Positions 1 to 64,000 of a stretch of DNA of 64,000 nucleotides are shown one piece after another. The DNA is taken from NCBI GenBank assembly GCA_964633445.1, contig CAZWFW010000001.1, positions 6,339 to 70,338 on the forward strand, given 5' to 3'. The notes under the pieces are model-generated. The model made no database searches. It was not told the DNA's origin and saw only the letters and a list, made by a program, of their open reading frames with translations. This DNA is from Candidatus Undinarchaeota archaeon. Lineage in GTDB: Archaea > Undinarchaeota > CAZWFW01. The number at the start of each line of letters is the position of its first letter. Within the stretch, counting starts at the first letter, position 1. Made by a program: the position numbers and the translations under genes.

Positions 1-1083
1 TATCCACGTCTTAAATGGTAGCGTTAACTCCGTATAATAATTCGCTACAAAAACTTCTGCTGCTTTTGCAAAGCCTAAACCAACTGTAATACCAAGCAGA
101 CCTCCAGCACATCCTATAAATCCAGATTCTAGCAAAAATATAAGAAATATGTGAATCTTCTTAGCACCTATAGCCTTCAATATACCTATCTCTCGTGTTC
201 TTTCAGTTACTGCCATATACATGGTGTTCATAATCCCTGTTGCTCCCACGATTAATGATATCCCAGCAATTCCAACAACAACTGCCGTTATTATTGATAG
301 AATGCTTCCTATCCTTTCAGACAATTCCTCTGTTGTTAAAATCGTAAAATCCTCTCTTTTCCTATCCTTCTTCAAAACCTTTTCTATTTCTTTAGCAACG
401 TCCTCGGGATCTCCCTTAGCTTTAACTAATATTAAATTTGCCTCATCAGCTTTTAAAACTTCCTTCGCAGCATCATAAGGAATATAAATTGAATAATCAT
501 CAAATCTGCTACCTATTTTATTTAAAATCCCGATGACTTTAAAAGGAACACCATTAATAACTATTTTATCACCAACCTCAATTTCTTTGCCAAATTCATA
601 TTTAGCAACTCCATAACCAAGAACAGCCTCATAGCTCTTGCTTTTTCTCAGATATTTTCCTTCTTCCAGGCTATAACCCTGTATGGTTTCCATAATTTCC
701 TTCATTTTATCTACAGGCAAACCGTAAACAAAGGTTACATCAGAGGTATCTTTATAAACAACGGTTGCTGTTTTGAATATCAAAGGAGCTGCTACTTCAA
801 CACCTTTAACTTTCTCTATGTCCTCTATTTCTTTTTCTGAAAATCCTTTTCCAAAAAGCGCGGTTCCAAGCATGCTTTTCTGAGACTTTCCTGGCAGTAC
901 TGTTATTTTATCCTTCCCAAGTTTTTCAAACTCTTCGCTTACGTACTTCTTCATACCAACGCTTATTGAAATCAAAGCCACAATTGCCGAAATTCCGATA
1001 ATTACACCAAGAATTGTTAACCAACTTCTTAATTTTTGTCTTGTAAGGTTTCTTAGTGCTAGGATTGCTATATCCAAAAGCAT
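1..1083 (-). CDS. ABC transporter permease, FtsX/MacB-like (N-terminal portion; gene continues beyond the left edge of the window)
   Basis: ATG at 1083..1081 overlaps the stop of the upstream gene. My own translation reads MLLDIAILALRNLTRQKLRSWLTILGVIIGISAIVALISISVG, which is the typical N-terminal TM1 of MacB/FtsX permeases. No stop occurs before position 1. It follows an ABC ATPase in the same orientation. Confidence 0.6.
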   Translation of the reverse strand, partial: MLLDIAILALRNLTRQKLRSWLTILGVIIGISAIVALISISVGMKKYVSEEFEKLGKDKITVLPGKSQKSMLGTALFGKGFSEKEIEDIEKVKGVEVAAPLIFKTATVVYKDTSDVTFVYGLPVDKMKEIMETIQGYSLEEGKYLRKSKSYEAVLGYGVAKYEFGKEIEVGDKIVINGVPFKVIGILNKIGSRFDDYSIYIPYDAAKEVLKADEANLILVKAKGDPEDVAKEIEKVLKKDRKREDFTILTTEELSERIGSILSIITAVVVGIAGISLIVGATGIMNTMYMAVTERTREIGILKAIGAKKIHIFLIFLLESGFIGCAGGLLGITVGLGFAKAAEVFVANYYTELTLPFKTWI

Positions 1084-2546
1084 TATTTACTTTTTATAAC
1101 TCTCTTTCCGAATTTTATCAAAATAATTGCTGAGATCAAGATAATTCCTAAACCACTAAATTTAAGCAAAGGAATTTCTTCTTTTTCCTCCACAGAAAAG
1201 GAGATTTCCTTAGACATAACATTTTCTTTATTAAATGCATCCTTGTAATAAACCTTAACATATAACTTTATCCTTTTACCTAAAGGCTCTATATTCAATT
1301 CTGCTGTTTCGTAATCGTTCTTATCGACATCTCCTACGAAATCAACACCTTTATTTATAACACAACCTTCGCATCTCTCCAATTCAATTAAAACACCAGT
1401 AGCTGTTGCATCTCCTCTATTTATGATTGTTAATGTAACCTTCCCCTCCTCTGTGTCGAAACTATCCAAATTAATTTCTAGATGTGGAGTAGCTTCTATT
1501 TTAACAACACCTAGAAATGTTGAGTTAAAACTTCTTCCAGCATTATCAGCGAAGGTAATGTAAATTGGGAATGCATATTCCCCTGCATCTGCATTTTCAA
1601 AAGCTTTAACGGGGATTTCAATCTTCCTCTTTTCCCCTATCTCTAAGCTATTAACTTTCACAATCTTATCACCCATTATGAAGAACGGCAAGCCCCCTTC
1701 CTGAAGAGTTATAAAAATATTATCTATTTTTGTATTTCCTTTGTTCTCTACGTATATTGTCAAATTAGTTAGGTTGCCTGGTGCTAAAGTTATTTCTGTT
1801 GTTTTTACTGATATTGAGGGAACTCTTGCATTAACTTTTATTTGCAAGCTTTTGATATCAAAAAGTTGAGGATTGTCCCAAGTTTCATATTTAATGAGTA
1901 AAGGAATAGAAAATCTGCCAGGATAATCAGACTCAACTTTTATGCAAAATCTTTGACTTTTGTCAGGGGCAAGAGAAGCAAAAAAGAAGTTGTTATTGCC
2001 AATAACCTGAACGTAAGGTGTGGAGTTTACTACTATCTCAATATTTCTTAAATCTATTTTCCCAACATTTTCGAGATATGCACAAACCTCTTTCCTTTCA
2101 CCAGTAACTAGCTCTGTAGAACTTTGCTTAATCATAAGAATGGGTCTATAGTTAATTGTTAAAGGATAGTACCAAATATCTTCATGATGCCCAGTGGTGT
2201 CGCTGTATTCAATTTTAATCTTTAACGGATATATTCCAGCTTCGCAATCCTTTGCTTTTAAGTCTACAGGTATGCTTCTTATTTCGTTAGCGTACAAATC
2301 CCCTAGATTCATCCTTGCTTCATTTTCCCCATTTACATACCAGCATGTTCCCCTCAAAGTCAACTCTACATTTGAAGATAGCTGCGTGCTTTTTAGTGAA
2401 AGTATCAGAGTCGCTGTTGTATTCGGCTCTATGTAGCTAGGTATTGTGTATGAGGATTGCATGTCAATAAAAACTGTAGAATAAGCTTTAGGTAGTAAGC
2501 ATATTGCCAAGGTTAAACATAGTGCTAAGCCAACAAGCTTTTTCAT
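1083..2546 (-). CDS. secreted beta-rich surface protein (signal peptide, CARDB/COG1361-like repeats, C-terminal TM anchor), partner of the ABC transporter
   Basis: 487 aa with an N-terminal signal peptide MKKLVGLALCLTLAICLLPKAYS. It has repeated beta-strand-rich modules and a C-terminal hydrophobic anchor LGIILISAIILIKF. It sits between the ABC ATPase and permease genes on the same strand. Confidence 0.6.
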   Translation of the reverse strand: MKKLVGLALCLTLAICLLPKAYSTVFIDMQSSYTIPSYIEPNTTATLILSLKSTQLSSNVELTLRGTCWYVNGENEARMNLGDLYANEIRSIPVDLKAKDCEAGIYPLKIKIEYSDTTGHHEDIWYYPLTINYRPILMIKQSSTELVTGERKEVCAYLENVGKIDLRNIEIVVNSTPYVQVIGNNNFFFASLAPDKSQRFCIKVESDYPGRFSIPLLIKYETWDNPQLFDIKSLQIKVNARVPSISVKTTEITLAPGNLTNLTIYVENKGNTKIDNIFITLQEGGLPFFIMGDKIVKVNSLEIGEKRKIEIPVKAFENADAGEYAFPIYITFADNAGRSFNSTFLGVVKIEATPHLEINLDSFDTEEGKVTLTIINRGDATATGVLIELERCEGCVINKGVDFVGDVDKNDYETAELNIEPLGKRIKLYVKVYYKDAFNKENVMSKEISFSVEEKEEIPLLKFSGLGIILISAIILIKFGKRVIKSK

Positions 2547-2604
2547 GGTACGAAAGAAATTTTCATGTTTTATAAATATAAATCTTTGCTTTACGCTTTA
2601 TCAA

Positions 2605-3324
2605 CTACTCACCTCTAATTATCTCCATAGCCTCATTAATGTTAACATTATCTTTTATTATTTTTCCGTCTCTCATAACCGCAATTCTGTCTGCGTAGTT
2701 GGCTATCTGAGGATCATGAGTCACAACTACTACTGTCTTTCCCTCCTTATTTAATCTTTTAAATAAATCCATAATAATTTTTCCGCTTTTTGTATCTAAA
2801 TTACCAGTAGGCTCGTCAGCAAGCACAACTTCAGGATCATTAGCCAATGCTCTTGCAATAGCAACTCTTTGCCTCTCACCCCCCGAGAGTTCCATAGGTT
2901 TGTGAGACTCTCTACCTTTTAACCCTACCTTCTCTAGCAATTCTCTTGCTTTCTTTATCCTCTCTTTCCTAGGGATATTTTTAAATATTGTTGGCAGTTC
3001 TACATTTTCCAGAGCTGAAAGAGTGGGAAGTAAATAAAAAAACTGAAATACAAAACCAATGAAATTTAATCTTATGTCCGCAAGCTCATTTTCATCCAAA
3101 CAATCAACTCTTCTATTTTTAATAAAGACCTTTCCTTCAGTCGGTTTATCCAAACAACCAGCTATATGAAGGAAAGTTGACTTCCCAGATCCACTAGGTC
3201 CCATTATCGCCAAAAATTCGCCCTTTTTAATTCTTATTGAAACACCTTTCAAGGCTTTAACTTTTATTTTACCTAAATCATATATTTTCCAAACGTTTTC
3301 CAATCTTATTACTGATGAACCCAT
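2605..3324 (-). CDS. ABC transporter ATP-binding protein (MacB/LolD-like)
   Basis: Walker [13 protein letters not shown] signature [15 protein letters not shown], Walker [13 protein letters not shown], and an H-loop VVTHD. Confidence 0.9.
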
Positions 3325-4502
3325 CTTCTGAAAATGAAAAACTTTTTCTTCTTCTTTTTCACTTCCTTCCTTCTCTTTACTTTTTCAATAACTTTGCTAG
3401 CATCTTTGTATGTATTACCTACACCAACGGAATTACCAACCCCTATTAAAATTACGCTCCCCCCTTCACCAACCTCTCTAATTAATTCTAAAATCTTTTC
3501 TCTAGCGGGGTTTATAGATTTTACTATTTTCTTATTCATGGGCTCAATAGCTTCAAAAGCATCCATCTTTACTGCAATGGCATCCAACTCTATATTTCTC
3601 TTGCTTGCAATCTCCTCGATAAATGCCTTGTGATAAAAACCTAGACCACCTATAGCAACACCAACACCGCTAGCTACGCTACCAGTCTCTTCCCCCTCTA
3701 ATTTACTAGCAGCATCTACGGTTATTATTTTCTTAATATTTTTATCTTTCTTCAGAATATCTCTAACAGCATCAGCTATCTCCCCAAGTCTCCCTCCAGG
3801 CCCTTTAGCTCTTATAACATAAACCTTTCTTCCTTCAACCTCCTCTTCGGAGCAAACTATATCCTTTGCTATATCTCTAGCTTCCTTAGATATAAAAGTG
3901 GTAACAATTAGAGGGCCTATGCTATCCCCAATAGGTTCATTTTCAAGAAAAGCCTTTGTGCATTTCAGTTCGGATTTAGCAACTTTCATTATTAATGGCA
4001 TTATCATTTGTAGCTCGGCAAGAAAAAGGGGGTTGTTATGTTTCTTAAACATATATAGGTAGTGTTTAACAACCTTCTTTATGGAGTTTAAGCTCCAAAC
4101 AGCTTTTAAAGCCATGGATATATTCATGATGTCTTCCTCACTGGCCTTGGCATTTCTCAGCAATCTTCTCGTTCCGTCTAGAAAACGATCTTCTGATTGG
4201 TCCAGTATATATTTTAATTTTTTTAATATTCCTGAAGGATCAAGATCTACGGGCTCTATAACAAAGAAATTGAGATAATCATCAAGAAACTTCTTAATGC
4301 TTTTCCTGCTTATACCAAATTTCCTAACTCTTGAGGATATCAAATTTCTACCCTTATTTACCATACCTTCAAGTTCAAGTAAGCTGTTCTCAACTCTGAT
4401 TATCATCTGACGTATAAAAAGCCTTGGTAATACAAAAAGTAGCAACATGAAAAATACTAGTGATAATAACCAATCTTTCCAATCTGTTGGTATTAGCATC
4501 AT
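3309..4502 (-). CDS. conserved archaeal hypothetical protein with N-terminal TM helix (possibly DUF1512-like)
   Basis: 397-aa ORF with an N-terminal hydrophobic segment, a Gly-rich [11 protein letters not shown] region and a C-terminal lysine-rich tail. No catalytic motif recognised. It overlaps the ATPase gene by 16 nt. Confidence 0.5.
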
Positions 4503-5197
4503 TCTTCTTTAGCTTTTAATATTTTTAATAATTTTCTTAAAATTCCTAGCATAGTATTTACCTCCCTACCAGTAAGGTTTGCTCTGCCAATAATCCTCTT
4601 AAACATTATTATAGCTTTTCTTCTTTTCTCCTTACTACTAGGAAATTCTACTATTTCTAAAAGTTCTTCAATATATTTAAATAAAACCTCCTTTTCTCTT
4701 TGGGAGGCAAGCCTAAATTCCCTTATTTTCAAGCTGGATAGCTCATAGAGGAAAATAGCAACGGCATGCGACAAATTTAATGTTGGATAATCTCTTGATG
4801 TTGGAATCGTTACCAAAATATCACACAGTTTTATTTCCTCGTTTAGCAAACCAATATCTTCTCTTCCAAACACAATCGCCACTTCTCCTTTGAGCATTTC
4901 CTTTAAATCCTTCAGCTTAATATAACTTCTTAAAAAATTAGAATCGCTTTTTGGGATCTTCGCAGTAGTTCCAATAACGAAGTCAAATTCTTTTATTGCA
5001 TCCTCAAACTTTCTAAAAATTTTAACATTGTTTACCAGCTTATAAGCGTGCTTTGCAACTTTCTTTATTTTTTCATCCTCAAAACTAAATTGGGGGTTAA
5101 CGACTATTATTTTCTTAAAACCAAAATTCATCATAACCCTTAATATTGCTCCAAAATTCTCAGGGTTTTTTGGTTCAACAAGAATTACAGTTATCAT
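4499..5197 (-). CDS. SpoU/TrmH-family (SPOUT) RNA 2'-O-methyltransferase
   Basis: ITVILVEPKNPENFGAILRVMMNFG is the typical N-terminal motif of TrmH/TrmJ-class SPOUT methyltransferases. I place the start at the internal Met (MITVIL), which gives a 4-nt overlap with the upstream gene instead of an 88-nt overlap. Confidence 0.7.
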   Translation of the reverse strand: MITVILVEPKNPENFGAILRVMMNFGFKKIIVVNPQFSFEDEKIKKVAKHAYKLVNNVKIFRKFEDAIKEFDFVIGTTAKIPKSDSNFLRSYIKLKDLKEMLKGEVAIVFGREDIGLLNEEIKLCDILVTIPTSRDYPTLNLSHAVAIFLYELSSLKIREFRLASQREKEVLFKYIEELLEIVEFPSSKEKRRKAIIMFKRIIGRANLTGREVNTMLGILRKLLKILKAKEE

Positions 5198-5559
5198 GCT
5201 ATATGCGCTAAAAATAGGTATTTTACCGAAAGTATCAGTATTATGTAATATAAAAATACTGCAACAAAGCTCTTTAACCAACTATCCAAACCTGCAAGGA
5301 AATTCAGCATTACTATCATAAGAATGATGGAGATAAAGCTTCCAAAAACAATGCCAAATAATGGAAATGCTATGAATGATCCAAAAATTTCTACAAGAAT
5401 AAAGGTTACTATACTGCCCAAAAAACTCCCACCTAAAAGTTTCACTATTATTCCTAAAACTATTGCGCTTACGATTATCACAAGAAGTCCTATAATGCTA
5501 ATGTGAAGATTGGAAACTAAGATTTTTTCTATTAGTTGAATATAAGCAGATTCAAGCAT
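5194..5559 (-). CDS. small polytopic membrane protein (hypothetical)
   Basis: 121 aa, almost entirely hydrophobic with 3-4 predicted TM helices. Confidence 0.45.
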   Translation of the reverse strand: MLESAYIQLIEKILVSNLHISIIGLLVIIVSAIVLGIIVKLLGGSFLGSIVTFILVEIFGSFIAFPLFGIVFGSFISIILMIVMLNFLAGLDSWLKSFVAVFLYYIILILSVKYLFLAHIA

Positions 5560-5562
5560 TTA

Positions 5563-5634
5563 TGGACCCGCGGGGATTTGAACCCCGGGCCTCCTGCTTG
5601 CGAAGCAGGCGCTCTACCCCTGAGCTACGGGCCC
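5563..5634 (-). tRNA. tRNA-Ala (anticodon CGC)
   Basis: I folded the cloverleaf by hand. Acceptor GGGCCCG/CGGGUCC includes the G3:U70 Ala identity pair. D stem GCUC/GAGC. Anticodon stem CCUGC/GCAGG with loop UUCGCAA. T stem CGGGG/CCCCG with loop UUCAAAU. Discriminator A; no encoded CCA. Confidence 0.85.
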
Positions 5635-5767
5635 TAATGTTATGTTTTATTGTCTCTAGAATTTAAGTTTTAGGAAAGTATTTATCTAACAATCTAACAT
5701 AAAAACATTTTCCATGCTAAATCCTTTTAATAAGTTAATAAAAAATTTAAATGAAAAAAAAGAAGTA

Positions 5768-5923
5768 TTAAACGATTATACCCTCTCTGCGATTCTTTTT
5801 ATTGATCTCTCTGTTCATACGATGTAAACCTCTCCTTACTAGCCACCTTCTAAATTCTTCAAAAGCTTCCTTTTCATATTGCTCATCAATTTTTTCTAGA
5901 ACTTCCTCGATTTCCATAATCAT
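5768..5923 (-). CDS. possible small ORF (51 aa) below the ORF-track length cutoff
   Basis: My own translation reads MIMEIEEVLEKIDEQYEKEAFEEFRRWLVRRGLHRMNREINKKNRREGIIV. It is preceded by GGTGAT (Shine-Dalgarno-like) 5 nt upstream of the ATG and lies in the tRNA-Ala/hypF intergenic region. Confidence 0.25.
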   Translation of the reverse strand: MIMEIEEVLEKIDEQYEKEAFEEFRRWLVRRGLHRMNREINKKNRREGIIV

Positions 5924-5998
5924 TTTGATCACCCAAAAGATTAATTAGTTTTAATTAGTTAGCAGTATAGCGCTAGAGTATGTTGCCATTATTTCAAA

Positions 5999-8275
5999 AT
6001 GAAAAACCGCAAAAAAGCAGTCAAAATAATAATTAGGGGAGTTGTTCAAGGCATAGGTTTTAGACCCTTCATTTTCAGAATTGCCAACTCGCTTAATGTT
6101 AAAGGATATGTTAAAAATGTGAAGGGTGGTGTGGAAGTTTATGCTGAAGCCTCTCAAAAGATTTTAGATAGTTTTTTAAATGAAATAATGAGTAAAAAGC
6201 CACCTTTATGCAAAATTGATGAAATCGAAATTAAGAATGTGTCTCTCGCCAATTTCAAGTCTTTTACTATAGAAAAAAGTGGTTTTGAAGATGAACCAGA
6301 GATGGTAATCCCTCCTGATATTGCTATCTGCAATGAATGTGTTAAGGAGCTACGCGATAAAGAAAATAGAAGATTTGGATATTTTTTCATAACATGCACT
6401 TCTTGTGGGCCAAGGTATACCATAATTGAGGATTTGCCTTTCGATAGAAAGAATACCACATTAAAATGTTTTAAATTATGTAAGGAATGTCTTAGGGAAT
6501 ACCTAGATCCCAAGAATAGGAGGTTTCATGCCCAGACAATTGCTTGCGGTAAATGCGGACCAAAGCTGTTTTTGAAAAGTAGCGGTAAGGTTTTGCGTAA
6601 TAATGTTATTAAAAAAGTTGCAAAATTACTGAGTAATGAAGAAGTTGTTGCAATTAAGGGTTTAGGAGGGTATCATCTAGCTGTTAGGGCTGATAGCAAT
6701 TTTGCGGTGCTAAATTTAAGGAAATCACTGAGAAGATCGCAAAAGCCTTTTGCTGTAATGTGTAAGGATGTTAAAACTGCAAAAACGTTTGCAGTAATTA
6801 ACGAAAGTGAGAGAAGGTTGCTAGAATCTTGGCAGAGACCAATAGTTGTTTTGAGAAAAAGCAGTGATTATTGGTTAAGCAAATATGTAGCACCAGGACT
6901 TGATACAATAGGGGTTTTTCTGCCATATACAGCTTTACATTACCTCTTATTTGACCACATAGATTTTCCAATAATCCTAACATCTGCGAATTATCCTAAC
7001 GAGCCTATTGCTAAAGACGAAAATGAAGTAGAGACGTTTGGTTTTGTTGAGCATATTCTTTACTACAATAGAAGAATAGCTAACAGATGCGATGATTCAG
7101 TCGTTAGGATCGTTGCAAATGAAAAAGTCTTTTTGAGAAAAGCAAGAGGTTATGCACCCTGCACGATGAAGTTGATTGGTGTTGACAAGAAAATTCTAAG
7201 TTTGGGCGCGGAACTCAATGTAACCTTTTCAATTTATAAGTATGGCAAGTGTATAACCTCACCGCATATAGGAGACGTTGATAATGAAGCTTGCTTAACA
7301 CATTTGAAGCAAACTTTGTTTAAATTTCTTAGAATGTTAAAAGTCAAACCTGAGATAGTTGTCTGTGACTTACATCCAGGATATCTAACAAGCTCTTTGG
7401 CTGAGGATCTAGCAAGCAAATTTAAGGCAAAGTTAGTTAAAGTTCAGCATCACGAAGCGCATGCATTTTCATTAATGGCTGAAAAAGGGATTAATAATAT
7501 TGTTTGCATTGTTTGCGACGGTTTAGGCTATGGTAATGATGGCAATATATGGGGTGGTGAGGTCTTTGCAATTAAGGGTAAAGAAGTTATAAGAGCTGGT
7601 AGGCTCGAGTACCAACCAATGCCTGGTGGAGAGCTTACAATAAAGTATCCTTTAAGGATGGCTGCAGGAATACTATTCAAAATTTTTGGGGATGATGCTA
7701 AGAGAATCTTAGCTAAATATGAAAACAAATTCAGATATGGTAGAAAGGAAATCACCGCAATTTTAAATCAAGTTATAAATAAGATAAATACTCCTTATAC
7801 AAGTAGCACTGGTAGAATTCTTGATGCGATTTCTGCATTGCTGGGCGTGTGTTATGAAAGAACTTATGAGGGGGAACCAGCAATGAAACTTGAAGCCATT
7901 GCTAAAGGAAGAGATTTGGGTTTTAACTTTAACATTAAAAAAGAAGACAATGCCCATGTTTTAATAACATCTTCAATTATTGAGGAGGTTGCTAATACCA
8001 TCAATCAAAAAAATGCAAAGGATGTAGCATTATCAGCTCATCTAGCATTAGCTAGAGGTTTATTTGAAATTGCTAGGAGAGTATGCAAAAAATATGATAT
8101 TGATAAGATTGGTTTTACTGGAGGCGTCGCTTACAACACTATAATATCTAGCGAGCTCAAAAGACTTTGCAATGAAGAAAATTTTGAGCTTTACTTACAA
8201 ACAAAATATCCTTGTGGAGATGGGGGGATATCCTTAGGTCAAATTTATAGAACATTGTTCTTTAAGGAAATATAA
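5999..8275 (+). CDS. hypF: [NiFe]-hydrogenase maturation carbamoyltransferase HypF
   Basis: N-terminal acylphosphatase domain (VQGIGFRPFI). Two zinc-finger pairs (CNEC..CTSCGPRY and CKEC..CGKCGPK). A YrdC-like domain followed by a Kae1/carbamoyltransferase domain. 758 aa, typical for HypF. Confidence 0.9.
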   Translation: MKNRKKAVKIIIRGVVQGIGFRPFIFRIANSLNVKGYVKNVKGGVEVYAEASQKILDSFLNEIMSKKPPLCKIDEIEIKNVSLANFKSFTIEKSGFEDEPEMVIPPDIAICNECVKELRDKENRRFGYFFITCTSCGPRYTIIEDLPFDRKNTTLKCFKLCKECLREYLDPKNRRFHAQTIACGKCGPKLFLKSSGKVLRNNVIKKVAKLLSNEEVVAIKGLGGYHLAVRADSNFAVLNLRKSLRRSQKPFAVMCKDVKTAKTFAVINESERRLLESWQRPIVVLRKSSDYWLSKYVAPGLDTIGVFLPYTALHYLLFDHIDFPIILTSANYPNEPIAKDENEVETFGFVEHILYYNRRIANRCDDSVVRIVANEKVFLRKARGYAPCTMKLIGVDKKILSLGAELNVTFSIYKYGKCITSPHIGDVDNEACLTHLKQTLFKFLRMLKVKPEIVVCDLHPGYLTSSLAEDLASKFKAKLVKVQHHEAHAFSLMAEKGINNIVCIVCDGLGYGNDGNIWGGEVFAIKGKEVIRAGRLEYQPMPGGELTIKYPLRMAAGILFKIFGDDAKRILAKYENKFRYGRKEITAILNQVINKINTPYTSSTGRILDAISALLGVCYERTYEGEPAMKLEAIAKGRDLGFNFNIKKEDNAHVLITSSIIEEVANTINQKNAKDVALSAHLALARGLFEIARRVCKKYDIDKIGFTGGVAYNTIISSELKRLCNEENFELYLQTKYPCGDGGISLGQIYRTLFFKEI

Positions 8276-8650
8276 TTCCTTTCACTCATCTTTGTGAATA
8301 AGCATATCTTCGATCGTTCTGTTCTTGATTCTTGAGAAATATTTCTTAGAATTGCTAACCCAAAATATAAAAACTTTTCCAAATTTTCTACTGTGTTGCA
8401 TGATTCATGCAAAACGGTAGCATAAGCCCTTAAAACTCTAAATAAGCATTATAATTGCTTCCTCAGAGCTCACATCAGAAAGAGCTCGCATACCTCAGAT
8501 TGCCAAAAGAAGGAAGAGATAACGGTTTTTTTAAATAATTGTGCAACACAGTACAAATTTTCAATCTGCGAAATAAGGATTATCAGCTAAAGATAGAAAA
8601 GAAACCGATAAAAACTATAATTTTTTAAAAATTTCAACAAAATATATACT

Positions 8651-9295
8651 ATGAAGAAAAACAAGTTTTCACCCTTCCTTTATTTCCTCCTCATTTCCGT
8701 ATCCATAATTCTTTCCTTCGATCTCTTTGCTACCGTTTATGTCAAGGAGGAGGTTTATTCGATTCCTTCGCCTCTTTTTGGGCTTGAATTAGACCCAAAT
8801 TGGAATGTTTCTAAGGAAAACGGTAAAATTATTTTTTCTGGAAGCGAAGTGGGGTTTGTAAGAATCTCGTTAGAAAGAGTGGGAGAGATAAAAATAAAGG
8901 AAGATCTGAAGAAACAAATTCTCCCAAGCGTAGTTGAGAAAATAGAAAAGGTCGAGTTTAGAATGAATATGGAAAAAGGTGGAGTGATCTTAAATTTAGA
9001 GGCTGTCGAGCACAAAGGTGGTTATAGAAGGTATCTAGTAAATTTCTACCAAAATGGAGTAGATATTACAAAGAGAGAGAGTGAAAACGTTTTACTCCAT
9101 GAAACCTTTCCTTTAAATTTGTCGTTCAACCGATGGTATAAAGTCGAAGCTTGGACCGAAAACAAAACGATTTACTTAAAAGTAGATAACTTTACTCAAG
9201 TAAGCTTTTATGATCCAAACCCTTATCGAATTAACAGTATAAGCTTTGAAACTTGGGAAGGCTCGAAGGCTAAAATATCAGAACATAAATATTGA
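8651..9295 (+). CDS. secreted hypothetical protein
   Basis: 214 aa with an N-terminal signal/TM segment FSPFLYFLLISVSIILSF. No recognisable catalytic motif. Confidence 0.5.
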   Translation: MKKNKFSPFLYFLLISVSIILSFDLFATVYVKEEVYSIPSPLFGLELDPNWNVSKENGKIIFSGSEVGFVRISLERVGEIKIKEDLKKQILPSVVEKIEKVEFRMNMEKGGVILNLEAVEHKGGYRRYLVNFYQNGVDITKRESENVLLHETFPLNLSFNRWYKVEAWTENKTIYLKVDNFTQVSFYDPNPYRINSISFETWEGSKAKISEHKY

Positions 9296-9323
9296 GGTGA
9301 AAAAGAAAGAATTTTTCAAGCTA

Positions 9324-10325
9324 ATGTATGAGGATCTCACCGTACTGGGAAGAATTTGTGGTTACTTATTCTTCTTTCTTGCAATCCTTTTCCTACTTCT
9401 CAAGGTAAATGCAAGGTATGCAACTTGGTTCTTTCTGGGATGCTCAGCTGCTTTCCTAGCGGAAAGACCAACCCTATGGTTTTCTCAGCAAGTGTTCGAC
9501 GAAGGTTTTCTCATAGGTTTTTCTCTCTATACTTTCCCCTTTCTAATAATTTCATCATACCTTCTTAGGAAGGGGTTCAGAGATTTCTACTCTTTACTGC
9601 TCGGTGGCCTAATAACCCACTTACTCATAGATTTTTCTCTGAATGTTGTAAGAATGAATATAGTTGGTCTTTCTTTGATGATTTTTGTCGGACCTCTGCT
9701 CTTAATCGATAAATATATTTCGAAGAAACCCATCATAACCTTTCAAAAAAGGATTTATGATATATTTACAAATAGGAGAAATTTTTATCTCTTACTCTTC
9801 TTTGTCTTCATAATTTACTTGGGATATTCGGAAATGGGTTTGGCTGTTTCCCCTCTACCCTTTTATCTTTCCGTCATAGCACTCTTTGCAGAGTTTACGC
9901 TCCTTTACCTCATGTTTTCCTTTCTTTCGGATTCTCCTATAACTTCGCTAAGCATAAGCGAGATATTGCCCAACAAAAGAGAATGGAAAATCTTAACAGC
10001 ATCTTTTTTGCCAATCTATTTTTTAATCTTGGGTTTTCTTGTTTGGAAAGTTAGCAAGCTTCTTCCTCTCTCTACCATCATAGTCTTGATGGGTATGAAT
10101 TTGTTAGCGGTTCCATTCTTGATAATTTTATTGAAAAGGTGTAAGAAGAAGCACATGGAAACTGTGAACATAGAACTTAAAAAGTATGTGAACAAGAAGC
10201 ATCTTCTTATTTTCCTTTGCTTAGCTTCTCTCCCTCTCTTTTTCCTAGCTCCGGTTTCCGCTACTCTCGGAGTATTAACAACGCTAATAGTGCTTTTCTT
10301 CGTATTGGCGGATATACTTAGATAA
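9324..10325 (+). CDS. polytopic integral membrane protein (hypothetical)
   Basis: At least 8 hydrophobic helices. I prefer the start at Met27 (MYEDLTVLGRICGYLFFFLAILF) at 9324, because the track start at 9246 overlaps the preceding gene by 50 nt. Confidence 0.5.
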   Translation: MYEDLTVLGRICGYLFFFLAILFLLLKVNARYATWFFLGCSAAFLAERPTLWFSQQVFDEGFLIGFSLYTFPFLIISSYLLRKGFRDFYSLLLGGLITHLLIDFSLNVVRMNIVGLSLMIFVGPLLLIDKYISKKPIITFQKRIYDIFTNRRNFYLLLFFVFIIYLGYSEMGLAVSPLPFYLSVIALFAEFTLLYLMFSFLSDSPITSLSISEILPNKREWKILTASFLPIYFLILGFLVWKVSKLLPLSTIIVLMGMNLLAVPFLIILLKRCKKKHMETVNIELKKYVNKKHLLIFLCLASLPLFFLAPVSATLGVLTTLIVLFFVLADILR

Positions 10326-10418
10326 TTTCTTCGCTTCTTCAAGAAATGATTTGAAATTTAAATGTTATATAACTTTACGTGCTAATTTAATTACAATAGA
10401 AAATCATTAAATAAATTT

Positions 10419-10991
10419 TTGATAATGGGTGGTTCTTTACCAAGAATAACAAAGGTTTTGGTATGCGTTATGATAACTGTTGGTGTTCTTATAGTATTAT
10501 TTCTGAATATAAACAAGAATATGAGTGGATTTGAATGTCCAAAATATACCCCACCATCTCCAGATTTTTGCAAAGATGGGATAATTATCACAGGATTAAA
10601 AGATTTTAGGGGTTGTAATCTTCCTCCATATTGCTTTAAGAGCGTATCTATGAAACCGCCTTTAAAGAAAATGAACAATAGTGCTATGATATCAAATCCA
10701 GCAGCTGTGTACTGCGAGGCGCTTGGTTATAAATTCAAGATACTGAATGAGGAAAAGGGGCAGAGAGGCTATTGTATATTTCCCGATAATAGTAATTGCA
10801 CCGCATGGTCTTTCTTTGCGGGAGAATGTGGAAAAGAGTGGAGCTATTGTGAAAGATACTTAGGAGGAAAAATTATAGGATATAAACCCTGTAGCGTATC
10901 TACCAAATGCGCTGTATGTAAAGTTAAATTAGATACTACAAGAGAATGTCTTGAATGGAATTTGGTGAGAGGGTTCTGTAGAAATGAATGA
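10419..10991 (+). CDS. secreted Cys-rich protein with DUF333/COG3042-like (putative hemolysin family) motif
   Basis: N-terminal TM/signal. The motif ISNPAAVYCEALGYKF...GQRGYCIFPDNSNCTAWSFFAGECG resembles the DUF333 signature NPAxxYC..GG..C.F.DGS.C..W.F..G.C. Confidence 0.45.
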   Translation: MIMGGSLPRITKVLVCVMITVGVLIVLFLNINKNMSGFECPKYTPPSPDFCKDGIIITGLKDFRGCNLPPYCFKSVSMKPPLKKMNNSAMISNPAAVYCEALGYKFKILNEEKGQRGYCIFPDNSNCTAWSFFAGECGKEWSYCERYLGGKIIGYKPCSVSTKCAVCKVKLDTTRECLEWNLVRGFCRNE

Positions 10992-10993
10992 GA

Positions 10994-11066
10994 AGCCCCG
11001 ACCGGGATTTGAACCCGGGACCTCCGCTTTACCAGAGCGGCGCTCTACCAGCTGAGCTACCGGGGC
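10994..11066 (-). tRNA. tRNA-Thr (anticodon GGU)
   Basis: Hand-folded. Acceptor GCCCCGG/UCGGGGC. D stem GCUC/GAGC. Anticodon stem CCGCU/AGCGG with loop CUGGUAA. T stem CCGGG/CCCGG with loop UUCAAAU. Discriminator U. Confidence 0.85.
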
Positions 11067-11140
11067 ATCATTTTTATTTTAAGCAAATTCATAAAATATA
11101 AAAGTGTTGCTAGAGCTCTTGGAAAATAAATCTGCAAGAT

Positions 11141-12013
11141 TTACAAATTTTCAGATTTCAAAATTTCCCTTAGATACTCTATATTTCCTTCAGCACTTTC
11201 TTTTGAATTCTCAGCCCCTGGCAAATAGCCTTCAACAGTTACGTAACCATTATAGCCAATTTCCTTAAGCAAGCTTAAAACCCTAGCAATATCTATATTA
11301 CCCTCATAAAGAGGTAAATGAGGTCTGGCGCCCTTTGGACCATAGTTGTTGCTAATGTGCACATGCCCTAAATAATCTTTACATTCCTTAACGAATCTAG
11401 CAATTTCTTCTATAGAAGAGCTACCATCTCTCTGCAAATTTACATGAGCTATATCTAAGGTCAACTTTAAACCTTTCTTATGGAATCCATCATTCTCCAA
11501 GAGTTTTTTAACGTCATCTCTCGTAACCACAAGCTCTGTTTCTCTTGGATATTTAGGTTCCATATTTTCAACTGTAATCTCAACATCAAGAATTTTTGCA
11601 AATCTTAAAATTTCATCGAGACCATCTACCATTAACCTCCAGACATCTTCTTTGCTTTGGGACGGTGTAACCTTCCTGCCAGGATGAATAACCACAACCC
11701 TAGCATTTAGTATCTTTGCTAATTTTATCGATGATTTTATGCAACGCAATGAATATCTTCTCACCATAGGATTTAAACTTGCAAAATTCAAATCCCATTT
11801 TGTTGCGTGAACGGTTATATCTAAACCCAAACTTTTAAGTTTCTCCTTCCATCTCTCCCAAAACTTTATTGGATATACTTGAAGCATCCAAGGATACTCG
11901 GCCCATATCTCAACAAAATCATACCCGCATCTAGCAACAAATTCCATAGTTTTGTTAAATCCCCACTCATGCAATAAATCCCAAAGTGCTCGTGTAGAAA
12001 TTCCAAATTTCAT
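11141..12013 (-). CDS. sugar phosphate isomerase/epimerase (xylose-isomerase-like TIM barrel, AP endonuclease family 2)
   Basis: 290 aa. VVVIHPG, ITVENMEP and LDIAHVNL motifs are typical of the TIM-barrel sugar isomerase/endonuclease IV fold. Confidence 0.65.
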   Translation of the reverse strand: MKFGISTRALWDLLHEWGFNKTMEFVARCGYDFVEIWAEYPWMLQVYPIKFWERWKEKLKSLGLDITVHATKWDLNFASLNPMVRRYSLRCIKSSIKLAKILNARVVVIHPGRKVTPSQSKEDVWRLMVDGLDEILRFAKILDVEITVENMEPKYPRETELVVTRDDVKKLLENDGFHKKGLKLTLDIAHVNLQRDGSSSIEEIARFVKECKDYLGHVHISNNYGPKGARPHLPLYEGNIDIARVLSLLKEIGYNGYVTVEGYLPGAENSKESAEGNIEYLREILKSENL

Positions 12014-12063
12014 AACAATAAAAATTATGTTCTTTTGCTATGATATTAATTTTCAGTTCTAAT

Positions 12064-15000
12064 TTATTTTATAATAAGAGTTATTGCCTCGCTCTGTCCT
12101 CTTATATCACTATACATACCATAAGCTACCGCTGGCTTGGCATAAACGACGCTTGGATATTCAGCAACTAATTCATATTCTATGCTTGCCTCACCCAAAT
12201 GATTAATAAACCACGAGATTTTGTTACCATTAATTTCATACCTCACAATATTCTCACTTAAGTCATCCTTTAGCGAAGTTTCTTTAACCCTGAATCCAGG
12301 AGGTATGTAATCTTCAAGAATAACATAGTAGATATCGTTGCCCCTAATGCTTATTTTAACATTCACAACATCCCCAACCCTTGCAACTGTTTTGTTATAA
12401 CTCTTTTCAACGATTATATCTTTTTCAGGTAAAATCTGCAGCGTTTCGGTTGTTTGCTTAACAATTATGGTATAATAAGGATTGCCAATACCCTCTTTTC
12501 TTATTTCAATAACATTTCTTCCTGTTTCTAAATATTTAGTCACATCAATGATGTAAAGTTCGTCCTTATTTTCCTCAGTTACTGTAAAGCTTTGAACCTC
12601 TTTACCATTAACAAAAATGCTTAGTTTATAGTCCGCTTTTTGTTCCTTAGTAATCTTACTATACTCATATATTGCTAGCAGCGCCTCAGCAGTATCTTTT
12701 GTTGTATACCAACCGTAATATCTCTTGTTCTCAATTAACCACTTAATCGCCTCTTGAACAATTCCGTAATACTTAACATTCTCCGTTGCTAATAACGCCC
12801 TTATAGCACATGCAGTTGTTTCAACATCACCTGCAAGTGCTTTACCATGCCAATGGTTATTAACTGCCATGTCATAAAGCTTTTCGGCTAAATGGCTGGT
12901 ATCTCTTCCTGCTTTTTCATAGGCTAGGATTATTAGGGAGAGTGTGTAAGCATCCTCAACATTCTCATGATCTTCCAAATATTCAAGTGCTTTCTGAATA
13001 TGATAATCATCTTTGCTAACACCACTTTCAAGCAAAGCTAAAGTTACGTAAGCTGTCATAGCAACATCATTACCCCTTAACCAATGACTACCATGCCATG
13101 CACCATTGTATTCTTGTCTCTGCATCAAAACCCTCTGAGCCCCATCAATTATGCTCCCATCAACATAGAAACCTACCTGTTTGGCTTTAGCTAGGCCAAA
13201 TAATACGTAAGCCGTCATGAACTCATTAGTAGCATCATTTTCCCACCACCCCCATCCCCCATCGCTATGTCTAAAGCTATAAATTCTTTGTAAACCTTTA
13301 GCTATCATATCATCAAGCTTTTTCTCAAATTCCTCATCAAGCATACCTTTTTCTTTTAGAAGCATTTTGATTATGATATCAGGATATAAGCTACTCATCG
13401 TTTGTTCAACACATCCGTAAGGATACCTTGCAAGTCTTTCTACCCCTACAATTGAAATGCTTAGTAAAGTAGGTTGGATGAGGATCTTAGCATTGGTAAA
13501 TTCTGGAATAGCATTTTCGTATATCTCAAACTCCTTTTTAACATAATTGCTTTCAAGCACACCTGAAAATGATAAGGTTATTGGCTCTATCTTTGGCGTA
13601 ATCAAAATTTGCTTTCTTACGCCATCTGAATACTCGCCTGAATAAGCAACTACAGTGACATTTGCTGAGCCATAACTTGTTAACTTAACATACCAACTTA
13701 CCTCCTTCGCTTCATTTGGTCTTAATCTAACTACTTTTGTTTCATTATCCAGTATGACAAATTTCTTGGATTGAATTAAGGTAACATAAGCATCTATGCT
13801 TTCATCCAAAAAGTTAAACACCCTAGCGCTTATGGTTACCTCATCCCCAACCGTCGCTTCACTAGGCACATGAACCTTTATAAAGAAGTCTTTCTTGGCA
13901 ATAACCTCAGCATCATTATTACTTCCAACATCACAATTCTTAGAGGCTGCTAAGGCAAGAACTTGCCACGTTGTTATACTATCAGGCAATTTGAATTTTA
14001 CCTCTGCGGTACCATCTTTTGCTATAATTTCTTTCCATAAAGCTGTGTCTGGGAAGTAGTATCTTATCTCTATTCCCTTAGGAATATACCCAACACCCCT
14101 TGCCTCTTCTTCTAGCGTTTTAGGTGCCCCAATACCCGCAGCCCATTCCTCATATGTGAGATACTGTGGTGCGGCCCTCATAACCATTCCTCCCATAAGG
14201 AACATGCCTATAAGCAAGAAAACTACAACAAAAATTGCTGAGAGAATCGCTACACAAACAAGCACTGGTTTTCTCATATCTTTTCTTATAGCAGCTAAAA
14301 TGGCCAAAGCTATTATGAAAATTGGTAAAATCCAGAAGGCAGATGCTCCTGAAATTACTAAAAGAAGTAGAGAAAATGGAACAGCTAATCCAGCCAAGTA
14401 GTATCTTGTAGGTCTCCTTTTTACTTTGAGAATTACCAAAGCACCAAGCAAGGACGCAGTTGAGATGGTTGCCCACGCATCTTCATCTACATATCCGATT
14501 CCGAGAACATCAATAATTACTGCAAGAATAAATGCAGCCCCTAAGATTAAAGTTGGTAGTATAGCATACAAATATCTTGCTCTTCCAGTTTTAGCTAAAT
14601 ATACTGATGCAAGCGCTAGTGTTAGCAAAACTATAACTATAGCTAGAAGAATAAGTTTTTCAGCAATTTCGTTAACTTTCCACCTATCCACCTCAATTGC
14701 TGTTAGCGATACTCTGATGCTTTGAGCAGGGTTAGCATAATAGTGCTCAAATGGCGAGAATTTGTTTTCTTTCAGTATTTGAACAGATTTATCTATTACT
14801 GCAAAACTAACTAATGCTGAAATTGGCTTATTATCTTTAGAAACTTTAAATTTTATAGTTGCTTCTTCTCTTGGCTCATAAATTTTCTTATCGGATATTA
14901 TTTCAACATCTAGTTTCTTATCTGGCAAAACGTATATTGAAATTTCGTCATATGGGCAGGGAACACCATAACTTCCTTTAACAAGTTTTGGCGAAACATA

Positions 15001-16701
15001 TTCATAAGCATAAGTTCTATAGTAAGGATAACTGTATTTTCTGCAATCTTTTAAGACATATGCTCTTATAATAGCGTTCTGATATGAGGGCTTAGCTTTG
15101 ATAGTTAATTCAGCTTTTGCATCATTATCAAGCCTTACAGCATAGAAATCTGATGCATAAGATCCTAGAACACTCACATAAACGATTTCGTTTCTGTACT
15201 TCTCCTTTGCCAGTATGCCAAGCTTTATATCCTCGTTTTCTCTATATTCTTTCTTATCAGAGAAAACAACTATGTTTTTTTGCTCAATTTCATTAACTTG
15301 TGGTCTGCAATAAATACCCCTTCTGGAGTAATACCAGCAAGGTTTATAATTTAGGAAAATCTCTTTTTCTGCTGAATAAACACCATCATCTATGCTGAGT
15401 GTTATTTTAACATATTCAACTCCGCTTGGGTACCTGAACTTTATTAAAAACCCAGCACCCCTGCTTGCACCTTCGTCTAGTACCTCCTCCTGCAACTCGT
15501 TATCAACAATTTTATATCCTATAAGCTTCCATGTAGTTCTCGCATTACTTGCCTCTGTGCTATCAGGATATGCTATTGAAACGTAAACTTCAACATTGTC
15601 CCCCTCTCTATAAACTTCCTTGTTTTTCTGAATTTCTACATTAAATGCAGATGTTACGATGGGTATTTTCTTTATAGCTGAGGTTTCTATACCTAAAACT
15701 TCGCTTTTTGCTTCTATTACAAGGGACTTTGGATATCTCCAATAATGGTGGTAGTAATAGGGAATCTCAAAGGGAAATCTAACTATGCAAATTCCTTGGG
15801 AATTTGTTATACAGCTATCCTGTTGAATAATATTCCTTTCACGCCACCCAGATACTTCCAAATAAACCTTGTAATCGATTTTCTGGTTAACAACTGGATC
15901 TCCGAAAATATAAGTCAATTTGAATTTTACCTCAAACTCCTTATCATCCCTTGTAATCCAGTTTTTGCTCAGAATATCTAATTTAGCCTCTGGTTTTTCG
16001 TATTTTCTTATCTCGACAACCAATTTTTCAGTAGTATTCCCATATAATGCTGTAAATGAATAGTTTCCAATCTCAGCTTCTTTATCTATAGGGAAGCTAA
16101 GGGAAAAATGACTAAAATCGTCTGTCTCAACATTTTTCTTAAAGATAATTCTATTAGACGGATTTCTTACTATTAAAGCAACGGTTTTATGAGTAATTGG
16201 TGCGTATGTTCCATTGATTTGCTGCCAAACAAAACCAGCAACCTTTATTTCCTGGCCTGGCTTATAAATTTTTCTATCTGAATATAAATATATCTTAGCT
16301 TTTCTTTTCTCGATCTTTATCATTCTAGAGATCTCTCTGCTCTTACCGTGGTGCCATGCTTTAACTTTAAGCTCATAATTCCCTTCTGGTAAGTCTGGCA
16401 AAGTTATTCTTGCCATACCTGCTTTATTTGCTATTACGGTTTCCTCAAAATCGCCAATCCCAAAAGTTATTTTTGCATAAGGTAGTGGTTTGTAATCGGG
16501 GGATAATGCCATAGCAAAACCGTTAAGCTCTTCACCAGCATATTGCGTATCAGATATTTCTAAAAGCAGATTTATTTTCGTGTATTTGTTGTATAAATAG
16601 AAAAGCTTAGATAACCATAGCGGTGATGAGAAAAGCAGAATGCTTAAAGCTATAAGAGATATTATCGCAAACTTCAATTTTCTAAAAGAAACTTTTTTCA
16701 T
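12064..16701 (-). CDS. alpha-2-macroglobulin-like thioester-containing protein with an internal multi-helix transmembrane module
   Basis: 1545 aa with a signal peptide and beta-rich MG-like repeats. IRYYFPDTALWKEII matches the A2M post-bait FPETWLW motif. Thioester motif GCVEQ is at nt 13403-13417. An alpha-helical TED-like region follows (YVLFGLAKAK, AYVTLALLESG, LSLIILAYEKAG). About 170 hydrophobic residues (roughly 6 TM helices) are encoded at about 14160-14665. Confidence 0.8.
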   Translation of the reverse strand: MKKVSFRKLKFAIISLIALSILLFSSPLWLSKLFYLYNKYTKINLLLEISDTQYAGEELNGFAMALSPDYKPLPYAKITFGIGDFEETVIANKAGMARITLPDLPEGNYELKVKAWHHGKSREISRMIKIEKRKAKIYLYSDRKIYKPGQEIKVAGFVWQQINGTYAPITHKTVALIVRNPSNRIIFKKNVETDDFSHFSLSFPIDKEAEIGNYSFTALYGNTTEKLVVEIRKYEKPEAKLDILSKNWITRDDKEFEVKFKLTYIFGDPVVNQKIDYKVYLEVSGWRERNIIQQDSCITNSQGICIVRFPFEIPYYYHHYWRYPKSLVIEAKSEVLGIETSAIKKIPIVTSAFNVEIQKNKEVYREGDNVEVYVSIAYPDSTEASNARTTWKLIGYKIVDNELQEEVLDEGASRGAGFLIKFRYPSGVEYVKITLSIDDGVYSAEKEIFLNYKPCWYYSRRGIYCRPQVNEIEQKNIVVFSDKKEYRENEDIKLGILAKEKYRNEIVYVSVLGSYASDFYAVRLDNDAKAELTIKAKPSYQNAIIRAYVLKDCRKYSYPYYRTYAYEYVSPKLVKGSYGVPCPYDEISIYVLPDKKLDVEIISDKKIYEPREEATIKFKVSKDNKPISALVSFAVIDKSVQILKENKFSPFEHYYANPAQSIRVSLTAIEVDRWKVNEIAEKLILLAIVIVLLTLALASVYLAKTGRARYLYAILPTLILGAAFILAVIIDVLGIGYVDEDAWATISTASLLGALVILKVKRRPTRYYLAGLAVPFSLLLLVISGASAFWILPIFIIALAILAAIRKDMRKPVLVCVAILSAIFVVVFLLIGMFLMGGMVMRAAPQYLTYEEWAAGIGAPKTLEEEARGVGYIPKGIEIRYYFPDTALWKEIIAKDGTAEVKFKLPDSITTWQVLALAASKNCDVGSNNDAEVIAKKDFFIKVHVPSEATVGDEVTISARVFNFLDESIDAYVTLIQSKKFVILDNETKVVRLRPNEAKEVSWYVKLTSYGSANVTVVAYSGEYSDGVRKQILITPKIEPITLSFSGVLESNYVKKEFEIYENAIPEFTNAKILIQPTLLSISIVGVERLARYPYGCVEQTMSSLYPDIIIKMLLKEKGMLDEEFEKKLDDMIAKGLQRIYSFRHSDGGWGWWENDATNEFMTAYVLFGLAKAKQVGFYVDGSIIDGAQRVLMQRQEYNGAWHGSHWLRGNDVAMTAYVTLALLESGVSKDDYHIQKALEYLEDHENVEDAYTLSLIILAYEKAGRDTSHLAEKLYDMAVNNHWHGKALAGDVETTACAIRALLATENVKYYGIVQEAIKWLIENKRYYGWYTTKDTAEALLAIYEYSKITKEQKADYKLSIFVNGKEVQSFTVTEENKDELYIIDVTKYLETGRNVIEIRKEGIGNPYYTIIVKQTTETLQILPEKDIIVEKSYNKTVARVGDVVNVKISIRGNDIYYVILEDYIPPGFRVKETSLKDDLSENIVRYEINGNKISWFINHLGEASIEYELVAEYPSVVYAKPAVAYGMYSDIRGQSEAITLIIK

Positions 16702-16707
16702 GAAAAT

Positions 16708-18504
16708 TCACCACATAACCTTCTTAATGGCATTCCTTTTCCATACTATGATTATAATGAAAAGAATTAGCAAAAATGTCCAGAGAATCTTAGACTCAAG
16801 CTTCATGCCAACAACCTCAACATAAACTTCCTCATTCGGTTTCAAATTTCTAAATTTCCCTTCCAAATACTTATTCATTCTTGGAATCTCTATTTCTATT
16901 GGTACACCTCTCTTTGTTACAACAACCTCCTCAACTTGCTTCTCAACACCTATCTCCCTTAAAACTTGAGCTTGCTGAGCAAAAAATCCTTTACCACCCA
17001 GCGTTATTTGTCTATATGGTCTTGTGGGAATAAATTCAACAATCTTCAACTCCATTTCAGGTTTCGAGCTCATTTTCAATTTTTTGAAATCTGTTGGCAG
17101 ACCTAGCTTAATCGCCCCTTCAAGAATTGGTGCTGAAATCTTGGGCAAATACGCTAAGTAAGTTAATAGAACATTTCCTTTTTGAACATTATCTTGTGTG
17201 TAGATTACTATTAATTCGAAATCTCTATAGTCATTACCAACTTTTTCTGAAAGAGGCAGAGGAATTTTTATTTTTTCTTGCTCCTTATAGGCGAAAGCAT
17301 TTTCACCGTCTATCAAAGCTCCCCAGAACGTTGCATTATCTGGCAAAGTCAACTCCAATGTTTTACCAGGCTCCGTATTTACAATGCGATACGTTGCTTT
17401 AACAAGTGCAAAATCCTTTGTAGGTAATATATCGTACGTTGCTTGCTTAATAATAGTAGCTAAAACACCTACTTCCTCAACTTTTTCTTTGGATATAAGC
17501 AGAGAAAATTTTTGGCCTTCATACGTTGCCACCAAAACGTAATCTGCAGCATATTTTCTTCCAAAATCCAGCAAATCCTGCCTTTCATACGGGGATATCT
17601 CCCTTACATTAGTTGCAGATGTAACGTTAATCTCAAATCCCTTTGCATATACTGCCAATGCACAAGCATACGCATCTGTAGCTCCTTTTTCTAAAAATAT
17701 CGTTGGCTGTGTAATATTGAGAGTTAGAACTTCAAATTTAAGCGTTAATAGAAGACTGTTTGTAGATCTAGGCAAGACTGCTGAGAGAGTATTATTTTCA
17801 ATCTCAGCAAAATCTAAAAGATGATAGTCGCTTCCAGCATAAGTGGCTATCGCATCCTCCAATCTATAGTTTGATGGGAAACTTAATTTTATGTAATTAA
17901 AGCTACCCGCGGATGTTGGGTGATATATAAATATTGCTTTGTCCTTATCTGCTAGGGTTATTATAGCATATGCCCTCTCTATTTCCTGCGGTAAAGTTAT
18001 CTCCTGCCATTCAGATTTAACATTTAGAGAATTTGCATTTGTAACCAGCCAAACAATCTTGTTTTCAACCCATTCATAGGGTTCAGGAGTGGGGTGAACC
18101 TTTAATTTTCTATAAAATTCATTATCGAACTCATATTCCATCTCCAAAATTTTTGCGGGGCTTGGCAAAGAAATTGAAGATTCCGCCTTATTCTTACAAA
18201 TCTTAATCCCATCAGCTAAGATTATATGTTTACCAGAAGTTAAATTAATTTTAAGCAAGTTGTAAGCATATTGCTCCTCAGAAACTGGGTTATTATCTAC
18301 ATAAACATCTTCAACAGCAAAATCCCCTAATGGCAGAGTGATTGTTGTATTCCTGAATGCTGAAATTTCTATTCTTAGCGAGACATCGCACTTATTCTCA
18401 GAAATCTTGTAAGCAAGTTCGTATTTATTTATGGTGTAATCCTGAGCATGTGCGTAATTCAAGCTTGTCAAGACCAGTAAAAGTAATATAAACAGACCCC
18501 TCAT
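16708..18504 (-). CDS. secreted protein with C-terminal TM anchor (hypothetical; co-operonic with A2M-like gene)
   Basis: 598 aa. Signal peptide MRGLFILLLLVLTSLNYAHA and a C-terminal hydrophobic helix ILWTFLLILFIIIIVW. The stop lies 7 nt before the A2M start codon. Confidence 0.55.
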   Translation of the reverse strand: MRGLFILLLLVLTSLNYAHAQDYTINKYELAYKISENKCDVSLRIEISAFRNTTITLPLGDFAVEDVYVDNNPVSEEQYAYNLLKINLTSGKHIILADGIKICKNKAESSISLPSPAKILEMEYEFDNEFYRKLKVHPTPEPYEWVENKIVWLVTNANSLNVKSEWQEITLPQEIERAYAIITLADKDKAIFIYHPTSAGSFNYIKLSFPSNYRLEDAIATYAGSDYHLLDFAEIENNTLSAVLPRSTNSLLLTLKFEVLTLNITQPTIFLEKGATDAYACALAVYAKGFEINVTSATNVREISPYERQDLLDFGRKYAADYVLVATYEGQKFSLLISKEKVEEVGVLATIIKQATYDILPTKDFALVKATYRIVNTEPGKTLELTLPDNATFWGALIDGENAFAYKEQEKIKIPLPLSEKVGNDYRDFELIVIYTQDNVQKGNVLLTYLAYLPKISAPILEGAIKLGLPTDFKKLKMSSKPEMELKIVEFIPTRPYRQITLGGKGFFAQQAQVLREIGVEKQVEEVVVTKRGVPIEIEIPRMNKYLEGKFRNLKPNEEVYVEVVGMKLESKILWTFLLILFIIIIVWKRNAIKKVMW

Positions 18505-19130
18505 CTTACAACGCTTGCTTTTTCTACAAATCCATAGCTTGCCTCAGCTAGGATTCCCGCTCTTACTTTTGGGGTCGGATGGAAAAGTAGATCCACAAAT
18601 TGAACTAGTGTAAAGATAAGAATACATAAAGTTACTATAATTAAAATAACTGTCTCCCAATCTTTTCTCTTTTCATGCTTAAAATATAAGTAAAGATATC
18701 TTATACTTGCAGCACCTCCTAACCATATTGAGATTATATGTAACACTACTGGCGAATGATCTGTTAAACTATAAAGAATGTTTAACGGTAGGATGGCAAG
18801 CATGACTAAAGTTGCTACCAAAAAAGTTACAAGGTTTCTTGAAAATGCATTAATAACAGTGTCTCTTGAGCCAAAAATCCATGTAAGCATATAAAGAGGA
18901 ATTGTTGCAAAAAGAATTGTTAAAATTTCTGTTACAGGAAATTTCCACGCAAATGCTAAAGATGTTTGGAAAATTTTATCTAATAAGTATCCGTAGATTG
19001 CCCCATAGATTGAGGAAAATATAATAAGCGCCAAGGAAAAATATAAGACGGTTATTTTTTCCTTGTTTAGCATATCAAAACTCTTCTCAGGCTTTTTTAG
19101 GAGAGATATTACTGCTGTTATAGCACCCAT
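18501..19130 (-). CDS. polytopic membrane protein (hypothetical), first gene of the A2M cluster
   Basis: 209 aa with about 6 hydrophobic helices. 4-nt overlap (ATGA-type) with the downstream 598-aa gene. Confidence 0.5.
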   Translation of the reverse strand: MGAITAVISLLKKPEKSFDMLNKEKITVLYFSLALIIFSSIYGAIYGYLLDKIFQTSLAFAWKFPVTEILTILFATIPLYMLTWIFGSRDTVINAFSRNLVTFLVATLVMLAILPLNILYSLTDHSPVVLHIISIWLGGAASIRYLYLYFKHEKRKDWETVILIIVTLCILIFTLVQFVDLLFHPTPKVRAGILAEASYGFVEKASVVR

Positions 19131-19295
19131 ACCAAATAGTATAGGTTACTGCTAAACTTTATAAAATTAACTTTTGCGTTGTATCTTGGTTTCTGTAGCT
19201 ATTGTTTGGTGATTTTGTTCATGATAAAATGCGGAAATTGCGATCATATAGTAACTTTCAAAGCAAAAAGGGTGTAAAATTGAGATAGGGGAGTA

Positions 19296-20252
19296 TCAAC
19301 CAAGACTTGCTAGAAACTTTATTCTCTTAAGAGTATTCGGATGTGTGCTAAGCAACTCCATAATTCTTTCGGCAAATCCTACTCTTATTTTCTTACTCCT
19401 TAAAGCTGCAAGCTCGTCTTCTTCAATTTTTCCACTCATATCCATATCGATTTGCTTTAATTCAGTAATTTCGTTGTAAGCCCTTGAAACATCATTTAAA
19501 AAGAATGCCTTTAATCCCTCAACTCTCCTCAATTCGCTTTCATCACTTCTTGCGGAACCATAAACTATCTTGTAAAGCGCTGAAGCTAGAGCGCTTGGCT
19601 TATTACCAAGCTTAACACTCCCTAAATCAGCATAGTACTCTCTTATTCTTGAAGCATATAGAACGACAAGATTTGTTATTAGGTAAAATATAAATGCTGC
19701 TAACCCAATTATTATTGCTTGCGCTGGTCTTTCCTCAAATGCTGCAACATAAATACTGTTTCTTGCGATCATCCAGCAAATTAGTGGTATTGCGCTTAAC
19801 ATCGTAATTATTATGACATCCCTATTTTTCAAGTGCGAAATTTCGTGCCCTAAAACAGCTTTTAATTCCTCTCTATCAAGCAACTCTACTATTCCTCTTG
19901 TTACACAAACTCTACCATCTCCAACTCCTCTGCCAAATGCAAATGCGTTTGGTATGCTTAAGTTGCATATACCAACTTTAGGTTTTCTAATTTTTGCTTT
20001 TCTCGCGAGCTCTTCAACAATTTCATGCAACTCTGGGTATTCCTCTTTGCTAATATATCTTACACCCATGCTAAGCTCCACAATCTTAGGACCGATAAGA
20101 TATTGGATAAAGAGAAGAAAACATGCGAAAGATACTGCAAACGCAATGCTATAAAATCCAAAAATAACACTTACTATAGATGCTATAGCATAGAATAAAG
20201 CAAATGCTAGCATCAAAACAAAAAACATCTTTATTCTTAGGATAAATGTCAT
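19296..20252 (-). CDS. htpX: HtpX-like M48 zinc metalloprotease
   Basis: HExxH zinc site in LGHEISHLKNRD, N-terminal TM helices, and a downstream Glu-containing region typical of M48 peptidases. Confidence 0.8.
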   Translation of the reverse strand: MTFILRIKMFFVLMLAFALFYAIASIVSVIFGFYSIAFAVSFACFLLFIQYLIGPKIVELSMGVRYISKEEYPELHEIVEELARKAKIRKPKVGICNLSIPNAFAFGRGVGDGRVCVTRGIVELLDREELKAVLGHEISHLKNRDVIIITMLSAIPLICWMIARNSIYVAAFEERPAQAIIIGLAAFIFYLITNLVVLYASRIREYYADLGSVKLGNKPSALASALYKIVYGSARSDESELRRVEGLKAFFLNDVSRAYNEITELKQIDMDMSGKIEEDELAALRSKKIRVGFAERIMELLSTHPNTLKRIKFLASLG

Positions 20253-20504
20253 AATTTTTTAACTTAAAGTGAACTATTTAAAAATTTTTATCAATGTATG
20301 GCTGAAAGAGTTTAGCCTGCCAGATTTCTGAAAAAGTTAAAGAAAATTTGAGAAAAAGTATTTAGAAGATTGGATGATTGATGGTTTGTTGACCATGGAG
20401 TATGTAGAATACCTATGGCCCTTTAACAAGGAAAAATAACTATTTTAAAAACTTATTGCGAGTATCAGGTGTTAGTTTTTCAAACATAATAAAGTTTAAA
20501 TATT

Positions 20505-23500
20505 TTGAGGGGATTCCAACATACAGGTATGAAAGCCATTTTCAAAGACTTTTGCCCAAACTGTAATGGGGAAATAGATGATGAGAGACTTTGGCATAAA
20601 GTTCCTTGCGAAAAGTGTTTACCCTTATCTTTGGACAAAGTTAAAAAACTAAGCGAAAATCTCAGCAATTTAGAATTTAAAGAGCTAATTTACGAGTTAC
20701 TAAATGAAAGAGGAACTCTAAAGAATTATTCAAAAATATATGAGCTGGAGAGAAGGGTTGAGGAAGTTAACAAGATTTTTGAGGCATGTATAGGCAGCGG
20801 TCTTTGGTCTGCCCAGAAAGTTTGGGTAAAGAGAATTTTAAACAAAGTAAGTTTTGCTTTGATAAGTCCTACAGGAATGGGAAAAACAACGTTTGGTATG
20901 GTAATGTCCCTTTATTTGGCAAAGCATGGTAAGAAATGTTACATAATTTTGCCAACGACGATCCTTGTTAAACAAATAAACGATAGACTTGAAGAGTTTA
21001 TGGAAAAAAGCGGGGTTAGAGTTAGAGTTTTAGCATATCATACCGAATTAAAAAAAGGCGAGAAAGAGGAGGTAAAGGAGAAGATAACTAAAGGAGAATT
21101 CGATATATTAGTAACATCAAGTCAATTCCTAGCAAGAAACTTTGAGATAATAAAAAAGCAGAGATTCTATTTCATATTTGTGGATGATGTTGACGCTTTT
21201 CTTAAAGCATCCAAAAACATTGACAGGGTTTTGTTTCTCATGGGATTTTCTGAAGATGCCATCAAAGCCGCTATGGAGATTATTAAAATTAAAAAACAGT
21301 TAGTTGTCAGGAGGGATAAAAATCTCGAAGATAAGCTAAAAACTCTTGAAAGAAGTTTGGAGGAGTTTAAGGATGTCGAAAGCATTCTTGTGGTTTCCTC
21401 AGCAACTGGTAAGGTTAAGGGCGATAAGGTAAAAGTTTTTAGAGAATTACTCAACTTTGAAGTTGGCACTGCAAGGGAAGGGGCTAGAAATATAGAGCAT
21501 ATTTGGCTTGAAGGCAAGCTAGAGGATATCTGTGAAATAATTAGGAAAATGGGTGGTGGTTGCTTAATATTTGTTCCTATAGATGCTGGTACAGAGCTTG
21601 CCAAGGAAATTGAGCAGTTTTTAATTTCGAAAGGAATTAACGCTAAAGCTGTTCATGCAAAAACTAAAAAGAGTGTTATTGATCGCTTTGCTAAAGGGGA
21701 AATTGATGCGTTGATAGGAGTAGCGAGTTATTATGGTGTTATTGTGAGAGGATTGGATATTCCCGAGAGGGTTAGGTATGCAATATTTTATGGAATTCCG
21801 AAATTCAAATTCTCCTTAGAGATAAAGGAGAGGAATCCGATTAGGGTTCTGTCCCTGCTATCTACCTTAAGGGAATTTTCAAGTAACAAAGAAAGAGTTG
21901 ATAGAATGATTATAAAATTAAGAAGGATACTGTCAAAGCTGTCACCAGAGGATTTGAGGAAAGTTGAGGAAAGCCAACAGTTAAATGATTTTTTGGTGTA
22001 TGTTAAGCAAGAATTTGAAAAAGCTGCTGAATTTTTGCAGAATATGCTCAAAAATAAGGAGGTTCTAGATAAAATAGGAAAAAGCCCGTATATTTCTCTA
22101 GTTAAAGAAAGTGAAGGATTATTCATAAAAATACCTGATGTAAGAACATACATACAGGCTACAGGTAGAACTTCAAGAATGTATGCTGGTGGTATTACCA
22201 AAGGAGCTTCCTTTGTCTTTATAGATGATGAAAAGGTGTTTAATGGTTTGAAAAGGCAGCTGATATTACTTGATGAGGAGTTCAAAAGTATTGGTGAAGT
22301 TGATCTTAAGAAGATTAAGGAGGAGATAGAAAGGGATAGGAAATTGCTTACTGAAATCAGGGAGGGTAAAGTTAAAGTTGAGGCAAAAGAACCCGTTAAA
22401 TCTTGTTTGTTTATTGTTGAATCCCCAAACAAAGCAAAAACAATTGCAAATTTCTTTGGTAGACCATCTAAGCGTAGAATTGGTGAATTGGTTGCTTATG
22501 AAACACATACTGGAGATTTCGCTTTAACAATAATTGCAACTGGTGGACATATTTTAGATTTAGCTCATGATGGTATATATGGGGTTAAGAGGGTTAATGG
22601 TAAATTTATTCCGATCTACACGACAATTAAAAAATGTAGGAAATGTAATGAGCAATTTGTTGAGGGTGATGTATGCCCGAATAAGAAATGCAATTCAAAG
22701 GACATATTTGATAGCAGGTATACAATTGAAGCATTAAGGCATCTTGCAGATGAAATAGGATATGTTATAGTCGGTACAGATGCTGATTCGGAAGGTGAGA
22801 AAATTGCTTGGGATGTAGCAACATTAATCGCACCTTTTGCAAAAGAAATAAAGAGAGCTGAGTTTCACGAGGTTACTAGGAGAGCTATTTTGAACGCTTT
22901 GGAAAATCCAAGAGAAATTGACGAATTTAGGGTTAACGCTCAAATTGTAAGGCGTATTGAGGATAGGTGGATTGGCTTCTACTTAAGCCAAGATTTATGG
23001 AGAATATTTGAAAAGGGTTGGCTTTCGGCTGGTAGGGTGCAAACGCCAGTACTTGGCTGGGTAATTGAGTTTGAGAAGCTTGCAAGAAAGAAGAAGTCAG
23101 TAGTTAGGATAGTACTTGAGAATGATGCTGTTGTGGATTTTGAGTTTAAAAACATTAGACAGGCTAAGAAATTTGCTGAAGATGTTGAGGAAGCGTATGT
23201 GGAAATACTTGAGGAGAAAGAGGAGAAAATAAAGCCGAATCCCCCATATACAACTGATACTTTACTAAGGGACGCTTCTCGCTTCTTCAGACTTGATGCT
23301 CCAAAGGTTATGCAAATTGCGCAGGATCTTTTCGAGGCTGGGTTATGCTTGACACCAGACACCTACGTAATTATGCATGATGGAAGTATTAAGAAGATAG
23401 GCGATATCTCCGAAAATGAAAATGTTTTGGGCTTGAACAATCTACATGAGATGCCTGCAAAGGTACTAAGGTTTTGGAAGATACCGTATAAAGGTGTGAT

Positions 23501-25598
23501 CAAAGAAATAGTGCTTGAGAATAATTATAGCATAAAGGCTACTCCAGATCACGGAATTTTTGTTTACAGAGATGGTAAATTTGGTTGGGTTTCAGCTAAG
23601 AATGTAAGGGTTGGAGATTATGTGGCAGTAGCTTTCAATGTCAACATTAAAAGAGAAAGCTTAGGTTTACTCGAATTATTGGCGAAGCTTGGAATATTGG
23701 ATATATGCGTCGAATTCAAGAAAGATTCAAAACTATTTGAAAAGCTTAAAAAGAGAGTTGATGGAAGTAAGGCAAGTGCAAAATATAAGTATATGGGAAG
23801 CAGGGCAATTCCTTTAAAGTATTTAGATAAATGGGGCATTGATCTAAAAGCCGTTGAAAGGGAAGCAACCACCATTTCCAAGCAGAGATCCTCAGCTGAA
23901 AAAATTCCAATTTTTAAATTAAATAGCGATTTTTGGTACTTCGTTGGACTGGTTATGGGTGGTGGAACAATCGAAGAAGAGAAAATTGTAATATCTCAAA
24001 AAGATGCTAAGGAAATCAAAAGGATACTTGAAAATGTGTTTCCATTTGCCAATGTGAGGATTGCTGGCACGCAAGTTTACCTTGCTAATTCGATTATAGC
24101 AGAGATTTTAAGAAAACTGGATGTAAGGGGCAAGTTAAATGGTTTAGTGTTTTCACTGCCAGAGGATTGCATAAATGCTATGATAGCTGGATATATTGAT
24201 GCTGATGATAGCATTTCGTTGAAGTTTGACAAGAAATGTTGTAAAAACAATCTTAGAATTGTTATAAGTAATAAAGAAAGGGAAAAAATTGAGAAAATTG
24301 GATATTACCTATGCTTGATTGGTATTTTGAACACATTGCATAAGGATGAAAAAACAGGTATTTGGAAACTAATTTTAGGCAATAAATCGCTTAAGACGTT
24401 TAAAAAGAAGATTGGTAAACATCTTAGAACTAGGAGAAAGATTTTTGAGAAAGCATACAAAGCATGCGCAAGTGAGCATCTAGAGTCAGATTTTGTTCCG
24501 TTTAGTAAATTTTTCAAGTTACTTAAATTTGGGAAAGGTGTTGAGGGTAGAATTCTCAAAGAACTTTGCACTGATGCTCGAAATTTGGATGACTGTGCAT
24601 GTATACAAAGAGAAAAGCTTAAGAAGGTAGTTAAATTGGCTGAAGACACTGATGTTAAGACATTTTTGCTTGAACTGTTAAATGCCAATGTTTCATGGGT
24701 TAGAGTGAAGGAGGTTAGGAATAGGCAATATAACGGATATGTTTACGATATAACAACTGCAACATCAAACTTCTTTGCTAATGCGATACTTAACCACAAC
24801 TGCACCTATCACCGTACAGATTCAACAAGAGTATCAAAGGAAGGTTTGAACGTTGCTAGGGAATTGGTTGAGGAAAGTTTTGGCAAGGAATATTTCAAAG
24901 CAAGAATTTGGTATATGGAAGGTGCCCATGAGTGCATAAGGCCCACAAAACCACTTACGAGAGAGTATCTCGAGGAGTTGATTAATACTGGCGCGCTAAC
25001 ATTGCCTAGACAATTAACCTTTTGGCATCTTGTAGTTTATGAGCTCATTGTGAATAGATTTATGGCAAGTCAGATGAGAGAGGCTAGAGTTGTTAAACAG
25101 AAAGTAAAAGTAAGTGTTAAAGATGTTGAAAAAGAAGTTGAAGGATACGCTAAGGTAGCTGATGAAAGTTTCCTAAAGATAACTAAGGTACCAATGATAC
25201 CCGAGTTTAGGAATGGTAGGGTAAAAGTTAAAGATGTAAAGGTAATGAGGGTACCATCATCCAAGTTGCTTACGCAAGCGGATCTCGTTGCTTTAATGAA
25301 GGAGAGGGGTATAGGTAGGCCATCAACCTATGCTACAATAATTGCTAAATTGTTCAAAAGGGGTTACCTTTACGAGCTTGGTAAGGAGAAGAGGATTAAT
25401 AAAATTGTGGCAAGGAAAATTGGCAAGGAAGTTTTTCAGTATTTGATTAGCAATTATCCTCATTTAATTAGCGAGGAGCGTACAAGGAAACTTGAGGAGG
25501 ATATGGATATGATAGAGGAGGGTAAGAAAGATTATCAGGAAGTTCTAAATGAAATTTACAAGGAAATCTTTGAGCCAGAAATACTCAAGCAATATTAA
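20505..25598 (+). CDS. rgy: reverse gyrase, interrupted in-frame by an intein
   Basis: N-terminal zinc finger CPNCNGE..CEKC. Helicase-like domain with Walker A SPTGMGKTT and a DExx-type box FIFVDDVD. C-terminal topoisomerase IA domain including the active-site motif LTREYLEELI. The predicted extein is 1212 aa, typical for reverse gyrase. The track start is a TTG at 20505; an in-frame ATG lies at 20529. Confidence 0.9.
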   Translation: MRGFQHTGMKAIFKDFCPNCNGEIDDERLWHKVPCEKCLPLSLDKVKKLSENLSNLEFKELIYELLNERGTLKNYSKIYELERRVEEVNKIFEACIGSGLWSAQKVWVKRILNKVSFALISPTGMGKTTFGMVMSLYLAKHGKKCYIILPTTILVKQINDRLEEFMEKSGVRVRVLAYHTELKKGEKEEVKEKITKGEFDILVTSSQFLARNFEIIKKQRFYFIFVDDVDAFLKASKNIDRVLFLMGFSEDAIKAAMEIIKIKKQLVVRRDKNLEDKLKTLERSLEEFKDVESILVVSSATGKVKGDKVKVFRELLNFEVGTAREGARNIEHIWLEGKLEDICEIIRKMGGGCLIFVPIDAGTELAKEIEQFLISKGINAKAVHAKTKKSVIDRFAKGEIDALIGVASYYGVIVRGLDIPERVRYAIFYGIPKFKFSLEIKERNPIRVLSLLSTLREFSSNKERVDRMIIKLRRILSKLSPEDLRKVEESQQLNDFLVYVKQEFEKAAEFLQNMLKNKEVLDKIGKSPYISLVKESEGLFIKIPDVRTYIQATGRTSRMYAGGITKGASFVFIDDEKVFNGLKRQLILLDEEFKSIGEVDLKKIKEEIERDRKLLTEIREGKVKVEAKEPVKSCLFIVESPNKAKTIANFFGRPSKRRIGELVAYETHTGDFALTIIATGGHILDLAHDGIYGVKRVNGKFIPIYTTIKKCRKCNEQFVEGDVCPNKKCNSKDIFDSRYTIEALRHLADEIGYVIVGTDADSEGEKIAWDVATLIAPFAKEIKRAEFHEVTRRAILNALENPREIDEFRVNAQIVRRIEDRWIGFYLSQDLWRIFEKGWLSAGRVQTPVLGWVIEFEKLARKKKSVVRIVLENDAVVDFEFKNIRQAKKFAEDVEEAYVEILEEKEEKIKPNPPYTTDTLLRDASRFFRLDAPKVMQIAQDLFEAGLCLTPDTYVIMHDGSIKKIGDISENENVLGLNNLHEMPAKVLRFWKIPYKGVIKEIVLENNYSIKATPDHGIFVYRDGKFGWVSAKNVRVGDYVAVAFNVNIKRESLGLLELLAKLGILDICVEFKKDSKLFEKLKKRVDGSKASAKYKYMGSRAIPLKYLDKWGIDLKAVEREATTISKQRSSAEKIPIFKLNSDFWYFVGLVMGGGTIEEEKIVISQKDAKEIKRILENVFPFANVRIAGTQVYLANSIIAEILRKLDVRGKLNGLVFSLPEDCINAMIAGYIDADDSISLKFDKKCCKNNLRIVISNKEREKIEKIGYYLCLIGILNTLHKDEKTGIWKLILGNKSLKTFKKKIGKHLRTRRKIFEKAYKACASEHLESDFVPFSKFFKLLKFGKGVEGRILKELCTDARNLDDCACIQREKLKKVVKLAEDTDVKTFLLELLNANVSWVRVKEVRNRQYNGYVYDITTATSNFFANAILNHNCTYHRTDSTRVSKEGLNVARELVEESFGKEYFKARIWYMEGAHECIRPTKPLTREYLEELINTGALTLPRQLTFWHLVVYELIVNRFMASQMREARVVKQKVKVSVKDVEKEVEGYAKVADESFLKITKVPMIPEFRNGRVKVKDVKVMRVPSSKLLTQADLVALMKERGIGRPSTYATIIAKLFKRGYLYELGKEKRINKIVARKIGKEVFQYLISNYPHLISEERTRKLEEDMDMIEEGKKDYQEVLNEIYKEIFEPEILKQY
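23346..24800 (+). mobile_element. intein (485 aa) with LAGLIDADG homing-endonuclease domain inside the reverse gyrase topoisomerase domain
   Basis: It starts with Cys (FEAGL|CLTPD). Block B TxxH (ATPDHGIF). LAGLIDADG-type motifs DFWYFVGLVMGGG and INAMIAGYIDADDS. It ends ..ILNHN followed by +1 Cys (CTYHRTD). All coordinates are in frame with the host ORF. Confidence 0.8.
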
Positions 25599-25636
25599 GT
25601 TTATGACATAATCACTAGAACGGATTTGAAGCTTAT

Positions 25637-25696
25637 CGTTAACATCGTTAAGAATGTTAAGTTTATTATCGTTAAGTAAAATTTAAGTAGTGTTAA
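25637..25696 (+). repeat. direct repeat copy 1 (about 60 bp, GTTAAG-submotif rich) upstream of the COG2865 gene
   Basis: CGTTAACATCGTTAAGAATGTTAAGTTTATTATCGTTAAGTAAAATTTAAGTAGTGTTAAG is about 90% identical to the copy at 27003-27062. Confidence 0.75.
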
Positions 25697-25712
25697 GTTA
25701 ATTTGATTTTTT

Positions 25713-27002
25713 ATGAGGCTAGAGGAATTCTTTAAATTGATTGAAAATGGAGAAAGTGAGAGAATAGAGTTTAAGGAGAAAGTAACGAAAAATATTGCTG
25801 AGGAGATAGTTGCATTTGCAAACTCTTTGGGAGGTTACTTGTTAATAGGAGTGAAAGACGATAAAACACTTGTAGGTCTTAATACTAAAGAATTGCAAGA
25901 GGCCAAAAGATTCATATCTAATTGCCTAGCGAATATTGCTCCACCCATAACAGTAAAATTTCATGAAGTGAGAATAAATAGAAAGAGTTTTCTAATAGTG
26001 GAAGTTCCAAAATCAAAATATATTTGTTCCATTGGTGGTATAGCCTACATTAGAGTTGGCACATCCAAAAGACCTTTATCAATTCAAGAAACACTAACTT
26101 TAGGCGCAGAAATTCTACTTTTTCCCTTCGATAAAACACCAACAAAAATTCCTGCAAAATTAATCTGGGAAGATGCCTTGAAGAGGTACGAAAGAGGTTT
26201 GAAGGAGAGAAATATTAAGGTAAGCGATATCTACTATCATTTAAAAAAATTGGATGTAATTATATCAAAGAAAGGTAGAGATTTCTTGACATTTGGAGGT
26301 GCCTTAATTTTCCTTGAAAACCCCCAAGAATATTTTCCACAGAGTTACTTAAGGGTTTGCTTTGAAGAAGGTTACACAAGAATCTCAGGCCCTCTATGGA
26401 AAATTATTGACAAGTTTGTGGAAGCTTTCTTTAAGCAAGAGATCCTTAGATATGTGCTAAAAGGATTTAGGAGAATAGATTATGAAATGTTGCCAGCAAG
26501 GATTTTAAGAGAAGGTGTAACTAACGCTTTGATTCATAGAAATTATACAATATCCTCTGAAACTTTTGTTTCCTTAGAAAGCAACGCTATCAAAATAAAG
26601 AATCCTGGAGCCTTTCCTCCTGGAGTTACCCCTGAGGATCCTCATCCTGTGGCGAGAAATCCACTAATATATGAATTGATGTTTAATATGGGTTACATAG
26701 AGAAGCAAGGTGCTGGGGTAAAAATGATATTTGAAGAAGCGAGAAAAAATCCTTATTTGGATGTTGAATATAAGATTTCGCCAAACTTCACAACATTGCT
26801 ATTAAAATTTAAGGTTGAGCTAGATGAAGTCGATAAGAAAATACTAGACGCCTTAATTGGTCCAAAATCTTCAAGTGAGATTGCTAGAATTGTAGGATTA
26901 AGCAAACCAGCTGTAATTAATAGGCTAAACAGACTAATTGATGCCAAACTTGTTAAAAGGATTGGAAGTGGGGCAAAAACCAAATATAGGTTAACAAGTT
27001 AA
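25713..27002 (+). CDS. COG2865-type protein: N-terminal AlbA_2 (Schlafen-like divergent AAA) domain + HATPase_c-like domain + C-terminal winged HTH
   Basis: N-terminus ESERIEFKEKV..AEEIVAFANSLGGYLLIGVKDD is the characteristic AlbA_2 box. The C-terminus KKILDALIGPKSSSEIARIVGLSKPAVINRLNRLIDAKLVKR is a wHTH. The gene is flanked on both sides by the 60-bp direct repeat. Confidence 0.7.
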   Translation: MRLEEFFKLIENGESERIEFKEKVTKNIAEEIVAFANSLGGYLLIGVKDDKTLVGLNTKELQEAKRFISNCLANIAPPITVKFHEVRINRKSFLIVEVPKSKYICSIGGIAYIRVGTSKRPLSIQETLTLGAEILLFPFDKTPTKIPAKLIWEDALKRYERGLKERNIKVSDIYYHLKKLDVIISKKGRDFLTFGGALIFLENPQEYFPQSYLRVCFEEGYTRISGPLWKIIDKFVEAFFKQEILRYVLKGFRRIDYEMLPARILREGVTNALIHRNYTISSETFVSLESNAIKIKNPGAFPPGVTPEDPHPVARNPLIYELMFNMGYIEKQGAGVKMIFEEARKNPYLDVEYKISPNFTTLLLKFKVELDEVDKKILDALIGPKSSSEIARIVGLSKPAVINRLNRLIDAKLVKRIGSGAKTKYRLTS

Positions 27003-27062
27003 CGTTAACATCGTTAAGAGTGTTAAATTTTCTAGCGTTAAGTAAAATTTGAGTAGTGTTAA
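27003..27062 (+). repeat. direct repeat copy 2 (about 60 bp) immediately after the COG2865 stop codon
   Basis: CGTTAACATCGTTAAGAGTGTTAAATTTTCTAGCGTTAAGTAAAATTTGAGTAGTGTTAA begins 1 nt after the TAA stop at 27000-27002. Confidence 0.75.
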
Positions 27063-27103
27063 AAATAGTAAGCTTAAATGGAAGAATAGTTTTTATTTAA
27101 ATA

Positions 27104-27931
27104 TTGTTTTTTAAGTTAATGAATGTAGAAATTTCGCTAGAAAAAGATTTAAGCCTAATAAGAAAAAATAAGCCGCTAATCCTCCACTTAGTTAATTATG
27201 TTGCTATGAACGATTGCGCAAATGTTACGCTTGCTTTGCATGCTTCTCCAATAATGACAAGCTATGAGGACGAAATTAAGGAAATTGTTAGCAAATCTGA
27301 TTCTCTTTATATAAACATTGGCACACCAACAAGAAGAATAATTGATGTTATTAAACAAGCATGCAAAGTCGCAAATGAAAATAAAAAGCCAATAATTCTT
27401 GACCCTGTTGGAGTTGGGGCTACTAAGGCAAGAACTAGTTTTGTTCATTATTTACTCAAGAATTATGAAATAGATGTTTTGAAAGGCAACTATGGCGAAA
27501 TTTGCTCAGTTGCTGGCTTAAATAATGCTATGAAGGGTGTCGACTCCTTAGAAATTAATGAAAAAATTGTTTTAAGAAGTTGCAAAGAAATTGCTAGGGA
27601 ATATAGTATTTGTGTTGTAGCTACTGGTGAAAAGGATTTTGTTGTTGATAAAAATGAAAATGCTTATGTAGTGTTAAATGGTCATGAGATGCTTAGCATG
27701 CTCACAGGTAGCGGATGCATGCTTGGTAGCGTAATTGCCTGCTTTTTAACAACACAAAAGCCATTAAATGCTTGCTTAGAGGGATTAGTAGTTTTTAATG
27801 TCAGCGCTGAAATTGCTGCGAAGCATGCTAATGGTTTGGGTAGTTTTAAAGTAAGATTGCTCGATGAAATATCAAATGTTGATACTGAGCAAATTAAGAA
27901 ACTTGCAAGGATTAAAGTTTGCCAGTTTTAA
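27104..27931 (+). CDS. thiM: hydroxyethylthiazole kinase
   Basis: 275 aa. PLILHLVNYVAMNDCANVTLALHASPIM, VDVLKGN and ATGEKDFVVD motifs match ThiM. Confidence 0.8.
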   Translation: MFFKLMNVEISLEKDLSLIRKNKPLILHLVNYVAMNDCANVTLALHASPIMTSYEDEIKEIVSKSDSLYINIGTPTRRIIDVIKQACKVANENKKPIILDPVGVGATKARTSFVHYLLKNYEIDVLKGNYGEICSVAGLNNAMKGVDSLEINEKIVLRSCKEIAREYSICVVATGEKDFVVDKNENAYVVLNGHEMLSMLTGSGCMLGSVIACFLTTQKPLNACLEGLVVFNVSAEIAAKHANGLGSFKVRLLDEISNVDTEQIKKLARIKVCQF

Positions 27932-29508
27932 GGATTTAGCAAGAATAGAATAATGTTGGCTAGTAAGGATGTGAAAATGGCAGTTAATATTAAAAATAGA
28001 CAAAGCATGCCAACAGCAACTAATGTTTTAGGAATTACTTGCTTTATATTGATCTTTTTCAAATATCTTAGCTTCAAATATCTCAGCAATATTGCTATTG
28101 TTGGGATAATGCATATAAGGAGGAGAAACTCTAAGGGGTGATATTCCAGTAAATCTAGTAGTAATGATAGAATAAAGCCAAAAATGTAAGGAATTGCTAC
28201 AAAAAATGCTACTTTTTTAATACCTCTGTTGAACTTCAAGAAGAATAGAAGTAATAAAACTGCTATAGTAACGCTTATAGGCACCAAATTATCTGAAATT
28301 GCGATTAAAATCGAAGCAGAATTTGAAGGGAGCAGATACAAATCATCCTTTATTTTATTAGAGTCTATTTCAAATTTCGTGTAAACGTTATCTCCTATTC
28401 TTCCATATTTCCCTTTGTAATTTCCTTTATAGGCCCCTTTCGCGTACACAGCAATTTTTATATCATGGTTAGCCATTAAGAGCAAAGGATAATAAGGCTT
28501 GTTATCCAGGGGTATAAACTCTATTTCTATATTAGCTCTTCTTTGACATTTAAAAAATAGGTCACGAGCAAGACCCCAACGCGCTTCACGGACTTTTTCA
28601 CATGTTATAGGGATTTTTGTGTAGTCTTCTATGTAACCAACAATAAAGTATGTTGTATCACTTTTAAGCTTTTCAAGCATCTCTTTTTCTTCTTGAGTCA
28701 AATTTCCAAATTTTGACAAATATGCAATGATGTTCTCGCTTGATGGTATTAGTTCAAGAGCTATGCCGTATTTTTTAATTGTTAGCAGCTTCTTAACTTG
28801 CACCTCTTCAGAAACACCAGCGGCACCTATATAAAAAGTAAATAAATCTAGCCAAGAAGTCAAGGGGCGAATTACTGTAGCTTCAGTAACATCGGAGGCA
28901 ACTTTTCTTAGGGATTCTTCTATAGGAATGAACTCTAGATTAATGTTGGTTTCCGTTATGTCGAGTTTAATTTGCTTAGGATATTTAGTTTCAATAGGGA
29001 TAACCCAAAAAATGTTTGTAAAGTTTTTCTTATCAATTTTTTCATAGAAGTTCTCTGGTGAAATGTCCCAGCAGTAGATGCAATTATAACAATAGACACA
29101 ATTTCTGGAAATCTTCCCATACTTCTCTATACAGTGCTCCAGTACAATCCAATGAAATTTTGGTTCTGGACAAGTTTCCTTATATAATATATGAGAACTA
29201 ATAGAAAGGTTTAAAGGAAAAATCTTCACGTTGCCAACGTATGTTTTTATAATCTCTTCTCTTCCAAAATCATTTATTATAGTCATTTTTTCTTTTTCAC
29301 CATCATACTCAACAATTCCAACCTGATCGTAGCCGTACAACGACTTTAGCAAAGCTGTTCTTTCTTCAAAAAAGTAAACAGTTCCATCGCAAAACACACT
29401 AGGTAAAGTTAAAAGAAATGCTATAGCAATAAGGAGAAACCTCATTAAGTTTTTATTTTGATGTCCCATTAATAAACTTAAGGAAAATCTTTTATTTGGA
29501 ATTCTCAA
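27928..29508 (-). CDS. Cys-rich membrane protein (signal peptide, large extracytoplasmic domain, about 4 C-terminal TM helices), hypothetical
   Basis: 526 aa with a cysteine cluster CPEPKFHWIVLEHCIEKYGKISRNCVYCYNCIYCWD and a C-terminal hydrophobic block. Its start overlaps the upstream nuclease-like gene by 17 nt. The real start may be at the internal MRFLLIAIAF. Confidence 0.5.
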   Translation of the reverse strand: MRIPNKRFSLSLLMGHQNKNLMRFLLIAIAFLLTLPSVFCDGTVYFFEERTALLKSLYGYDQVGIVEYDGEKEKMTIINDFGREEIIKTYVGNVKIFPLNLSISSHILYKETCPEPKFHWIVLEHCIEKYGKISRNCVYCYNCIYCWDISPENFYEKIDKKNFTNIFWVIPIETKYPKQIKLDITETNINLEFIPIEESLRKVASDVTEATVIRPLTSWLDLFTFYIGAAGVSEEVQVKKLLTIKKYGIALELIPSSENIIAYLSKFGNLTQEEKEMLEKLKSDTTYFIVGYIEDYTKIPITCEKVREARWGLARDLFFKCQRRANIEIEFIPLDNKPYYPLLLMANHDIKIAVYAKGAYKGNYKGKYGRIGDNVYTKFEIDSNKIKDDLYLLPSNSASILIAISDNLVPISVTIAVLLLLFFLKFNRGIKKVAFFVAIPYIFGFILSLLLDLLEYHPLEFLLLICIIPTIAILLRYLKLRYLKKINIKQVIPKTLVAVGMLCLFLILTAIFTSLLANIILFLLNP

Positions 29509-30010
29509 ATTTCTTTATTTCTTCCTGCAGATGCAGGAGTAACCACGAAACCCTACCTTTTTCTACCAATTCTTTGATTAACCTTTCCACTTTGCTTAAA
29601 CTTGCTGTCTTCCCGCTCTTAACTTCAACAAATATTATTTCCTCAGGCTCTTCTTTATGCAAACCTTTAAACACGACAAAATCCACGGGAGTCCCTAAGA
29701 ATCTAACATCCTTTGGTTCAATTCCGTAATTTGAAAACAAAATTATTGGTGCTAGTTGCTCACCTACTCTTCCCAAAATAGTTGCTGCTGATCTTTTTAC
29801 AGCATCCTCCCTGATATCCTCCTCCGCTTTAAGCCTCCATTCCTCAAATAAAACTTTTGCTCTTTCATTAGCTTCTCGTTCAAGCTCTGAAACACGCCAG
29901 TTATCAAATAATTTCCTTGCTCTTTCCTCAATTTCGTCTTTGATTTTCAAGTAATTCCAGAATAATACTAACAAAGCAACAATTAATATTAATAGTATAA
30001 GTTCAAGCAT
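29492..30010 (-). CDS. membrane-anchored PD-(D/E)xK nuclease-like protein (Holliday-junction-resolvase-related fold)
   Basis: N-terminal TM helix LILLILIVALLVLFW, a coiled-coil linker, then GTPVDFVVFKG...IIFVEVKSG, which matches a D...E-x-K restriction-endonuclease-like core. Confidence 0.45.
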   Translation of the reverse strand: MLELILLILIVALLVLFWNYLKIKDEIEERARKLFDNWRVSELEREANERAKVLFEEWRLKAEEDIREDAVKRSAATILGRVGEQLAPIILFSNYGIEPKDVRFLGTPVDFVVFKGLHKEEPEEIIFVEVKSGKTASLSKVERLIKELVEKGRVSWLLLHLQEEIKKFENSK

Positions 30011-30119
30011 TTTAATTTGTGTTTATTTAATCTTATTAAATAAATTTAGAGGCAAGCTACATCCTACTATCTTCCTTAGCTTAAAACGCATAAATATATT
30101 CAAATAATTTTATAATAAA

Positions 30120-31481
30120 ATGGTGGGTATACAAGAGATCCCAGAGGATGTTAGAGAATTGGAAAGAGTTGCTGCACATAGCCACATTAAGGGCTTGGGA
30201 TTAGAAGGCTTGAAGGCAAAATTTATTGCTGATGGATTTGTTGGGCAAGAAGAGGCAAGAGAAGCTGCAGGTATAATTGTTAGGCTTATAAAAGCTGGTA
30301 GATTTGGTGGAAGAGCGATATTGATCGCTGGACCACCTGGCACAGGTAAGACTGCAATTGCTGTGGGTATAGCAAGGGAGCTTGGTAAAGACGTTCCGTT
30401 TGTTCCTTTAACCGCAAGCGAAATATACTCTGCTGAAGTTAAGAAAACGGAATTTTTGACACAAACACTAAGAAAGGCTATTGGTGTTAGAATAAGGGAA
30501 TTAAGGAAAGTTTATGAGGGTGAAGTAGTTGAGCTTAATATTGAGCGCAAACCCCATCCCTATAATCCATATTTTCAGATTCCTGTAGCTGCAACAGTTA
30601 AGCTTGAGACTAAGGATGAATCAAAACGTTTGAGCGTTGATCAGAATTTCGCAATGCAATTGATGCAGCAGGGTGTTAATGAAGGGGATGTTATACAAAT
30701 AGATGTTGATGGCGGGCGATTAATAAGACTTGGACCAAGTGAGAGAATAGCTAATAAACTCAAGGATATAACTACTGAAAAGCCAGTTCCTCTGCCAGTA
30801 GGTAAAGTACTTAAAGAAAAGGAATTTGTTTATGTGCTTAGCTTACATCAGCTTGATATGATGCGTGCTAGAAGTGAGGTTGACATATTTGGCTTGCTTT
30901 TTGGTTCAACAAGAAAGGAGGTTGATTCCGAGGTAAGGAGAGAGGTAGATGAACTTGTAAAAGAGATGGTTGAAAAAGGTAAAGCTGAGCTTGTACCAGG
31001 GGTAATATTTATTGATGAATGCTCACTGCTTGATATTGAAACGTATGCATTTCTTAACAGAGCGTTGGAGCAAGAATTAAGTCCAATAATAATATTTGCT
31101 ACAAATAGAGGAACCGCAAGAATTAGGGGCACTGATCAGGTTTCCCCTCATGCAATGCCGCTTGATTTGCTTGATAGAGTTCTGATAATTACCACAAGAC
31201 CGTATAATGAGGAGGAGATAAGAGAGATAATAAAGATAAGAGCTAAGGCAGAAAAAATTGGAATTGATGAGCAGGCATTGGAATTATTAACGAAACTTGG
31301 AGTTGAGCGTTCCTTGCGTTATGCTTTGCAATTACTTGCGCCAGCTTATGAAGTTGCTAAGGAAGAAGGTAAGGAAAAAGTTTGTAAAGAACATGTTGAA
31401 GCTGTTGCTAAGCTATTTGTTGATGTTAAGAAATCATCTAAATACTTAAAGAAGATGGAGGAAAAATTGCTTAGTTACTAA
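30120..31481 (+). CDS. TIP49/RuvB-like AAA+ ATPase (Pontin/Reptin family homolog)
   Basis: Walker A GPPGTGKTAIA, Walker B GVIFIDECSLL, and the TIP49-specific inserted domain between them (EGEVVELNIER..VDGGRLIRLG). 453 aa. Confidence 0.8.
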   Translation: MVGIQEIPEDVRELERVAAHSHIKGLGLEGLKAKFIADGFVGQEEAREAAGIIVRLIKAGRFGGRAILIAGPPGTGKTAIAVGIARELGKDVPFVPLTASEIYSAEVKKTEFLTQTLRKAIGVRIRELRKVYEGEVVELNIERKPHPYNPYFQIPVAATVKLETKDESKRLSVDQNFAMQLMQQGVNEGDVIQIDVDGGRLIRLGPSERIANKLKDITTEKPVPLPVGKVLKEKEFVYVLSLHQLDMMRARSEVDIFGLLFGSTRKEVDSEVRREVDELVKEMVEKGKAELVPGVIFIDECSLLDIETYAFLNRALEQELSPIIIFATNRGTARIRGTDQVSPHAMPLDLLDRVLIITTRPYNEEEIREIIKIRAKAEKIGIDEQALELLTKLGVERSLRYALQLLAPAYEVAKEEGKEKVCKEHVEAVAKLFVDVKKSSKYLKKMEEKLLSY

Positions 31482-31636
31482 TTAAAGCAATACATAAACT
31501 TTTACAGATTTTTAATGACTATAGAAAACTGGAAAATTTGGAAAGTTCATTTTTGGAAATTTTCAAAGTAATGATATATATCAGCAACCTCTATAACGTT
31601 AGATGTTTTTATTTCTGGAAAATACGTGATGCATAC

Positions 31637-32572
31637 TCATTTTATTTTTATACTCCTTACAATGTCTTTTCCAAATGCTATATTAAGAATAAGGTTAAGA
31701 TAACATTCACCTTCACCAAATCCTATTAAAACTGGCTTTTTAACGCTTAATTTTTCTAAAAGTTTTGAAGGATGGATATTCTTCGATAAGGAAAGTACTA
31801 TGAAATCGTCATCCAGATTCAATTGCTTTACCACATTAATTGAGCCCCTGCTTGCTTCCGCAAGAGTTAAACTGAATTTCCTATTCTTTCCAACACAGCA
31901 CAACTCCACTCTTGCACCTCTGCATTTTCTCTTTGGAAGGGTTTCAAGAGTCCCCTCAATTTTTCCTTCTTCTATTTTACCGAAAAACCTTGCATTTCCC
32001 TTTTCATCATATATTTCAAGTGACACCTCCTTGTTTGGAAGATAACATACCTTTGGTATGAGTAAAAGATACGCTTTAGAGCCCTCTATTTCAAATTCTA
32101 GAGAAGGCAAGTGCATATAGCTTGTTAAGTCTTTTCTTACAAAAATCGTATTTTTCCTTAGAAACTCGGGATTAATCTTAACATCATCACCAAAGCCCTC
32201 CTGCATAGAATTAAAGTTACTGCTTATATTATACGTTACTACCCTGCCATAATACTCCCATTCTCCAACTATATCCAAGTAGCCTAATTTATATCTTGTC
32301 TTGCGTCTAAATTTAATTCTTTCCAAAGAACTGCTTTCAGCATCAAAAATTTCGCTAACAAAGCTTAAAATCTTTCTTTTCTTTTTTTGCTTAAAAAACA
32401 TAAGCAAGAAAAACGCAACATTTATAATCGCTAGTAGAAGAACAAGGTATTTTATTGAAGGAGCTTTCAGATAGAAAAGGAGGAAGATGAAGAACGCTAA
32501 TAGCGCAACGAAAGGTGCTACTGCTAAGGTGAATATCCTGCTACCATAATCTTTAACTATGTGAAATTTCAT
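31637..32572 (-). CDS. membrane protein, hypothetical
   Basis: 311 aa with two N-terminal TM helices followed by a soluble domain. No motif recognised. Confidence 0.45.
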   Translation of the reverse strand: MKFHIVKDYGSRIFTLAVAPFVALLAFFIFLLFYLKAPSIKYLVLLLAIINVAFFLLMFFKQKKKRKILSFVSEIFDAESSSLERIKFRRKTRYKLGYLDIVGEWEYYGRVVTYNISSNFNSMQEGFGDDVKINPEFLRKNTIFVRKDLTSYMHLPSLEFEIEGSKAYLLLIPKVCYLPNKEVSLEIYDEKGNARFFGKIEEGKIEGTLETLPKRKCRGARVELCCVGKNRKFSLTLAEASRGSINVVKQLNLDDDFIVLSLSKNIHPSKLLEKLSVKKPVLIGFGEGECYLNLILNIAFGKDIVRSIKIK

Positions 32573-32597
32573 GATAATTTAGTACTAACAAAACAAT

Positions 32598-33089
32598 TCA
32601 AATAACTTTACCACCTTGATACCTACCATTGTATTTCTCAGCTTTTCCTTCAACTTTTTCAAAAACAATTTGAGCAATTTTGGCAAACCTTTTAACTCTA
32701 AATTCGTAATTTGAAAAATTCTTAATACCAAAAGTTAATGCGCCTTTATAACCAGGATCTACTAATGCTGTAAAAATATAAACTCCGCATCTAAAAAGCG
32801 TAGATCTTGGTAAAATTCTTGCAATTAAGTTACTTGGAATATTAACCTTTTCAACAGTTTTTACAAGATAATACTCATTTGGTTTAATTACATAAACATC
32901 CCCACAAATCTCTTCAACTTCTGGAAGCTTTCTTGAATTAATTCCAAGTCTAGCATCACTTTTTATCTTATACAGAACATCAAGTCTCAAATCATAGCCT
33001 GCTCCTTGCAAATTTTCTTTCTTAAAATTCTCTATTAAAGGAGGGTTTTCCGCAACTAACTTTTCAATTTCACTTTTTGCAAGTATCAT
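32598..33089 (-). CDS. dcd: dCTP deaminase / dUTPase-fold protein
   Basis: 163 aa. GYDLRL and the Tyr/Gly-rich beta-jelly-roll motifs (IFTALVDPGYKGALTFGIKN) are typical of the Dcd/Dut family. Confidence 0.65.
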   Translation of the reverse strand: MILAKSEIEKLVAENPPLIENFKKENLQGAGYDLRLDVLYKIKSDARLGINSRKLPEVEEICGDVYVIKPNEYYLVKTVEKVNIPSNLIARILPRSTLFRCGVYIFTALVDPGYKGALTFGIKNFSNYEFRVKRFAKIAQIVFEKVEGKAEKYNGRYQGGKVI

Positions 33090-33139
33090 ATAGTTATTTT
33101 AGGTTTTTTGAAAAATTTATCTTCATGTTGTTTGCAAGA

Positions 33140-33370
33140 CCCAATGCGTAAGCGTGGGGATACGCAATGGGAGGCGGGTGGGAAATATTTAAATACTTTG
33201 AAGTTGTATAAACAGTAATCTCGCAACAGCCGTTAAGGCCGGACAGCCCGTGAGGATAACGGGTAGTGGCCTCGTGAACAGGCCTGTGAGGATAAGGGTG
33301 GTAGAAATCCACCAAACTCCTCACGAAGCTCCTTTCGTAAGGGAGGGGCAGTTTACAGCCCTGTTTTTCC
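33140..33370. ncRNA. GC-rich intergenic island 1: candidate structured RNA and/or regulatory repeat module (family not identified)
   Basis: About 230 nt of G+C-rich sequence in an AT-rich genome. Strong hairpins: CCCAATGCGUA..UACGCAAUGGG, GGCC-UCGUGAACA-GGCC, CCCG-UGAGGAUAA-CGGG and GGUGG-UAGAAAU-CCACC. A plus-strand TATA-like AAAAATTTAT lies at 33111-33120 and a T5 run at 33364-33368. The strand is not certain. Confidence 0.35.
33169..33198 (-). promoter_or_regulatory. consensus archaeal TATA box (TTTAAATA) module oriented toward dcd, shared with the hypC upstream region
   Basis: The minus strand reads AAGTATTTAAATATTTCCCACCCGCCTCCC. This is 28/30 identical to 62418-62446 on the plus strand. 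TATA at 33186-33195 lies about 100 nt upstream of the dcd ATG. Confidence 0.4.
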
Positions 33371-34004
33371 AATATTTCTTGAGAAGCTCTCCAGAAGCAT
33401 ATGCACTAAGAAGTGCGAAAAGTGAAAAATTAACTCTTCTTTCAAAGCTGCCAATTAATTTCACTTCTACAAATTCCTTTCTTTCAAAAGCTTTGACAAG
33501 AATTCTACAAACCTTTCTATTGTTTAAATAACCCTCCAAATAAATAAACTCGTTTTTTAAAATTTTTATAGTGTAGGATGTTTTTTTGATTTTACCCATT
33601 AAAAATCTAAATTCGCTATTCTTTATCAAAAGTTTTGCGAATTGTTTTCTTAGTGAAAGCAATATCGGATTTCCACTCCCACCAAATTCCAAAATAACGT
33701 CCTTTAAAGACTTTTTAGTAGTAAGAATTATTTTACCCTCCAGATATACAGGTATCGAAAAAAGTAGATAATAGGAGGTAGAAACAGCATCCAGCCAGAT
33801 CTCGTAATAACAATGTTTACAGAATAGAAAAAGTGAAAATGAAGATAGAAAATATCCAGGGGAATGAGGAATACCATTTTTAATGAAAGGGAATATTAGA
33901 GCATAGATACATGAATGCAACAAAAATAGATATGTTGCTAAAAATAGTTTAAGCAAACCAAAAATTATAAACAGAGAATCGAGAAGATAAATCAAACTTA
34001 CCAA
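33321..34004 (-). CDS. hypothetical protein with N-terminal TM segments
   Basis: 227 aa. The hydrophobic N-terminus is followed by a basic soluble domain. The last about 18 codons run into GC island 1. Confidence 0.4.
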   Translation of the reverse strand: MVSLIYLLDSLFIIFGLLKLFLATYLFLLHSCIYALIFPFIKNGIPHSPGYFLSSFSLFLFCKHCYYEIWLDAVSTSYYLLFSIPVYLEGKIILTTKKSLKDVILEFGGSGNPILLSLRKQFAKLLIKNSEFRFLMGKIKKTSYTIKILKNEFIYLEGYLNNRKVCRILVKAFERKEFVEVKLIGSFERRVNFSLFALLSAYASGELLKKYWKNRAVNCPSLTKGAS

Positions 34005-34151
34005 TAAAAGTGCAAAAGTAGCATAAAGGTATTTTTAAAATAATTTCTCTTAATTCAAAAATTAATAAATAAAATGTTAAATAGTAAAAGCTTAAGTATA
34101 TGCCCAATAGGAAAATCTTGTAAATTTTGCTGAAGTTCATAAATTTCCATA

Positions 34152-35576
34152 TTATTCTTGTTTTATTTTGCTAATATTAATTTGCCTCACCAACAACTTC
34201 TCAAATTTCTCAATAAATTCGCTTATTTTATCCTTAGGAACAAACGCTCCTGCTGCTGGTGCGTGTCCTCCACCACTACCTCCAACTTCGCTTGCAGCAA
34301 TCCTTATCGCCTTACCTAAATTCATATTTTTCATTGCAAGTAATTTTGAGCATCTTGCTGAAACTTTGTACCCCTTTTCAGTCTCAACGAATCCTACTAA
34401 TGGTTTATAGTGGTTAACAATATCAGAACCTAAAATTAATCCAACAACACTTCCAAGCAAAACTGCATCTACTTTATTTTTAGCATCGAAAAATTGCAAA
34501 TAGCCTTTTGGCGCGTAATCAATACCCTCCTCAATAATTACCTCACATGCCTTAGCTAAGTTGCGTCTATGCTTTTCAAGCAACCTCTGCAAAACCTTAT
34601 AATACAACCCACGTCTACCGGTGGCAACCTCTATGCCAATGATTTCTTTTTTATTTCGTCCAGCAGCATTTAAACAAGTAGCGAACTCTTCCACATCTTT
34701 TAATGGTGATTTGTCGCTTTCATCTTTAAGCGAATATACTTCACCGATTATAAGTTTTGGAACATAAATGGCAAGCTCCTTTGGTGCATATGCCATTGCT
34801 CTTGCTATCAAAGCATCCGCAATTTTTCTTTTTTCCTCTTCACTTAAATCAACAAGTCTTCGCCAGGAATTTTCTTTATTATCATTTTGTAATTTTATAC
34901 CTAATTTGTTAAGAAAATTTATACTGCCTGCCTCACTACCAGAGATACCTGGAATGTAAGGATCCGTAAGCAGCTCTAATGCCTTGAAAACTGGTCTTGT
35001 ATATCTTCCATAAAGCGCTAAGTCAACTTTAACTTCTATCTTATCAGCCTTTATGGCATCCTCCAGTATTTTCCTATTCATCCCTGTGAAACTGCCCCAG
35101 AAGTTTTGCATATCCCCAATTGCCCCTATAATAGCGAGATAACTTAAATCTACATTTCTTTCATTTAAATACTTAGCAAATAGATATGCTGAACCAGCTC
35201 CAGAAATTTCGCTGGATCCATCTATTCCAAAAAAGTAAGGATTGAAATGCACAAGTTCTTGCCAACTTTCACGTTCAGGTTGGTGATGATCAAGAATAAT
35301 GGTGTCATGCCCCTTAAATTTTTCCTTAAGTAAATTCGTTTGTCCAGAACCAAGATCCGTAAAGAATGTTAAGTCATCTGGAGCTAAATCCTCTATTGTT
35401 TCTGGGTCTATTTGCCTGATAGTAACAATATTCGCCTCAGCACCTTCCCTCTGCAAACATTTATAAAGAATAGCTGCTGCAGACAAACCATCAGCATCTA
35501 TATGCGATATAATAGTTATGGAATCATTTTTGTGCTTTCTGAACAAATCTATTGCCTTTTTTATTATTCTTATCAT
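34152..35576 (-). CDS. archaeal RecJ-like DHH/DHHA1 phosphoesterase (GAN/RecJ-like nuclease)
   Basis: DHH motifs ITIISHIDADGLSAAA, IILDHHQP and GDMQNFWG. C-terminal DHHA1-like GGGH motif (GSGGGHAPAAGA). 474 aa. Confidence 0.75.
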   Translation of the reverse strand: MIRIIKKAIDLFRKHKNDSITIISHIDADGLSAAAILYKCLQREGAEANIVTIRQIDPETIEDLAPDDLTFFTDLGSGQTNLLKEKFKGHDTIILDHHQPERESWQELVHFNPYFFGIDGSSEISGAGSAYLFAKYLNERNVDLSYLAIIGAIGDMQNFWGSFTGMNRKILEDAIKADKIEVKVDLALYGRYTRPVFKALELLTDPYIPGISGSEAGSINFLNKLGIKLQNDNKENSWRRLVDLSEEEKRKIADALIARAMAYAPKELAIYVPKLIIGEVYSLKDESDKSPLKDVEEFATCLNAAGRNKKEIIGIEVATGRRGLYYKVLQRLLEKHRRNLAKACEVIIEEGIDYAPKGYLQFFDAKNKVDAVLLGSVVGLILGSDIVNHYKPLVGFVETEKGYKVSARCSKLLAMKNMNLGKAIRIAASEVGGSGGGHAPAAGAFVPKDKISEFIEKFEKLLVRQINISKIKQE

Positions 35577-35625
35577 TTTACACTCAGATTAAAATATGAG
35601 ATTTAGCTATTTTTAAATTTAAACA

Positions 35626-36963
35626 ATGAAAGACGCGGGAATAAGCATAGAGGATATTGGCAAATTAAGGAGAACTCACTATACTATAGATGTTATAGAG
35701 GAGGAAGAAGGGAAAGAAGTTGTATTAATGGGATGGGTTCATGAAATAAGGGATTTGGGAGGTATAAAATTTCTTTTGCTTAGAGATAGAGAGGGTATAA
35801 TTCAAATAACTTTTCCAAAGAAGAAAGTGCCAGGGAATATCTTTAAAATTGCTTCAAAGTTAACAAAGGAGAGTATTATAGCTGTTAAAGGAAAAATTAT
35901 AAGAAATAAGCAAGCCCCCAATAGTGTTGAAATTTTACCGAGCGATTTAAAGGTTTTAAGTTTGGCTGATGCTTTATTACCTTTAGATGTAACTGAAAAG
36001 GTTAAGGCTGATTTGGATACGCGTTTAGATGCAAGAGTTTTGGATTTGAGGAAGCCAAAAATTCAGGCGATTTTTAAAATTAGAATGACAATTTTAAATG
36101 CATTCAGAGAGTATTTGAAAAATCAAGGATTTATTGAAGTTAACACGCCAACAATAGTGGCTGCCGCTACTGAAGGTGGTGCAGAGCTATTCCCTGTAGC
36201 ATATTTTGAAAGAGAGGCATTTCTAAGGCAATCACCTCAATTGTATAAACAAATGCTCATGGCCACAGGATTTGATAGGGTCTTTGAGATTTGCCCAGTT
36301 TTTAGAGCAGAAAAGCACAATACCGTTAGGCATCTAAACGAAATTACGCAAATGGATATTGAAATGGCTTTCGCAACACATGAAGATGCCATGCGGATGC
36401 TTGAGAATGTTGTTAGGTACATGATTGAAAAAGTTGCCAAGGAAAACAAAAGAGAATTAGAATTACTTAATAAAAAGATTGATGTGCCTGAAACACCATT
36501 TAAAAGGCTTACCTATGATGAAGTTCTTGAGATAGCAAAGAAGTATAACTTAGCGTTTGAATGGGGCGAAGATGTACCCACGCAAGTTATGAAATTGCTT
36601 GGCAAGCTATACAAAGATCCTATTTTTATTGTAGACTGGCCTACGGAAGCAAGAGCTTTTTATGCAATGCCGCATGAAGATGATGAGAAATATTGCTATG
36701 CATTCGATTTGGCTTATAGAGGTATTGAGATTTCCTCTGGCACATGCAGAATTCATCAGTACGATTTGCTTGTGAAGCAATTAAAGGCTAGAGGATTAAG
36801 CGTTGAGAGCTTTAAAGCTTATCTTGACGCTTTTAGATATGGAATGCCTCCGCATGCAGGTTGGTCTATTGGAGCCGAGCGTTTTTTAATGGCTTTGCTT
36901 GATTTGGATAATATAAGAGAAGCTACGCTATTTCCGAGGGATAGGAAAAGGTTATTGCCTTAA
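35626..36963 (+). CDS. aspS: aspartyl-tRNA synthetase (archaeal/eukaryotic-type class IIb)
   Basis: N-terminal OB anticodon-binding domain. Class II motif 2 [21 protein letters not shown]. Motif 3 [17 protein letters not shown]. 445 aa. Confidence 0.9.
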
Positions 36964-37084
36964 ATTTTGGTTATCTAGTTAAAACCTCTTAGCATCTTAA
37001 ACATAATTTTTGCATAAGTTACTAGTTTGCACGGATTATAATGTTGGAAATCCTAAATTATACTCAAAATTCGGAAAATAGAAA

Positions 37085-37384
37085 CTAGAACTCCTCAGCC
37101 TCTTCATACTTTCTAGGTACTCTTATTAAAACAACATCACCGAACGCCGAGACTTCTGAGAAAGGAACAAGCAAAACTTTGGCTTTCTCAGGATCTGTAC
37201 TTTCCTTCATTAATTCAAGAATTCTTTTATAAATTATACTATCAGACGAGAGCTGGATGACCAAACCATAAACGTGACTCCTCTCTATATCAAGCTGAAT
37301 ATCCTTAACTTTTCCTACATAATTAGCATTCATCGTGTAAACATCTCTACCTATAATCTCCGAAAGAGGAAGCTTCTCAACCAT
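37085..37384 (-). CDS. PRC-barrel domain protein
   Basis: 99 aa. EIIGRDVYTMNANYVGKVKDIQLDIE is typical of PRC-barrel proteins. Confidence 0.5.
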   Translation of the reverse strand: MVEKLPLSEIIGRDVYTMNANYVGKVKDIQLDIERSHVYGLVIQLSSDSIIYKRILELMKESTDPEKAKVLLVPFSEVSAFGDVVLIRVPRKYEEAEEF

Positions 37385-37454
37385 ACTGGGTCACCTTAAA
37401 TAACTATTCTTTTATGTTTATAAATCTATTTCTTTTTTAAACTTTGCTATGATT

Positions 37455-38291
37455 TTAAAAATCAAAAAGGCTTTTCTGGGCACCTTGCATAATGAAATTT
37501 GCTAGCTTTATTTGCATATTATCCCTAGCTGCTATTGTTTTAACCTTTGCTTTTTCTTCAATGATTCTCGCTTCTTTTTCAGGATTTGCCTTCAGCATAG
37601 CTAATCCGAAATGCTGTATGATTGCTAATTTTGGTTTAATTTCACTTAGAATTTTTATAACATCCTCGGTACATAGATGAAACTTTATTCTTCTAGCATT
37701 TGGACGCATAACATTAATTATTAAAACATCTACGTCAGAAAATTGAGAGGCCAGACCAGGAAAATACTCAGTATCACTTGTATATCCTAAAGTTACGTCT
37801 TTGAAATAAATTTTAACGCCTATGGTTGTTGGATCCTCGTGCTTACATTTTGTTGCTTCAAACTTAATACCCATGATTTCTCTGAATTCTCCTTCATTCA
37901 GAATGAAAATGTTGCAAAGGCTTGCATGGTATTTTGTTATTACAGGAAATCTGTCATCAACTCCCTCAACAACGCTTTCGCTTGCCAAAACGTATCCTCT
38001 CTTCGTACTTGCCCCCTTAGCCATTGCCTCTATCAGAACATTAGCATCATTGCAGTGATCTGGATGGGCATGGGTAACTATAATAACATCAAGATTTCTA
38101 GGATTCAGGTTGTTATCGACAGACCTTACCAAAGCACCTGGCCCAGGATCGACATGAATGTTAAGGTTGCTGTGGATTCTGAATCCTGCAGTTGCTCGCA
38201 TTTGCGTAGTCATGCAATGTCTTCCTCCACCACTACCGAGGAAAAATATTTCAGTGGCAACTTGTTCATGCATTAAAGAAAAAAATAACAT
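37455..38291 (-). CDS. metallo-beta-lactamase-fold hydrolase
   Basis: HxHxDH motif (VTHAHPDHCND) with downstream His/Asp ligands. Confidence 0.7.
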   Translation of the reverse strand: MLFFSLMHEQVATEIFFLGSGGGRHCMTTQMRATAGFRIHSNLNIHVDPGPGALVRSVDNNLNPRNLDVIIVTHAHPDHCNDANVLIEAMAKGASTKRGYVLASESVVEGVDDRFPVITKYHASLCNIFILNEGEFREIMGIKFEATKCKHEDPTTIGVKIYFKDVTLGYTSDTEYFPGLASQFSDVDVLIINVMRPNARRIKFHLCTEDVIKILSEIKPKLAIIQHFGLAMLKANPEKEARIIEEKAKVKTIAARDNMQIKLANFIMQGAQKSLFDF

Positions 38292-38308
38292 TGATTAGAT
38301 AAAACTTA

Positions 38309-39361
38309 ATGATAAACAAAAAAGTAAGATTGATAGAGTTTTCAAAATTTGACAAATGTACGACTGTTTATGAAACCTCTAGGCGAATTCCATTATTCAA
38401 GACATTAATTTCCAATAAATGCATAAATAATTGCTTATATTGCGCATTCAGAAGAGATAGAAGATGCGAGAGGATGGAGTTTAACAATGAGGAAATTGTG
38501 AAATTGACTTTTCTGTTAAAAAATAAGGGTTTAATAAGGGGCGTATTCTTTAGCTCAAGCGTTGATAGAGACCCTGATGCGACAACTCAGAAACTTGTTA
38601 GCATTTCTATGGAACTTAGAAAGAAAGGATTTAGTGATTACATACACCTTAGGCTGATGCCTGGTTGCAGCAAAGATCTGATAAAAACAGCTTTATGCCT
38701 AGCAGATAGAGTTGGCATAAATGTTGAGGCTCCAAAGGGCGTTTTCAGCGAAATTTGTCCAGATATAGACCTCAAATACGACATTATCAAAAGATTTCAA
38801 ATTATGTTTAAATTAAAGAAAAAGTTAGGTGTTAAGACCGACATTGACACTCAGTTTGTCGTTGGAGCAGGTAACGAGACTGATAAAGAAATTCTTCTAA
38901 CAACTTACAGACTTTATAGGAAGTTCAATCTTAAAATTATTTACTTCAGCCCATTCGAACCTGTGAGGGGGACTCCCCTGGAGAATAGGAAGGTCTGCGA
39001 AAAGAAAAGGATTTTAAGGTTGTATCAGGCAAGCTTCCTAATAAGAGATTATGGAATAAGAATTAGGAATTTGCTTGATATTCTGGAGAATGACATGCTA
39101 CCTGATGAAGATCCTAAGGTGCTGATTGCAAGGGGTATGGGCATCTTTCCTATAGACCTAAATAATGCAAGCATAAAGGAATTAATGTTTTTACCTGGAG
39201 TTGGAAAATTTACTGCGAGAGAAATAGTAAAATTGAGGGAGAAAAAGAGAATTGAAAAACCTGGAGATTTACTTAGCATCATGAGCGTTGAAAAAATAAG
39301 GAAAATTACACCCTTTGCAAAATTTAGATATGCTCAAAGAAAGCTAATAGAAGACTACTGA
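38309..39361 (+). CDS. radical SAM protein with C-terminal helix-hairpin-helix domain (putative DNA modification/repair radical SAM family)
   Basis: CxxxCxxC cluster [10 protein letters not shown] and a C-terminal Hh[21 protein letters not shown]. The architecture matches the radical-SAM+HhH family that is usually paired with a UDG-like protein. Confidence 0.6.
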
Positions 39362-39669
39362 TATTCTCGCCAAGTATACTTACATTTTGTGCATCTGAAG
39401 AATCTTGTTTCAGGCTCATCCGCAGCTCTTGTTTGCTGTGTCCAGTAATATGCTTCGTTATGACCACATTTAGGACACTCAACTTTTGTTTTTGGTAGAA
39501 GCTCCACATCTTTAACAATTGCCAGTTCGTCTCTTTCTTCTTTCTTTATCTTTCCAGAGATGGTATACTCCTCTTTATCAAATTTACTTTCCTTATATCC
39601 GCATTTCCTGCAAACTAGTTCATCTCCCTTTGGGAACATCATGCTACCACACTTAGGACAAAACTTCAT
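39355..39669 (-). CDS. tfs: transcription factor S / RNA polymerase subunit M (TFIIS-type zinc ribbon)
   Basis: N-terminal zinc ribbon [14 protein letters not shown]-terminal TFIIS zinc ribbon [32 protein letters not shown] with an acidic hairpin. Confidence 0.8.
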
Positions 39670-39710
39670 TGTTCCACAAAAAGGATAGTATTAGAGAAGT
39701 ATATTTAAAA

Positions 39711-40190
39711 TTATTTTCTAAGCAAGAAGGTGATTATTTCTGAAAAAATTACCTTAACCCAACCAATGTAGGGTATTCTAAAAACAACTCTACCCAAAAC
39801 CATGTTTGGGTTCACTGGTGGAGATATTCCTACATCCTGATCTGCAGCTGGATTATTATCTCCTCTAGTTATAAAATATCCCTCATTGGTAATATTAATA
39901 ACTCTGTGAACAATTCTCATGCCACTTGGTGCCTTATAAACAATTATATCACCAATTTTTATGTCCTGAGGGTCTACCCCTTTAACAATTAGCACATCAC
40001 CTTTATGAATAGCGGGATACATGCTATTAGACATAACAGCTACCAAAGGCGTCTCCGTTTTTAGAGCGTAACCTAAGGCATGATTGAAAGTGAAACTAAA
40101 AACTATGGCGAAAGCTATCCAGAATATCCAACTTTTCAACTCCTCTTTATCAATTTTTAATACAATTCTCAAGTCCAACACCCCTTGCAA
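39711..40190 (-). CDS. signal peptidase I (archaeal Sec11/SPC18 type)
   Basis: N-terminal TM, then the catalytic Ser box VMSNSMYPAIHKGD and a downstream conserved GDNN motif (ITRGDNNPAADQ). Confidence 0.7.
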   Translation of the reverse strand: MQGVLDLRIVLKIDKEELKSWIFWIAFAIVFSFTFNHALGYALKTETPLVAVMSNSMYPAIHKGDVLIVKGVDPQDIKIGDIIVYKAPSGMRIVHRVINITNEGYFITRGDNNPAADQDVGISPPVNPNMVLGRVVFRIPYIGWVKVIFSEIITFLLRK

Positions 40191-40764
40191 TTATATGAGC
40201 AACTCTTATTGGCTCTGGTATAAGGCTTCTGGTTGCACTCAGCCTTGTTATGTTTATTGCATCCTCCAAATAAATTCCCTTTGTTTGGATATAAATATAT
40301 TTAGCAGGTCTTACGGCAACTTTATAAATTTCACCGGCCTTCTGAATCATACGCCACCTGATTTCTGCGTCCTTAAAATTATTGAACAAGGCCTTTCTAA
40401 TTTTTTTAAAGTTTGGTTTATCTCGCATAACGACTATAACGGGCAAATTCGTATTTTTATAAATTTCCTCGATATCCATAACATTAAAGCCAGCATATGT
40501 TATACCATCAAGCATAATAACTCTTAGCTGCTCCTTGTGATTGCTTTTGTTAATAACCTCGATAAGTTTTTGCGTAGCATCTAATCCATCAACAGTTATC
40601 TTTGTTGCTAACAACCCATCAAGCCACAAACCCCCTCTGAAAATGGTGCAAATAAGAAAAGTCTTCTCATGATTTTTATTAAAAGGCCCATCATCAACGC
40701 CCAAAATTCTAATTTCAGGCTTTGCCTCTATTCTTTTGTAGCTCATTATTAAATTCCTTTTCAA
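40150..40764 (-). CDS. DUF99/UPF0215 family protein (endonuclease V-like fold)
   Basis: 204 aa. ILGVDDGPF is the signature N-terminal motif of DUF99. Conserved neighbourhood next to rpoL. Confidence 0.55.
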   Translation of the reverse strand: MKRNLIMSYKRIEAKPEIRILGVDDGPFNKNHEKTFLICTIFRGGLWLDGLLATKITVDGLDATQKLIEVINKSNHKEQLRVIMLDGITYAGFNVMDIEEIYKNTNLPVIVVMRDKPNFKKIRKALFNNFKDAEIRWRMIQKAGEIYKVAVRPAKYIYIQTKGIYLEDAINITRLSATRSLIPEPIRVAHIIARGVGLENCIKN

Positions 40765-41005
40765 ATTCCTTAATTTGTTTTCTTAAAGACTTTATAGTCC
40801 TTAGTAAAGCTTCCTTAGCATCCTCCTTACATACCAAGTAAAGCCGAGGATTTGAGAGATACGGGTGATCAATAACATAACTTGCCACTTTAACGTCTTT
40901 ATCCCTATGCAAAGCCTCTCTAAGCAAATTTGCAAGTGTATGTGTCTCCCCCTCAAGTTCAATCTCCAACTTATTCTTTTTTATCTCCAAAACCTTAACT
41001 TTCAT
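40715..41005 (-). CDS. rpoL: DNA-directed RNA polymerase subunit L (Rpo11)
   Basis: 96 aa. FELEGETHTLANLLREAL is the typical Rpb11/RpoL dimerisation motif. Confidence 0.75.
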   Translation of the reverse strand: MKVKVLEIKKNKLEIELEGETHTLANLLREALHRDKDVKVASYVIDHPYLSNPRLYLVCKEDAKEALLRTIKSLRKQIKEFEKEFNNELQKNRGKA

Positions 41006-41023
41006 GATAATTGGAAATTCATA

Positions 41024-41776
41024 CTATGTAATATAAATTTTTATTCTCTCATATATACTTCTTAACTCCTCTATAGAAAGGGAATAAACTTTTCTATGTA
41101 GAATTTCATCATCAAAAGGTAAACGAACTCTATATGCAGCCTCAAAAGCATTTTTTAGTGTTTTTCTTCTGTAGCAGAAAACTTTGTCAACGAATCTGCC
41201 GAAATCATTGTCAAGAATTCTTTTAGATTTCGGTTCTATAAGAACTATAGCTGAAAATACTTTTGGAACGGGTCTAAAATTTCTTGGATGGATAAATCTC
41301 AATATTTTCCCTTCGGCAAGCATATTAAATTTGACTGAGAGTCTACCATAATTAGGCATACCTGGTTTAGCTATCATCTTCTCAGCAAATTCTTTTTGAA
41401 ACATTAAAACTCCTAGCTCAAAATCGTAGCTCAAAATTTTAAAAAGTAGTTTGGAGGATATTGAATAGGGAATGTTGGATACCACTTTATTAAATTTTGG
41501 GAAATTAACTTTAAGAGCATCTCCCAAAATTACCTCTAAATTCTTAGCATCTTTAAACCTATTTTTTAGATATTCTACCAATAACCTATCTTTTTCTATT
41601 ACAATAACTTTCCTAGCTTTCCTGATGAGATATTTTGTTAGTATTCCTCTCCCTGCCCCTATCTCAAAAACTGTGTCCTTCTTATTCACATTTGCATACT
41701 TAACTTGCTTTTTTGCAATATTTTCGTTAATCAAAAATACTTGTCCTAGCTTTTTAGCTCTATAATTCCTTGGCAT
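41024..41776 (-). CDS. ksgA: 16S rRNA (adenine1518/1519-N6)-dimethyltransferase KsgA/Dim1
   Basis: LGQVFL start motif and a SAM-binding VFEIGAGRGILT motif. Confidence 0.85.
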   Translation of the reverse strand: MPRNYRAKKLGQVFLINENIAKKQVKYANVNKKDTVFEIGAGRGILTKYLIRKARKVIVIEKDRLLVEYLKNRFKDAKNLEVILGDALKVNFPKFNKVVSNIPYSISSKLLFKILSYDFELGVLMFQKEFAEKMIAKPGMPNYGRLSVKFNMLAEGKILRFIHPRNFRPVPKVFSAIVLIEPKSKRILDNDFGRFVDKVFCYRRKTLKNAFEAAYRVRLPFDDEILHRKVYSLSIEELRSIYERIKIYIT

Positions 41777-42359
41777 CTAGCATGCCAGGTCTCTTCTTAA
41801 ATTTAGGCGTAAAAACGTAGTATCTTGTTTCACCCGTAAGCTCTTTAAGGATTCTTTCAATGATCATCTTCCTAGGATCAGGTACCAGCTTTAGTCTTCT
41901 CTTTATATCTTCGAAGCTTTCAAAAGGCTTTTTTTCTCTTTCCTCTATTATCTTCTTCATATGTTGCTTCCCTATACCAGGTAATAGTTCCAAAGCATGC
42001 AACCTTGGTGTTATTGGCCCTGCTTTATTGAAAAACTCTATAAACCTCTCCTCATTCTTCTTAACCAGCTCCTCAACAACATACTTTAACTCCCCCTCCG
42101 CAGCTGGTGTTAGCTCTTGTCTTGTTAATCTTCTCTTTATATGCTTAATTTTGTCTCTAATACCCTCCCCAATATATACTCTTTCGTGTAATTCTAAAGT
42201 TGTACCTTCTTTAGGGATTACCTCAAGTAAAACAAAATTTTGCTCCGTAATTACCTGAGCTATTGGTTTTTTTAGATGAGGTGGTCTAGTATCAGTAGGG
42301 TACCCTTCAGGTAAAAAATCTAAAACTATAGCATATTCGTCCTTTGGCATTATCCCCAC
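41760..42359 (-). CDS. DUF655-family conserved archaeal protein (predicted RNA-binding, HhH-containing)
   Basis: 199 aa. LELLPGIGKQHMKKIIEERE is an HhH. Conserved position between rpoF and ksgA. Confidence 0.6.
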   Translation of the reverse strand: MGIMPKDEYAIVLDFLPEGYPTDTRPPHLKKPIAQVITEQNFVLLEVIPKEGTTLELHERVYIGEGIRDKIKHIKRRLTRQELTPAAEGELKYVVEELVKKNEERFIEFFNKAGPITPRLHALELLPGIGKQHMKKIIEEREKKPFESFEDIKRRLKLVPDPRKMIIERILKELTGETRYYVFTPKFKKRPGMLDAKEL

Positions 42360-42368
42360 CTAAAATTT

Positions 42369-42701
42369 TTAACTCGATTTTAGAACGCTATTAACAGCCT
42401 CAAGTATCTTATTTATATCTTCTTGCTTTAACTTGTATCTCTCTCTAGCGAAAATTATTCTGACATCATCAGCATCTTTCGGTAAGATATCAACAATCTT
42501 TGCTGCAACCTTCTCATCATATCCCAGTTCTAAAATTTTCTTCTTTAATTGTTTTGCTTTTGATAATTCTAGTTTAGCATATTTTTCTGCGTAATCCAAT
42601 GCTAGTTTTTGATAATCATTCAGATTTTCTAAGGAATTAAGCATATCTGCAACCTCTGCTAAACTTAACACCTTTTCTTTAACAACTTTTTTCCCAATCA
42701 T
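42369..42701 (-). CDS. rpoF: DNA-directed RNA polymerase subunit F (Rpo4)
   Basis: 110 aa acidic helical protein in the conserved L21e-RpoF gene order. It overlaps rpl21e by 4 nt. Confidence 0.65.
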   Translation of the reverse strand: MIGKKVVKEKVLSLAEVADMLNSLENLNDYQKLALDYAEKYAKLELSKAKQLKKKILELGYDEKVAAKIVDILPKDADDVRIIFARERYKLKQEDINKILEAVNSVLKSS

Positions 42702-42994
42702 CTAACCTTCACAAGCTTTAAATGTTCTGGTAATGCGATAATCTTTTTTATCGTATTCCCATCCTTCACCTCAATAACATACGCTCTTCCTCTTTTCTCT
42801 ACAACTTTACCTGTTCTTCCATAAAACCTTGGATGTGGCATTCCCTTGTGTATGCTAGGGTCAATTTTTATGGCTACATAATCTCCAACATTAAATTCTT
42901 GAAGGGCTTTTGTAACATAGATTTTCCCCTTCTCTCTAACCCCCTTGCGAAGCTTTTTTCGCGTTTTTCTTCTAAAACCTTTTGATCTTCTCAT
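42698..42994 (-). CDS. rpl21e: 50S ribosomal protein L21e
   Basis: 98 aa. MRRSKGFRRKTRKKL...GDYVAIKIDPSIHKGMPHPRFYGRTGKV is diagnostic for L21e. Confidence 0.85.
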   Translation of the reverse strand: MRRSKGFRRKTRKKLRKGVREKGKIYVTKALQEFNVGDYVAIKIDPSIHKGMPHPRFYGRTGKVVEKRGRAYVIEVKDGNTIKKIIALPEHLKLVKVR

Positions 42995-43062
42995 TTTTTA
43001 AAATAATAGAAAAACTTATAAATATACATTACTTTCAGATAGTTTTTGAAACTTCTTAAAAA

Positions 43063-43452
43063 TCAGCCACTTCCCTCCTCTGGTAGTTCCTCAGCTGCCA
43101 AAACTTTTCTAATAACTTCTATAACTGCAGATGGTTCAAAGGGTTTAACAACGTAATCCTCCGCTCCTAAATCTAAAGCCTTCTTTATAATTGCATCCTG
43201 ACCAACTGCAGAAACCATAATAACTTTTATTTCTGGAAACTCTCCCTTTATTTCTTTAAGTGTTTCAATACCATCTTTTCCCTCCATTATAATATCAAGC
43301 ATAACTAGTTCTGGTTTTTCAATCTTGACTTTTGCAATAGCCTCATCACCAGATCCTGCTTCAATAATATCAGAGTAACCCTCCTTCTCAAGTATTCCTC
43401 TAAGGACTCTTCTCATAAACTTGGAGTCATCAACTATTAGTACTTTGACCAT
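43063..43452 (-). CDS. cheY: chemotaxis response regulator CheY
   Basis: Stand-alone receiver domain: VLIVDDS, phospho-acceptor context LVMLDIIMEG, and the conserved Lys in VVKPF. Confidence 0.85.
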   Translation of the reverse strand: MVKVLIVDDSKFMRRVLRGILEKEGYSDIIEAGSGDEAIAKVKIEKPELVMLDIIMEGKDGIETLKEIKGEFPEIKVIMVSAVGQDAIIKKALDLGAEDYVVKPFEPSAVIEVIRKVLAAEELPEEGSG

Positions 43453-43608
43453 TTTCCTAAGAGTTTTATTGTAAATAAATTATACTTAAATTGTTCTACA
43501 CCTTCGTATGAATCTTTTTTCTTCACATAGGCTGCAACATCTATTACAATGTATGCTTTAATCTACTATATATATGCTTTTCGGTTACTCTCTCTTGTGT
43601 GTGAAGTA

Positions 43609-44079
43609 TTATTGAGGTGTTGTTAAACTACTTAGTTTTTCGAGCTCCTTAGGCGAAAGAATTTTTTTTACATCAATTATAAGAATTATTTTCTTATCTA
43701 TGGTTATGACTCCTGTCAAATACTTCGCTGAAATTAAAGATGTTAAAACTTGAGGAACTGGTTTTATTTCCTTTTTCGGAACTCTGATTATCTCGGAAAC
43801 ACCGTCTACAATTATTCCAACAAAAGATTCTTTCTCTACCTCAACAATTATAATATTACTACCCTTTTTCTTACTTTCAACGTTAAATCTCTTCTTTAAA
43901 TCTATAACAGGAATTATGTCACCACGCAAATTAATTAACCCTTCAACAAATTCTGGAACATTTGGCACCTTTGTTACCTCTTCTCTCACAATTATTTCCT
44001 TAGCTTGAAGTATATCCATAGCGTATTCTTCATCCTCCAATTTAAAGACTATAAGTTGCGCTTCCTCGCTTCCAACCAT
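43609..44079 (-). CDS. cheW: chemotaxis coupling protein CheW
   Basis: 156 aa. QLIVFKLEDEEYAMDILQAKEII and LINLRGDIIPVIDLKKRF are CheW motifs. Confidence 0.8.
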   Translation of the reverse strand: MVGSEEAQLIVFKLEDEEYAMDILQAKEIIVREEVTKVPNVPEFVEGLINLRGDIIPVIDLKKRFNVESKKKGSNIIIVEVEKESFVGIIVDGVSEIIRVPKKEIKPVPQVLTSLISAKYLTGVITIDKKIILIIDVKKILSPKELEKLSSLTTPQ

Positions 44080-44085
44080 TTTTAT

Positions 44086-45207
44086 TTATTTTTTAAATTT
44101 TCTAATCTCCTCTAATTTTTTGCTGAATTCCTTTAGAGAATTAGCAAATCCCTCAACACTTGCTGTAACTTCCTCAGCCCCAGCTGCGTTCTCTTCAGCT
44201 GCTGCAGCAATTTCTGTTATTGTTGTCGAAACTTGTTGTATATTTTTAGCTTGTTGTTGTTGGGATGCAGAAACTTGCTGCATTTGTGCAGCAATTCTCT
44301 GAATGGCTTCAGCAATAGTTCTAAATGCTAGTAAAGCATTAGCAGATGTTTTGACAGCCTTTGTAACACTACTTTTGGCTATTCCTGCAGATTCTACAGA
44401 TTTAGCGCTATAAGTTTGTATTTCTCCAAGTAAATCGGAAATTTTTGTTGCAGCAACTCTTGAATTTTCAGCCAACTTTCTAATCTCATCAGCAACTACT
44501 GCGAATCCTCTACCAGCTTCACCAGCTCTTGCAGCTTCTATAGCAGCATTTAATGCTAGTAAGTTAGTTTGTAATGATATATCTTTTATAGTTTCGACAA
44601 TTTTTCCAATTTCCTGACTTTTACCACCCAAATTTTTAATTATATCAGAAAGCTCCACAACAATTTTCTCGCTATTTTTAAGCTCCTCTATAGCTTTTTC
44701 AGCGCCTTCCTTACCCCTAGTAGCACTTTTACTTATATCAACTGCAAGTTTTTCTGCTTTCTGAATACTTGAGCTAATTTGTTGTGAAGCTGCTGAAAGC
44801 TCTATAATTGCTTTTCTAATGTCCTCAATTTGAATAGATTGATTTTGAGCATTTTTTGCCATTTGCTGAGTAACAGCATTAATTTCCTTGGAAACATCGA
44901 CAATATTTGAAAAAGACTTCATCATCTTTTCTATTTCGCTGGAAATACCTTCTTTTACTTTCACTTCAATAGAGTCTAAAACATCGTTTAAAGCTTGTGC
45001 AAAAACTTTGAAATTAGGATCGGGAATCTCATCTGGGTTTACTCTTGCCTTTATATTTCCCTCCTTGTATATTCTAAGCAAAACTTCACATATCTTACCA
45101 ATACTTTCACTAATTTCAGAGGCTACTCTTCCCACTTCCTCAGGTTTGTTAACATGTTCAAAAACTTTAGCTTTTAACTCGTTTATGTCCAAAAATTTCT
45201 CAGTCAT
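44086..45207 (-). CDS. methyl-accepting chemotaxis protein, soluble (no TM helices)
   Basis: Highly conserved signalling hairpin [34 protein letters not shown]. Methylation-helix heptads. No hydrophobic segment. Confidence 0.85.
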
Positions 45208-45299
45208 TCTATTTTTTTGTTTCTTTTACATAATTTTTATCAAAGCTCAAAGGAATTACCATCTATAAGTAATTGTTATCATCTAAAAGTTAAAAATCT

Positions 45300-45480
45300 T
45301 ATTATCTTCATGTTACTTGCAAGATCCCAGTAGCCCACTCTTAACGAGAGTGGTATGCGGGGACTGTGAGCTGGAGGGTGTATGAGCTTAGAGCGTAAAG
45401 CTCTGGGTGAATGTCTAAACTTGCAAGCCATGAAAAGATTAAGGATTGGATTGAAAGTGTGTACGGAAAACAATCAACTC
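45300..45480. ncRNA. GC-rich intergenic island 2: candidate structured RNA (family not identified)
   Basis: About 180 nt GC-rich stretch between two minus-strand genes. Its 5' end CTTCATGTTACTTGCAAGATCCCAGTAG aligns (about 25/30) with the 5' end of island 1, CTTCATGTTGTTTGCAAGACCCAATGCG. Both are preceded by AAAAAT-TTAT-like TATA elements. Hairpin CCACUC-UUAACGA-GAGUGG. Confidence 0.3.
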
Positions 45481-45753
45481 CTCTTCTAATGAAGGATCTG
45501 AAGAAAAAATATGAAAAAATATATGAATAGGAAAGTTTTGGTGGGAAAGATACTTTTTCTAACCTTTAGGAATCTTTGGGAAATGTTAAGGCAAGTTTGA
45601 AAACAGATCAATTAGTTTTATGAATCTGCAAATCGAATGGATCTGGTGGTTTGGTTATGTGTGTTTATAATCAAAAATTATTGAAACGCAACGTATTCAA
45701 TTAGGAAAAATTACTTAATTATAAAAATAAAAATTAGAGAGCTAGAAGTAAAG

Positions 45754-46491
45754 TTATTGTCCGATACTCTTAAAAATTCTTAAAAACTCCATTGGAATCA
45801 CTATGGTGACATTCTTCTCCGCTGCAACCTCCGAAATTGTTTGTAAGTATCTTAAACTTGCAGCATCTACGCCAAGAATTTCAGCTGCTTGTTTTAATCT
45901 TTGCGCAGCTTGAACTTCAGCCTCAGCGGTTATTATTCTTGCCCTTCTATCTCTTTCAGCTTCTGCAGCTCTAGCCATTGCTCTATGCATCTCCTCAGGA
46001 ATCTGTACATCTTTTATCTCAACCGCTGAAACTTTTACACCCCAAGGATCTGTTGCCAAATCGATTTGCTCCTGCAATACCTGATTTATTTTCTCTCTTT
46101 CAGCAAGTACCTCATCAAGCTCTGCTTTACCAACAACCGCTCTTAACGTAGTTTGAGCAATCTGGCTTGTTGCATACATGTAATCTTCAACCTTACAAAC
46201 TGCTTTTTCTGCATCGAAGACTCTTGCGTATACTACTGCATTGACCTTTACTGGTACATTATCCTTCGTAATGATTTCCTGGGGAGGCACATCAATTACA
46301 AATGTCCTCAGACTTATGATGTTTATCTTATCTATTACTGGTATAACGAATATTAATCCTGGTCCCTTAACACCGTGCAACCTTCCTAGTCTAAAAACAA
46401 CTGCTCTTTCATACTCTTTTAGTATCCTAATGGCTCTGCTCACTATAAAAAGCAAGATTATTAATACTGCAATTAATGTTCCCCATCCCAT
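45754..46491 (-). CDS. SPFH/band-7 protein (stomatin/prohibitin homolog)
   Basis: N-terminal TM, then an SPFH core ([31 protein letters not shown]) and a C-terminal coiled coil. Confidence 0.8.
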
Positions 46492-47751
46492 TCACATCTC
46501 CTCCACTATTAATATTAGCCCATCCTCCTTTATATCAACTATTCTAACCTTTCTCCCTTCCTCAGCCTTACCATCTTTATTTCTAAGCACAGCATTCCAA
46601 ATCTCACCTTCAACCAGAACTTTACCCTCTGGTTGTAATGTCTTAATTACTTTAGCTTCCTTACCAATCAATTCCTCCTTACCAACCTTAGGCTTACCTA
46701 TCTGGGCCCTTATACCTTTATAGATTGCAAAGATGAAAAAAGCTGCAAATGTACCAACAGTTGCAAGTATTACCTCTATGGGCAAACTCGGCATCAGAGG
46801 TTCTTTTAGAAGCATTAGAGAGCCTAGTATTATTGCTACTGAAGCACCTAATGTTAATAAGCCATGAGAAGGTACAAAGAGTTCTGCAGCGAGCATAGCT
46901 GTGCCAATCATTATAAGTAAAATCGCTGCTGCGCTAACTTCAAGAGTCCCAAAGGCGTATAAAGCCAAAATTAATAGCGTTATGCCCAGAACACCACCAA
47001 TTGTTATTCCTGGAATTAATAATTCAAAAATTAGGCCGTATAAACCAAGGATAAAAAGTAGATAGGCAACAGTTGGATCCGTAATTAACCTTAGGAAGTA
47101 TTCTCTTGACGTTTCTTTTATCTCGATTCTTCCTCTGGTATTTAAAGTAAAAGGCTTTCCTTTAACGGTAATGTTTTTTCCATCCAAATAATCAAGCAGG
47201 CTATCCTCGTTTTCAAAAATGCCATTTATAATGTGAGCTTTATATGCTTCATTAGCATCATATGCTTTGCTTTCATTTATCATAACCTCTATTGCGGTAG
47301 CATTTCTATTTCTTTCCTCTGCAAATGCTTTTAACCTTGCCATATATGCCCTAGTTATTTTCTCAAGCAAAACCTCATCTTCAGCACCAACGGGATGCGC
47401 TGCACCAATTGCCGAGTTATTAGCCATTGCCGCATAATGACTTGCAATAACAATAAATGCGCCTGCTGAAAATGCTTTCTTACCCGCAGGAACATATGTG
47501 ATTATAGGAATTCTCGATTCCTCAATTTTCTCGAGAATTCTGTCAGTGGCGTCTGCTGTTCCTCCTGGGGTATTAATAATTATCAATAAAGCAGCATCCT
47601 CAGAATTTGCTAAGTTTATACATCTTTCCAAATATTCAGCCACACCATGATCTATTACGCTATCAACCTCAGCAATGTAAACTTTAGCACAGGAAGTTTT
47701 GGAAATTAAAACTAGCATTAAGGTAAAAATGAGTACTTGCTTGATCGTCAT
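46492..47751 (-). CDS. NfeD-like membrane-bound ClpP-class serine protease (stomatin operon partner)
   Basis: N-terminal ClpP/crotonase-like domain (GGTADATDRI..AFSAGAFI), central TM helices, and a C-terminal OB/NfeD beta-barrel. It sits immediately upstream of stomatin, the classical pair. Confidence 0.75.
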   Translation of the reverse strand: MTIKQVLIFTLMLVLISKTSCAKVYIAEVDSVIDHGVAEYLERCINLANSEDAALLIIINTPGGTADATDRILEKIEESRIPIITYVPAGKKAFSAGAFIVIASHYAAMANNSAIGAAHPVGAEDEVLLEKITRAYMARLKAFAEERNRNATAIEVMINESKAYDANEAYKAHIINGIFENEDSLLDYLDGKNITVKGKPFTLNTRGRIEIKETSREYFLRLITDPTVAYLLFILGLYGLIFELLIPGITIGGVLGITLLILALYAFGTLEVSAAAILLIMIGTAMLAAELFVPSHGLLTLGASVAIILGSLMLLKEPLMPSLPIEVILATVGTFAAFFIFAIYKGIRAQIGKPKVGKEELIGKEAKVIKTLQPEGKVLVEGEIWNAVLRNKDGKAEEGRKVRIVDIKEDGLILIVEEM

Positions 47752-47797
47752 AAGATTATTTAAGTGAATGGATAATATAATTTTATACTCATAGATT

Positions 47798-47870
47798 GGG
47801 CCCGTGGTCTAGTGGTTAGGACGTCCCGCTGACGCCGGGAAGGTCGCAGGTTCGAATCCTGCCGGGCCCA
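47798..47870 (+). tRNA. tRNA-Val (anticodon GAC)
   Basis: Hand-folded. Acceptor GGGCCCG/CGGGCCC. D stem GUCU/GGAC. Anticodon stem UCCCG/CGGGA with loop CUGACGC. T stem GCAGG/CCUGC with loop UUCGAAU. Discriminator A. Confidence 0.85.
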
Positions 47871-48090
47871 TTAAAGCCAAAAAAATCTTGAATCCTAGCT
47901 TTCTTATTTTTCTAGTTTTCCCAAGATATGCTTTCGAATTCCTTGAATCTTCTCTATCTCCTTGAGTTTAGCTATCTTCTCAAAATTTTCGAAAAATCCT
48001 ATCCTCAAACCGCTAGCTTTGATAGTATCTTTCAATTCTCATTCTTATTTTTAATAAGTTTTAATTTTTATTCTGAAGATTATAATTTTT

Positions 48091-48912
48091 ATGAAGCTGC
48101 AAGAAAGAATACTTGAGCAAATAAGACTCTATGGTCCGAGTACACCTGTAGATGTTGCTCAGAGAACAAAGGAAAACTCAATAATCATTACTGCAATATT
48201 AGAAGATTTGGTGAAGCAAGGTATGCTCTTAAAAGCCAAAAAGAAGTTTGGCTCGCTTGAGATATACTATCTACCTCATCAAAAAAGTACTTTGAGGAGG
48301 GTTTTAATGGAAAGGATATACAATGAGATTGAAAAATATCTTTTGCGGAAGATAGAGGCTAGGGGTTACATTCATGAAAGCGAATTAAGTGATGAGGAAA
48401 AGAAGGCGATTTATGGGCTTGCGGATTTTGTTGAAAAGGAAAACAAATTTTGGAAGTTGAAAGGATTTGTAATACCTAAGGAAGAGATACCTGAAATCAA
48501 AACTGAGGAAGAAGTAAAAGAAAAAGTTGAGCAAGTACAAATACAACCAATTAAGAAAGAAAAGGATAAACTTCCTAAAGATGTTAAGCAAATAAAGGCA
48601 AAGGTATTGGATTGGCTTAAGGATAAAGGTGTAGAGATATTAAAGGAGGAGGAAGTGAGAAAAAATGTCTACAAGCTAGTTGCAAAGGCTCCTACAGCTT
48701 TTGGTAAACAAAAATACTATGTGTTCATCAAGATAAAGAAGAAAGTTGCGTATCAAGACATGGCTGATATTTTGAATATTTGCATAACAGAGAAAGTGCC
48801 AATTGTTATTATAACAACTGGCGAATTTTCAAAATCAGCGAAGGAGTTCCATAAGAAGAATTTGGGTGAGATGGTTAAACTTGTAGAACTTAAGGAAATT
48901 GACATGTCCTAA
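48091..48912 (+). CDS. hypothetical protein with N-terminal winged-helix domain
   Basis: 273 aa. N-terminal ILEQIRLYGPSTPVDVAQRT...LEDLVKQGML resembles a wHTH. A lysine-rich middle is followed by a C-terminal alpha/beta domain with no recognised motif. Confidence 0.45.
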   Translation: MKLQERILEQIRLYGPSTPVDVAQRTKENSIIITAILEDLVKQGMLLKAKKKFGSLEIYYLPHQKSTLRRVLMERIYNEIEKYLLRKIEARGYIHESELSDEEKKAIYGLADFVEKENKFWKLKGFVIPKEEIPEIKTEEEVKEKVEQVQIQPIKKEKDKLPKDVKQIKAKVLDWLKDKGVEILKEEEVRKNVYKLVAKAPTAFGKQKYYVFIKIKKKVAYQDMADILNICITEKVPIVIITTGEFSKSAKEFHKKNLGEMVKLVELKEIDMS

Positions 48913-48924
48913 GGTTTTTAAGAT

Positions 48925-50145
48925 TCAGGTGAGAACGCCGTAACCGATTAATCTCCACCTACCTTTAACTTGCCTACTTATTGTTACCCTATCCCCCTCC
49001 TCAGCACAAATTGGTAGTCTAAATACCACCTCGACATATTCCTTTTTAACATTTTTAACTATACTCAGCGTTGTTCTCGTGCCGCAAGTTATCATTAATG
49101 GTTCGTTAACTTTCAAAGGTTCAACCTTAATCTCTTTATCCAACCCAACTACCCTCTCTAACAAATTATATTCGATTGTTGCTTGCATTAACACATCTGG
49201 CAGCTTGTCTGGTAAGCCAACAACATTACCAACTAAGGCATCGGCTTTGGTTAAGTTAGGGTCAAGATACGTGCCGATAGCTATTGAACCTCCAGCATGT
49301 ACCTCTTCGAGCTTTACATCACCAGCATATAAACTTGCTGTCTCTGTAAATAAACTTTGCCATCCCTTTCTCTCATCATATATTCCAGGCCTAATTTCTA
49401 TTTCCTGCCCAACCTTTAATTTTCCTTTAATTAAACTACCTCCGAGTACACCTCCTACAAGCTCCTCTGGAGGCATACCTGGCTTATTAACATCAAAACT
49501 TCTAGCAACATAAAATTTTGGGTTTGCATCCAGATCACGTTTTGGTGTTGGTATGAATTCCTCAATTGCTTGAATTAATGCATCTATGTTAACCTTATGC
49601 TGTGCCGAAACCGGTATTATGGGAGCATCTTCAATTTGCGTGTTTTCTAAAAATTTTTTTATTTCTTCATAATTCCTCAACGCTTTTTCCTTGTTAACAA
49701 GATCTATCTTATTCTGGACAACAACAACATTCTTGATTCCAGTTATCTTCAGAGCAATTAAATGTTCCTTTGTTTGAGGTTGAGGACAATGTTCGTTAGC
49801 TGCAATTATTAGCAAAGCGCCATCCATTATTGCAGCACCACTCAGCATTGTAGCCATTAGCGTTTCATGACCAGGCGCATCAACAAACGATACTCTTCTT
49901 AAAAACTCCGTTTTGCTTCCACAGTGTTCACATGTTTCCTTGGTAGTGTAAGCTTCGGGCTCCCCACATCTTGGACATTTATAAAAATTCGTATCTGCAT
50001 AACCTAATTTTATTGTTATTCCACGCCTTAGCTCCTCAGAATGTGTATCCGTCCACTTTCCTGTTAATGCTTCGGTAAGTGTTGTTTTACCATGATCTAT
50101 GTGACCTACTAACCCAATATTTACCTCTGGCTGCTTCTTAATCAT
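48925..50145 (-). CDS. eif2g: translation initiation factor aIF2 gamma subunit
   Basis: G1 GHIDHGKTTL and NKID (G4). The characteristic zinc ribbon CPRCGEP..CEHCGSK in the G domain. 406 aa. Confidence 0.9.
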   Translation of the reverse strand: MIKKQPEVNIGLVGHIDHGKTTLTEALTGKWTDTHSEELRRGITIKLGYADTNFYKCPRCGEPEAYTTKETCEHCGSKTEFLRRVSFVDAPGHETLMATMLSGAAIMDGALLIIAANEHCPQPQTKEHLIALKITGIKNVVVVQNKIDLVNKEKALRNYEEIKKFLENTQIEDAPIIPVSAQHKVNIDALIQAIEEFIPTPKRDLDANPKFYVARSFDVNKPGMPPEELVGGVLGGSLIKGKLKVGQEIEIRPGIYDERKGWQSLFTETASLYAGDVKLEEVHAGGSIAIGTYLDPNLTKADALVGNVVGLPDKLPDVLMQATIEYNLLERVVGLDKEIKVEPLKVNEPLMITCGTRTTLSIVKNVKKEYVEVVFRLPICAEEGDRVTISRQVKGRWRLIGYGVLT

Positions 50146-50528
50146 TTCTCTTTCTTGGGAATTAGCTCCTCAAGATTTCTCTTGCCTCTCTTAACAACAA
50201 CGGTATTTATTTGAACAATATCTTGAGATATTGTATTACCTCTTACTCTTTTTCTTCTCCTCATACCCCTCTCCTTAGGCCTATAACCTGGACCAGAAGT
50301 GAGCAAAACATATTTTACACCAGGCCCATTAATATCCTTACGCATCGGGAAACCATCTTTATCTGTTCCGCCAGTAATTTTTAGCTTATAACCAGCTAAG
50401 CCTAAAGGGGTAGCATCAAATTCTTGCCCTATTTTCATACCTATCAAAAATTTAGCTTTGTTCTCATCCACTTCAAGCTGATGTGCCTTACCGCTTTCGG
50501 GATCTGAGATAACTATTTTGAATACCAT
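50142..50528 (-). CDS. rps6e: 30S ribosomal protein S6e
   Basis: 128 aa. KIVISDPESGKAHQLEV..GKDGFPMRKDINGPGVKYVLLT is diagnostic for S6e. 4-nt overlap with eif2g. Confidence 0.85.
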   Translation of the reverse strand: MVFKIVISDPESGKAHQLEVDENKAKFLIGMKIGQEFDATPLGLAGYKLKITGGTDKDGFPMRKDINGPGVKYVLLTSGPGYRPKERGMRRRKRVRGNTISQDIVQINTVVVKRGKRNLEELIPKKEK

Positions 50529-50881
50529 CCTATATCACCACCTAAATTTTATAGACATTATTAATGTGGTCACAATTTTAATAAAATTATTCAATTCCAA
50601 AAAACTGTCAACTTACCCTAGCATAGAACAAGTTATACAAAACACAAGCAAAAATTCGTAAATCGCTTCAAATCTTTCAAAAAGCAATTATAAATCTCCC
50701 TTAGTTATGTGTCTCATCAAGAAAAATTTTGCATGTTGCATTCCTCAAAAGAATTTCATAATTTAACTAAATTTTTCAAAAGCATGATAGCATGACCCTC
50801 TATTGCAAAGAATTAGCTTTCTTTAAGGGCAATGTTAAGTTGACAAGTTGAAATCTCAAAGGTCTGTCCAGCAGCAAAAAA

Positions 50882-52621
50882 CTATACTCTTTCAATTTTT
50901 ATCCTCTTTATCTCGTTAAGCAATTCTTTTTCCTCGTCGCTTAACATATTTAGCAGTTTTTCCTCAATGATACTGATATCCCTGTCCTCAAGAAAAACAT
51001 AAAGCATATCTCCCTCATTTGCTTGTCTGCCAATTGTTAAACCCTCTACTGCAATCGCAACGCGCTTGCCTTTCTTTGCCTCTTTAATATTTTCACCATG
51101 CTCCTGCATGCTTTTCAGTCTTCCTACAATTCTTCCATCTTTTCTCATTAAATAACAATTTGGTTTTAGAGTTCCGCAAATCACCTCTATACCGAAAATT
51201 GCTGGCTTACTTTGCCTAAATATATAACCTGGTAGGATCTTTATCTTTGCTGGTAGTGTAGCCTTCAGTTTTTCAATCTCCTCTTTTTTAGCCTTTTCAA
51301 TCCACTTCTCGTAATCCTCCTTAAGCTTGTAAATAACATTGCTCAGGAAAATCTTTATTTTATAATCTTCAGCAAGCTTTTTAGCGTCTTCATTGACATA
51401 TACATTAAATCCAAAGATAACAGCTTTCAACGGATCCTCAGCCCTAACACTCTTAACCTCCATGATGTCAGCTCTTGAAATATTACCGACATCTGCCTTC
51501 CTTATAGGAACTACGCCCTCAAGTAGCTTTGTTAACGCTTCTAACGAGCCTAGAGTATCGGCTTTAACGATTGCCCCTATATTCTGCTTGTTAAATATTA
51601 TTTTAGCTATTTCCTTTTGAACATCTTTACATGCTTTATCAATGTCTTTTGCGACAATTAAAGGTGAACCAGCTAGTGCTTCCTCAATATTTTTTGCGAG
51701 AATCCTTATACCTGCCGCAGCGTAAGCTTCGTCAATTTTCCTAAATTTTCTCTCACTTTCTCTTAATTCGCTTAAAGGCTTAGGTTTAAGGATCGCCCTT
51801 ATTTTCGTTATTATTGGCCCTTGCTTACCAGCCAGAACGATCGTATCCCCTTGCTTAATATGCCCATCGTAGAGAATAACGTCTAGTGCGATTCCAGCAA
51901 GCGTCTTTTTAACGTCGAGCACAACACCTTTACCAGGGCCCTTGACCTCGATTTTTAGCTTATCCTCAAGATATTTTTGTGCTAAGCCAGTTAAAATCAT
52001 TAGCAACTCAGCAATACCCTCACCAGTTTTTGCTGAGATCGGCACGATGCATATCTGCTTTGTAAAATCAGTAACTCTGTCGAAGCGATCCGCATTAAAG
52101 TTATACTTTGCAAGCTCCTCAACAATCTTGTAAATTCTCTCCTCAAGCTTTGCTACAGCATCGTCTCTTTGATTTCTCAGGTTTTGTGTAAATGGTTCAT
52201 GGCTACTTTGCCAACCATCTATTAAATCAATTTTGTTTGCGGCAACAATAAAGGGAACTTTGTATTTTCTCAAAATTTCTACGCATTCAATTGTTTGGGG
52301 CTGAAAGCCTTGCACTATGTCAATTACCAAAATAGCTAAATCAGAAATTGATCCTCCTCTGGCTCTCAAATTTGTGAATGCCTCGTGTCCTGGCGTATCT
52401 ATGAAGAGCAATCCAGGTATTGTTATTTTTATTTTCAAAGTCTCTAACAATCCCTTGCAAATTTTTTTAATAGCACTTATTGGTATTTCAGTAGCTCCTA
52501 TATGCTGTGTTATACCTCCTGCCTCTTTTGCCGCAATTGCAGTTCCTCTAATTTTATCGAGTAGTGCTGTTTTTCCGTGATCTACATGCCCAAGCACTGT
52601 AATTATTGGCTGACGAATCAT
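50882..52621 (-). CDS. infB: translation initiation factor aIF5B (IF2 homolog)
   Basis: G1 VLGHVDHGKTALLD, DTPGHEAF, and NKID. 579 aa, colinear with aIF5B. No intein insertion. Confidence 0.9.
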   Translation of the reverse strand: MIRQPIITVLGHVDHGKTALLDKIRGTAIAAKEAGGITQHIGATEIPISAIKKICKGLLETLKIKITIPGLLFIDTPGHEAFTNLRARGGSISDLAILVIDIVQGFQPQTIECVEILRKYKVPFIVAANKIDLIDGWQSSHEPFTQNLRNQRDDAVAKLEERIYKIVEELAKYNFNADRFDRVTDFTKQICIVPISAKTGEGIAELLMILTGLAQKYLEDKLKIEVKGPGKGVVLDVKKTLAGIALDVILYDGHIKQGDTIVLAGKQGPIITKIRAILKPKPLSELRESERKFRKIDEAYAAAGIRILAKNIEEALAGSPLIVAKDIDKACKDVQKEIAKIIFNKQNIGAIVKADTLGSLEALTKLLEGVVPIRKADVGNISRADIMEVKSVRAEDPLKAVIFGFNVYVNEDAKKLAEDYKIKIFLSNVIYKLKEDYEKWIEKAKKEEIEKLKATLPAKIKILPGYIFRQSKPAIFGIEVICGTLKPNCYLMRKDGRIVGRLKSMQEHGENIKEAKKGKRVAIAVEGLTIGRQANEGDMLYVFLEDRDISIIEEKLLNMLSDEEKELLNEIKRIKIERV

Positions 52622-52690
52622 ATTAGATTAAACTTAGGGGTTTATTTATAAAAAACTTCAAACTAAATTTATCAGCAGGAGAATATTAGC

Positions 52691-55600
52691 CTAAAATAAT
52701 CTAAGTGCCCTGCACCTTGAGAAATAGGCGAGTGCCAGAATAACAGCTAAAATAATTGCATAAGTGTTTATACCACTTGCAATCTTAATCGTTACGGGAA
52801 TCCAAGGAGTCACTTGAACGTCCTCCACTATATCAACACTTATTGATTTTTCAGGATAATCACATATATCGCCATAAGGGCCTTTTTCACAAACTTTAAT
52901 TCCAATAGTGTCAGTACCAGCCTGTGCACCCAATAGAGTAATAGTAACTTTAATTTCGCTAAAACCTTTTACATTCTGTATGCAGAACTCAGAAATACCA
53001 CACTTAAAGATGCCTGATCCTGTATCAGGATCAGCTCCTGAAACATCCTCTATTTTAACATTACCTTTGTTTATGTCTATGGTTATCGTAATATTTCTTT
53101 CCTCCTTTAATCTTTTACCTATTTTTAGCAGAATTTCTCTATCTTGACCCAAAGGGATTTCTACTTTAGTCTGGGAAATAGCAGCAGATATGCAAGCGCC
53201 ACATCCACTATTTATTCCGCAATCTACATCCTCCTCATTGCAAATGTTATCATCCTTAATATTATTCTCGCAATGATTATCGTACCAAGTTCCATTTAAG
53301 CAAACCCCTCCTTCATATATATGGCACCAGTTATCTGTTGGCTTGTCGCAGCATTTGTTAAAGTTAATATCCGTGTTATATGGAGAGTCATCATCCCAGT
53401 GATGTCCAAAGGCTTCGCAGATTGCCGAGTCCAGCTCTTTCTCATATTCGCTTCCCCAATATATCTTTCCAGCTGACGAATTATATCTCGATCCAGTTAG
53501 GTTAACGCATGCATATTTGGTGCCATTATATACAGTAACAATTTCATTCAAATCTTTTTCTTTAACAAAATTACTCTCATCAGAGCTCACGTCAAAGTAA
53601 CACTTGTATACATAAGATTGAGTACCTTCGTCAGAATCTGAACCATAACCAGATGTTATCGTATCGTTACCTGGGCAGAGGTAGCAGTTGTAGCAAAGAG
53701 ATGGCGTATCTGTTGCATTTACTCTCCAAATCTCGTTTAGTTTACATGATTTGTAAACAGTTATGGAATGCTTACTTTCCTCCTCACCAAAAGTACCATC
53801 CGTGCTTAATATGCTTAACCTTGTTTTAAGTTCAGATTGATTAACAATACCATCACCATTTTCGTCTGCTGTAAATGGTAGGTCTTCAACTTCACCAACA
53901 CCACAGTGAGCTACCTCATAAAACCCTCCTCTACTTCTTTTTATGCATTTATCGAAATTATAAAGGCATTCTGCTAAAGTTAGTGGTTCCAGATCTTGAA
54001 AGCTTGCATATGCCCACGCTTGACTGCAGTTATAAGAAATTTGCTCGGTTATGTTAAGTGATACTGTGAGGTCATCCAACCATGATAAAGCAAGATCCAA
54101 CTTTATGTCTGCAATCTGGTTAATCTTAATAGTTAGATCTCCAACAAGATCGTTTTCCCAGCCTATTGTGAGATTTAATGTGATGTTGGCCAAATCCTTA
54201 TTTACAGGAGAAACTTCTATAGAGTTAACACTCTCGGATGCTACACTTGGCACATATCCCTCGCAAAGGGAATATTTTTTCTCAATTTCATCTTTTAACT
54301 TGCTTTTAATTTGGGAATCAGTTACAACGCCTTTATTTTTAATATCATTGTAAACAGTGTTGTAGTTTGTGTAGTCCTCAGCATAATTCTCAAATTCAGT
54401 GGAATTCATACCGAATATTTCAGTAGTATTTATATCTGAAAGATTCATCATTATATTAAAGGTTTCAGTTGGTAGTGGTGAAGGAAGACTTGCAGAAACG
54501 CTTTCTATACCTCCATCTACGCCGCATTTACTCTTTATTAATGCTTCAAAAGATTTCCAATTTGAATTTATATCATTAGCTAGCTCAGTAGCATTGCAAT
54601 AACCCCAGTCAGTTGCTATGAACCCACAAATTTTTGTTACTTCGTAATACGTGTCTGGTGTAACAGCTATGTTAGCTGGTGGTTTTTCAACATAGAATAT
54701 TGGGTTATACGAGGGGCAAACACTTGGACTTATATAACCAAGGGAGGTTAGTTTGTTAATCAGTTTTTGCTTTAGAACAGTTTTATCTATATAACCAGAA
54801 GAATTTAGTTCATCAAAAGTCTCATTATAATTTACAGGATTTTCGGCATAAGTCTTGAACTCGGAGGCACTTAAGCCAAATAGTTTTGTTACGTTAACAT
54901 CATCTAAAGTTAATAGAACATTAAAAGATGTATATCCTGCAGGAACATTTGCTTGGACATCCTTAATATTTTCCTCCTTAACACCACACTCGGTAGCAAT
55001 GGCACTTTTAAAACTCTGCCAATTACCATTTATATCATTAGCTAAACTATAAGCATCACAATAACCACTCCAACTGCTACTTGTTGCTATAGAAACGCAT
55101 GAGGAGTATTGAGTTACAGTTAATTCACATTCTGTAATATTTGGAGGCACTTCATGCTGTCCTAGGACAAATGATTCGGAAAAATAAATATCTCCAACTC
55201 TTTTTGGACCCTCTGTCTCGGTAGGAACATAAATACCTTTGGCTGTAAGATTTACCCAACCAGGAATTCCCCCACTTCTACCAATCTCAACAGTCTTGTT
55301 AATAGCTTCTATGAGCGCTCTTCTCCATGCCCAACTTTTATACCCTTTACCTATCAATTTTAGCGTATAATTTTTCCTAAAAACTTGCTGTTCAGGAATT
55401 GTAAAATTTTCCAGAATTCCGGTATTACCTGCAGTAAGATTTAAGCTTTGATGAGCAACAAATATACCATATTCAGTGCTTAAAACATTACTGCCATCTA
55501 AAAGGCTTGCATTAACTCCTAACATTGGAATTCTGTCTACACAAGCTTCTATAAATGCTGAGAAAGTGACAGTGACATTCTCACCGGAACGCCATATATT

Positions 55601-57562
55601 GTTTGCATCTCTTATCCCAGGGTTGCTTAATCCAAGAGATAAACTATCAATTGATGTTAAATTTAAACCAATACGTGACAATTCTTTTTCTAAAACATTT
55701 TCTCGAAGCTCTCCAATAACTCTACACATTGGACAAATCCATCCTCCCGAAATTGTAAGTGTGGAACTGGACCCAGAAGTAAGTGAGCAACCCCCACTGA
55801 AAGGATTGCAACCTTCAGAAGGGATGGTATAGGATACTATGCATGGCTGCGTTACGGTTGTGCTACCTGCCTCATTTTTATATTCCCATTTACATTGGGG
55901 AGGATCACACCATGTTCCATATTGTACACATCTCCTACAACTTTCAGCAGCCTTTATTTCAGTTTTCTCAACTGGATGGGGGCAAAAACTTAAGGAAGCT
56001 GCACCAAAACTACAACTTGCATTTTTATATAAGCTTAATGGCTGGTATAGCGTTGTTGTTTCTCCTCCACTACAACATGGCCAAGGATTACTTGGAGAAT
56101 AAAGACATCTCGCACATTCCGAGGTACAACATCCTGCGTATGCAAATTTCGTATTAAGAAACAAAGTGAATAAGAGTAGAACGATTGGAAGGTATTCCTT
56201 CCTTCTAAAGAACTTGAAGAATAACATCGTTGCTAATATAATGGTTAGAGCTACTAAAATATATACTTTGTTCGACTTCTTAACTTCAACTTTTTCCCCA
56301 AAACCTGGAGTTTCCTCACCAGTTTCTTTTGCAGGCATGAAGCTTATGCAATCCATACAATTAAGTTTTTTCTCAAAATCATCGCAAATTCCATCATCAA
56401 AGCATTGATTGGCATTCAAATATTTGACTCTCCCATCCTCAGCAAGTATTATCTCAGGTTCTAAATCATAATACTCTATTTGCTCTTCATCAAAAACACG
56501 ACCATCTTTTCCTAATTTTACAACAACCTTATATTTCAACAAATCTTCTTTGGCTCTAAATTTGAACGTAAAACTTTCTGGTTTAAAAGTAAGGTCTATT
56601 GTCTTATTCTCACTAAACACCTCCTCATTATTCCTATAGATTTCAAGCAAAAGATATGCATTGCTGACAATTGATTTATCTGCAGGCCCTACAACCGTAA
56701 CGTTAATTTCAACTTCATCACCTTTTTTATAGACGTCCTTCTTATTTTCAATACTTAGTATTGTGCCACCTTCACCCATGATAACAGCTCTGCATTCGCT
56801 CGTAGCTAATAAATTGTTCTGCAAATCGTAAATCTCTATAACAACTCTATAAGTTCCTGGGATTGTTATGCTAATAGGAATCTCAATAACTTTTCTAGCA
56901 TTACCTTCTAGCTCTCCAATATCAACCTCCTTCTCAAAGATAACATTGCCAGAGTAAGTACCAATCGCTTTTACTAATCCCTTTACTTTTATGCTAAAAG
57001 GATTTTTATTTATTAAGGGAGCGATTAGACGAATTTCGGCTGATGGTGGTATTTCTCTCCCCCAATCTGAATAGGAATACCATACAATTCTCCTGACAAT
57101 TGTGTCTGAGCGTTGAATTTGAATAACTTTTAAATAAACAGTTTTCTCAAATGAAACCTTTGGTAAGGTTGCAATGTCGCTTAAGTTCACATCACTTGAT
57201 AACCATGTAAGAGGCTTTCCAAACTCGTATACTTTGCAATATACCTTATAATTATCTCTTGGAAGTTTCTCTGGTAGTGTTAAGCTAAAACTTAAATCTT
57301 TTACCTCTCTTGAATCTAGAAGCACTGTCTCAGTATTTCTTGCGAAGATGCTGGAATCAGATCCTGCAAGAATGACCTCAACGTTAAATTTCTTTACGAC
57401 GTATTCCGTATTAGCAACTCTTACAGAAACATCTAAAGCATTACCTACATTCTCAGCTTCACATTGAAGCAAAGTAACACAATTTGCCACATTTAATATA
57501 ACAAGCTGTGCTAGGCAAATAATAAAAAAAACCTTAAAATTTTTCAATCCTCGCCTAACCAT
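52691..57562 (-). CDS. giant cysteine-rich surface protein (signal peptide, Ig/CARDB-like beta domains, internal TM/second signal-like segment, tandem about 115-aa repeats, C-terminal TM anchor)
   Basis: 1623 aa with an N-terminal signal. There are more than 60 Cys residues concentrated in two regions. An internal hydrophobic pair lies around aa 432-480. Duplicated modules [29 protein letters not shown] / [29 protein letters not shown]. The C-terminal [17 protein letters not shown] is a TM anchor. Confidence 0.65.
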
Positions 57563-57999
57563 TCCTCATCACATCTCCTATAATCATATATTTCATTATC
57601 ATTAAAATAAATTCTTATTTCTCTTTCAGCTGTTTTTCTTGAATCAGAAGCATGAACAATATTATTTGGCAAGCCTATTGCAAAATCTCCTCTTATACTA
57701 CCTGGTAAAGCTTCCCTAGGATTTGTTGCGCCTACAAGATTTCTAACAACTTTAATAGCCTCCTTACCCTCAACAACCATAACAACGCTGGGGGCTGAGG
57801 TTATATATTTTATTAAACCTTCATAAAATGGTTTGCCTTTATGCATCTCATATTGCTTCTCCGCAAGCCTTTTATTAATCCAAATCATCTTCATTGCAAC
57901 GATTTTAAGCCCTTTTTTCTCAATTCTTTTAACAACCTCTCCAACTAGCCCCCTAACAACACCATCTGGTTTTACTATAACAAGTGTTTTTTCGATCAT
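57544..57999 (-). CDS. ndk: nucleoside-diphosphate kinase
   Basis: [21 protein letters not shown], the active-site His in NIVHASDS, and YFNDNE. I place the start at the internal MIEKTL, which gives 151 aa. Confidence 0.85.
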
Positions 58000-58049
58000 G
58001 CTATATTTTATGATAGTAAAGCAGAAATTTATATCATAAAGCATGATAC

Positions 58050-58676
58050 ATGAACATTGAGAAAATTATAGATGCTCTAAAGGAAGCAAGAATTTGTGAG
58101 AAGTTGCCTTCCGAGAGATACAAGGATCCGTTCAAAGTTTTGGTTTCTGCCTTTCTTAGCACGAGAACCAAAGATGAGGTTACTGAGCAAGCTACCAAAA
58201 AACTTTTCAAAGTTGTTAATAATCCTGAGGATTTGCTTAAGCTTGATGTTGAGCAAATCGAAAAGCTAATCTATCCCGTTGGGTTTTATAAGGTTAAGGC
58301 TAGAAGGCTGAAAGAACTTGCCGAACAAATTTGCAAAGAGTTCAATGGCAAGGTGCCAGATAATTTTAATGATCTAATAAAACTTAAAGGTGTTGGAAGG
58401 AAAGTAGCGAATGTTGTTTTAGCTTACGCTTTTAACAAAGATGTTATAGCTGTAGATACTCATGTGCATAGAGTCGCTAACAGGCTCGGTATTGTTAACG
58501 CAAAAACTCCAGAAGAAACTGAGAAAGCGTTAAAAAATGTAGTACCAAGAAGATTTTGGAAAGATATAAATCATCTGTTTGTTAACTTTGGAAAGAAAGT
58601 TTGCAAACCAGTTAAGCCGAATTGCAAAGCCTGTCCAATAAGGAAATTTTGCAACCTTTCACAGCATCCAAAATGA
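58050..58676 (+). CDS. nth: endonuclease III (HhH-GPD DNA glycosylase with [4Fe-4S] cluster)
   Basis: Hh[20 protein letters not shown] with the catalytic Asp in VDTHVHRV. Cys ligands [17 protein letters not shown]. Confidence 0.85.
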
Positions 58677-58800
58677 GAATTTTTCAACATTCTCTACCAT
58701 TCTTTCTGAGTTTTTGCTGTAAGTGGTGGGAATGTAATCCACTTTACAGTGGTTACTCTGAAACACTTTAAAACTTTTATGTTAATTAAAATTTAAGTGG

Positions 58801-61278
58801 ATGCTAAAGATGATAAGTGCAAACGCCATTCCCAAAATATTTAAGGGAAAACTTGGTGTTGTTATAGTTGTGGTATTTTTAGTAATTTTAGTTGGTCTCT
58901 TAATTCACCATACAACTGTCTCGAATGTCTCTAACGCATCCTCAACTGAGGAGGTAGGTCAGGAAACGCCGTCTCCTGAATCATCTCCCGAAATAACTAA
59001 AGAAATTGAGGAGGAAATTAAGAAAGAGGAAGAACTTGAGGAGTCTGACAAAAGCCCTCCAGAGATTTTTGTGAAGTTATCTAAGGAAAAGGTTAAAAAA
59101 GGAGATACTGTTGACATTGAGGTTACAGCAAGAGACGAGTCTGGAGTTGCTAGTGTTGTTGCGGAGGTTGAAACTGAGGGAACCTTCAATTTACAACTTG
59201 CTGAGGGTAGTGAATATAGTGGTATATGGAGGGCCTCATTTGTCATTGTTTCCGATTTGGAGAAGGATAAGAAGTATAAGATAGTTATTAAAGCATTTGA
59301 TAGAAGAGGAAATTTGGCCGTAAAAACTTTGGAATACTACGATCCAGTTACCAAAATTGTGATACCTAGAGCTGATGATGATATGAACTATCAAACCCAG
59401 GACTCAGATTGTTCATCGAATCCTGAATATAAATATTATACTTGCAGCAATTGCGATGAAAATGATATTCCTGGTTGGTATATGCTTAGCTATGATGATT
59501 CCTCATGGCCAACGGGCTACGCACCTTTTGGTCAACCTGCTTGGGGAGAATGCACTCAAGCCTTAACTTCAGCTCCAGATGATTTGTTTGTAAGGAAGTG
59601 GTTCTTTATTCCTGGCACTCCTCAAGGCGCTACATTAAGATTGAGTTATGATGATGGGATTAAATGCTACATTAATGAGAATGTTGTAATTAATGTTATA
59701 AGCGAAGCTCATGGCCCTTCATATTGGAATAGGCAAGTTACTATATCTAGCTCTGTTTTGAAGTCTGGCCAAAATCTTTTAACTTGTTGGGTTGCTAATG
59801 GTGGTGAGAATAGTGGCAGTGGAGGAGGCTGGCTTGATTTAGAGCTAGAAGTTACTTATGAACCTATATATATAACGAATGTTACAGTTGAAACAGATAA
59901 ACAAGCCTACGATCCTGGTGATGACGTCAACATAACTGTTACAGTCTTCTCGGACTCCACAAGACTAAGCAACGTTCCCGTTACCATAAAGATCTATGAT
60001 CCAGACGAAAAAATTGTTTTAGATAAACAAGCGGTAACTGATAACAACGGTGAAGTGAAACTCACATATACTTTACCTGTCGATGCGAAGTGGGGTGTTT
60101 ACGTAATTAATGCTACTGCTGAAATGGAAAATACATTCAGCACAATTAAAAAATTTGGTGTTGGTCCAGCTGTTGATATATTTGACATAAAAACAACTCC
60201 TCAAAAGGTTAAGGCACCTGCTAATGTTACAATAACTGCAGACATTTCAAATATAGGTAGCATGAACCTTAGCAATTTGGTTGTTGAAACAAAGATTATT
60301 GGAGGGTCATGGTTTGATGCTTCGTGGAATTACAGAGTACCTATAACAATAACCGAGCAAAGTGGGAATGTTTTGACAGACTATCAAGTTCTGGTTACTT
60401 TAGATACCGCTTCTTTGATTTCAGCAGGGAAAATGCGAAGTGATTGCGGAGATATAAGGTTTGCTGACTCAAATGGAAATACATTAAGCTATTGGATAGA
60501 GTCTGGTTGTGGTTCAGCTAATACAAAAATCTGGATAAAAGTTCCAGAGATTATGGCTAATAAGAATACAACAATTTATGTTTACTATGGGAATCCTAAC
60601 GCAGAAAGTATGAGTAATGGAAATGATGTATTTTTAGACTATGAAGAAACACTTTACTGTCAAGGTTCAACTGCTTCAGGGGGATGTTATGTAACGTTCT
60701 CTCTTTCTAATGAAAAATTTGCTCCTTATCAATCTTCAGGCTATGGTGTATTAGATTGGAAAATGGCTGGAGACTTTAATTCCGGAGGAAGTTATTCATC
60801 CTCGGGCTGTAGCTGTGTCTCAGAAAGCTATGAAAGAGCAAGATTATGTGCAGATTCAACTACTTGTTCAGATACTCATCCAAATTGTCTTGGATGCTAC
60901 TCAACTGGATATCAAGATTGTACGCTGCGCTCTCCTTCTGGCTTCCCAAAGGATGTTAGCAGCTATATAATAGATAAAACTTCTGTGTCTTTTGCAACAG
61001 ACACTACGAATGAAGTAAACTATAATCCTGGCTGTGGTTATTATTACAAATTTGAGTTTCATTTGAAAGCTAAAACTCGCAAGTATGTCTCTCCAGAACC
61101 AACAACAAGTGTAGGTGATGAGGAAACTTTAAGCTCTGTAATACTGGCATCACTTTCAAAAACAATCTCAAGCTTAGCAGTAGGCCAAACAATAAATGAT
61201 TTCCAATTAGGTAAAGTAGATGTTGACTGCTGGGATGTAGGGAATTATAACATAGTCATAACCGTTAAGCAAGGATGA
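58801..61278 (+). CDS. secreted/membrane-anchored protein containing a DUF2341 domain and Cys-rich C-terminal region
   Basis: N-terminal TM LGVVIVVVFLVILVGLLI and an acidic/Ser-rich linker. SWNYRVPITITEQSGNVLTDYQVLVTLDTASL...CGDIRFADSNGNTLSYWIESG...KIWIKVPEIMANKNTTIYVYYGNPNA matches the DUF2341 consensus. Confidence 0.6.
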   Translation: MLKMISANAIPKIFKGKLGVVIVVVFLVILVGLLIHHTTVSNVSNASSTEEVGQETPSPESSPEITKEIEEEIKKEEELEESDKSPPEIFVKLSKEKVKKGDTVDIEVTARDESGVASVVAEVETEGTFNLQLAEGSEYSGIWRASFVIVSDLEKDKKYKIVIKAFDRRGNLAVKTLEYYDPVTKIVIPRADDDMNYQTQDSDCSSNPEYKYYTCSNCDENDIPGWYMLSYDDSSWPTGYAPFGQPAWGECTQALTSAPDDLFVRKWFFIPGTPQGATLRLSYDDGIKCYINENVVINVISEAHGPSYWNRQVTISSSVLKSGQNLLTCWVANGGENSGSGGGWLDLELEVTYEPIYITNVTVETDKQAYDPGDDVNITVTVFSDSTRLSNVPVTIKIYDPDEKIVLDKQAVTDNNGEVKLTYTLPVDAKWGVYVINATAEMENTFSTIKKFGVGPAVDIFDIKTTPQKVKAPANVTITADISNIGSMNLSNLVVETKIIGGSWFDASWNYRVPITITEQSGNVLTDYQVLVTLDTASLISAGKMRSDCGDIRFADSNGNTLSYWIESGCGSANTKIWIKVPEIMANKNTTIYVYYGNPNAESMSNGNDVFLDYEETLYCQGSTASGGCYVTFSLSNEKFAPYQSSGYGVLDWKMAGDFNSGGSYSSSGCSCVSESYERARLCADSTTCSDTHPNCLGCYSTGYQDCTLRSPSGFPKDVSSYIIDKTSVSFATDTTNEVNYNPGCGYYYKFEFHLKAKTRKYVSPEPTTSVGDEETLSSVILASLSKTISSLAVGQTINDFQLGKVDVDCWDVGNYNIVITVKQG

Positions 61279-62309
61279 AGAATTTAAAGCTAATTATTAT
61301 AGCTTTACTATTTTTACTCTTTGCTGAAAATTCTTTTTCACAAACAATTTATGGAAAGGCTAAGTCAGAATTATGCATAATTTATTCTTGTATTCCTGAG
61401 AACTTCACTTATGCTCAAGCTCTGCAGGAAATGAGAATAATCTATTCATGTATACCTAAAAATTTCACTTATACAGAAACTTCTGGAAAATTTAGGGTAA
61501 TCTATTCATGTATACCTAAAAATTTCACTTATACACAAATTTCTGGAAAAATGAGGGTAATTTATTCTTGCATACCACCTAATTTTATTTATCAAAGTTA
61601 CGAATTCGAAGGTTTTGAAATAAATGAAACCTGCCCACCCCAGCCAGCTGATCTGAAAATTCTAGACTATGATATTATTCCATTGTCAAGCCCCTTGGAG
61701 TCATTACAGAAATTCAGGCTCGAGGTTCTTGTCACATCAAACACAACGTGCTATGCAACTCTACTATTTAAGGATTACTCCACGTCTTTTTATATTCGTG
61801 CAAATGAAACAAAGGAGCTAGCAATTTATTTCGATGAAAATGTAAGTACAGAAAGCTTAACAAGGAAAATAGAAATAAGCTATCCACTTGAAGTTAATGA
61901 AAGCGATAATAAAAAAACAATAGTTCTTTACGTTCAGAACCCACCTAACGTTTTGAAAGCAAACGAAACATATGATTTTTCAGCCTCTGAGGGTAAGATA
62001 ATCGCAAGTGTTGATCTGAAATCTAGTGATGTTTGGACATGGATTGAGATTGAAGAAAACGATGATGCGAGGGGAATGAGTATAAAAAAGATTGTTAGGC
62101 AGGATGGAAAAGTTATTGAGAGATGGTTTAGAATAGGAAACAAGGTATACATTTTTGACGATCCATCAACCTACATCGTATACTATGTGAAACCATATCT
62201 GCCTGTAGTTGCCTATGAAACTAGCTTATTCATAGCAGTTCTAATTTCACTGGCAATAGGGATAATTGTTAGTTTGAGAACGGTTAGACGAAGTAAGATA
62301 GGAAGTTAA
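61275..62309 (+). CDS. secreted protein with four tandem 20-aa repeats and C-terminal TM anchor
   Basis: Signal peptide MKNLKLIIIALLFLLFAENSFS. Repeats (I/V)IYSCIP.NFTY....(M/F)R encoded by exact 60-bp tandem units. C-terminal hydrophobic helix LFIAVLISLAIGIIVSL. 4-nt overlap with the upstream gene. Confidence 0.55.
   Translation: MKNLKLIIIALLFLLFAENSFSQTIYGKAKSELCIIYSCIPENFTYAQALQEMRIIYSCIPKNFTYTETSGKFRVIYSCIPKNFTYTQISGKMRVIYSCIPPNFIYQSYEFEGFEINETCPPQPADLKILDYDIIPLSSPLESLQKFRLEVLVTSNTTCYATLLFKDYSTSFYIRANETKELAIYFDENVSTESLTRKIEISYPLEVNESDNKKTIVLYVQNPPNVLKANETYDFSASEGKIIASVDLKSSDVWTWIEIEENDDARGMSIKKIVRQDGKVIERWFRIGNKVYIFDDPSTYIVYYVKPYLPVVAYETSLFIAVLISLAIGIIVSLRTVRRSKIGS
61376..61600 (+). repeat. 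tandem direct repeat, period 60 bp, about 3.7 copies (coding)
   Basis: The units starting at 61381, 61441, 61501 and 61561 are in exact 60-nt register. Copies 2 and 3 are more than 90% identical (ATCTATTCATGTATACCTAAAAATTTCACTTATACA...). Confidence 0.8.
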
Positions 62310-62319
62310 GTATTAAGGT

Positions 62320-62417
62320 CTGTGAACTACCCACCGTTTTTAATGGGTGGCTTCCCCCAGATAAACACCACCACGGCTGGGGTCGGGCTGTTCACGAGCC
62401 CCGATGCCACCCATCAA
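62320..62417. other. GC-rich intergenic island 3: structured element upstream of the hypC promoter
   Basis: Nested helices: GGGUGGC...GCCACCC (62345-51 / 62406-12) enclose CCCCAG..CUGGGG and GGGCU-GUUCACG-AGCCC. The GUUCACGA hairpin loop is the same as the one in island 1 (33268-33284, opposite strand). Confidence 0.3.
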
Positions 62418-62446
62418 AGGTATTTAAATATTTCCCACCTCCTCCC
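62418..62446 (+). promoter_or_regulatory. consensus archaeal TATA box (TATTTAAATA) module oriented toward hypC
   Basis: AGGTATTTAAATATTTCCCACCTCCTCCC is nearly identical to the minus-strand module at 33169-33198. TATA at 62421-62430 lies about 140 nt upstream of the hypC ATG. Confidence 0.4.
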
Positions 62447-62570
62447 TAATTCACCCACCGATTGAAATCAGGGGTACTCTTAGCGACATTTTTATGGAAA
62501 TATTTATACTCTGCAAGACATTATTTTAACCTCTCAAATTTAGAAATACAGGGAAGTCAATGAAAAATTT

Positions 62571-62777
62571 ATGTGCTTAGGTGTGCCTGGTAAAGTGATT
62601 AAAATAATTGGCGATGAGGGTATAGTGGATTTTGGAGGTGTTAAAAGGAGAGTTGTGTTGGCTTTGCTGAAGGATTTAAAGGAAGGAGACTATGTTGTTG
62701 TTCATGCTGGTTTTGCGATTGAGAAAATTAATATGCAAGAGGTTAGAAAGCTAAAAGAAATACTTGAAAAATTTTGA
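62571..62777 (+). CDS. hypC: hydrogenase maturation factor HypC/HupF
   Basis: 68 aa. Invariant N-terminal MC(L)G(V)P and the OB-fold core (VDFGGVKRRV..EGDYVVVHAGFAIEKI). Confidence 0.85.
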   Translation: MCLGVPGKVIKIIGDEGIVDFGGVKRRVVLALLKDLKEGDYVVVHAGFAIEKINMQEVRKLKEILEKF

Positions 62778-63700
62778 AAGCAAATATGGTGAAGTATTAT
62801 CTATTTGCTGGCAAAGGCGGTGTTGGTAAAACTACAATGGCTTCCTCCTTAGCCTTATTGCTTTCAGAAAATTCAAAAGTTTTGCTGATATCTACAGATC
62901 CAGCGCATTCGCTTTCAGACATTTTTGAAACAGAAATTGGTGGTAAGGAAACAGAAGTAGACGAAAATTTGTTTGCCATAGAAATCTCTCCAGAGGATGC
63001 TTACAGAGAATATAAGCGCATAGTATCCTCTGCAAATTTAAATTTGCCTATGGATCTAAATTTTGATTTAACGCTAGAGGATTTTGAAGCACCTGGTGTT
63101 GATGAGGCTACAGCTTTTATGAAGTTTGTTGATTTAATAAATAATGCTAATTATGATTACATTGTTTTCGATACTGCTCCTACTGGACATACTCTAAGAT
63201 TTCTATCACTGCCTGACATATTGGACAGCTGGCTCGGAAAAATGATTAAATTGAGACTAAAGCTGGAAAGCATATTTGCTACATTCAAAGCATTGATACC
63301 TTTCATGAAAAAGGAGGATGAAAAAGATAAATCCTTAGAATTGTTGGATGAGCTAAGAAAAAAAGTTGAAAACTGTAAAGAGGTGCTAAGGGATGATAAA
63401 AAAACTAAGGTGAATATAGTTATGATTCCAGAGGATTTATCTATTTTTGAATCTGAAAGGGCAATAAAACAACTAGCAAAATATGGAATAAAAGTCAGCA
63501 GCATTATTGTCAACAAAGTTCAACCTCAATGCTCGTGCAATTTTTGTCAAGCAAGGATAAATATGCAAAAGGAGAAAATGAGAGTTATAAGATCGAAATT
63601 TTCAAATATGAAGATCATTGAAGTGCCTTTCTTTGAAAGGGAAGTTAAAGGCAGAGAAATGCTTTGGAAAGTTGCGAACTATTTACAAGAACTGTGCTGA
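62774..63700 (+). CDS. ArsA/Get3-family P-loop ATPase (single ArsA-type domain)
   Basis: Deviant Walker A AGKGGVGKTT. The ArsA/Get3 signature DTAPTGHTLRFL. CxC/CxxC cysteines (QCSCNFCQ). The start overlaps the hypC stop by 4 nt. Confidence 0.75.
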   Translation: MKANMVKYYLFAGKGGVGKTTMASSLALLLSENSKVLLISTDPAHSLSDIFETEIGGKETEVDENLFAIEISPEDAYREYKRIVSSANLNLPMDLNFDLTLEDFEAPGVDEATAFMKFVDLINNANYDYIVFDTAPTGHTLRFLSLPDILDSWLGKMIKLRLKLESIFATFKALIPFMKKEDEKDKSLELLDELRKKVENCKEVLRDDKKTKVNIVMIPEDLSIFESERAIKQLAKYGIKVSSIIVNKVQPQCSCNFCQARINMQKEKMRVIRSKFSNMKIIEVPFFEREVKGREMLWKVANYLQELC

Positions 63701-63712
63701 TTATATCATAAT

Positions 63713-63895
63713 TCATCGGGACTTTGTGAAAATCCTTATCCTCTGTAAGATTAGCCAAATCCCCCAAAGCTTTCCTGTTATATTTTTCTTTTTCCTTTTT
63801 CCTGTATTCTTTAAAATTCTTATAATTTCTTCAGCAGATTTTCTTCTTTTTATTAATGGACCTTCCTCCGAAGGTATAACTATAAACTTCTCCAC
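63713..63895 (-). CDS. possible small basic protein (GTG start), hypothetical
   Basis: 60-aa ORF rich in K/R (KRRKSAEEIIRILKNTGKRKKKN). The frame stays open upstream to an in-frame stop near 63990 without any ATG. Weak. Confidence 0.2.
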   Translation of the reverse strand: MEKFIVIPSEEGPLIKRRKSAEEIIRILKNTGKRKKKNITGKLWGIWLILQRIRIFTKSR

Positions 63896-64000
63896 CCTCT
63901 TTATACCGTACGCTTCTCTAAGTATTTTGGGAATACTATTTGCCGTTCCAACATATATAACTAATCTATAGGTGTACTGTGTTGCATTTTAATAATTTTT

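What the first reader, a model, noticed from the sequence alone, without database searches (positions are those of the whole stretch)
33100..33375. GC-rich intergenic island 1 with multiple hairpins and two embedded promoter-like elements
The 230-nt dcd-upstream intergenic region is strongly G+C-rich in an AT-rich genome. It is built from stable hairpins:
- an 11-bp stem CCCAATGCGTA/TACGCAATGGG;
- GGCC-TCGTGAACA-GGCC;
- two copies of a (C)GTGAGGATAA(C/G)GGG motif;
- GGTGG-TAGAAAT-CCACC.
On the plus strand it is preceded by AAAAATTTAT and ends with a T5 run, consistent with a plus-strand small RNA. On the minus strand it contains a perfect TTTAAATA box pointing at dcd. I searched for the RNase P P4 motif (GGAAAGUCCGG) and the SRP helix-8 GGAA/AGCA motifs and did not find them, so the family is unknown.
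Basis: seen in the sequence. Interest (0 to 1): 0.6.

Follow-up and report, generated by a model that had tools for sequence, protein, structure and literature searches.

The report
Gene-less mini transposon carrying guide RNA
The GC-rich hairpin island upstream of dcd is a 236-bp remnant of a TnpB-type (IS200/IS605) transposon that has lost its nuclease gene but keeps its end hairpins, its promoter and its guide-RNA (omega RNA) scaffold; this is a known kind of mobile-element relic, not a new cellular RNA gene.

Summary
Window 33121-33356 is GC-rich (45-50% against 35%), is built from stable hairpins, and matches no Rfam family.

It is not an orphan cellular sRNA. Its left part matches the left end and promoter found just upstream of tnpB genes in Ca. 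Alkanophaga and in vent metagenomes. That part comprises a TTAT flank, CTTCATGTTGTTTGCAAGA, a hairpin, a G-rich box and the palindromic TATA TATTTAAATA.

Its right part (33239-33356) matches the last ~40 codons of those tnpB genes plus the right end, which is where the omega RNA (the guide RNA of TnpB) is encoded.
- A covariance model built from 23 other copies, without the window, hits it on the plus strand only (100 bits, E 7e-24).
- Of 39 base pairs, 17 show compensatory changes.
- A pseudoknot next to the guide position also covaries.

The window holds no tnpB. The closest relative genome lacks the element at this locus. A second mini element of a sister subfamily lies at 62322-62508 (minus strand).

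The element is therefore a PATE-like, tnpB-deleted IS200/IS605 derivative. It probably still makes an omega-like RNA from the retained tnpB promoter. It shows signs of decay: stem 1 is damaged and the terminal GTTCAC has become GTTTAC.

Such elements are already described (Meers 2023), so this is a new member of a known kind, of modest interest.

The parts
33117..33120 (+). TTAT flank: conserved insertion-site / TAM-like motif immediately 5' of the left end (TAM = the short motif TnpB needs next to its target)
   Evidence: All 13 left ends recovered are preceded by TTAT (or TTTAT) and then diverge upstream.
33121..33356 (+). The whole mini element (236 bp): a tnpB-less IS200/IS605 (IS1341-type) derivative
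   Evidence: The boundaries are the points where similarity to all other copies starts and stops. tblastn with two full TnpBs finds only the C-terminal tail here.
33121..33139 (+). Left-end terminal segment CTTCATGTTGTTTGCAAGA
   Evidence: Conserved as C(T/C)(T/C)C..GTTGCTTGCAAGA in L013, L027-L041 and window island 3.
33140..33171 (+). Left-end subterminal hairpin.
   Evidence: I5. Stem sequences differ between copies but keep pairing, e.g. TTCC/GGGA, TTGC/GCGA, ATGC/GCGT.
33172..33195 (+). G-rich box AGGCGGGTGGGAAA followed by the palindromic TATA box TATTTAAATA (33186-33195): the tnpB promoter of the parent element
   Evidence: 17-19 nt are identical in island 2 and in four Ca. Alkanophaga loci. 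In intact copies the box lies 24-25 nt upstream of the tnpB ATG. Promoter function is inferred.
33196..33238 (+). Remnant of the tnpB leader, the internal-deletion junction (about 33218-33238) and the predicted transcription start (about 33219-33222)
   Evidence: Loose similarity to the L013 leader CTTTAAGCTATTAAAAAATAATAAA. The junction is not resolved to the base. The start site is inferred from archaeal TATA-to-start spacing.
33239..33356 (+). Omega-RNA scaffold, which is also the last ~40 codons of tnpB plus the right end. Stem 1 (33247-33263) is degenerate; stem 2 is GGCCU/AGGCC (33268-33284); stem 3 is GUGAGGA/UCCUCAC with an apical hairpin (33285-33325); stem 4, the right-end hairpin, is 33328-33349; the tail is AGUUUAC (33350-33356).
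   Evidence: Model R1, built without the window, scores 100 bits, E 7e-24, full length, plus strand only. blastp to the L013 TnpB C-terminus gives 24/38 identities, E 3e-12. Covariation.
33274..33279 (+). Pseudoknot 5' strand: GUGAAC in the loop of stem 2
   Evidence: Pairs with the 3' terminal hexamer; covaries across copies.
33351..33356 (+). Pseudoknot 3' strand and right-end terminus: GUUUAC here, GUUCAC in nearly all other copies
   Evidence: The C-to-U change keeps an RNA G-U pair but departs from the conserved DNA terminus.
33357..33372 (+). Flank just outside the right end, AGCCCTGTTTTTCCAA: the position of the omega-RNA guide. The T5 run at 33365-33369 would probably terminate archaeal transcription after 9-13 nt.
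   Evidence: The sequence beyond ...GTTCAC is unrelated in every copy. The guide role follows from the established TnpB mechanism (PMC10097598, PMC10055086) and is inferred here.

Best explanation
The island is a 236-bp non-autonomous, tnpB-deleted derivative of an IS200/IS605-family (tnpB-only, IS1341-type) insertion sequence. It is a PATE-like mini element, inserted after a TTAT 31 nt upstream of the dcd start codon.

Its left third is the transposon left end: a terminal segment, a subterminal hairpin, a G-rich box and the TATA box that drives tnpB in intact copies. An internal deletion removed about 375 codons of tnpB. That joined the promoter almost directly to the last ~40 codons plus the right end, which is the segment encoding the omega-RNA scaffold. 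The scaffold has four stems and a pseudoknot immediately 5' of the guide.

Shown here: homology of both ends to intact elements, the element boundaries, absence of tnpB from the window, the plus-strand RNA structure with covariation, and absence of the element from the closest relative's locus.

Inferred: the retained promoter starts a plus-strand transcript near 33220. That transcript folds into an omega-like RNA and runs into the flank AGCCCUGUUUUU..., where the T5 run probably truncates the guide. With a TnpB supplied in trans, this RNA would direct cleavage of the vacated site TTAT|AGCCCTG... and so favour retention of the element. Without a TnpB it does nothing useful.

The damaged stem 1, the mutated terminal GTTCAC>GTTTAC and the sub-family score (100 bits against 130-157) suggest the copy is decaying.
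For: - A 19-nt left-end core search found the same module directly upstream of tnpB genes in Ca. Alkanophaga. L013 matches Pfam OrfB_IS605 (3e-21) and Cas12f1-like_TNB (2e-22); L017 matches TNB (3e-18).
- The DNA of the L013 tnpB 3' end plus right end aligns motif for motif with 33246-33356. The plus frame there matches the TnpB C-terminus (24/38 identities, E 3e-12).
- tblastn finds only these C-terminal tails in the whole 64-kb window.
- A metagenome scan recovered 25 copies: at least 13 with intact tnpB, plus decayed and truncated ones.
- Boundaries are shared by all copies: TTAT| at the left...GTTCAC| at the right.
- Covariation: 17 of 39 pairs carry double changes; 97.9% of cells pair, against 37-56% when the partner is slid; 0 of 500 shuffles reach the observed score. 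G-U pairs fix the strand.
- A covariance model built without the window hits 33239-33356 on the plus strand at 100 bits, E 7e-24.
- The pseudoknot covaries: GUGACC/GGUCAC, GUCAAC/GUUGAC and GUGAGC/GCUCAC. This matches the ISDra2 omega-RNA design of four stems plus a pseudoknot next to the guide (PMC10097598).
- The closest relative (dcd 88% identical) keeps the AspRS-RecJ...dcd gene order but lacks the element.
- Gene-less PATE-like IS605 elements that encode omega RNAs are described in the literature (PMC10055086).
Against: - There is no expression data, so transcription, RNA ends and strand usage in vivo are untested.
- No tnpB or tnpA gene lies in the window, and none can be assigned to this genome. 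A protein partner is therefore unproven.
- The T5 run 9-13 nt into the guide position would leave a guide shorter than the 16 nt used by ISDra2 TnpB.
- Three of 11 consensus pairs in stem 1 are broken, and the conserved terminus is mutated.
- Other mini copies keep different amounts of scaffold (island 2 about 95 nt; L040 about 90 nt with no promoter). What is retained may simply be the two transposon ends rather than a working RNA.
- The invariance of stem 3 (GUGAGGA/UCCUCAC) is partly by construction, because the metagenome search pattern required it.
- No empty-site allele was found.
Confidence: 0.85

Rival explanations
1. Inert fossil. The element is what the best explanation says, but it is no longer transcribed into anything functional and can no longer transpose. 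The hairpins are inherited structure under no current selection.
For: - Its covariance-model score of 100 bits is at or below those of visibly decayed copies (L027 110.5, L042 109.8) and well below copies attached to intact tnpB (130-157).
- Stem 1 has 3 of 11 consensus pairs broken.
- The terminal GTTCAC has mutated to GTTTAC.
- There is no tnpB in the window.
- The T5 run falls inside the guide position.
Against: - The promoter core is identical over 17-19 nt to that of intact elements.
- Stems 2-4 and the pseudoknot are intact; the terminal mutation preserves RNA pairing as G-U.
- The sequence is identical in four independent assemblies, though these are near-clonal and so weakly informative.
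Confidence: 0.35
2. Promoter or leader donation to dcd. After the insertion, the palindromic TATA box (or read-through across the element) drives dcd on the minus strand. The left-end hairpin and the C-rich stretch then form a ~100-nt dcd 5' leader.
For: - TATTTAAATA reads identically on both strands.
- All three islands in the window have their left end facing the start codon of the downstream gene: dcd, hypC and an MCP-like gene.
- Removing the element leaves dcd only 4 nt behind an upstream ORF, so dcd may have lost an operon promoter.
Against: - In intact elements the box serves tnpB in the opposite direction.
- The upstream ORF has no homologues at all and may not be a gene.
- An AT-rich TATA-like ATAAATTT remains 24-31 nt upstream of the dcd ATG, as in the relative L005.
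- Structure covariation and G-U pairs favour the plus strand.
Confidence: 0.1
3. An independent host small-RNA gene of an unknown family, unrelated to mobile DNA.
For: GC-rich islands in AT-rich hyperthermophile genomes often mark structural RNA genes (general knowledge). There is no Rfam match. The fold is stable.
Against: Both halves are homologous to the ends of tnpB-carrying insertion sequences, including protein-level similarity to the TnpB C-terminus. The element is absent from the syntenic site in the closest relative. It is present in unrelated phyla with different flanks.
Confidence: 0.02

Closest known systems
PATE-like / MITE-like gene-less IS200/IS605 derivatives (Haloquadratum PATEs, PMC3119063; Geobacillus ISGst PATE-like elements, PMC10055086)
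   Same: No protein gene. Left and right ends are shared with tnpB-carrying copies. Both ends have subterminal hairpins. A conserved short target motif flanks the left end, with no terminal inverted repeats or target duplication. The omega-RNA region is retained and would need a TnpB in trans.
   Different: The host is an Altiarchaeota archaeon, and the IS subfamily is shared with Ca. Alkanophaga. Here the internal deletion places the tnpB promoter about 20 nt from the scaffold, making in effect a promoter-omega-RNA fusion. Mobility of this particular copy is not shown.
ISDra2 TnpB omega RNA (reRNA) of Deinococcus radiodurans (PMC8612924, PMC10097598)
   Same: Encoded at the 3' end of tnpB and running through the right end. 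The scaffold is about 116-127 nt with four stems and a pseudoknot that pairs the nucleotides just 5' of the guide with an upstream segment. The guide is the flank outside the right end. The TAM equals the left-end flanking motif.
   Different: No sequence similarity. The TAM-like motif is TTAT rather than TTGAT. The pseudoknot's 5' strand lies in a hairpin loop. No cognate protein is at this locus, and there is no biochemical evidence.
Archaeal IS200/IS605 omega RNAs and tnpB sense-overlapping transcripts (PMC12558985; Sulfolobus TnpB, PMC10640517, PMC11043419)
   Same: Archaeal tnpB-only elements that produce structured RNAs from the tnpB 3' end.
   Different: Those RNAs come from intact tnpB genes. 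This copy has lost the gene.
TldR / exapted TnpB guide-RNA systems (bioRxiv 10.64898/2026.09.22.753285)
   Same: An omega-type RNA present outside an active transposon context.
   Different: TldR systems keep a (nuclease-dead) TnpB-like protein gene next to the guide RNA, and the guide targets a promoter. Neither feature is seen here.

Membership tests
IS200/IS605-family non-autonomous (PATE-like) element | Left and right ends homologous to those of copies that carry tnpB | tested here: met
   The left-end module lies upstream of tnpB in L013, L017 and L029-L041. The right end matches the tnpB 3' end.
IS200/IS605-family non-autonomous (PATE-like) element | Subterminal hairpins at both ends; no terminal inverted repeats or target-site duplication | tested here: met
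   Left end CCCAATGC-GTAA-GCGTGGGG; right end CTCCTTTC-GTAA-GGGAGGGG. The flanks ...AAATTTAT and AGCCCTG... are not duplicated.
IS200/IS605-family non-autonomous (PATE-like) element | Conserved short target motif immediately 5' of the left end | tested here: met
   TTAT precedes all 13 left ends examined.
IS200/IS605-family non-autonomous (PATE-like) element | No transposase or nuclease ORF inside the element | tested here: met
   The element is 236 bp. tblastn detects only 38 C-terminal residues of TnpB.
IS200/IS605-family non-autonomous (PATE-like) element | Presence/absence polymorphism, or several copies with different flanks (mobility) | tested here: inconclusive
   The family has 25+ copies, all with different flanks. 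One mini type occurs twice on one contig with the same junction (L028:1248-1382 and L041:11615-11749). The closest relative lacks the element, but its whole locus differs. No exact empty site and no second copy of this particular mini element was found.
IS200/IS605-family non-autonomous (PATE-like) element | A Y1 TnpA transposase in the same genome to mobilise it | not testable with these tools
   Only 64 kb of the genome is available, and it contains no tnpA.
TnpB omega RNA (reRNA) | Encoded at the tnpB 3' end and running through the right end, on the sense strand | tested here: met
   In at least 13 intact copies the model region overlaps the last ~40 codons and ends at the right-end boundary. 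The window hit is on the plus strand only.
TnpB omega RNA (reRNA) | Conserved secondary structure supported by covariation | tested here: met
   17 of 39 pairs carry double changes; 0 of 500 shuffles reach the score; slid controls pair in 37-56% of cells against 97.9%. Stem 3 is invariant partly because the search pattern required it.
TnpB omega RNA (reRNA) | Pseudoknot involving the nucleotides just 5' of the guide | tested here: met
   GUGAAC pairs with GUUCAC in 98.4% of cells, with three compensatory variants. Design as in PMC10097598.
TnpB omega RNA (reRNA) | A variable 3' guide taken from the flank outside the right end | tested here: inconclusive
   The flanks differ in every copy, as expected. 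In the window a T5 run lies 9-13 nt into the guide position, and the RNA 3' end is unknown.
TnpB omega RNA (reRNA) | Bound by a cognate TnpB and directs TAM-dependent DNA cleavage | not testable with these tools
   This needs biochemistry. No tnpB is in the window.
Rfam families (SRP RNA, RNase P RNA, H/ACA, C/D, HgcC-G and others) | Covariance-model score at or near the gathering threshold | tested here: not met
   There are no hits at gathering thresholds. At E<=10 only chance-level fragments appear, the best 17.7 bits against a 61-bit threshold. The same holds for islands 2 and 3.
Conserved host sRNA gene | Conserved at the syntenic locus in related genomes | tested here: not met
   L005 (dcd 88% identical, same gene order) has two different genes and an unrelated AT-rich 139-nt spacer. 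L007-L010 also lack the element.

The most novel reading that the evidence does not exclude
The promoter-omega-RNA fusions might be selected stand-alone guide-RNA genes rather than accidental debris. Independent internal deletions have produced them repeatedly: at least four different junctions, in two IS subfamilies and two archaeal phyla (island 1, island 2, L015/L023, L028/L041). Each keeps the tnpB promoter next to the scaffold. Such genes could be used by a TnpB or a TldR-like protein encoded elsewhere. At the same time the element's palindromic TATA box could have been co-opted to drive the adjacent host gene (dcd, hypC).
Probability: 0.08. Interest if true: 0.6.

Novelty: new member of a known kind. 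Interest (0 to 1): 0.3.

Why it matters
The result removes a false lead: a GC-rich "orphan sRNA" in an AT-rich thermophile genome turns out to be mobile-element debris.

It also documents a TnpB/omega-RNA family that is absent from Rfam. For this family there is now a well-supported secondary structure with a pseudoknot, a TTAT TAM-like motif, defined ends, and a distribution across hydrothermal archaea of different phyla (Altiarchaeota, Ca. Alkanophaga). That is useful for annotation and for mining thermostable TnpB editors.

The recurring promoter-scaffold fusions are natural examples of the modular, trans-acting omega RNAs proposed by Meers et al.

Tried and rejected
- Rfam at gathering thresholds on the whole window and at E<=10 on all three islands gave nothing.
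- I inspected the sequence by hand for SRP helix 8, RNase P CR-I/CR-V, K-turn/K-loop, H/ACA pocket plus ACA, C/D boxes and a tRNA-like T-arm. None fitted, and I dropped these ideas once homology to tnpB appeared.
- Synteny: I fetched the dcd loci of relatives (L005-L010) hoping for orthologous intergenic regions to use for covariation. The element is absent there.
- tRNA-gene upstream regions were compared to derive a promoter consensus. They were too heterogeneous to help.
- Empty-site search through homologues of the minus-strand ORF 33321-34004 found no homologue at all, so the ORF may be spurious. Contigs carrying the RecJ-like gene gave no empty-site allele.
- I first read three assemblies ending at 33290/33299 as a repeat-induced break. 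The ENA contig from the other side ends near 33890, so the whole 33300-33890 stretch fails to assemble. The cause is unresolved.
- The guide-like 16-mer has no other good match in the window.
- In intact copies no covarying structure was seen 5' of GUAGCC.
- Small-ORF readings of the conserved left-end segment (MLFARPNA / MLLARSQ) were considered and dropped as coincidental.

Full report
**Observation**

The region is as described. It has 46-50% G+C in a window that averages 35.3%. The three tRNA genes in the window are about 68% G+C, typical of a thermophile.
- The 11-nt arms at 33140-50 and 33161-71 are 10/11 complementary.
- GGCC-TCGTGAACA-GGCC lies at 33268-84.
- There are two exact GTGAGGATAA copies, at 33250 and 33286.
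- GGTGG-TAGAAAT-CCACC lies at 33297-313.
- AAAAATTTAT lies at 33111-20 and the T5 run at 33365-69.

TTTAAATA is part of a perfect palindrome, TATTTAAATA (33186-95). Both strands fold better than shuffled sequence. The plus strand is more stable and has a well-defined centroid structure (-88.7 against -76.8 kcal/mol). Rfam finds nothing at gathering thresholds, and nothing meaningful at E<=10.

**Context**

dcd lies at 32598-33089 on the minus strand (Pfam DCD, 1e-35). Its homologues place the organism in Altiarchaeota from hydrothermal samples. Four near-identical assemblies carry the same island.

The closest distinct genome (L005, dcd 88% identical) keeps the AspRS / RecJ-like ... dcd / 311-aa gene order. 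Between RecJ and dcd it has two other genes and an unrelated AT-rich 139-nt spacer. More distant relatives also lack the island. The island is therefore not a conserved host locus.

**Paralogues in the window**

Two other GC-rich intergenic islands are related:
- Island 2 (62322-62508, minus strand, upstream of hypC) shares GGGAGGnGGGTGGGAAATATTTAAATAC and the GGsCUCGUGAACAGsCC hairpin. Its 5' hairpin differs in sequence but still pairs.
- Island 3 (about 45304-45411, plus strand) shares only TTAT-CTTCATGTTnnTTGCAAGA.

**Identification**

I scanned species-representative genomes for the 19-nt core shared by islands 1 and 2. This hit four loci in two Ca. Alkanophaga species.

In L013 and L017 the module sits 24-25 nt upstream of a 408-419-aa ORF. 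The module consists of the terminal segment, a hairpin, the G-rich box and the TATA box. The ORF matches Pfam OrfB_IS605 and Cas12f1-like TNB. Its nearest solved structures are TnpB and Cas12f chains.

The L013 protein ends ...VRIGGSGGVNPPVRIRLAHPSKQTPHEAPCVSEG. The plus frame through island 1 reads ...VRITGSGLVNRPVRIRVVEIHQTPHEAPFVREG (24/38 identities, E 3e-12). At the DNA level the L013 tnpB 3' end and right end align with 33246-33356 motif for motif. tblastn of both TnpBs against the whole window finds only these C-terminal tails, at island 1 and island 2.

Island 1 is therefore a transposon left end joined to a transposon right end, with tnpB deleted.

**The family**

A metagenome scan with a pattern from stem 3 recovered 25 copies in 21 loci:
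- At least 13 have intact tnpB (75-100% identical to L013).
- Several are frameshifted or internally deleted.
- Several are truncated to the last 30-60 codons, like the window copy.

Every left end is preceded by TTAT, and upstream of that the sequences are unrelated. Every right end stops at ...GGGGTAGTTCAC, followed by unrelated sequence. A conserved target motif, subterminal hairpins at both ends, and no inverted repeats or target duplication together form the IS200/IS605 signature.

In the window the element spans 33121-33356. The TTAT is at 33117-20 and the terminus is GCAGTTTAC.

Deleting the element in silico joins a minus-strand ORF to ...KNRAINFSKNLK*, which ends 4 nt before the dcd ATG. 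That ORF has no Pfam match and no homologue anywhere, so I do not rely on it.

**RNA structure**

I aligned 24 copies over the last ~135 nt. The alignment gives four stems with 39 pairs:
- 17 pairs show compensatory double changes.
- 97.9% of cells pair, against 37-56% when the partners are slid.
- No shuffle out of 500 reaches the observed covariation score.
- Several positions are conserved G-U pairs, which would be A-C mismatches on the other strand. The RNA is therefore on the tnpB-sense (window plus) strand.

One caveat: stem 3 (GUGAGGA/UCCUCAC) never varies, partly because my search pattern required it.

A covariance model built from the 23 other copies hits window 33239-33356 on the plus strand only (100 bits, E 7e-24, full length), and nothing else in the window.

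The invariant loop GUGAAC of stem 2 is complementary to the terminal GUUCAC. Divergent copies carry GUGACC/GGUCAC, GUCAAC/GUUGAC and GUGAGC/GCUCAC, so this pairing covaries too (98.4% of cells paired, 0 of 500 shuffles). Four stems plus a pseudoknot immediately 5' of the guide is the architecture solved for the ISDra2 omega RNA (PMC10097598).

In intact copies I found no covarying structure upstream of GUAGCC. Island 1 therefore keeps essentially the whole scaffold.

**State of this copy**

Signs of decay:
- Three of 11 consensus pairs in stem 1 are broken. The first GTGAGGATAA copy lies here.
- The terminal hexamer is GUUUAC. This keeps a G-U pair in the RNA but departs from the conserved DNA terminus.
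- Its score is below those of copies attached to intact tnpB (130-157 bits) and close to those of visibly decayed copies (about 110).

Intact features: the promoter core is identical to that of intact elements over 17-19 nt.

By archaeal TATA-to-start spacing, and by the 24-25-nt distance to the ATG in intact copies, a plus-strand transcript should start near 33219-33222. That is about 20 nt before the scaffold. The T5 run at 33365-69 falls 9-13 nt into the guide position.

**Mechanism**

Shown: this is a tnpB-less IS200/IS605 derivative that carries a left-end promoter and an omega-RNA scaffold.

Inferred from the established TnpB pathway (PMC8612924, PMC10055086): if transcribed, and if a cognate TnpB is made elsewhere in the cell, the RNA would guide cleavage of the vacated site TTAT|AGCCCTG.... 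Repair from a copy that still holds the element would then restore it. Without a partner the RNA is inert.

[quoted passage not shown] The kind of element is therefore already known.

**Rival explanations**

- An inert fossil is quite possible.
- Promoter or leader donation to dcd through the palindromic TATA box is possible but unsupported.
- A free-standing host sRNA is contradicted by the homology.

**Other mini elements**

Other minis have different deletion junctions:
- Island 2 has the L017-type left end fused to the last ~95 nt of the right end.
- L015 and L023 are minis in Alkanophaga.
- L028 and L041 share one junction but have different flanks.
- L040 has no promoter.

This shows recurrent formation and at least some mobility of minis. 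It also shows that the amount of scaffold retained varies. I therefore do not claim selection for the RNA itself.

**Verdict**

It is wrong about the nature of the element, which is a mobile-element remnant rather than a host sRNA gene, and about the promoters. This is a new member of a known kind, of modest interest.

Noticed in passing
window 62322-62508 (minus strand): A second tnpB-less mini element from a sister subfamily lies between the end of a 344-aa gene and hypC (true start 62571, MCLGVPGK). An L017-type left end (62508-62417) is fused directly to the last ~95 nt of the L017-type right end (62415-62322), which ends GTAGTTCAC. It is about 85-90% identical to the Ca. Alkanophaga element. 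No Rfam hit.
   Followed up: partly
window 45300-45411 (plus strand): A third island begins with TTAT|CTTCATGTTACTTGCAAGA, the same left-end start as island 1. It continues with its own hairpins (CCACUCU-UAACG-AGAGUGG; AGAGC-GUAA-AGCUCU) and ends ...GGGTGAATGTC, followed by a second CTTGCAAG. It may be a minimal PATE of a more divergent subfamily. Neither model R1 nor Rfam matches it.
   Followed up: partly
window 33121-33356, 45304-45411, 62322-62508: All three elements lie antisense to their flanking genes, with the left end 31-95 nt from the start codon of the downstream gene (dcd, an MCP-like gene at 44086-45207, hypC). This may reflect TTAT targets in AT-rich promoter regions, or the strand bias of IS200/IS605 insertion. 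Untested.
   Followed up: no
window 33290-34150; L001-L004, L047: Three independent assemblies end inside the element at 33290/33299. The ENA contig coming from the RecJ side ends near 33890. The JGI contig has a 2-nt indel near 33392 and a ~164-nt indel near 34057. This AT-rich stretch (22-28% G+C) is strain-variable or hard to assemble, and its only long ORF (33321-34004, minus strand) has no homologue in 5.8 billion proteins.
   Followed up: partly
L013, L015, L017, L023 (Ca. Alkanophaga) compared with the window (Altiarchaeota): The same two IS subfamilies, with left-end cores identical over 17-19 nt, occur in archaea of different phyla from hydrothermal settings. Host contigs range from 35% to 54% G+C. 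This suggests recent horizontal spread of these elements.
   Followed up: partly
L028:1248-1382 and L041:11615-11749 (both from contig Ga0256834_1000033): This 100-kb contig carries five copies of the family. Two of them are mini elements with the same deletion junction but different flanks and a different stem-4 sequence, which is evidence that a mini element has itself been mobilised.
   Followed up: partly
L025:4150-4300: A truncated copy (the last 58 codons plus the right end) is preceded not by a left end but by another structured, repeat-like sequence: CATCCTCCCCGCACTAAAGTGCGAGGATTCTCAGCGGGGAGGTTTGCAGTCCTCGACCGGGAC. Its nature is unknown.
   Followed up: no

What the first reader, a model, noticed from the sequence alone, without database searches (positions are those of the whole stretch)
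45285..45485. Second GC-rich island sharing its promoter-proximal 30 nt with island 1
Both sequences are on the plus strand and both follow an AAAAAT...TTAT element.
- Island 2, from 45301: ATCTTCATGTTACTTGCAAGATCCCAGTAGCC.
- Island 1, from 33119: ATCTTCATGTTGTTTGCAAGACCCAATGCG.
They match at about 25 of 30 positions. Each is followed by a hairpin; island 2 has CCACTC-TTAACGA-GAGTGG. Island 2 lies in a 546-nt gap between two minus-strand genes, so there is plenty of room for an independent plus-strand RNA. Conservation that extends from the TATA region into the transcribed part suggests paralogous small RNAs or a repeated cis-element.
Basis: seen in the sequence. Interest (0 to 1): 0.55.

Follow-up and report, generated by a model that had tools for sequence, protein, structure and literature searches.

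The report
Shared end-module of dispersed GC-rich repeats
The 30-base match is real: it is the conserved end of a short GC-rich repeated element that is scattered through several heat-loving archaeal genomes and most resembles the ends of small IS200/IS605-type jumping elements and their HgcC-type RNAs, so it is a modest new variant of a known kind.

Summary
ATCTTCATGTTNNTTGCAAGA occurs twice in the window (33119 and 45304, not 45301), against 0 expected from shuffles. It is absent from the tRNA promoters and from about 50 other promoters.

The window looks like a thermophilic Altiarchaeota-like archaeon. Exact-pattern scans of public genomes and metagenomes found the same 21-mer in three other genomes. 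In two of them the homology to island 1 continues for another ~55 nt.

Every copy is laid out as T-rich TTTAT/ATTAT, then a 19-nt module, then a GC-rich hairpin, then a G-rich tract. Flanks are unrelated. A close relative lacks island 1, and a degenerate copy interrupts a methyltransferase gene exactly after TTTAT.

Island 1's second half is homologous to an HgcC RNA, a family transcribed from tnpB 3' ends. It ends in a hairpin plus 10 nt. The 19-nt and 10-nt spacings copy the IS608 left and right ends.

My best reading, at about 0.45, is that these are non-autonomous IS200/IS605-type (PATE-like) elements that are probably transcribed. Island 2 is a 140-nt member closed by an inverted, degenerate copy of the module.

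No transposase gene was seen, no transcript data exist, Rfam gives no hit, and island 2 has no homolog beyond its first ~75 nt. The main rival is paralogous sRNA genes sharing a dedicated promoter.

The parts
45301..45305 (+). T-rich pentamer ATTAT directly 5' of the module. It is TTTAT in the four other full copies. It is a candidate target or cleavage-site motif, and could alternatively be part of a TATA-like box.
   Evidence: Homology among the copies starts here, and upstream flanks are unrelated except in the L003/L008 duplicate pair.
45306..45324 (+). 19-nt conserved module CTTCATGTTACTTGCAAGA (the 21-mer runs 45304-45324).
   Evidence: It is identical or differs at up to 2 positions in window island 1, L001/L006, L003/L008 and L005.
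45326..45362 (+). Composite GC-rich hairpin. The outer stems are CCC.GUA / UGC.GGG and the inner stem is CCACUCUU-AAC-GAGAGUGG. It corresponds to the hairpin at 33140-33171 of island 1, with an inserted inner stem.
   Evidence: G-U pairs make it specific to the + strand.
45363..45381 (+). G-rich tract ACTGTGAGCTGGAGGGTGT, the counterpart of GGGAGGCGGGTGGG in island 1.
   Evidence: GC skew is +0.5 here.
45386..45408 (+). Second hairpin GCUUAGAGC-GUAAA-GCUCUGGGU, with three G-U pairs. Its format resembles the GUAA-loop hairpins of island 1 and of the L005 HgcC RNA.
45409..45418 (+). 10-nt tail GAATGTCTAA between the second hairpin and the inverted module copy. The spacing is the one expected at a right end.
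   Evidence: Sequence. IS608 geometry is taken from PMC3201880. The link between the two is an inference.
45419..45444 (-). Inverted, degenerate copy of the module (bottom strand: TTAAT CTTTTCATGGCTTGCAAGT). It can pair with 45304-45324 to close the 140-nt unit.
   Evidence: (I10). One search gives a duplex of -17.4 kcal/mol, reached by 13 of 500 shuffles.
33116..33139 (+). Island 1: TTTAT followed by the 19-nt module CTTCATGTTGTTTGCAAGA.
33140..33182 (+). Island 1 hairpin, which has two alternative folds: CCCAATGC-GTAA-GCGTGGGG, or CCCA.TGCGTA...TACGCA.TGGG. It is followed by the G-rich tract GGGAGGCGGGTGGG. This stretch is homologous in L003 (86% over 66 nt) and in L005 (84%).
33224..33358 (+). 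Island 1 second half, an HgcC-like structured segment. It starts CAACAGCCGTTAAG and ends with the hairpin CTCCTTTC-GTAA-GGGAGGGG (33329-33348) plus the 10-nt tail CAGTTTACAG. A T-run follows at 33363-33368.
   Evidence: local alignment to the L005 HgcC, z = 4.6, 0 of 400 shuffles; nhmmer E = 0.0036; the L005 copy scores 48.9 bits against Rfam HgcC.
62322..62487 (-). A third GC-rich island of the same superfamily. It starts GUCGCUAAGAG and ends with a hairpin plus UAGUUCAC. It shares a 34-nt segment (91% identity) with island 1.
   Evidence: L005 holds two homologous copies, and homology among all the copies stops right after GTTCAC.

Best explanation
Islands 1 and 2 are members of a dispersed family of short GC-rich repeated elements. 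The elements are built like the ends of IS200/IS605-family insertion sequences, that is, non-autonomous 'PATE-like' derivatives whose right-hand parts are HgcC-type (tnpB 3'-end / omega-RNA-type) RNAs.

The shared 30 nt is the left-end module. It consists of a T-rich pentamer (TTTAT/ATTAT, the presumed target and cleavage site, which lies outside the element), exactly 19-20 nt of conserved sequence (CTTCATGTTRYTTGCAAGA), and then the foot of a GC-rich hairpin that forms only on the + (G-rich) strand.

The right ends are a similar hairpin followed by about 10 nt: ...CAGTTTACAG in island 1, ...GGTCAC or ...GTTCAC in relatives, and GAATGTCTAA in island 2.

Island 2 (about 45301-45444) is a 140-nt mini-element. 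Its right flank is an inverted, degenerate copy of the 19-nt module, so as single-stranded DNA or as RNA the unit closes on itself.

What is shown:
- the conservation of the module across genomes;
- the unrelated flanks;
- the hairpin format, with compensatory changes;
- the homology of island 1's second half to an HgcC RNA;
- the absence of island 1 from a close relative;
- a break in gene homology exactly after TTTAT.

What is inferred:
- mobilisation in trans by a Y1 transposase (TnpA);
- transcription, possibly from a TATA-like box formed by the T-rich pentamer and its flank, giving a small structured RNA;
- any present-day function.
For: 1. The module is not chance and not a generic promoter.
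2. The same 21-mer, always preceded by T-rich TTTAT/ATTAT, is found in L001/L006, L003/L008 and L005 with unrelated flanks. In L003 and L005 homology to island 1 runs about 55 nt further.
3. The geometry matches IS608. In IS608 the left cleavage site lies 19 nt 5' of the hairpin foot, and the right cleavage site lies 10 nt 3' of the hairpin (PMC3201880). Here there are 19 nt (20 in island 2) between TTTAT and the hairpin, and 8-10 nt between the terminal hairpins and the point where homology between copies ends.
4. The 4 nt before the hairpin foot (AAGA) and the last 4 nt of the pentamer (TTAT) repeat the IS608 guide/cleavage-site pattern AAAG/TTAC: T-A, T-A, a purine-purine mismatch, then a pyrimidine-purine pair.
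5. The 8-bp hairpin format with a GNRA-type loop (GUAA, GAAA in one copy) recurs at left-end-like and right-end-like positions. 95% of cells are paired, 3 pairs show changes on both sides, and 0 of 500 shuffles reach the covariation score. The U-G pairs make it strand-specific.
6. L005 370-490 matches Rfam HgcC (48.9 bits, E = 5e-10). Island 1's second half is homologous to it. HgcC RNAs are transcribed from the 3' ends of IS1341-type tnpB genes and resemble PATE-derived RNAs (PMC4615843 and PMC4247193).
7. Signs of insertion:
   - The relative L011 (dcd 88% amino-acid identity) has no island 1.
   - The degenerate copy L005b sits in the 3' end of an Mtq2-like gene. Its 80% nucleotide homology to the L011 ortholog stops exactly after TTTAT.
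   - Copy L005a replaces the C-terminus of a membrane protein whose orthologs end differently.
8. Signs of multiple copies:
   - De Bruijn-graph contigs of the same population break inside both islands.
   - The related island-3 family has two copies in L005.
9. No target-site duplication flanks island 2, as expected for IS200/IS605.
Against: - No tnpA or tnpB gene was seen in the 64-kb window or in about 340 kb of related loci (this was a crude motif screen only).
- Rfam's HgcC model does not hit island 1 or island 2 even at E <= 10.
- Apart from its first ~75 nt, island 2 has no detectable homolog anywhere.
- Island 2's putative right end lacks the ...TCAC signature of the other members.
- No clean empty site with homology resuming after the element was found. 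After TTTAT the L005 and L011 sequences simply stop aligning.
- L003 and L008 share 330 nt upstream of the module, so at least that pair arose by segmental duplication and not by transposition.
- The family has only about 6 members, some of them chosen by eye, so the hairpin statistics carry selection bias.
- IS200/IS605 elements normally have no terminal inverted repeats, so the inverted module copy at island 2's right edge is unexplained.
Confidence: 0.45

Rival explanations
1. The islands are ordinary, non-mobile paralogous small-RNA genes that share a dedicated core promoter. The T-rich TTTTATC would be the TATA box, the 19-nt module would be a conserved TATA-to-start spacer (perhaps an operator for one regulator), and transcription would start at or just after ...GCAAGA. 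Each RNA would then begin with a protective 5' GC-rich hairpin.
For: - Every copy has the same spacing from the T-rich box to a pyrimidine-A step 22-26 nt downstream.
- In L001 the module ends 2 nt before the ATG of a DUF2226 gene, as expected for a promoter of a leaderless mRNA. Leaderless architecture is common in this window.
- Both islands are G-rich on the + strand, fold better on that strand, and are followed by T-runs (33363-33368 and 45554-45558).
- The island-3 family shows an analogous block of conserved TATAAAAAT plus a conserved ~14-nt segment before a CCC hairpin.
Against: - The usual TATA boxes of this genome (TTTAAATA / TTTATAAA) look different.
- The stable-RNA (tRNA) promoters do not use the module.
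- This reading does not by itself explain the copies inside gene 3' ends, the absence of island 1 from a close relative, the HgcC homology, the hairpin-plus-10-nt ends, or the inverted module copy at island 2's right edge.
- A promoter inside a transposon left end is also normal, so this rival partly overlaps the best explanation.
Confidence: 0.28
2. Island 2 is a cut-and-paste MITE whose terminal inverted repeats are the 21-nt module. The other copies would be one-ended remnants or solo repeats.
For: - The inverted repeat 45304-45323 / 45420-45439 has about 17 paired positions, with CTTGCAAG and CATG in mirrored order.
- The genome does carry an active MITE of another family.
- A solo module exists in L001.
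Against: - No target-site duplication flanks island 2 under any plausible boundary.
- The right copy is degenerate and 2 nt shorter.
- None of the four other full copies has an inverted partner.
- The hairpins are strand-asymmetric (G-U pairs), which double-stranded terminal-repeat recognition does not need.
Confidence: 0.1
3. The module is a transcription-factor operator that regulates the divergent neighbouring genes (dcd at 33089 and the MCP/che operon at 45207). The GC-rich islands would be incidental.
For: - Both window copies lie upstream of a minus-strand gene start, 30 nt and 97 nt away.
- The module contains a dyad, ATCTT-N12-AAGAT, and the palindrome CTTGCAAG.
Against: - The distances to the two promoters differ.
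- The MCP core promoter (TATA near 45229-45241) does not overlap the module.
- In L003, L005 and L001 the module has no comparable divergent gene.
- The conserved hairpin and G-rich tract downstream are not explained.
Confidence: 0.07
4. Island 2 is the 5' part of a small protein gene: a 35-aa ORF at 45382-45489 preceded by GGAGGGTG.
For: A Shine-Dalgarno-like GGAGGGTG lies 1 nt before the ATG, and the frame stays open for 35 codons.
Against: - No homolog at E <= 0.001 among 1.84 billion representative proteins.
- The GGAGG tract is part of the G-rich segment conserved at the nucleotide level in copies that have no ORF.
- The frame is not conserved between island 1, L003 and L005. L005 carries 1-nt and 2-nt deletions and lacks the ATG.
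Confidence: 0.04

Closest known systems
IS200/IS605-family ends and their non-autonomous derivatives (PATEs; the bacterial counterparts are REP/REPIN elements)
   Same: - Strand-specific subterminal hairpins at both ends.
- A conserved T-rich tetra- or pentanucleotide just outside the left end.
- 19 nt from that site to the left hairpin, and about 10 nt from the right hairpin to the end (IS608: PMC3201880).
- A guide/cleavage-site pattern of AAGA/TTAT, against AAAG/TTAC in IS608 (PMC5934647).
- No target-site duplication.
- Short fused left-plus-right units that are transcribed in haloarchaea (PMC4615843).
   Different: - No cognate tnpA or tnpB was seen.
- There is no sequence similarity to any described element.
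- Island 2 carries an inverted second copy of the left module, which the family does not normally have.
- Transposition is not shown.
HgcC family RNA (Rfam RF00062), i.e. the RNAs transcribed from the 3' ends of IS1341-type tnpB genes
   Same: - GC-rich multi-hairpin RNAs found in AT-rich hyperthermophiles.
- A terminal 8-bp hairpin followed by a G-rich ~10-nt tail (GGAGGTCAC).
- One related locus (L005 370-490) matches the model at 48.9 bits, and island 1's second half is homologous to that copy.
- Standalone copies outside transposase genes are known in Thermococcus (PMC4247193).
   Different: - Neither island reaches any score against the Rfam model.
- Island 2 shares only the hairpin format.
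- The 19-nt module and its left hairpin are not part of the Rfam model.
Archaeal sRNA genes found as GC-rich islands (Klein, Misulovin and Eddy 2002; cited from my own knowledge)
   Same: An island of raised G+C in an AT-rich thermophile intergenic region, with a TATA-like box upstream and a T-run downstream.
   Different: - There are no C/D or H/ACA box features that hold across the copies.
- The element is present or absent between close relatives, and some copies lie inside gene ends.
MITEs with terminal inverted repeats
   Same: A small, non-coding, repeated unit. Island 2 has inverted ends.
   Different: There is no target-site duplication, the other copies are one-ended, and the hairpins are strand-asymmetric.

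Membership tests
HgcC family RNA (Rfam RF00062) | Covariance-model score at or above the gathering score of 50 bits | tested here: not met
   cmscan finds no HgcC match at E <= 10 for 45200-45750 or 33050-33400, and none at E <= 1 for the whole window. The related locus L005 370-490 scores 48.9 bits.
HgcC family RNA (Rfam RF00062) | Sequence homology to a recognised member | tested here: inconclusive
   Island 1's second half against the L005 HgcC gives z = 4.6 with 0 of 400 shuffles and nhmmer E = 0.0036. Island 2 against the same sequence gives z = -1.0 and no nhmmer hit.
IS200/IS605-type element / PATE | Strand-specific subterminal hairpins near both ends | tested here: met
   Hairpins lie at 45326-45362 and 45386-45408 in island 2, and at 33140-33171 and 33329-33348 in island 1. 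They contain G-U pairs and show compensatory changes across copies. The + strand folds better than the - strand (against 42, 43).
IS200/IS605-type element / PATE | A conserved tetra- or pentanucleotide 5' of the left end, at a fixed distance (19 nt in IS608) from the hairpin foot, and a right end about 10 nt after its hairpin | tested here: met
   TTTAT (ATTAT in island 2) lies 19 or 20 nt before the hairpin foot in all five full copies. Terminal hairpins are followed by 8-10 nt up to the point where homology between copies ends. Reference geometry is from PMC3201880.
IS200/IS605-type element / PATE | Insertion without target-site duplication, and an empty site in relatives that retains the target motif | tested here: inconclusive
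   There is no duplication around island 2. Homology of the L005 Mtq2-like gene to its L011 ortholog ends exactly after TTTAT, but it does not resume downstream. L011 lacks island 1, but that whole 1.1-kb region differs between the two genomes.
IS200/IS605-type element / PATE | A cognate TnpA (Y1 transposase) and/or TnpB encoded in the same genome, with full-length elements sharing the same ends | not testable with these tools
A crude RuvC-motif screen of all fetched loci found nothing.
Cut-and-paste MITE | Terminal inverted repeats flanked by a target-site duplication | tested here: not met
   The inverted repeat is present, but no duplication is present, and the other copies lack a second repeat.
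Independent sRNA gene | A mapped transcription start, a defined 3' end and a stable transcript | not testable with these tools
   No transcriptome is available for this uncultured lineage. Only TATA-like boxes and T-runs can be pointed to.

The most novel reading that the evidence does not exclude
The module and its hairpin may define a previously undescribed, clade-specific family of transposase-less HgcC-like RNA elements that has been domesticated. The 19-nt module would act as a portable promoter or operator. Island 2 would be transcribed from two convergent module copies into a sense/antisense pair, or into a 140-nt RNA whose 5' and 3' ends pair in a closed three-way junction, with a regulatory role near the chemotaxis operon.
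Probability: 0.15. Interest if true: 0.6.

Novelty: new variant of a known kind. Interest (0 to 1): 0.4.

Why it matters
If the reading is right, it extends IS200/IS605-type and HgcC-type RNA elements to thermophilic Altiarchaeota-like archaea, in a form that current Rfam models do not detect.

It would also explain why GC-rich 'sRNA-like' islands in such genomes share their 5' sequences, differ between close relatives, break assemblies and truncate gene ends.

It gives a concrete sequence handle (TTTAT + CTTCATGTTRYTTGCAAGA + hairpin) for finding the autonomous element and its TnpA/TnpB, and so a possible thermostable RNA-guided nuclease with its guide RNA.

For genome annotation, it warns against calling these islands regulatory sRNAs or small ORFs without transcript data.

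Tried and rejected
- **Rfam.** Scans at gathering and E-value thresholds of the window and of both islands found only three tRNAs.
- **tRNA or tmRNA fragments.** None.
- **Generic stable-RNA or general promoter consensus.** Rejected: the tRNA and protein-gene upstream regions lack the module.
- **Viral or plasmid origin.**
  - Four IMG/VR pattern scans gave only chance hits or nothing.
  - BLAST of island 1 against plasmids and of island 2 against phages gave nothing.
- **Synteny through NfeD.** This search was wasted. NfeD has only ~40% bacterial relatives, so no comparative locus exists for island 2.
- **Coding reading of the module ('FIFMLLAR...stop').**
  - Upstream frames are closed in 4 of 5 copies.
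  - The downstream frame is broken by indels in L005.
  - The resemblance to an Mtq2 C-terminus is better explained by insertion after TTTAT.
- **Leaderless peptide MRKRGD... in island 1 and L003.** Not conserved in L005.
- **35-aa ORF in island 2.** No homolog.
- **The two window copies as attL/attR of a 12-kb integrated element.** Rejected: the interval holds housekeeping genes that are syntenic in a relative.
- **H/ACA or C/D box sRNA reading of the island 1 and island 3 3' parts ('ACA' ends, GUGA motifs).** Dropped. The boxes are not consistent across copies, and the ends match the HgcC tail.
- **Integron attC.** The R'/R'' core sites are absent (read from the sequence).
- **The 165-nt MITE at 8389-8553.** It has unrelated ends.
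- **Global alignment of island 1 against island 2 beyond the first 30 nt.** Not significant.
- **RNAalifold on the five left modules.** It gives only a weak consensus (-4 kcal/mol). Two alternative hairpins compete.
Full report
**1. What is in the sequence**

The window has 35% G+C and encodes archaeal proteins: TIP49, a GAN/RecJ-like DHH protein, reverse gyrase, TFS and CheW/CheY/MCP. The neighbouring dCTP deaminase has a 100% identical database entry and one relative at 88%. After those, its best named homologs are 'Candidatus Altiarchaeota' at 55-63% identity. The source is therefore an uncultured, probably hyperthermophilic, Altiarchaeota-like archaeon.

Island 2 lies in the 546-nt gap between the start of a minus-strand MCP gene (45207) and the stop of a minus-strand stomatin gene (45754). 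G+C rises to 47-48% over 45300-45449, with a strong G>C skew on the + strand.

- The 21-mer ATCTTCATGTTNNTTGCAAGA matches at 19 of 21 positions.
- TTAT before it matches, and so does CCCA after it once a 1-nt gap is allowed.
- Allowing 3 mismatches, these are the only two sites in 64 kb, and none of 100 shuffles gave any match.

**2. Not a known RNA and not a generic promoter**

Rfam finds only three tRNAs in the window. It finds nothing at either island, even at E <= 10. The three tRNA genes and about 50 protein-gene upstream regions do not contain the module. The usual TATA boxes are TTTAAATA/TTTATAAA about 30 nt before the ATG, and many genes look leaderless.

**3. The module exists in other genomes**

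An exact-pattern scan of 185,579 species genomes gave one hit: L001, a MAG labelled Archaeoglobus sp. JdFR-27. The metagenome scan gave eight stretches. L002, L004/L007 and L009 are chance matches inside coding sequence, as is the one IMG/VR hit L010. L006 is the same sequence as L001. L003/L008 and L005 are real homologs.

In L003 and L005 the identity to island 1 continues for about 55 nt past the module: 86% over 66 nt and 84% over 62 nt.

All five independent full copies have the same layout. Those copies are island 1, island 2, L001, L003/L008 and L005a. The layout is a T-rich pentamer (TTTAT, or ATTAT in island 2), then CTTCATGTTRYTTGCAAGA (19 nt), then, in every copy except L001, a GC-rich hairpin beginning CCC, then a G-rich tract of the type GGGAGGNGGGUGGG.

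Flanks upstream of the pentamer are unrelated, with one exception: the L003/L008 pair shares 330 nt and is a segmental duplicate.

A sixth, degenerate copy (L005b, TTTAT|CTTC-TGTTGCTTACGAGG plus a hairpin) lies at L005 1040->960 on the minus strand.

**4. Island 2's anatomy**

- After the module (45306-45324) comes a composite hairpin at 45326-45362.
- The G-rich tract follows at 45363-45381.
- A second hairpin follows: GCUUAGAGC-GUAAA-GCUCUGGGU at 45386-45408.
- Then come 10 nt, GAATGTCTAA.
- An inverted, degenerate copy of the module lies at 45419-45444.

The two module copies can pair, giving a closed 140-nt fold of -51.4 kcal/mol (z = -3.9). The opposite strand folds less well, at -43.4 kcal/mol. 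The end-to-end duplex alone is only modestly unusual, being reached by 13 of 500 shuffles.

Beyond about 45380, island 2 has no detectable relative in any sequence I could reach. The 35-codon ORF at 45382-45489, which follows GGAGGGTG, has no homolog among 1.84 billion representative proteins.

**5. The link to HgcC and IS200/IS605**

A weak hit of the island 1 hairpin model led to L005 370-490, which matches Rfam HgcC at 48.9 bits (E = 5e-10, gathering score 50).

HgcC RNAs are transcribed from internal starts in the 3' ends of IS1341-type tnpB genes, or stand alone. They share an end-hairpin motif with PATE-derived RNAs (PMC4247193 and PMC4615843).

The second half of island 1 (33224-33358) is homologous to this L005 HgcC (z = 4.6, 0 of 400 shuffles; nhmmer E = 0.0036).

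It ends with an 8-bp hairpin bearing a GUAA loop (33329-33348), then CAGTTTACAG, then a T-run. This mirrors CCCCUUGC-GUAA-GCGAGGGG + AGGAGGUCAC in L005.

A third island in the window (62487->62322, minus strand) has two homologs in L005. Its homology to them stops just after ...GGUAGUUCAC. It also shares a 34-nt stretch at 91% identity with island 1.

The 8-bp hairpin with a GNRA-type loop (GUAA, GAAA in one copy) therefore recurs at 'left' and 'right' positions with different stem sequences. 95% of cells are paired, three pairs have changes on both sides, and 0 of 500 shuffles reach the covariation score. The frequent U-G pairs would be C-A mismatches on the other strand. One caveat applies: I picked these five hairpins by eye.

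**6. Geometry**

In IS608 the left cleavage and target site, TTAC, lies 19 nt 5' of the foot of the left hairpin and outside the element. The right cleavage site lies 10 nt 3' of the right hairpin. Four nucleotides before each hairpin act as guide sequences: GL is AAAG for CL TTAC (PMC3201880 and PMC5934647).

Here the pentamer is 19 nt (20 in island 2) from the hairpin foot, and the right-hand hairpins are followed by 8-10 nt. The four bases before the left hairpin (AAGA), set against TTAT, repeat the IS608 pattern of two T-A pairs, a purine-purine mismatch and one more standard pair. Calling this last point equivalent to IS608 is an inference by analogy, not a test.

**7. Signs of insertion and of multiple copies**

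- The close relative L011 (84-88% nucleotide identity in flanking genes) lacks island 1. The 1.1 kb between dcd and GAN is different there.
- L005b sits in the last codons of an Mtq2-like methyltransferase gene. Alignment with the L011 ortholog (80% nucleotide identity over 552 nt) ends exactly after TTTAT, and the two C-termini differ from that point on.
- L005a likewise replaces the C-terminus of a membrane protein whose two orthologs end ...FLIIIINKIKK. Those orthologs are too distant to fix the breakpoint.
- Logan and ENA contigs of the same population end inside the islands, at 33290/33299 and at 45382/45407, while longer assemblies read through without differences. This fits shared k-mers elsewhere in the metagenome.

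**8. What remains open**

- No transposase gene was seen (a crude screen).
- No clean empty site was found.
- No transcript data exist.
- Island 2's right half is an orphan.
- The position of the transcription start is undetermined. If TTTTATC is the TATA box, transcription would start at or just after the module. That fits L001, where the module ends 2 nt before the ATG of a DUF2226 gene whose Pfam match begins at profile position 16. If other nearby A/T-rich boxes are used instead, the module would be the 5' end of the RNA.
- A promoter inside a transposon left end is normal, so the 'mobile end' and 'promoter' readings are not exclusive.

**9. Verdict**

The best-supported identity is the left-end module of non-autonomous IS200/IS605-type (PATE-like) elements related to HgcC RNAs (confidence about 0.45). 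The main rival is a set of ordinary paralogous sRNA genes with a dedicated promoter (about 0.28). It is a new variant of a known kind and of moderate interest.

Noticed in passing
window 8389-8553; L013 7262-7425 (inserted at window 34049-34057): A 165-nt MITE-like element with terminal inverted repeats TACTGTGTTGCA...TGCAACACAGTA. A 94.5% identical copy is inserted in another assembly of the same population, with a duplication of about 8-9 bp (TTAATTCA). This is an insertion polymorphism, so this unrelated MITE family appears to be active.
   Followed up: partly
window 62322-62487 (minus strand): A third GC-rich island. It starts GUCGCUAAGAG and ends with a hairpin plus UAGUUCAC, and Rfam gives no hit. 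L005 holds two homologous copies (644-896 and 14067-14330), and those L005 copies carry a ~100-nt internal segment that the window copy lacks. It shares a 34-nt stretch (91% identity) with island 1 (33169-33201).
   Followed up: partly
L005 370-490 (+): A near-threshold Rfam HgcC match (48.9 bits against a gathering score of 50). It has a 5' extension that begins GUCGCUAAGA followed by an 8-bp GAAA-loop hairpin. It stands alone with a TATA box upstream and no tnpB next to it.
   Followed up: partly
L011 10809-10870: A canonical-looking C/D box sRNA (AUGAUGA ... CUGA ... AUGAUGA ... CUGA) lies directly after the Mtq2-like gene of the close relative. It is not found at the corresponding place in L005.
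   Followed up: no
window 45754-47751 (minus strand): The NfeD gene has no close archaeal relatives. Apart from its own entry, the best homologs are bacterial at about 40% identity, which suggests that the NfeD-stomatin pair next to island 2 was acquired horizontally. Only NfeD was searched.
   Followed up: no
window 41304-41309: Several independent assemblies of the same population end here or diverge from the window here (L013, L029, L030, L031). This suggests a repeat or a structural variant at this point.
   Followed up: no
window 33290-33299 and 45382-45407: De Bruijn-graph contigs (Logan, ENA) break inside both islands, while JGI and ENA contigs read through with no differences. This hints that other sequences in the sample share k-mers with the island interiors.
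   Followed up: partly
window 45382-45489 (+): A 35-codon ORF (MSLERKALGECLNLQAMKRLRIGLKVCTENNQLLF) follows GGAGGGTG. It has no homolog in 1.84 billion representative proteins.
   Followed up: yes
L001 1274-1623: The bare 21-mer, without a hairpin, ends 2 nt before the ATG of a DUF2226 gene. That gene's Pfam match starts at profile position 16, and its frame appears to be split further downstream. The gene's 5' end may have been replaced at the module.
   Followed up: partly
L003 452-770 (reverse-complement coordinates) and L008: Two contigs from one metagenome share a 330-nt segment (90% identity). It runs from the 3' end of PGF-CTERM surface-protein genes, through a 47-codon signal-peptide-like ORF, to the module. 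The repeat unit there is therefore larger than the element itself.
   Followed up: no

Follow-up and report, generated by a model that had tools for sequence, protein, structure and literature searches.

In the Sulfolobales, the slaA and slaB genes are adjacent. The S-layer made of their products is a two-dimensional lattice and ranks among the most abundant proteins; its large distal subunit, 1100-1400 aa long, rich in beta structure and heavily N-glycosylated, is the more variable one, and its small subunit, SlaB, is built from a signal peptide, three beta-sandwich domains, a 132-aa trimeric coiled-coil stalk and a single C-terminal transmembrane (TM) segment (PMC10903991). The large subunit of this type has no membrane anchor of its own. 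A second point of reference is the strain-variable surface-glycoprotein island. In its published description, unrelated surface-glycoprotein genes occupy one locus between conserved flanks within one population, diversity arises via homologous recombination, and virus avoidance is the proposed driver.

The window analysed here (64,000 nt of contig CAZWFW010000001.1, from an archaeon of the Undinarchaeota that is recorded solely from metagenomes) encodes a 1623-aa protein that is a fusion of two modules, A and B. As in the Sulfolobales S-layer, the part predicted to be distal (B) is large, beta-rich, probably heavily N-glycosylated and the more variable of the two, and module A matches the SlaB type of small subunit in its signal peptide, three beta-sandwich domains and single TM segment (AF2 model; TM 431-452). 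Module A differs from SlaB in that the long helix is missing between domain 3 and the TM, where a four-cysteine knot and a low-confidence linker of about 25 aa are found instead. The gene order also differs, as the anchor gene comes first; B is rich in cysteines of the disulfide type, and here the two modules are fused and B has an anchor of its own. Neither module has sequence or fold-level homology to SlaA/SlaB or other S-layer families, with no sequence match in Pfam, NCBIfam or the PDB. The window also encodes a reverse gyrase, a thermophile context like that of the Sulfolobales. Compared with the strain-variable island, the locus is alike in holding non-homologous content between conserved flanks within a species-level population, with a cargo predicted to be an exported or surface protein. 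The island, however, is a dedicated region of many genes, including glycan-synthesis genes, whereas the window has a cassette of one or two genes within a translation cluster, with a start codon borrowed from ndk and a stalk-plus-anchor protein module as one recombination flank.

The interrupted translation cluster

The archaeal order L7Ae-S28e-L24e-ndk-infB-S6e-eIF2gamma-Utp24 has been described (PMC10833476). In the window, ndk, aIF5B (infB), S6e and aIF2gamma keep this order and orientation, the last three being consecutive despite a 353-nt spacer, but 4.9 kb separates ndk from aIF5B, L7Ae-S28e-L24e are missing 5' of ndk, where a divergent HhH-GPD endonuclease III is found (58050-58676), and Utp24/PIN is absent 3' of aIF2gamma. 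The features of the cluster are:

57544-57999, minus strand: ndk, nucleoside diphosphate kinase, 151-aa form as in the NCBI record (Pfam NDK, E 3e-54)
57544-57562, minus strand: shared start segment ATGGTTAGGCGAGGATTGA, encoding MVRRGL, used by both cassette alleles
52691-57562, minus strand: giant ORF, fusion of modules A and B, 1623 aa (ORF listing, homolog comparison)
52622-52690, minus strand: 69-nt spacer with T-runs and a TATA-like box, putative cassette terminator and putative aIF5B promoter
50882-52621, minus strand: aIF5B (infB), the downstream conserved flank (Pfam GTP_EFTU, IF-2, GTP_EFTU_D4)
50529-50881, minus strand: 353-nt aIF5B-S6e spacer, a second cassette site without its cassette (comparison with sister genome L006)
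50142-50528, minus strand: S6e
48925-50145, minus strand: aIF2gamma

The giant ORF (4872 nt) breaks the canonical L7Ae-S28e-L24e-ndk-aIF5B-S6e-aIF2gamma order, as the first-pass annotation of this DNA had recognized for the part from ndk onwards. The next-nearest relative for which there is a long contig (L007/L008) keeps the order unbroken, with ndk 37 nt from aIF5B. The accompanying premise that ndk adjoins infB in most archaea was too strong, as three contigs (two from Woesearchaeota, one metagenomic) are without this adjacency, one of them holding two other genes in the gap; a published MAG has a dUTPase there. The reported geometry of a 1623-aa, same-strand ORF overlapping ndk by 19 nt was accurate, with the ATG (57562) inside the ndk 3' end and the ndk stop codon included in the overlap, while the gap to aIF5B measured 69 rather than 70 nt. 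The ndk frame itself extends further upstream (57544-58044), with the NCBI start at 57999.

As A and B genes overlap by ATGA elsewhere (see below), a single-base error would fuse them, and a frameshift or assembly error merging two real genes, or a decaying pseudogene, has to be weighed. Such an artefact is extremely unlikely, because the same uninterrupted 1623-aa product, with few substitutions, is present in three source records from different collections (NCBI/ENA 70-kb, JGI 61-kb and ENA 5-kb contigs). In addition, fusion at this very point is seen in four distant homologs, which keep a hairpin with signal-peptidase-type sites, a 4.9-kb open frame at 36% GC does not persist without selection, and the codon usage is that of the genome. 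The composition of the ORF is native (GC 0.363, GC3 0.272, codon-use correlation 0.975), and the GC and codon-usage comparison that had been suggested for it gave no sign of recent foreign origin.

Co-transcription had been proposed with the translation genes as a whole. With ndk it is likely because of the 19-nt overlap; as an obligate arrangement with aIF5B-S6e-aIF2gamma it is doubtful, because a TATA-like box (TTTTTATAA, 52646-52654, -33 to -25 from the aIF5B ATG) is kept in L006 while the remaining spacer has diverged. This 9-mer occurs only eight times in 128 kb (both strands), and is itself an AT-rich sequence within an AT-rich genome. Judging from the spacer, aIF5B probably has its own promoter, and read-through from the cassette into aIF5B would be compatible with the data.

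Domain organization and the A/B family

Hydropathy analysis gave four hydrophobic segments in the giant protein (aa 5-27, 430-453, 457-474 and 1590-1615). The N-terminal signal and C-terminal anchor had been noticed at first pass and the internal TM hairpin overlooked. The protein is divided as follows:

57482-57562, minus strand: N-terminal signal peptide or TM segment, aa 1-27 (hydropathy; AF2 helix aa 2-23)
56273-57481, minus strand: module A ectodomain, aa 28-430, three beta-sandwich domains and a four-cysteine knot (AF2, alignment)
56141-56272, minus strand: internal TM hairpin, aa 431-474 (hydropathy; AF2 helices aa 431-452 and 455-474)
55703-56140, minus strand: module B Cys-rich head, aa 475-620, 17 Cys (Cys count; AF2 confidence low)
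55133-55702, minus strand: module B conserved block 1, aa 621-810, beta-sandwich (near-invariant columns of alignment A2; AF2 pLDDT 80-95)
54248-55132, minus strand: two tandem alpha/beta repeats of about 125-140 aa, aa ~821-950 and ~977-1103
53363-54247, minus strand: module B conserved block 2, aa 1106-1400 (A2 consensus; AF2 pLDDT 78-96)
52793-53362, minus strand: shared stalk module, aa 1401-1590, Cys knot NWC..HC..DVDCG..C.AC and an Ig-like domain
52694-52792, minus strand: C-terminal TM anchor and short basic tail, aa 1591-1623 (hydropathy, AF2 helix)

The beta-sandwich domains of module A span about aa 32-126, 136-261 and 267-364 (pLDDT 80-95 for domains 2-3; AF2 m191a59d48895), and the knot, C387..C393..C402..C405 ('CFDDGxC..E..C.DC'), has cysteines that are invariant in alignment A3. 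In the hairpin, what was once the C-terminal anchor of A is joined through a basic loop (FFRRKE) to the signal-peptide-like former N-terminus of B, which ends in AYA/G (the slash marking the putative cleavage site). In module B, block 1 carries the motifs AC.[ND]R[IV]P, WAWR and GD[IL]Y[FY]S together with nine sequons, block 2 carries SW.W..L, LA.C[LM]YN[FW][DE].C, YE[VA]A..G.GP and VY[KR].C, and the tandem repeats differ in sequence and copy number between homologs. The stalk module is 78% identical in amino acids to P0129, 57% to the L006 orthologue and ~40% to P0133, and the Cys-rich head and knot were modelled at low confidence (pLDDT < 50). More than 60 cysteines had been claimed and 61 were counted (3.8%), clustering in aa 475-620, which has 17, and in aa 1171-1460, which has 20; both of the cysteine motif strings quoted earlier were found in the protein. 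The 32 N-x-S/T sequons are about twice the number expected from composition (15.7 ± 3.6, z = 4.6), an excess that was absent from the cytoplasmic proteins of the window in the same test. The product is thus, by prediction from sequence and AF2, the Cys-rich, beta-sandwich-containing, membrane-anchored and exported protein without a recognizable catalytic domain that had been described.

The Ig/CARDB-like modules assigned to the protein were borne out by AF2 as a beta-sandwich fold class, although CARDB and MG2 missed the Pfam gathering threshold. For module A, sub-threshold matches to DUF7490 (20.4 bits against a threshold of 27), MG2 and A2M_BRD occur in some of the family members. An anchored or secreted protease trap or enzyme scaffold related to alpha-2-macroglobulin is nonetheless barely credible, as the matches are limited to single Ig-like domains, no catalytic family was matched, and the thioester (TED) domain, bait region and A2M signature that are readily detected in the real A2M of the window were not found in the giant protein.

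What had been read as one giant adhesin gene is instead the fusion of a conserved two-gene unit. In four archaeal contigs (L012, L013, L014 and L015) a separate A gene (~450 aa, three beta-sandwich domains and a C-terminal TM) lies directly 5' of a B homolog (~700-1200 aa, large, Cys-rich and sequon-bearing) with an ATGA overlap; stand-alone A matches aa 1-455 of the giant protein (E 1e-33 to 2e-60), and A plus B is colinear with the giant ORF. The split pairs are surrounded by ordinary cellular genes, and VWA and T2SSF are among the genes near homologs. The fused layout and hairpin are common to four distant homologs (P0136, P0143, P0144 and P0147), and fused forms are scattered across the tree (rough NJ). 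Stand-alone A ends after the TM and KKRR in alignment A3, whereas the fused forms run on to VYA/G, NA/DP or QA/DP. The family is small, as a search of 1.84 billion proteins gave 30 representatives below E 1e-10, and has no match above threshold in Pfam, NCBIfam or PHROG and no PDB sequence match. About 15 of 23 full-length B homologs are without a TM of their own, which speaks for a division into anchor and distal part; the B of the giant protein, like about seven others, has one, and A is therefore not strictly needed. Structural matches to the B core were limited to single Ig-like domains or generic beta-sandwiches, and function therefore has to be read from architecture.

The layout recalls the bunyavirus Gn-Gc and flavivirus prM-E precursors, which carry an internal signal peptide and are Cys- and sequon-rich. 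The giant protein likewise is rich in both and runs from an ectodomain through a TM, a short basic loop and a signal-like TM with a small -3/-1 (AxA) cleavage site to a second ectodomain and a TM. A virus or mobile-element relic or cargo inserted in the cluster, for instance a cell-fusion protein or an envelope glycoprotein made as a precursor with Gn-TM-signal-Gc layout, would also fit the patchy distribution of the family and the MazF/PemK-like toxin fragment beside the second cassette of L006. We regard this as very improbable: neither an integrase nor an att-like repeat nor any further gene of an element is present in the interval, which is joined to its surroundings at the ndk stop codon and at a shared coding module, the GC content and codon usage match the genome, there was no PHROG match and no BFVD structural match at E <= 1e-3, a whole-ORF search of IMG/VR contigs gave no close relative, and the split A/B pairs have their cellular neighbourhood. 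Structure comparison did not detect the three-domain fold of class II fusogens and archaeal fusexins. Unlike the viral precursors, the giant protein originated by fusion of two cellular genes.

Alleles of the ndk-aIF5B interval

When the synteny comparison that had been proposed for the ndk-infB interval was run, the interval was occupied in L006, only 37 nt long in L007/L008 and filled by a different cassette in L009/L010. This other allele consists of two unrelated genes, encoding 541 and 1101 aa, the 541-aa product beginning with MVRRGL. Identity between the alleles stops exactly at the ndk stop codon (L009 1-141 equals window 57684-57544 at 100%), and L009 and the window have no similarity past it until the 3' stalk flank, where DNA identity climbs from noise to 88-100% between 53260 and 53160. 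The last ~690 nt are 93% identical, the spacer and aIF5B start are 100% identical (aIF5B over its sequenced start in L009), and the 4.3-4.4 kb between are unrelated. What the alleles have in common is limited to the start codon and the final ~220 aa (stalk and anchor). Both are predicted to encode signal peptides and TM anchors, and the interval holds one fused gene or two genes, with no glycosyltransferase or envelope-biosynthesis genes. In L006 the orthologue at the same place is 57% identical, compared with ~90% for aIF5B, S6e and aIF2gamma (~91% for S6e and aIF2gamma). The earlier idea of a lineage-specific insertion is therefore right as to the narrow lineage and has to be given up as to a one-off event, the ORF being one allele of a replaceable site with an orthologue in the sister genome. 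On these alignments, the ndk-aIF5B interval is a cassette site for predicted surface proteins; the comparison comprises two alleles and one sister genome, with short (5.2 kb) contigs of the L009/L010 type, which limits any claim of switching at the population level.

A second cassette site is indicated between aIF5B and S6e. L006 has an insert there with a MazF-like, a 475-aa and a 685-aa gene (gap of 4.2 kb), in which the same stalk module is present, and the two ends of the 353-nt window spacer match the flanks of this insert at 74% and 86%. The corresponding gap in L007 is 6 nt.

Proposed role and exchange of the surface protein

We propose, with moderate confidence, that the giant gene encodes a variable two-component cell-envelope or adhesion glycoprotein, with both halves joined in one polypeptide, at a swappable site. 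Module A (aa 1-455), with its signal peptide, three beta-sandwiches, small disulfide knot and TM anchor, would be the membrane-proximal base, and module B (aa 475-1623) the large, disulfide-rich and heavily N-glycosylated distal part, here also carrying the stalk and its own TM anchor. A change of frame at the A/B ATGA overlap would have produced the fusion, the anchor of A and the signal peptide of B becoming a TM hairpin that leaves both ectodomains outside the cell, where they may be in contact; perhaps AYA/G is still cut by signal peptidase to give two subunits at 1:1. Translation would start inside ndk and transcription would probably proceed with ndk, aIF5B probably being expressed from its own promoter.

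Another possibility, to which we give clearly less weight, is that the protein is dedicated to adhesion or recognition, with surfaces, partner cells or symbionts as its targets, instead of being a general component of the envelope or of an S-layer-like structure; its variability would then reflect ligand specificity. The modular Ig-like and SEA-like domains, the variable number of internal repeats, the VWA and T2SSF neighbours of homologs and the further candidate surface proteins that adjoin at 58801-62309 would all suit such a protein, and the rare and patchy occurrence of the family is easier to explain for an accessory trait than for an essential wall. However, no known adhesin domain was above threshold, and in their conserved 1:1 pairing of anchor and distal part and their tight translational coupling A and B look like a structural envelope pair; the two functions are inseparable by sequence alone.

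For the proposed two-component glycoprotein, the reason for the position of its cassette inside a translation cluster is a matter of conjecture. Homologous recombination may find a grip in the very conserved housekeeping sequence that flanks the cassette on one side and, on the other, in the shared stalk module together with aIF5B; strains could therefore swap the exposed part for an unrelated protein. Selection by viruses or other partners that recognize the cell surface would be the most likely driver. A bolder reading, which we offer tentatively and consider rather unlikely, is that A-B is a previously unrecognized two-component envelope system spread over archaea as unlike as thermophiles, lineages with small AT-rich genomes and lineages with acidic, halophile-like proteomes, the fused form being a cellular polyprotein cut by signal peptidase into stoichiometric anchor and canopy, and the highly conserved ndk, aIF5B and S6e serving, in this lineage, as recombination anchors. 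If true, an archaeon would have a form of surface-antigen cassette exchange, in which strains could trade the exposed surface as a whole.

The giant ORF and its surroundings

The giant ORF is real and is more structured than the first-pass annotation had described. It runs uninterrupted through 1623 codons in the ORF listing, and the source records of three collections agree on the 1623-aa product, a handful of substitutions apart. It lies within the following cluster.

Genes of the translation cluster in the window
57544-58044, minus strand: ndk (151-aa form from 57999)
52691-57562, minus strand: giant ORF, 1623 codons
50882-52621, minus strand: aIF5B
50142-50528, minus strand: S6e, downstream of aIF5B
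48925-50145, minus strand: aIF2gamma, downstream of S6e

The ATG of the giant ORF is 19 nt inside ndk and its stop is 69 nt before aIF5B. Its cysteine-rich character was confirmed: both motif strings quoted earlier are present, and the 61 cysteines are concentrated at aa 475-620 and aa 1171-1460. The protein has 32 N-x-S/T sequons against 15.7 +/- 3.6 expected from its composition, and the same test found no excess in aIF5B, aIF2gamma, reverse gyrase or HypF. Hydropathy gives an N-terminal signal-like segment, the C-terminal anchor already recognized in the first-pass annotation, and a hydrophobic helix pair at aa 430-474 that it had missed.

The window, from an uncultured archaeon, is 36% GC and has genes for an intein-containing reverse gyrase, HypF and chemotaxis. 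In the GC and codon-usage comparison that had been suggested, the values for the giant ORF (GC 0.363, GC3 0.272, codon usage r = 0.975 against the other window genes) are the genome's own, and a signal of recent horizontal transfer was rejected. Paralogy with other large window proteins was rejected, as the similarity is confined to a weak MG2-type domain match. The reverse gyrase (20505-25598, plus strand; zf_Rg, helicase, Toprim and topoisomerase domains) is split by an intein with a LAGLIDADG endonuclease, and its presence would mark the organism as a (hyper)thermophile. A full-length alpha-2-macroglobulin, uncommon in archaea, is encoded at 12064-16701 (minus strand; 1545 aa; MG2, A2M, TED and bMG10 domains). 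Upstream on the same strand are genes at 16708-18504 and 18501-19130; the first encodes a 598-aa protein that no family matches reliably, the second a membrane protein of Yip1 type. Beside ndk/nth there is an exported large and small pair on the plus strand with a 4-nt overlap. The large protein (58801-61278; 825 aa) has MG2 and DUF2341 domains. In the small one (61275-62309; 344 aa) an 'IYSCIPKNFTY' repeat of ~19 aa occurs four times in tandem; it also has a C-terminal TM and a marked excess of sequons, nine against 2.5 expected. P0159, a weak match to the Cys knot of the giant protein, resembles by eye the DUF2341 region of the 825-aa protein.

An anchor-plus-distal gene pair and its fusion

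A word-indexed search of a 5.8-billion-protein collection with the whole giant protein returned only the protein itself, and did so again with a 28-sequence family alignment. The distal half (module B, aa 475-1623) was searched exhaustively with phmmer: among 1.84 billion representatives 32 proteins matched, 30 with E-values below 1e-10. The word-indexed search had missed all 30 family members and the sister-genome fragment; its word prefilter evidently fails with a long, compositionally biased query, and a result of 'no homologs' from such a tool is unreliable for proteins of this kind, the family having been found by exhaustive search alone. Orphan status of the giant protein is thereby ruled out.

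Most B homologs are 700-1200 aa long, have their own signal peptide and match the giant protein from aa ~510 on. In all four contexts inspected (contigs L012, L013, L014 and L015) the B gene is preceded, with an ATGA start overlap, by a ~450-480-aa gene whose product is homologous to giant aa 1-455, the anchor half or module A (E 2e-60, 1e-56, 1e-33 and 4e-38). In stand-alone A proteins a TM helix and a basic tail form the very end of the chain. At this point in the alignment the giant ORF and the four distant homologs P0136, P0143, P0144 and P0147 run on into a second hydrophobic helix, which closes with a motif of small residues at -3/-1 (AYA↓G, VYA↓G, NA↓DP, QA↓DP) and reads as the former signal peptide of B. 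The single 'adhesin' gene of the first-pass annotation was therefore not borne out, as the ORF is a fusion of a two-gene unit. In a neighbour-joining tree of the conserved B blocks (rough, without support values) fused forms fall in three places beside split forms, which suggests repeated A-B fusion, and the ATGA overlap makes such fusion easy. Fusion of neighbouring genes is classical evidence of products acting together. A TM beyond the signal peptide is missing from about 15 of the 23 full-length B homologs, in keeping with a division of labour that leaves membrane anchoring to A. An internal start at Met446, giving a separate B protein, is also conceivable: a TATA-like run (GTATATATTTTA; 56230-56275, minus strand) lies ~30-40 nt upstream of this in-frame ATG, before the signal-like helix, although such runs are frequent in DNA this AT-rich.

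The Ig/CARDB-like modules proposed earlier did not reach a Pfam threshold. In Pfam, module A gave only sub-threshold matches to DUF7490, MG2 and A2M_BRD; its beta-sandwiches came from AF2 (5-sequence alignment, mean pLDDT 72), which predicts three such domains, two TM helices and a short knot of four cysteines, all of them invariant in the alignment. For module B (28-sequence alignment, mean pLDDT 67) the prediction is confident (80-95) over conserved blocks at giant aa ~594-874 and ~1144-1374 and over the second internal repeat, and poor for the Cys-rich head and C-terminal Cys knot. Between the blocks are two ~125-140-aa alpha/beta repeats, which vary in number and sequence across the family. 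No match came from BFVD, PHROGs or NCBIfam, or from PDB sequences searched with profiles. A viral origin or a fusogen was rejected on the absence of PHROG, BFVD and PDB matches; IMG/VR, in a search reaching close relatives only, also gave none. The B core is an undescribed family built of common extracellular building blocks.

Several neighbours of family members were recorded. On L013 (8637-13148), from a distant lineage whose S6e is 48% identical, a split A-B pair is directly beside S6e and convergent with it, whereas aIF5B and aIF2gamma lie elsewhere; the arrangement could be fortuitous or the trace of an old tie to the cluster. T2SSF gene pairs (type IV pilus/archaellum platform) are 1-7 kb from an A-B pair on two unrelated contigs (L012 13479-15307; L014 1-1086), and on L011 a VWA-domain protein is encoded immediately upstream of a fused homolog.

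Cassette sites within the translation-gene cluster

Close relatives were obtained by aIF5B protein search and contig look-ups, since aIF5B scans of genome and metagenome contigs reached nothing but distant loci (44-53% identity), which contribute little to a close synteny comparison. The sister genome, L006, has an aIF5B 90% identical; other best matches reach only ~56%, the named ones at 52-56% being from Hydrothermarchaeota, Methanopyri, Thermococci and others. In the next-nearest relative with a long contig (L007/L008) the order is L7Ae-S28e-L24e-ndk-aIF5B-S6e-aIF2gamma, with a 37-nt ndk-aIF5B gap, and this cluster has been described (PMC10833476). It follows that the giant ORF interrupts an ancestral ndk-aIF5B adjacency, as the first-pass annotation had held, but that adjacency is not universal and the cluster is loosened in other lineages too: the adjacency was absent from two Woesearchaeota contigs and one metagenome contig, and a published MAG has a dUTPase in the gap. 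Genes of 133 aa and 332 aa lie between ndk and aIF5B on the Woesearchaeota contig L003 (6787-10756), which also has opposite-strand genes between aIF5B, S6e and aIF2gamma; on L005 a 332-aa AbrB-type gene is upstream of aIF5B.

P0129 matches the giant protein only over the last ~220 aa (78-80% identity). Its contigs (L009, from ENA, and L010, from JGI) start with 141 or 127 nt 100% identical to the ndk 3' end; their last ~690 nt align with the window at 93% identity, from the final part of the giant ORF through the spacer into the start of aIF5B. On this side identity rises from noise to 88-100% within ~100 nt and is 100% over the last 118 nt (spacer, aIF5B). The 4.37 kb between the flanks has no similarity to the window. 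It holds two genes. The first starts at the same ATG within ndk (MVRRGL...), and its 541-aa product combines a signal peptide and beta-sandwich-type sequence with a TM at the C-terminus. The second, which the first overlaps by ATGA, encodes a Cys-rich protein of 1101 aa that likewise has a signal peptide. The two alleles share only the start codon and the C-terminal stalk-and-anchor module. The same slot thus holds a different anchor-plus-distal pair, in what looks like the same species. In L006, where aIF5B, S6e and aIF2gamma are ~90% identical, an orthologous C-terminus is directly upstream of aIF5B at only 57% identity, so the insertion is older than the split from L006 and fast-evolving. 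In GCA_054010715.1 the contig stops within the orthologue. The insertion had been called lineage-specific; the synteny comparison upholds that it interrupts the cluster and is restricted to a narrow lineage, but with the L006 orthologue and the other cassette in L009/L010 it is not a single isolated event.

A second site lies one gene on. Between aIF5B and S6e (2353-6605) L006 has an insert of a MazF/PemK-like fragment and proteins of 40 aa, 475 aa and 685 aa; the 475-aa protein is weakly similar to the 541-aa protein of L009, and the 685-aa protein (P0133, 64 Cys) shares the stalk-and-anchor module of the giant protein. The corresponding 353-nt spacer in the window (50529-50881) is an empty site, as its ends match the flanks of the insert (74% and 86%).

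The 19-nt overlap with ndk is kept in both alleles, and this argues for coupling of transcription, and probably translation, to ndk; the divergent ndk/nth interval of 50 nt contains TATA-like sequence. Ahead of aIF5B, the 69-nt spacer has T-runs and, at -33 to -25 relative to the ATG, the sequence TTTTTATAA. This 9-mer occurs eight times in 128 kb of both strands and is kept in L006 though the surrounding spacer has diverged; the L007 ndk-aIF5B spacer has no such box. On these grounds we think that aIF5B acquired or uses its own promoter. We consider the proposed co-transcription with the translation genes to be at most read-through. A scan for sigma-70 promoters and intrinsic terminators gave counts equal to shuffles and is not informative for an archaeon.

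Proposed surface architecture and significance

In the reading with the best support, the signal peptide of A would start translocation, its TM would halt it and the signal-like helix would restart it, so that both ectodomains would be exported and then disulfide-bonded and N-glycosylated. Cleavage at AYA↓G would be possible. A and B would together make up a bipartite surface structure, A forming its base and B the variable portion that is exposed, and the product may be a wall-like layer or an adhesin. The closest architecture is the Sulfolobales SlaB/SlaA pair, in which SlaB (475 aa) has three beta-sandwiches and a C-terminal TM, and SlaA (1424 aa) is beta-rich, glycosylated and more variable (PMC10903991). 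The A/B pair differs in having no homology to these proteins, and A does not have the coiled coil of SlaB. The allelic replacement between conserved flanks described here parallels the Haloquadratum walsbyi cell-wall island, for which a role of homologous recombination and of pressure from viruses has been proposed (PMC4535781).

To our knowledge, archaeal cell surfaces beyond a few model organisms are largely unknown, and most envelope proteins of uncultured lineages are without annotation. Variable surface-protein loci and two-component archaeal envelopes are already known, and the locus is not categorically new biology. It does define a conserved anchor-plus-distal gene pair without a Pfam family or structural relative, an unannotated protein family for which no relative of the core fold is known. 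Recurrent fusion of the anchor and distal genes, leaving an internal signal peptide, is unusual and provides Rosetta-stone evidence that A and B work together; annotation pipelines should not treat the 1623-aa protein as one 'adhesin'. It is also unusual that a swappable cassette should lie in a core translation cluster and start at a codon supplied by ndk, and that a second such site follows one gene on. A supposedly rigid translation-gene cluster tolerates cassette traffic at two junctions, apparently by way of an own promoter for the downstream gene. The locus offers a clear case from nature of a surface protein replaced as an entire cassette between conserved housekeeping flanks, the pattern expected from virus- or partner-driven diversification, and primers in ndk and aIF5B could survey surface-type diversity in populations of this lineage.

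Follow-up and report, generated by a model that had tools for sequence, protein, structure and literature searches.

In the Sulfolobales, slaA and slaB form a co-transcribed gene pair that encodes a large glycosylated outer protein and a beta-sandwich protein of ~450-480 aa with a C-terminal transmembrane (TM) anchor. Gene fusion and internal signal peptides are each already known, and the processing of polyproteins by signal peptidase has so far been tied to eukaryotic ER proteins and enveloped viruses. Vertebrate astrotactin-1 and astrotactin-2 are composed of a signal peptide, an ectodomain, a first TM segment, a second TM segment that is cut by the ER signal peptidase, and a large C-terminal ectodomain (bioRxiv 10.1101/493858). 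The glycoprotein precursors of bunyaviruses are arranged as Gn, TM segment, internal signal peptide, Gc, and TM segment, and are cut by the signal peptidase of the host (PMC7926653). Here, we compare with these systems a giant open reading frame (ORF) of an uncultured archaeon. Our main reading, to which we assign a probability of roughly 0.6, is that the ORF is a fusion of an operon of two genes with an ATGA stop/start overlap (designated "A" and "B"), that it is made as one precursor, and that this precursor would be split by signal peptidase.

The window, that is, the whole 64,000-nucleotide stretch of DNA that was analyzed, derives from a thermophilic archaeon (Candidatus Undinarchaeota; GC content about 35%) and encodes a reverse gyrase with an intein, aIF5B, aIF2-gamma, S6e, and ndk; every feature of the window given below with coordinates lies on the minus strand. 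The giant ORF (52691..57562) encodes 1623 aa in one continuous frame and is located between ndk and infB, with ndk (57544..58044) directly upstream, where its 3' end overlaps the start of the ORF by 19 nt. Kyte-Doolittle hydropathy peaks (19-residue window, start positions) occurred at residues 5-16, 430-436, 458-460, and 1590-1602, and both the Cys residues (52 of 61) and the NxS/T sequons (29 of 32) were concentrated after residue 477, in a C-terminal part of 1147 residues. An earlier note on this DNA had described a TM helix at residues ~432-452, an internal Met, and a signal-peptide-like segment, and all three were found in our analysis, with the helix at residues 433-452, the ATG at 56227..56225, and residues 446-476, which run from Met446 through the putative signal peptide, followed by GCC. 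The A profile covers residues 1-453 and homology to B covers residues ~477-1623, and it is close to certain that genes A (residues 1-~457) and B (residues ~453-1623) have been joined in frame to give the giant ORF.

When the full-length 1623-aa protein was used as the query against a word-indexed database of 5.8 billion proteins, only the protein itself was returned, and its homologues were exposed when the query was split. Residues 1-480 retrieved four standalone proteins with lengths of 451-478 aa (E 1e-41 to 1e-60; 33-36% BLASTP identity); a later profile search with A2 gave fewer matches. Each of the standalone A proteins has a signal peptide and an A-type ectodomain and ends in one TM helix plus a short basic extension (KKRR*, RKK*, KKMWLK*, or RRWSQ*); in the alignment, its stop codon sits exactly opposite FFKFFRRKE of the window protein. 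With a profile of these 451-478-aa proteins, residues 1-453 of the window protein aligned with HMM positions 1-460 (hmmsearch E 1.9e-190), which makes the N-terminal part a member of the A family.

The A module opens with a signal peptide (residues 1-~30, 57473..57562) that includes the first hydropathy peak and aligns with the signal peptides of standalone A proteins. The A ectodomain (56267..57472), supported by an AlphaFold model (pLDDT 71), Foldseek, conserved columns, and a weak DUF7490 match, contains three beta-sandwich domains (residues ~29-126, 136-261, and 267-364), a small conserved Cys knot, and a linker. The knot, C387-F-D-D-x-x-C393 ... C402-x-D-C405, corresponds to the invariant pattern C-F-D-D-x-x-C...E...C-x-D-C in the alignment. 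In Foldseek, the A model matched MG/FN3/Ig-like arrays, and at the sequence level there were sub-threshold matches to DUF7490 and CARDB and weak similarity to the MG2 regions of neighbouring proteins. The A model is an array of sandwiches like those of the DUF7490, CARDB, and MG2 archaeal surface domains, but the scores of the window protein were all below the Pfam gathering thresholds, and such generic domains are uninformative on function. The ectodomain is followed by TM1 (residues 433-452, 56207..56266), which is modelled by AlphaFold as a helix at residues 432-451 and lines up with the last TM helix of P0004-P0007 and of the A protein at locus L011; it corresponds to the ancestral C-terminal, stop-transfer anchor of A.

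Comparison with homologues, which the earlier note had proposed as a check, revealed both halves as separate adjacent genes in eight loci (L005, L006, L007-9, L010, L011, L016, L017, and L018), four of which were on contigs of N-terminal matches, one from a metagenome scan, and three reached through B-family matches. In all eight, A and B share a 4-nt ATGA stop/start overlap, and because this overlap is identical at every split locus, the ATGA-coupled split operon is most simply the ancestral state. The same eight loci support the earlier proposal of a two-gene fusion, in which a complete anchored protein accounts for the first ~450 residues and an independent secreted Cys-rich protein for the remainder. 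At the first four split loci, the downstream genes encode 808, 1063, at least 814, and at least 714 aa, respectively. The split-locus B proteins are homologous to the C-terminal part of the window protein along almost all of that part (20-36% identity), and they open with a Met followed by a classical signal peptide, the counterpart of window residues 453-476 in the alignment. The first four of these signal peptides, MRRKIFITGISIFLILFLIGVPSVFA, MKNKILIGVGVFLLLMSALNVEA, MKAKLMGKISTGLLAILIFLIFQAYVEA, and MSFEVRKTTVYSVLVITALLVGMVSMVSA, precede DQSC, GCKK, GCYP, and DPP, respectively, and align with the window segment that ends before GCCT.

An exhaustive HMMER search with residues 424-1623 against 1.84 billion cluster representatives gave 32 matches, 30 of them at E<=1e-10, and most of the B-family matches were standalone B proteins in which the match starts near the protein's own signal peptide. 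The conserved cores of B are W.CP...ACxNRIPM...GYKxWAWR...GDxYFS (GDLYFS in the comparison of the window with the split proteins) and CLYNxDxC...VYRxC; the window protein belongs to this family, with ACxNRIPM, WAWR, GDxYxS, CLYNxDxC, and VYRxC present in order (alignments A3 and A4). The mature B ectodomain (residues 477-1593, 52784..56134) is Cys-rich, carries 29 N-glycosylation sequons, and is followed, as is often the case for B proteins, by a C-terminal TM anchor (residues ~1594-1614) with the basic tail SRCRALRLF (52694..52783), homologous to anchors in the B proteins of L006 and L011 and in P0013, P0032, and P0033. Direct comparison of segments also detected a lineage-specific tandem duplication within B (residues ~822-948 and ~979-1107), an internal duplication that was not reported when the giant protein was compared with itself by BLASTP.

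The transition from A to B can be followed at the nucleotide level. The seam reads TTT AGA AGG AAG in the window and ATG AGA AGG AAA in L005, and the TTT codon at 56209..56207 (F452) occupies the position of B's ATG in L005. Unlike the conserved A-B operon, the window has a single frame at this point, and ATGA is absent from the seam. Joining the two frames needs a net change of -2 or +1 nt at the overlap, and a small frame-joining change there would have removed both A's stop codon and B's ATG in the window lineage. The seam itself, the basic loop R453-R-K-E-Y457 (56192..56206), matches both the basic tail of A and the n-region of the B signal peptide. The segment that follows (56135..56191), with an h-region at residues 458-469 and the c-region NTKFAYA at residues 470-476, can be aligned with the signal peptides at the N-termini of standalone B proteins. 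Because both the split genes and the seam DNA align there, the internal "signal peptide" is, on the aligned sequences, the ancestral signal peptide of B, and the preceding TM helix is the ancestral anchor of A. Ordinary internal TM helices of the window's polytopic proteins are also picked up by a crude n/h/c grammar; a scan with it, intended to provide a chance expectation, does not discriminate and was not counted as evidence, and signal-peptide likeness alone is no more than expected by chance. The significance of the internal segment comes from its alignment with the authentic signal peptides that open the standalone homologues.

Four further proteins (P0015, P0022, P0024, and P0026) are fused in the same manner, with a full N-terminal A module (A-profile E 1e-77 to 1e-107) and a junction made up of a TM helix, a basic loop of 4-8 residues, an h-region of 14-15 residues, and a polar c-region. 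The predicted sites at these junctions are VYA/G, ANA/D, VQA/D, and TNA/D (the slash marking the site), and the mature N-terminus after the fused junctions (GC... or DP...PPP) is the same as in the split B proteins. The five fused proteins are mutually only 28-39% identical, and every one of them is a singleton lineage. In simple neighbor-joining (NJ) trees of A, of B, and of their concatenation, built from sequences of 30-40% identity, the fused forms never clustered (0% of 200 bootstraps); instead, P0015 grouped with split L016 (98%), P0022 with split L017 (100%), and the window protein with split L005, L010, and L011 (86%). As the fused forms are not monophyletic and the split operon is most simply ancestral, these comparisons imply at least three independent fusions. 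Of the five fused forms, three (the window protein among them) have lost B's own start codon, so that in these forms B would be obtainable only through the precursor.

The arrangement predicts a topology in which the N-terminal signal peptide of A would start translocation and TM1 would stop it in an N-out/C-in orientation, leaving the RRKEY loop in the cytoplasm. The former B signal peptide would then re-insert N-in/C-out and restart the translocation of B, whose C-terminal helix would finally anchor it with SRCRALRLF inside. Both ectodomains would thus end outside the cell, as they do when made separately, and the fusion would be topologically neutral; this unchanged topology would explain why the fusion has been tolerated and has recurred. 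A type I signal peptidase would be expected to cut after AYA476 (A476/G477, between nt 56135 and 56134), regenerating a mature B that starts with GCCTSE, while A would remain held in the membrane by a hairpin of TM1, RRKEY, and the signal peptide. In that case, the ORF would encode a polyprotein precursor and would fix the output of A and B at 1:1.

The internal segment has the three regions of a Sec signal peptide. The n-region carries K450, R453, R454, and K455 (net +3 over residues 450-457); the h-region is 12 residues long, compared with 14-15 in the fused homologues and 18-22 for TM1; and the c-region NTKFAYA/G has Ala at both -3 and -1. It departs from an ordinary Sec signal in its location: it begins at residue ~453 within an unbroken frame, which leaves it the function of an internal signal peptide unless initiation at Met446 places it at an N-terminus. 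All five fused junctions share an h-region of 12-15 residues, a polar c-region, and (A/V/T)-x-A before the shared mature N-terminus, and small residues at -3 and -1 occur in almost all of the fused and split members compared, the B protein of L011 (TLA/T) having Leu at -3. Cleavage sites in the genome's own secreted proteins follow the same grammar (LNYAHA/Q, LPKAYS/T, ENSFS/Q, and KTSCA/K), and the window encodes a candidate processing enzyme, a type I signal peptidase of the S24/S26 type (39711..40190), with matches to PF00717 (29.4 bits; cut-off 23.3) and PF10502 (26.8 bits; cut-off 22.9). The pair of Arg residues in RRKE was also considered as a Tat signal and rejected: the Tat consensus before the h-region is S/T-R-R-x-F-L-K, the window reads F-R-R-K-E-Y-L, and the orthologous B proteins read MKNK, MKAK, MKK, or MSFEVRK, without RR.

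Whether the internal segment is a cleaved signal peptide or a permanent second TM helix bears directly on the product of the ORF. If uncleaved, the fusion would yield a ~180-kDa three-TM protein with both ectodomains outside and a TM1-RRKEY-TM2 hairpin, a topology that satisfies the positive-inside rule; AlphaFold also places antiparallel helices at residues 432-451 and 455-475, at low confidence, and the signal-peptide grammar is generic and unspecific. However, the h-region has only 12 residues, and a 19-residue span would bury N470, T471, and K472 of the c-region, which makes the segment a poor permanent TM helix. Furthermore, small -3/-1 residues precede the conserved mature N-terminus in all five fused proteins, despite their low mutual identity. 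Because of the short h-region and polar c-region, the retained small residues, the resemblance of the site to those of the genome's own secreted proteins, and the S24/S26 gene in the window, we consider processing of the precursor by signal peptidase reasonably likely and a permanently uncleaved fusion a real but less likely alternative. The retention of AxA could reflect a recent fusion rather than selection, because the fused proteins are singletons of undated fusion. A signal-anchor hairpin had been offered in the earlier note as one explanation of the two hydrophobic segments; it describes the topology that the fused precursor has to take on before any cleavage and does not compete with the fusion itself.

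Another explanation raised at the outset was an alternative start at the internal Met. Met446 (56225..56227) lies within TM1 and is the sole in-frame start codon near the junction; B might also, or mainly, be made from it through an internal promoter of the leaderless type, giving a secreted or anchored C-terminal isoform. An 11-nt TATA-like A/T run (tatatatttta, 56255..56265) lies 28-38 nt upstream and weakly hints at such a promoter, and many real starts in the window have TATA-like boxes 25-38 nt upstream; within the window, A/T runs of at least 10 nt in the interval -45..-18 were found for 19 of 38 real starts versus 10 of 212 internal in-frame ATGs (4.7%). This run is nevertheless encoded by codons of the TM helix (KVYILV) and is hence expected, and Met446 has no SD-like motif upstream; in several split relatives, by contrast, B's ATG is preceded by GGAGGTG. 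Only two of the five fused homologues have a Met close to the junction, and it is absent at or near the junction in P0024 and P0022. Moreover, as there is no stop codon, ribosomes translating A must still continue into B. The internal start is therefore neither needed nor conserved, independent initiation at Met446 is possible but unsupported, and we regard it as quite improbable that B is made mainly or additionally in this way.

The idea that the ORF really represents two genes merged by an assembly or sequencing indel at the junction, for which it could be said that the split form is the majority state, that a change of 1-2 nt suffices to fuse the genes, and that the junction of one fused homologue (P0015) lies just after an A7 run, where a homopolymer error is possible for that protein, is very improbable for the window, given that three non-identical copies, taken from independent assemblies, all carry the ORF without interruption, that homopolymers at the window seam (TTC AAG TTC TTT AGA AGG AAG) do not exceed 3 nt, and that the ATGA motif is gone from this seam as well. 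These copies (NCBI/ENA, 70 kb; JGI, 61 kb; and ENA contigs of 5-16 kb) differ at five residues, none of which lies within residues 425-480, and an open frame kept intact in all of them is not a one-off assembly error.

The gene pair is variable among strains, and closely related strains carry very different A/B alleles. A block at the 3' end of the ORF (52546..53236), which takes in the final ~180 codons of B together with the spacer and the beginning of infB, is common to the window and the split cassette L014/L015 of related strains, with 92.8% nucleotide identity, and P0008 is 80% identical to the window protein over residues 1403-1623. The 5' boundary of the variable cassette is ndk. A synteny search of genome contigs based on infB found only distant Woesearchaeota loci (44-45% identity), which had no giant ORF upstream; conservation of the ndk-infB neighbourhood thus does not extend to the A-B cassette.

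Scans of the giant ORF and eight family members with Pfam and NCBIfam gave no match above threshold, PDB sequence profiles contained no relatives of A or B, and fold searches of A and B returned only generic beta-sandwich domains. A viral origin was considered and rejected, as relatives of A or B were absent from IMG/VR contigs. The ectodomain did not show the three-domain fold of class II fusogens such as the HAP2-like fusexins. A and B represent an unannotated archaeal family. Based on the ATGA coupling, the combination of an anchor with a large, glycosylatable, Cys-rich partner, and the extracellular topology, we propose, with low confidence, that A and B associate 1:1 at the cell surface, in a complex that has a structural or adhesive function. 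The coupling of an anchored beta-sandwich protein to a Cys-rich glycoprotein, together with the divergent alleles among strains, also makes the pair a candidate for a major constituent of the surface or envelope in uncultured thermophilic archaea; a role in an S-layer is speculative.

In the widest interpretation, which we hold tentatively and at slightly less than even odds, uncultured archaea make a surface polyprotein, in which an anchored stalk and its large glycoprotein partner are produced as one chain that signal peptidase splits at an internal signal peptide; this polyprotein would have arisen repeatedly from an ATGA operon within a recombining, strain-variable cassette between ndk and infB, and possibly belongs to a two-component, envelope or S-layer-like system. 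To our knowledge, no natural archaeal polyprotein of the A-B type has been described, nor has a recurrent origin of such a protein from an ATGA-coupled operon. If the internal signal peptide is cleaved, the product would be the first known natural archaeal polyprotein processed by signal peptidase, and it would show how easily an operon of membrane proteins can be fused with no change in topology. The family offers a natural experiment, with the same pair of proteins encoded by an ATGA operon and, in at least three independent instances, by one ORF in which a stop-transfer anchor is joined to a signal peptide at the seam. In practical terms, annotation pipelines will mislabel such ORFs as three-TM giants, and searches for the A/B family should handle the two halves separately.

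Among the known systems, the slaA/slaB pair of the Sulfolobales resembles A and B in its gene-pair logic only, and both pairs vary between strains, as exposed surface proteins typically do. The order of the genes is reversed, A and B share no sequence similarity with SlaA or SlaB, and neither of the latter was among the top structural matches, so that A and B are not members of that family. Precursors of the bunyavirus type have no homology to A or B, but as in the window, one ORF encodes two type-I membrane glycoproteins, each with its own C-terminal anchor, and B likewise keeps a C-terminal TM helix. Astrotactin also lacks homology to the window protein and differs from it in being eukaryotic and ER-processed and in not being known to derive from two adjacent genes; moreover, cleavage has been demonstrated for astrotactin and is predicted for the window protein. 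Nevertheless, the two have the same linear architecture and predicted topology, in which the second hydrophobic segment acts as an internal signal peptide that ends in a signal peptidase site, a predicted one in the window protein, and cleavage would leave two ectodomain fragments. If our reading is correct, the A-B precursor would be a prokaryotic counterpart of the viral glycoprotein precursors and of astrotactin.

In closely related strains, the slot between ndk and infB, which in the window holds the giant ORF (52691..57562, minus strand), is occupied by a wholly different cassette, as seen at loci L014 (ENA ERZ27248328 k141_429387) and L015 (JGI 3300022470 Ga0190367_1005778). The 5' shared flank (window 57544..57684), comprising the 3' end of ndk and the first 19 nt of the ORF, is 100% identical, so that MVRRGL opens both the window ORF and that of the alternative cassette. 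The 3' shared flank (window 52546..53236), comprising the last ~545 nt of the ORF and the start of infB, has 92.8% identity. Between these flanks, L014 and L015 carry a split pair of genes with a 4-nt overlap, encoding a 541-aa anchored protein and the 1101-aa Cys-rich protein P0008. The similarity of P0008 to the window protein, whose C part belongs to a family of large Cys-rich surface proteins (B), was limited to the last ~220 residues (80% identity), and the 541-aa protein was at best distantly related to the anchored beta-sandwich family (A) that makes up the N part of the giant ORF (hhalign probability 27%). The difference in cassettes looks like a surface-protein allele replacement driven by recombination.

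In P0015, a homologue that is itself an A-B fusion (L012 4758..7814), the ancestral ATGA is still in frame at the seam (TTG ATG ACA) and is directly preceded by an A7 run (AAG AAA AAA AGG). Removal of one A from this run would restore a split pair. Slippage at the P0015 seam may make it a hotspot where genes fuse and split; alternatively, the seam may reflect a sequencing error.

Within the B part of the giant ORF, a module of ~130 residues is tandemly duplicated (window 54233..55150, minus strand; residues ~822-948 and ~979-1107), with 42% identity between the two copies (E 2e-30). In the alignment (A3), only one copy is present in the other B homologues, so the duplication is an insertion relative to them. 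Furthermore, a weak second copy of the A-type Cys knot was found at residues ~1434-1470 (window 53153..53263, minus strand), near the C-terminal module of B and just N-terminal of the last beta-sandwich and anchor. It matches positions 394-428 of the A profile HMM, corresponding to the CFDDxxC...CxDC region.

The longest ORF of the upstream gene ndk (window 57544..58044, minus strand) has a 15-residue N-terminal extension ahead of a conserved 13-residue segment, and translation probably begins at the second Met. The end of ndk, including its stop codon, overlaps the start of the giant ORF by 19 nt, which suggests that the two genes are co-transcribed. Among the infB relatives retrieved from the genome collection, the nearest were from Woesearchaeota, with only 44-45% identity.

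The window also encodes a reverse gyrase (20505..25598, plus strand; TIGR01054, 1387 bits), identifying the organism as a (hyper)thermophile. The gene is interrupted by an intein, with intein N-terminal splicing region hits around residues 948-1438. Chemotaxis-like genes are located at 43063..45207 (minus strand): an MCP signalling domain protein (44086..45207; Pfam), together with CheW-like (43609..44079) and CheY-like (43063..43452) proteins, both assigned solely by reading their N-terminal sequences.

A further surface-protein pair with a 4-nt overlap lies on the strand opposite the giant ORF. The first protein (58801..61278, plus strand; 825 aa) combines a signal anchor with MG2 and DUF2341 domains, and its MG2 region is weakly similar to the giant ORF at residues 267-322. 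The second (61275..62309, plus strand; 344 aa) begins with a signal peptide and is anchored at its C-terminus. Elsewhere, a 598-aa protein (16708..18504), which has a signal peptide and is anchored at its C-terminus, precedes a 1545-aa alpha-2-macroglobulin (A2M) homologue with MG2, A2M, TED, and bMG10 domains (12064..16701, minus strand). In the middle of this homologue, its MG2 and A2M domains are separated by a cluster of about five hydrophobic TM-like segments (residues ~676-843). Such a TM cluster is unusual inside A2M proteins, and it might represent another fusion seam.
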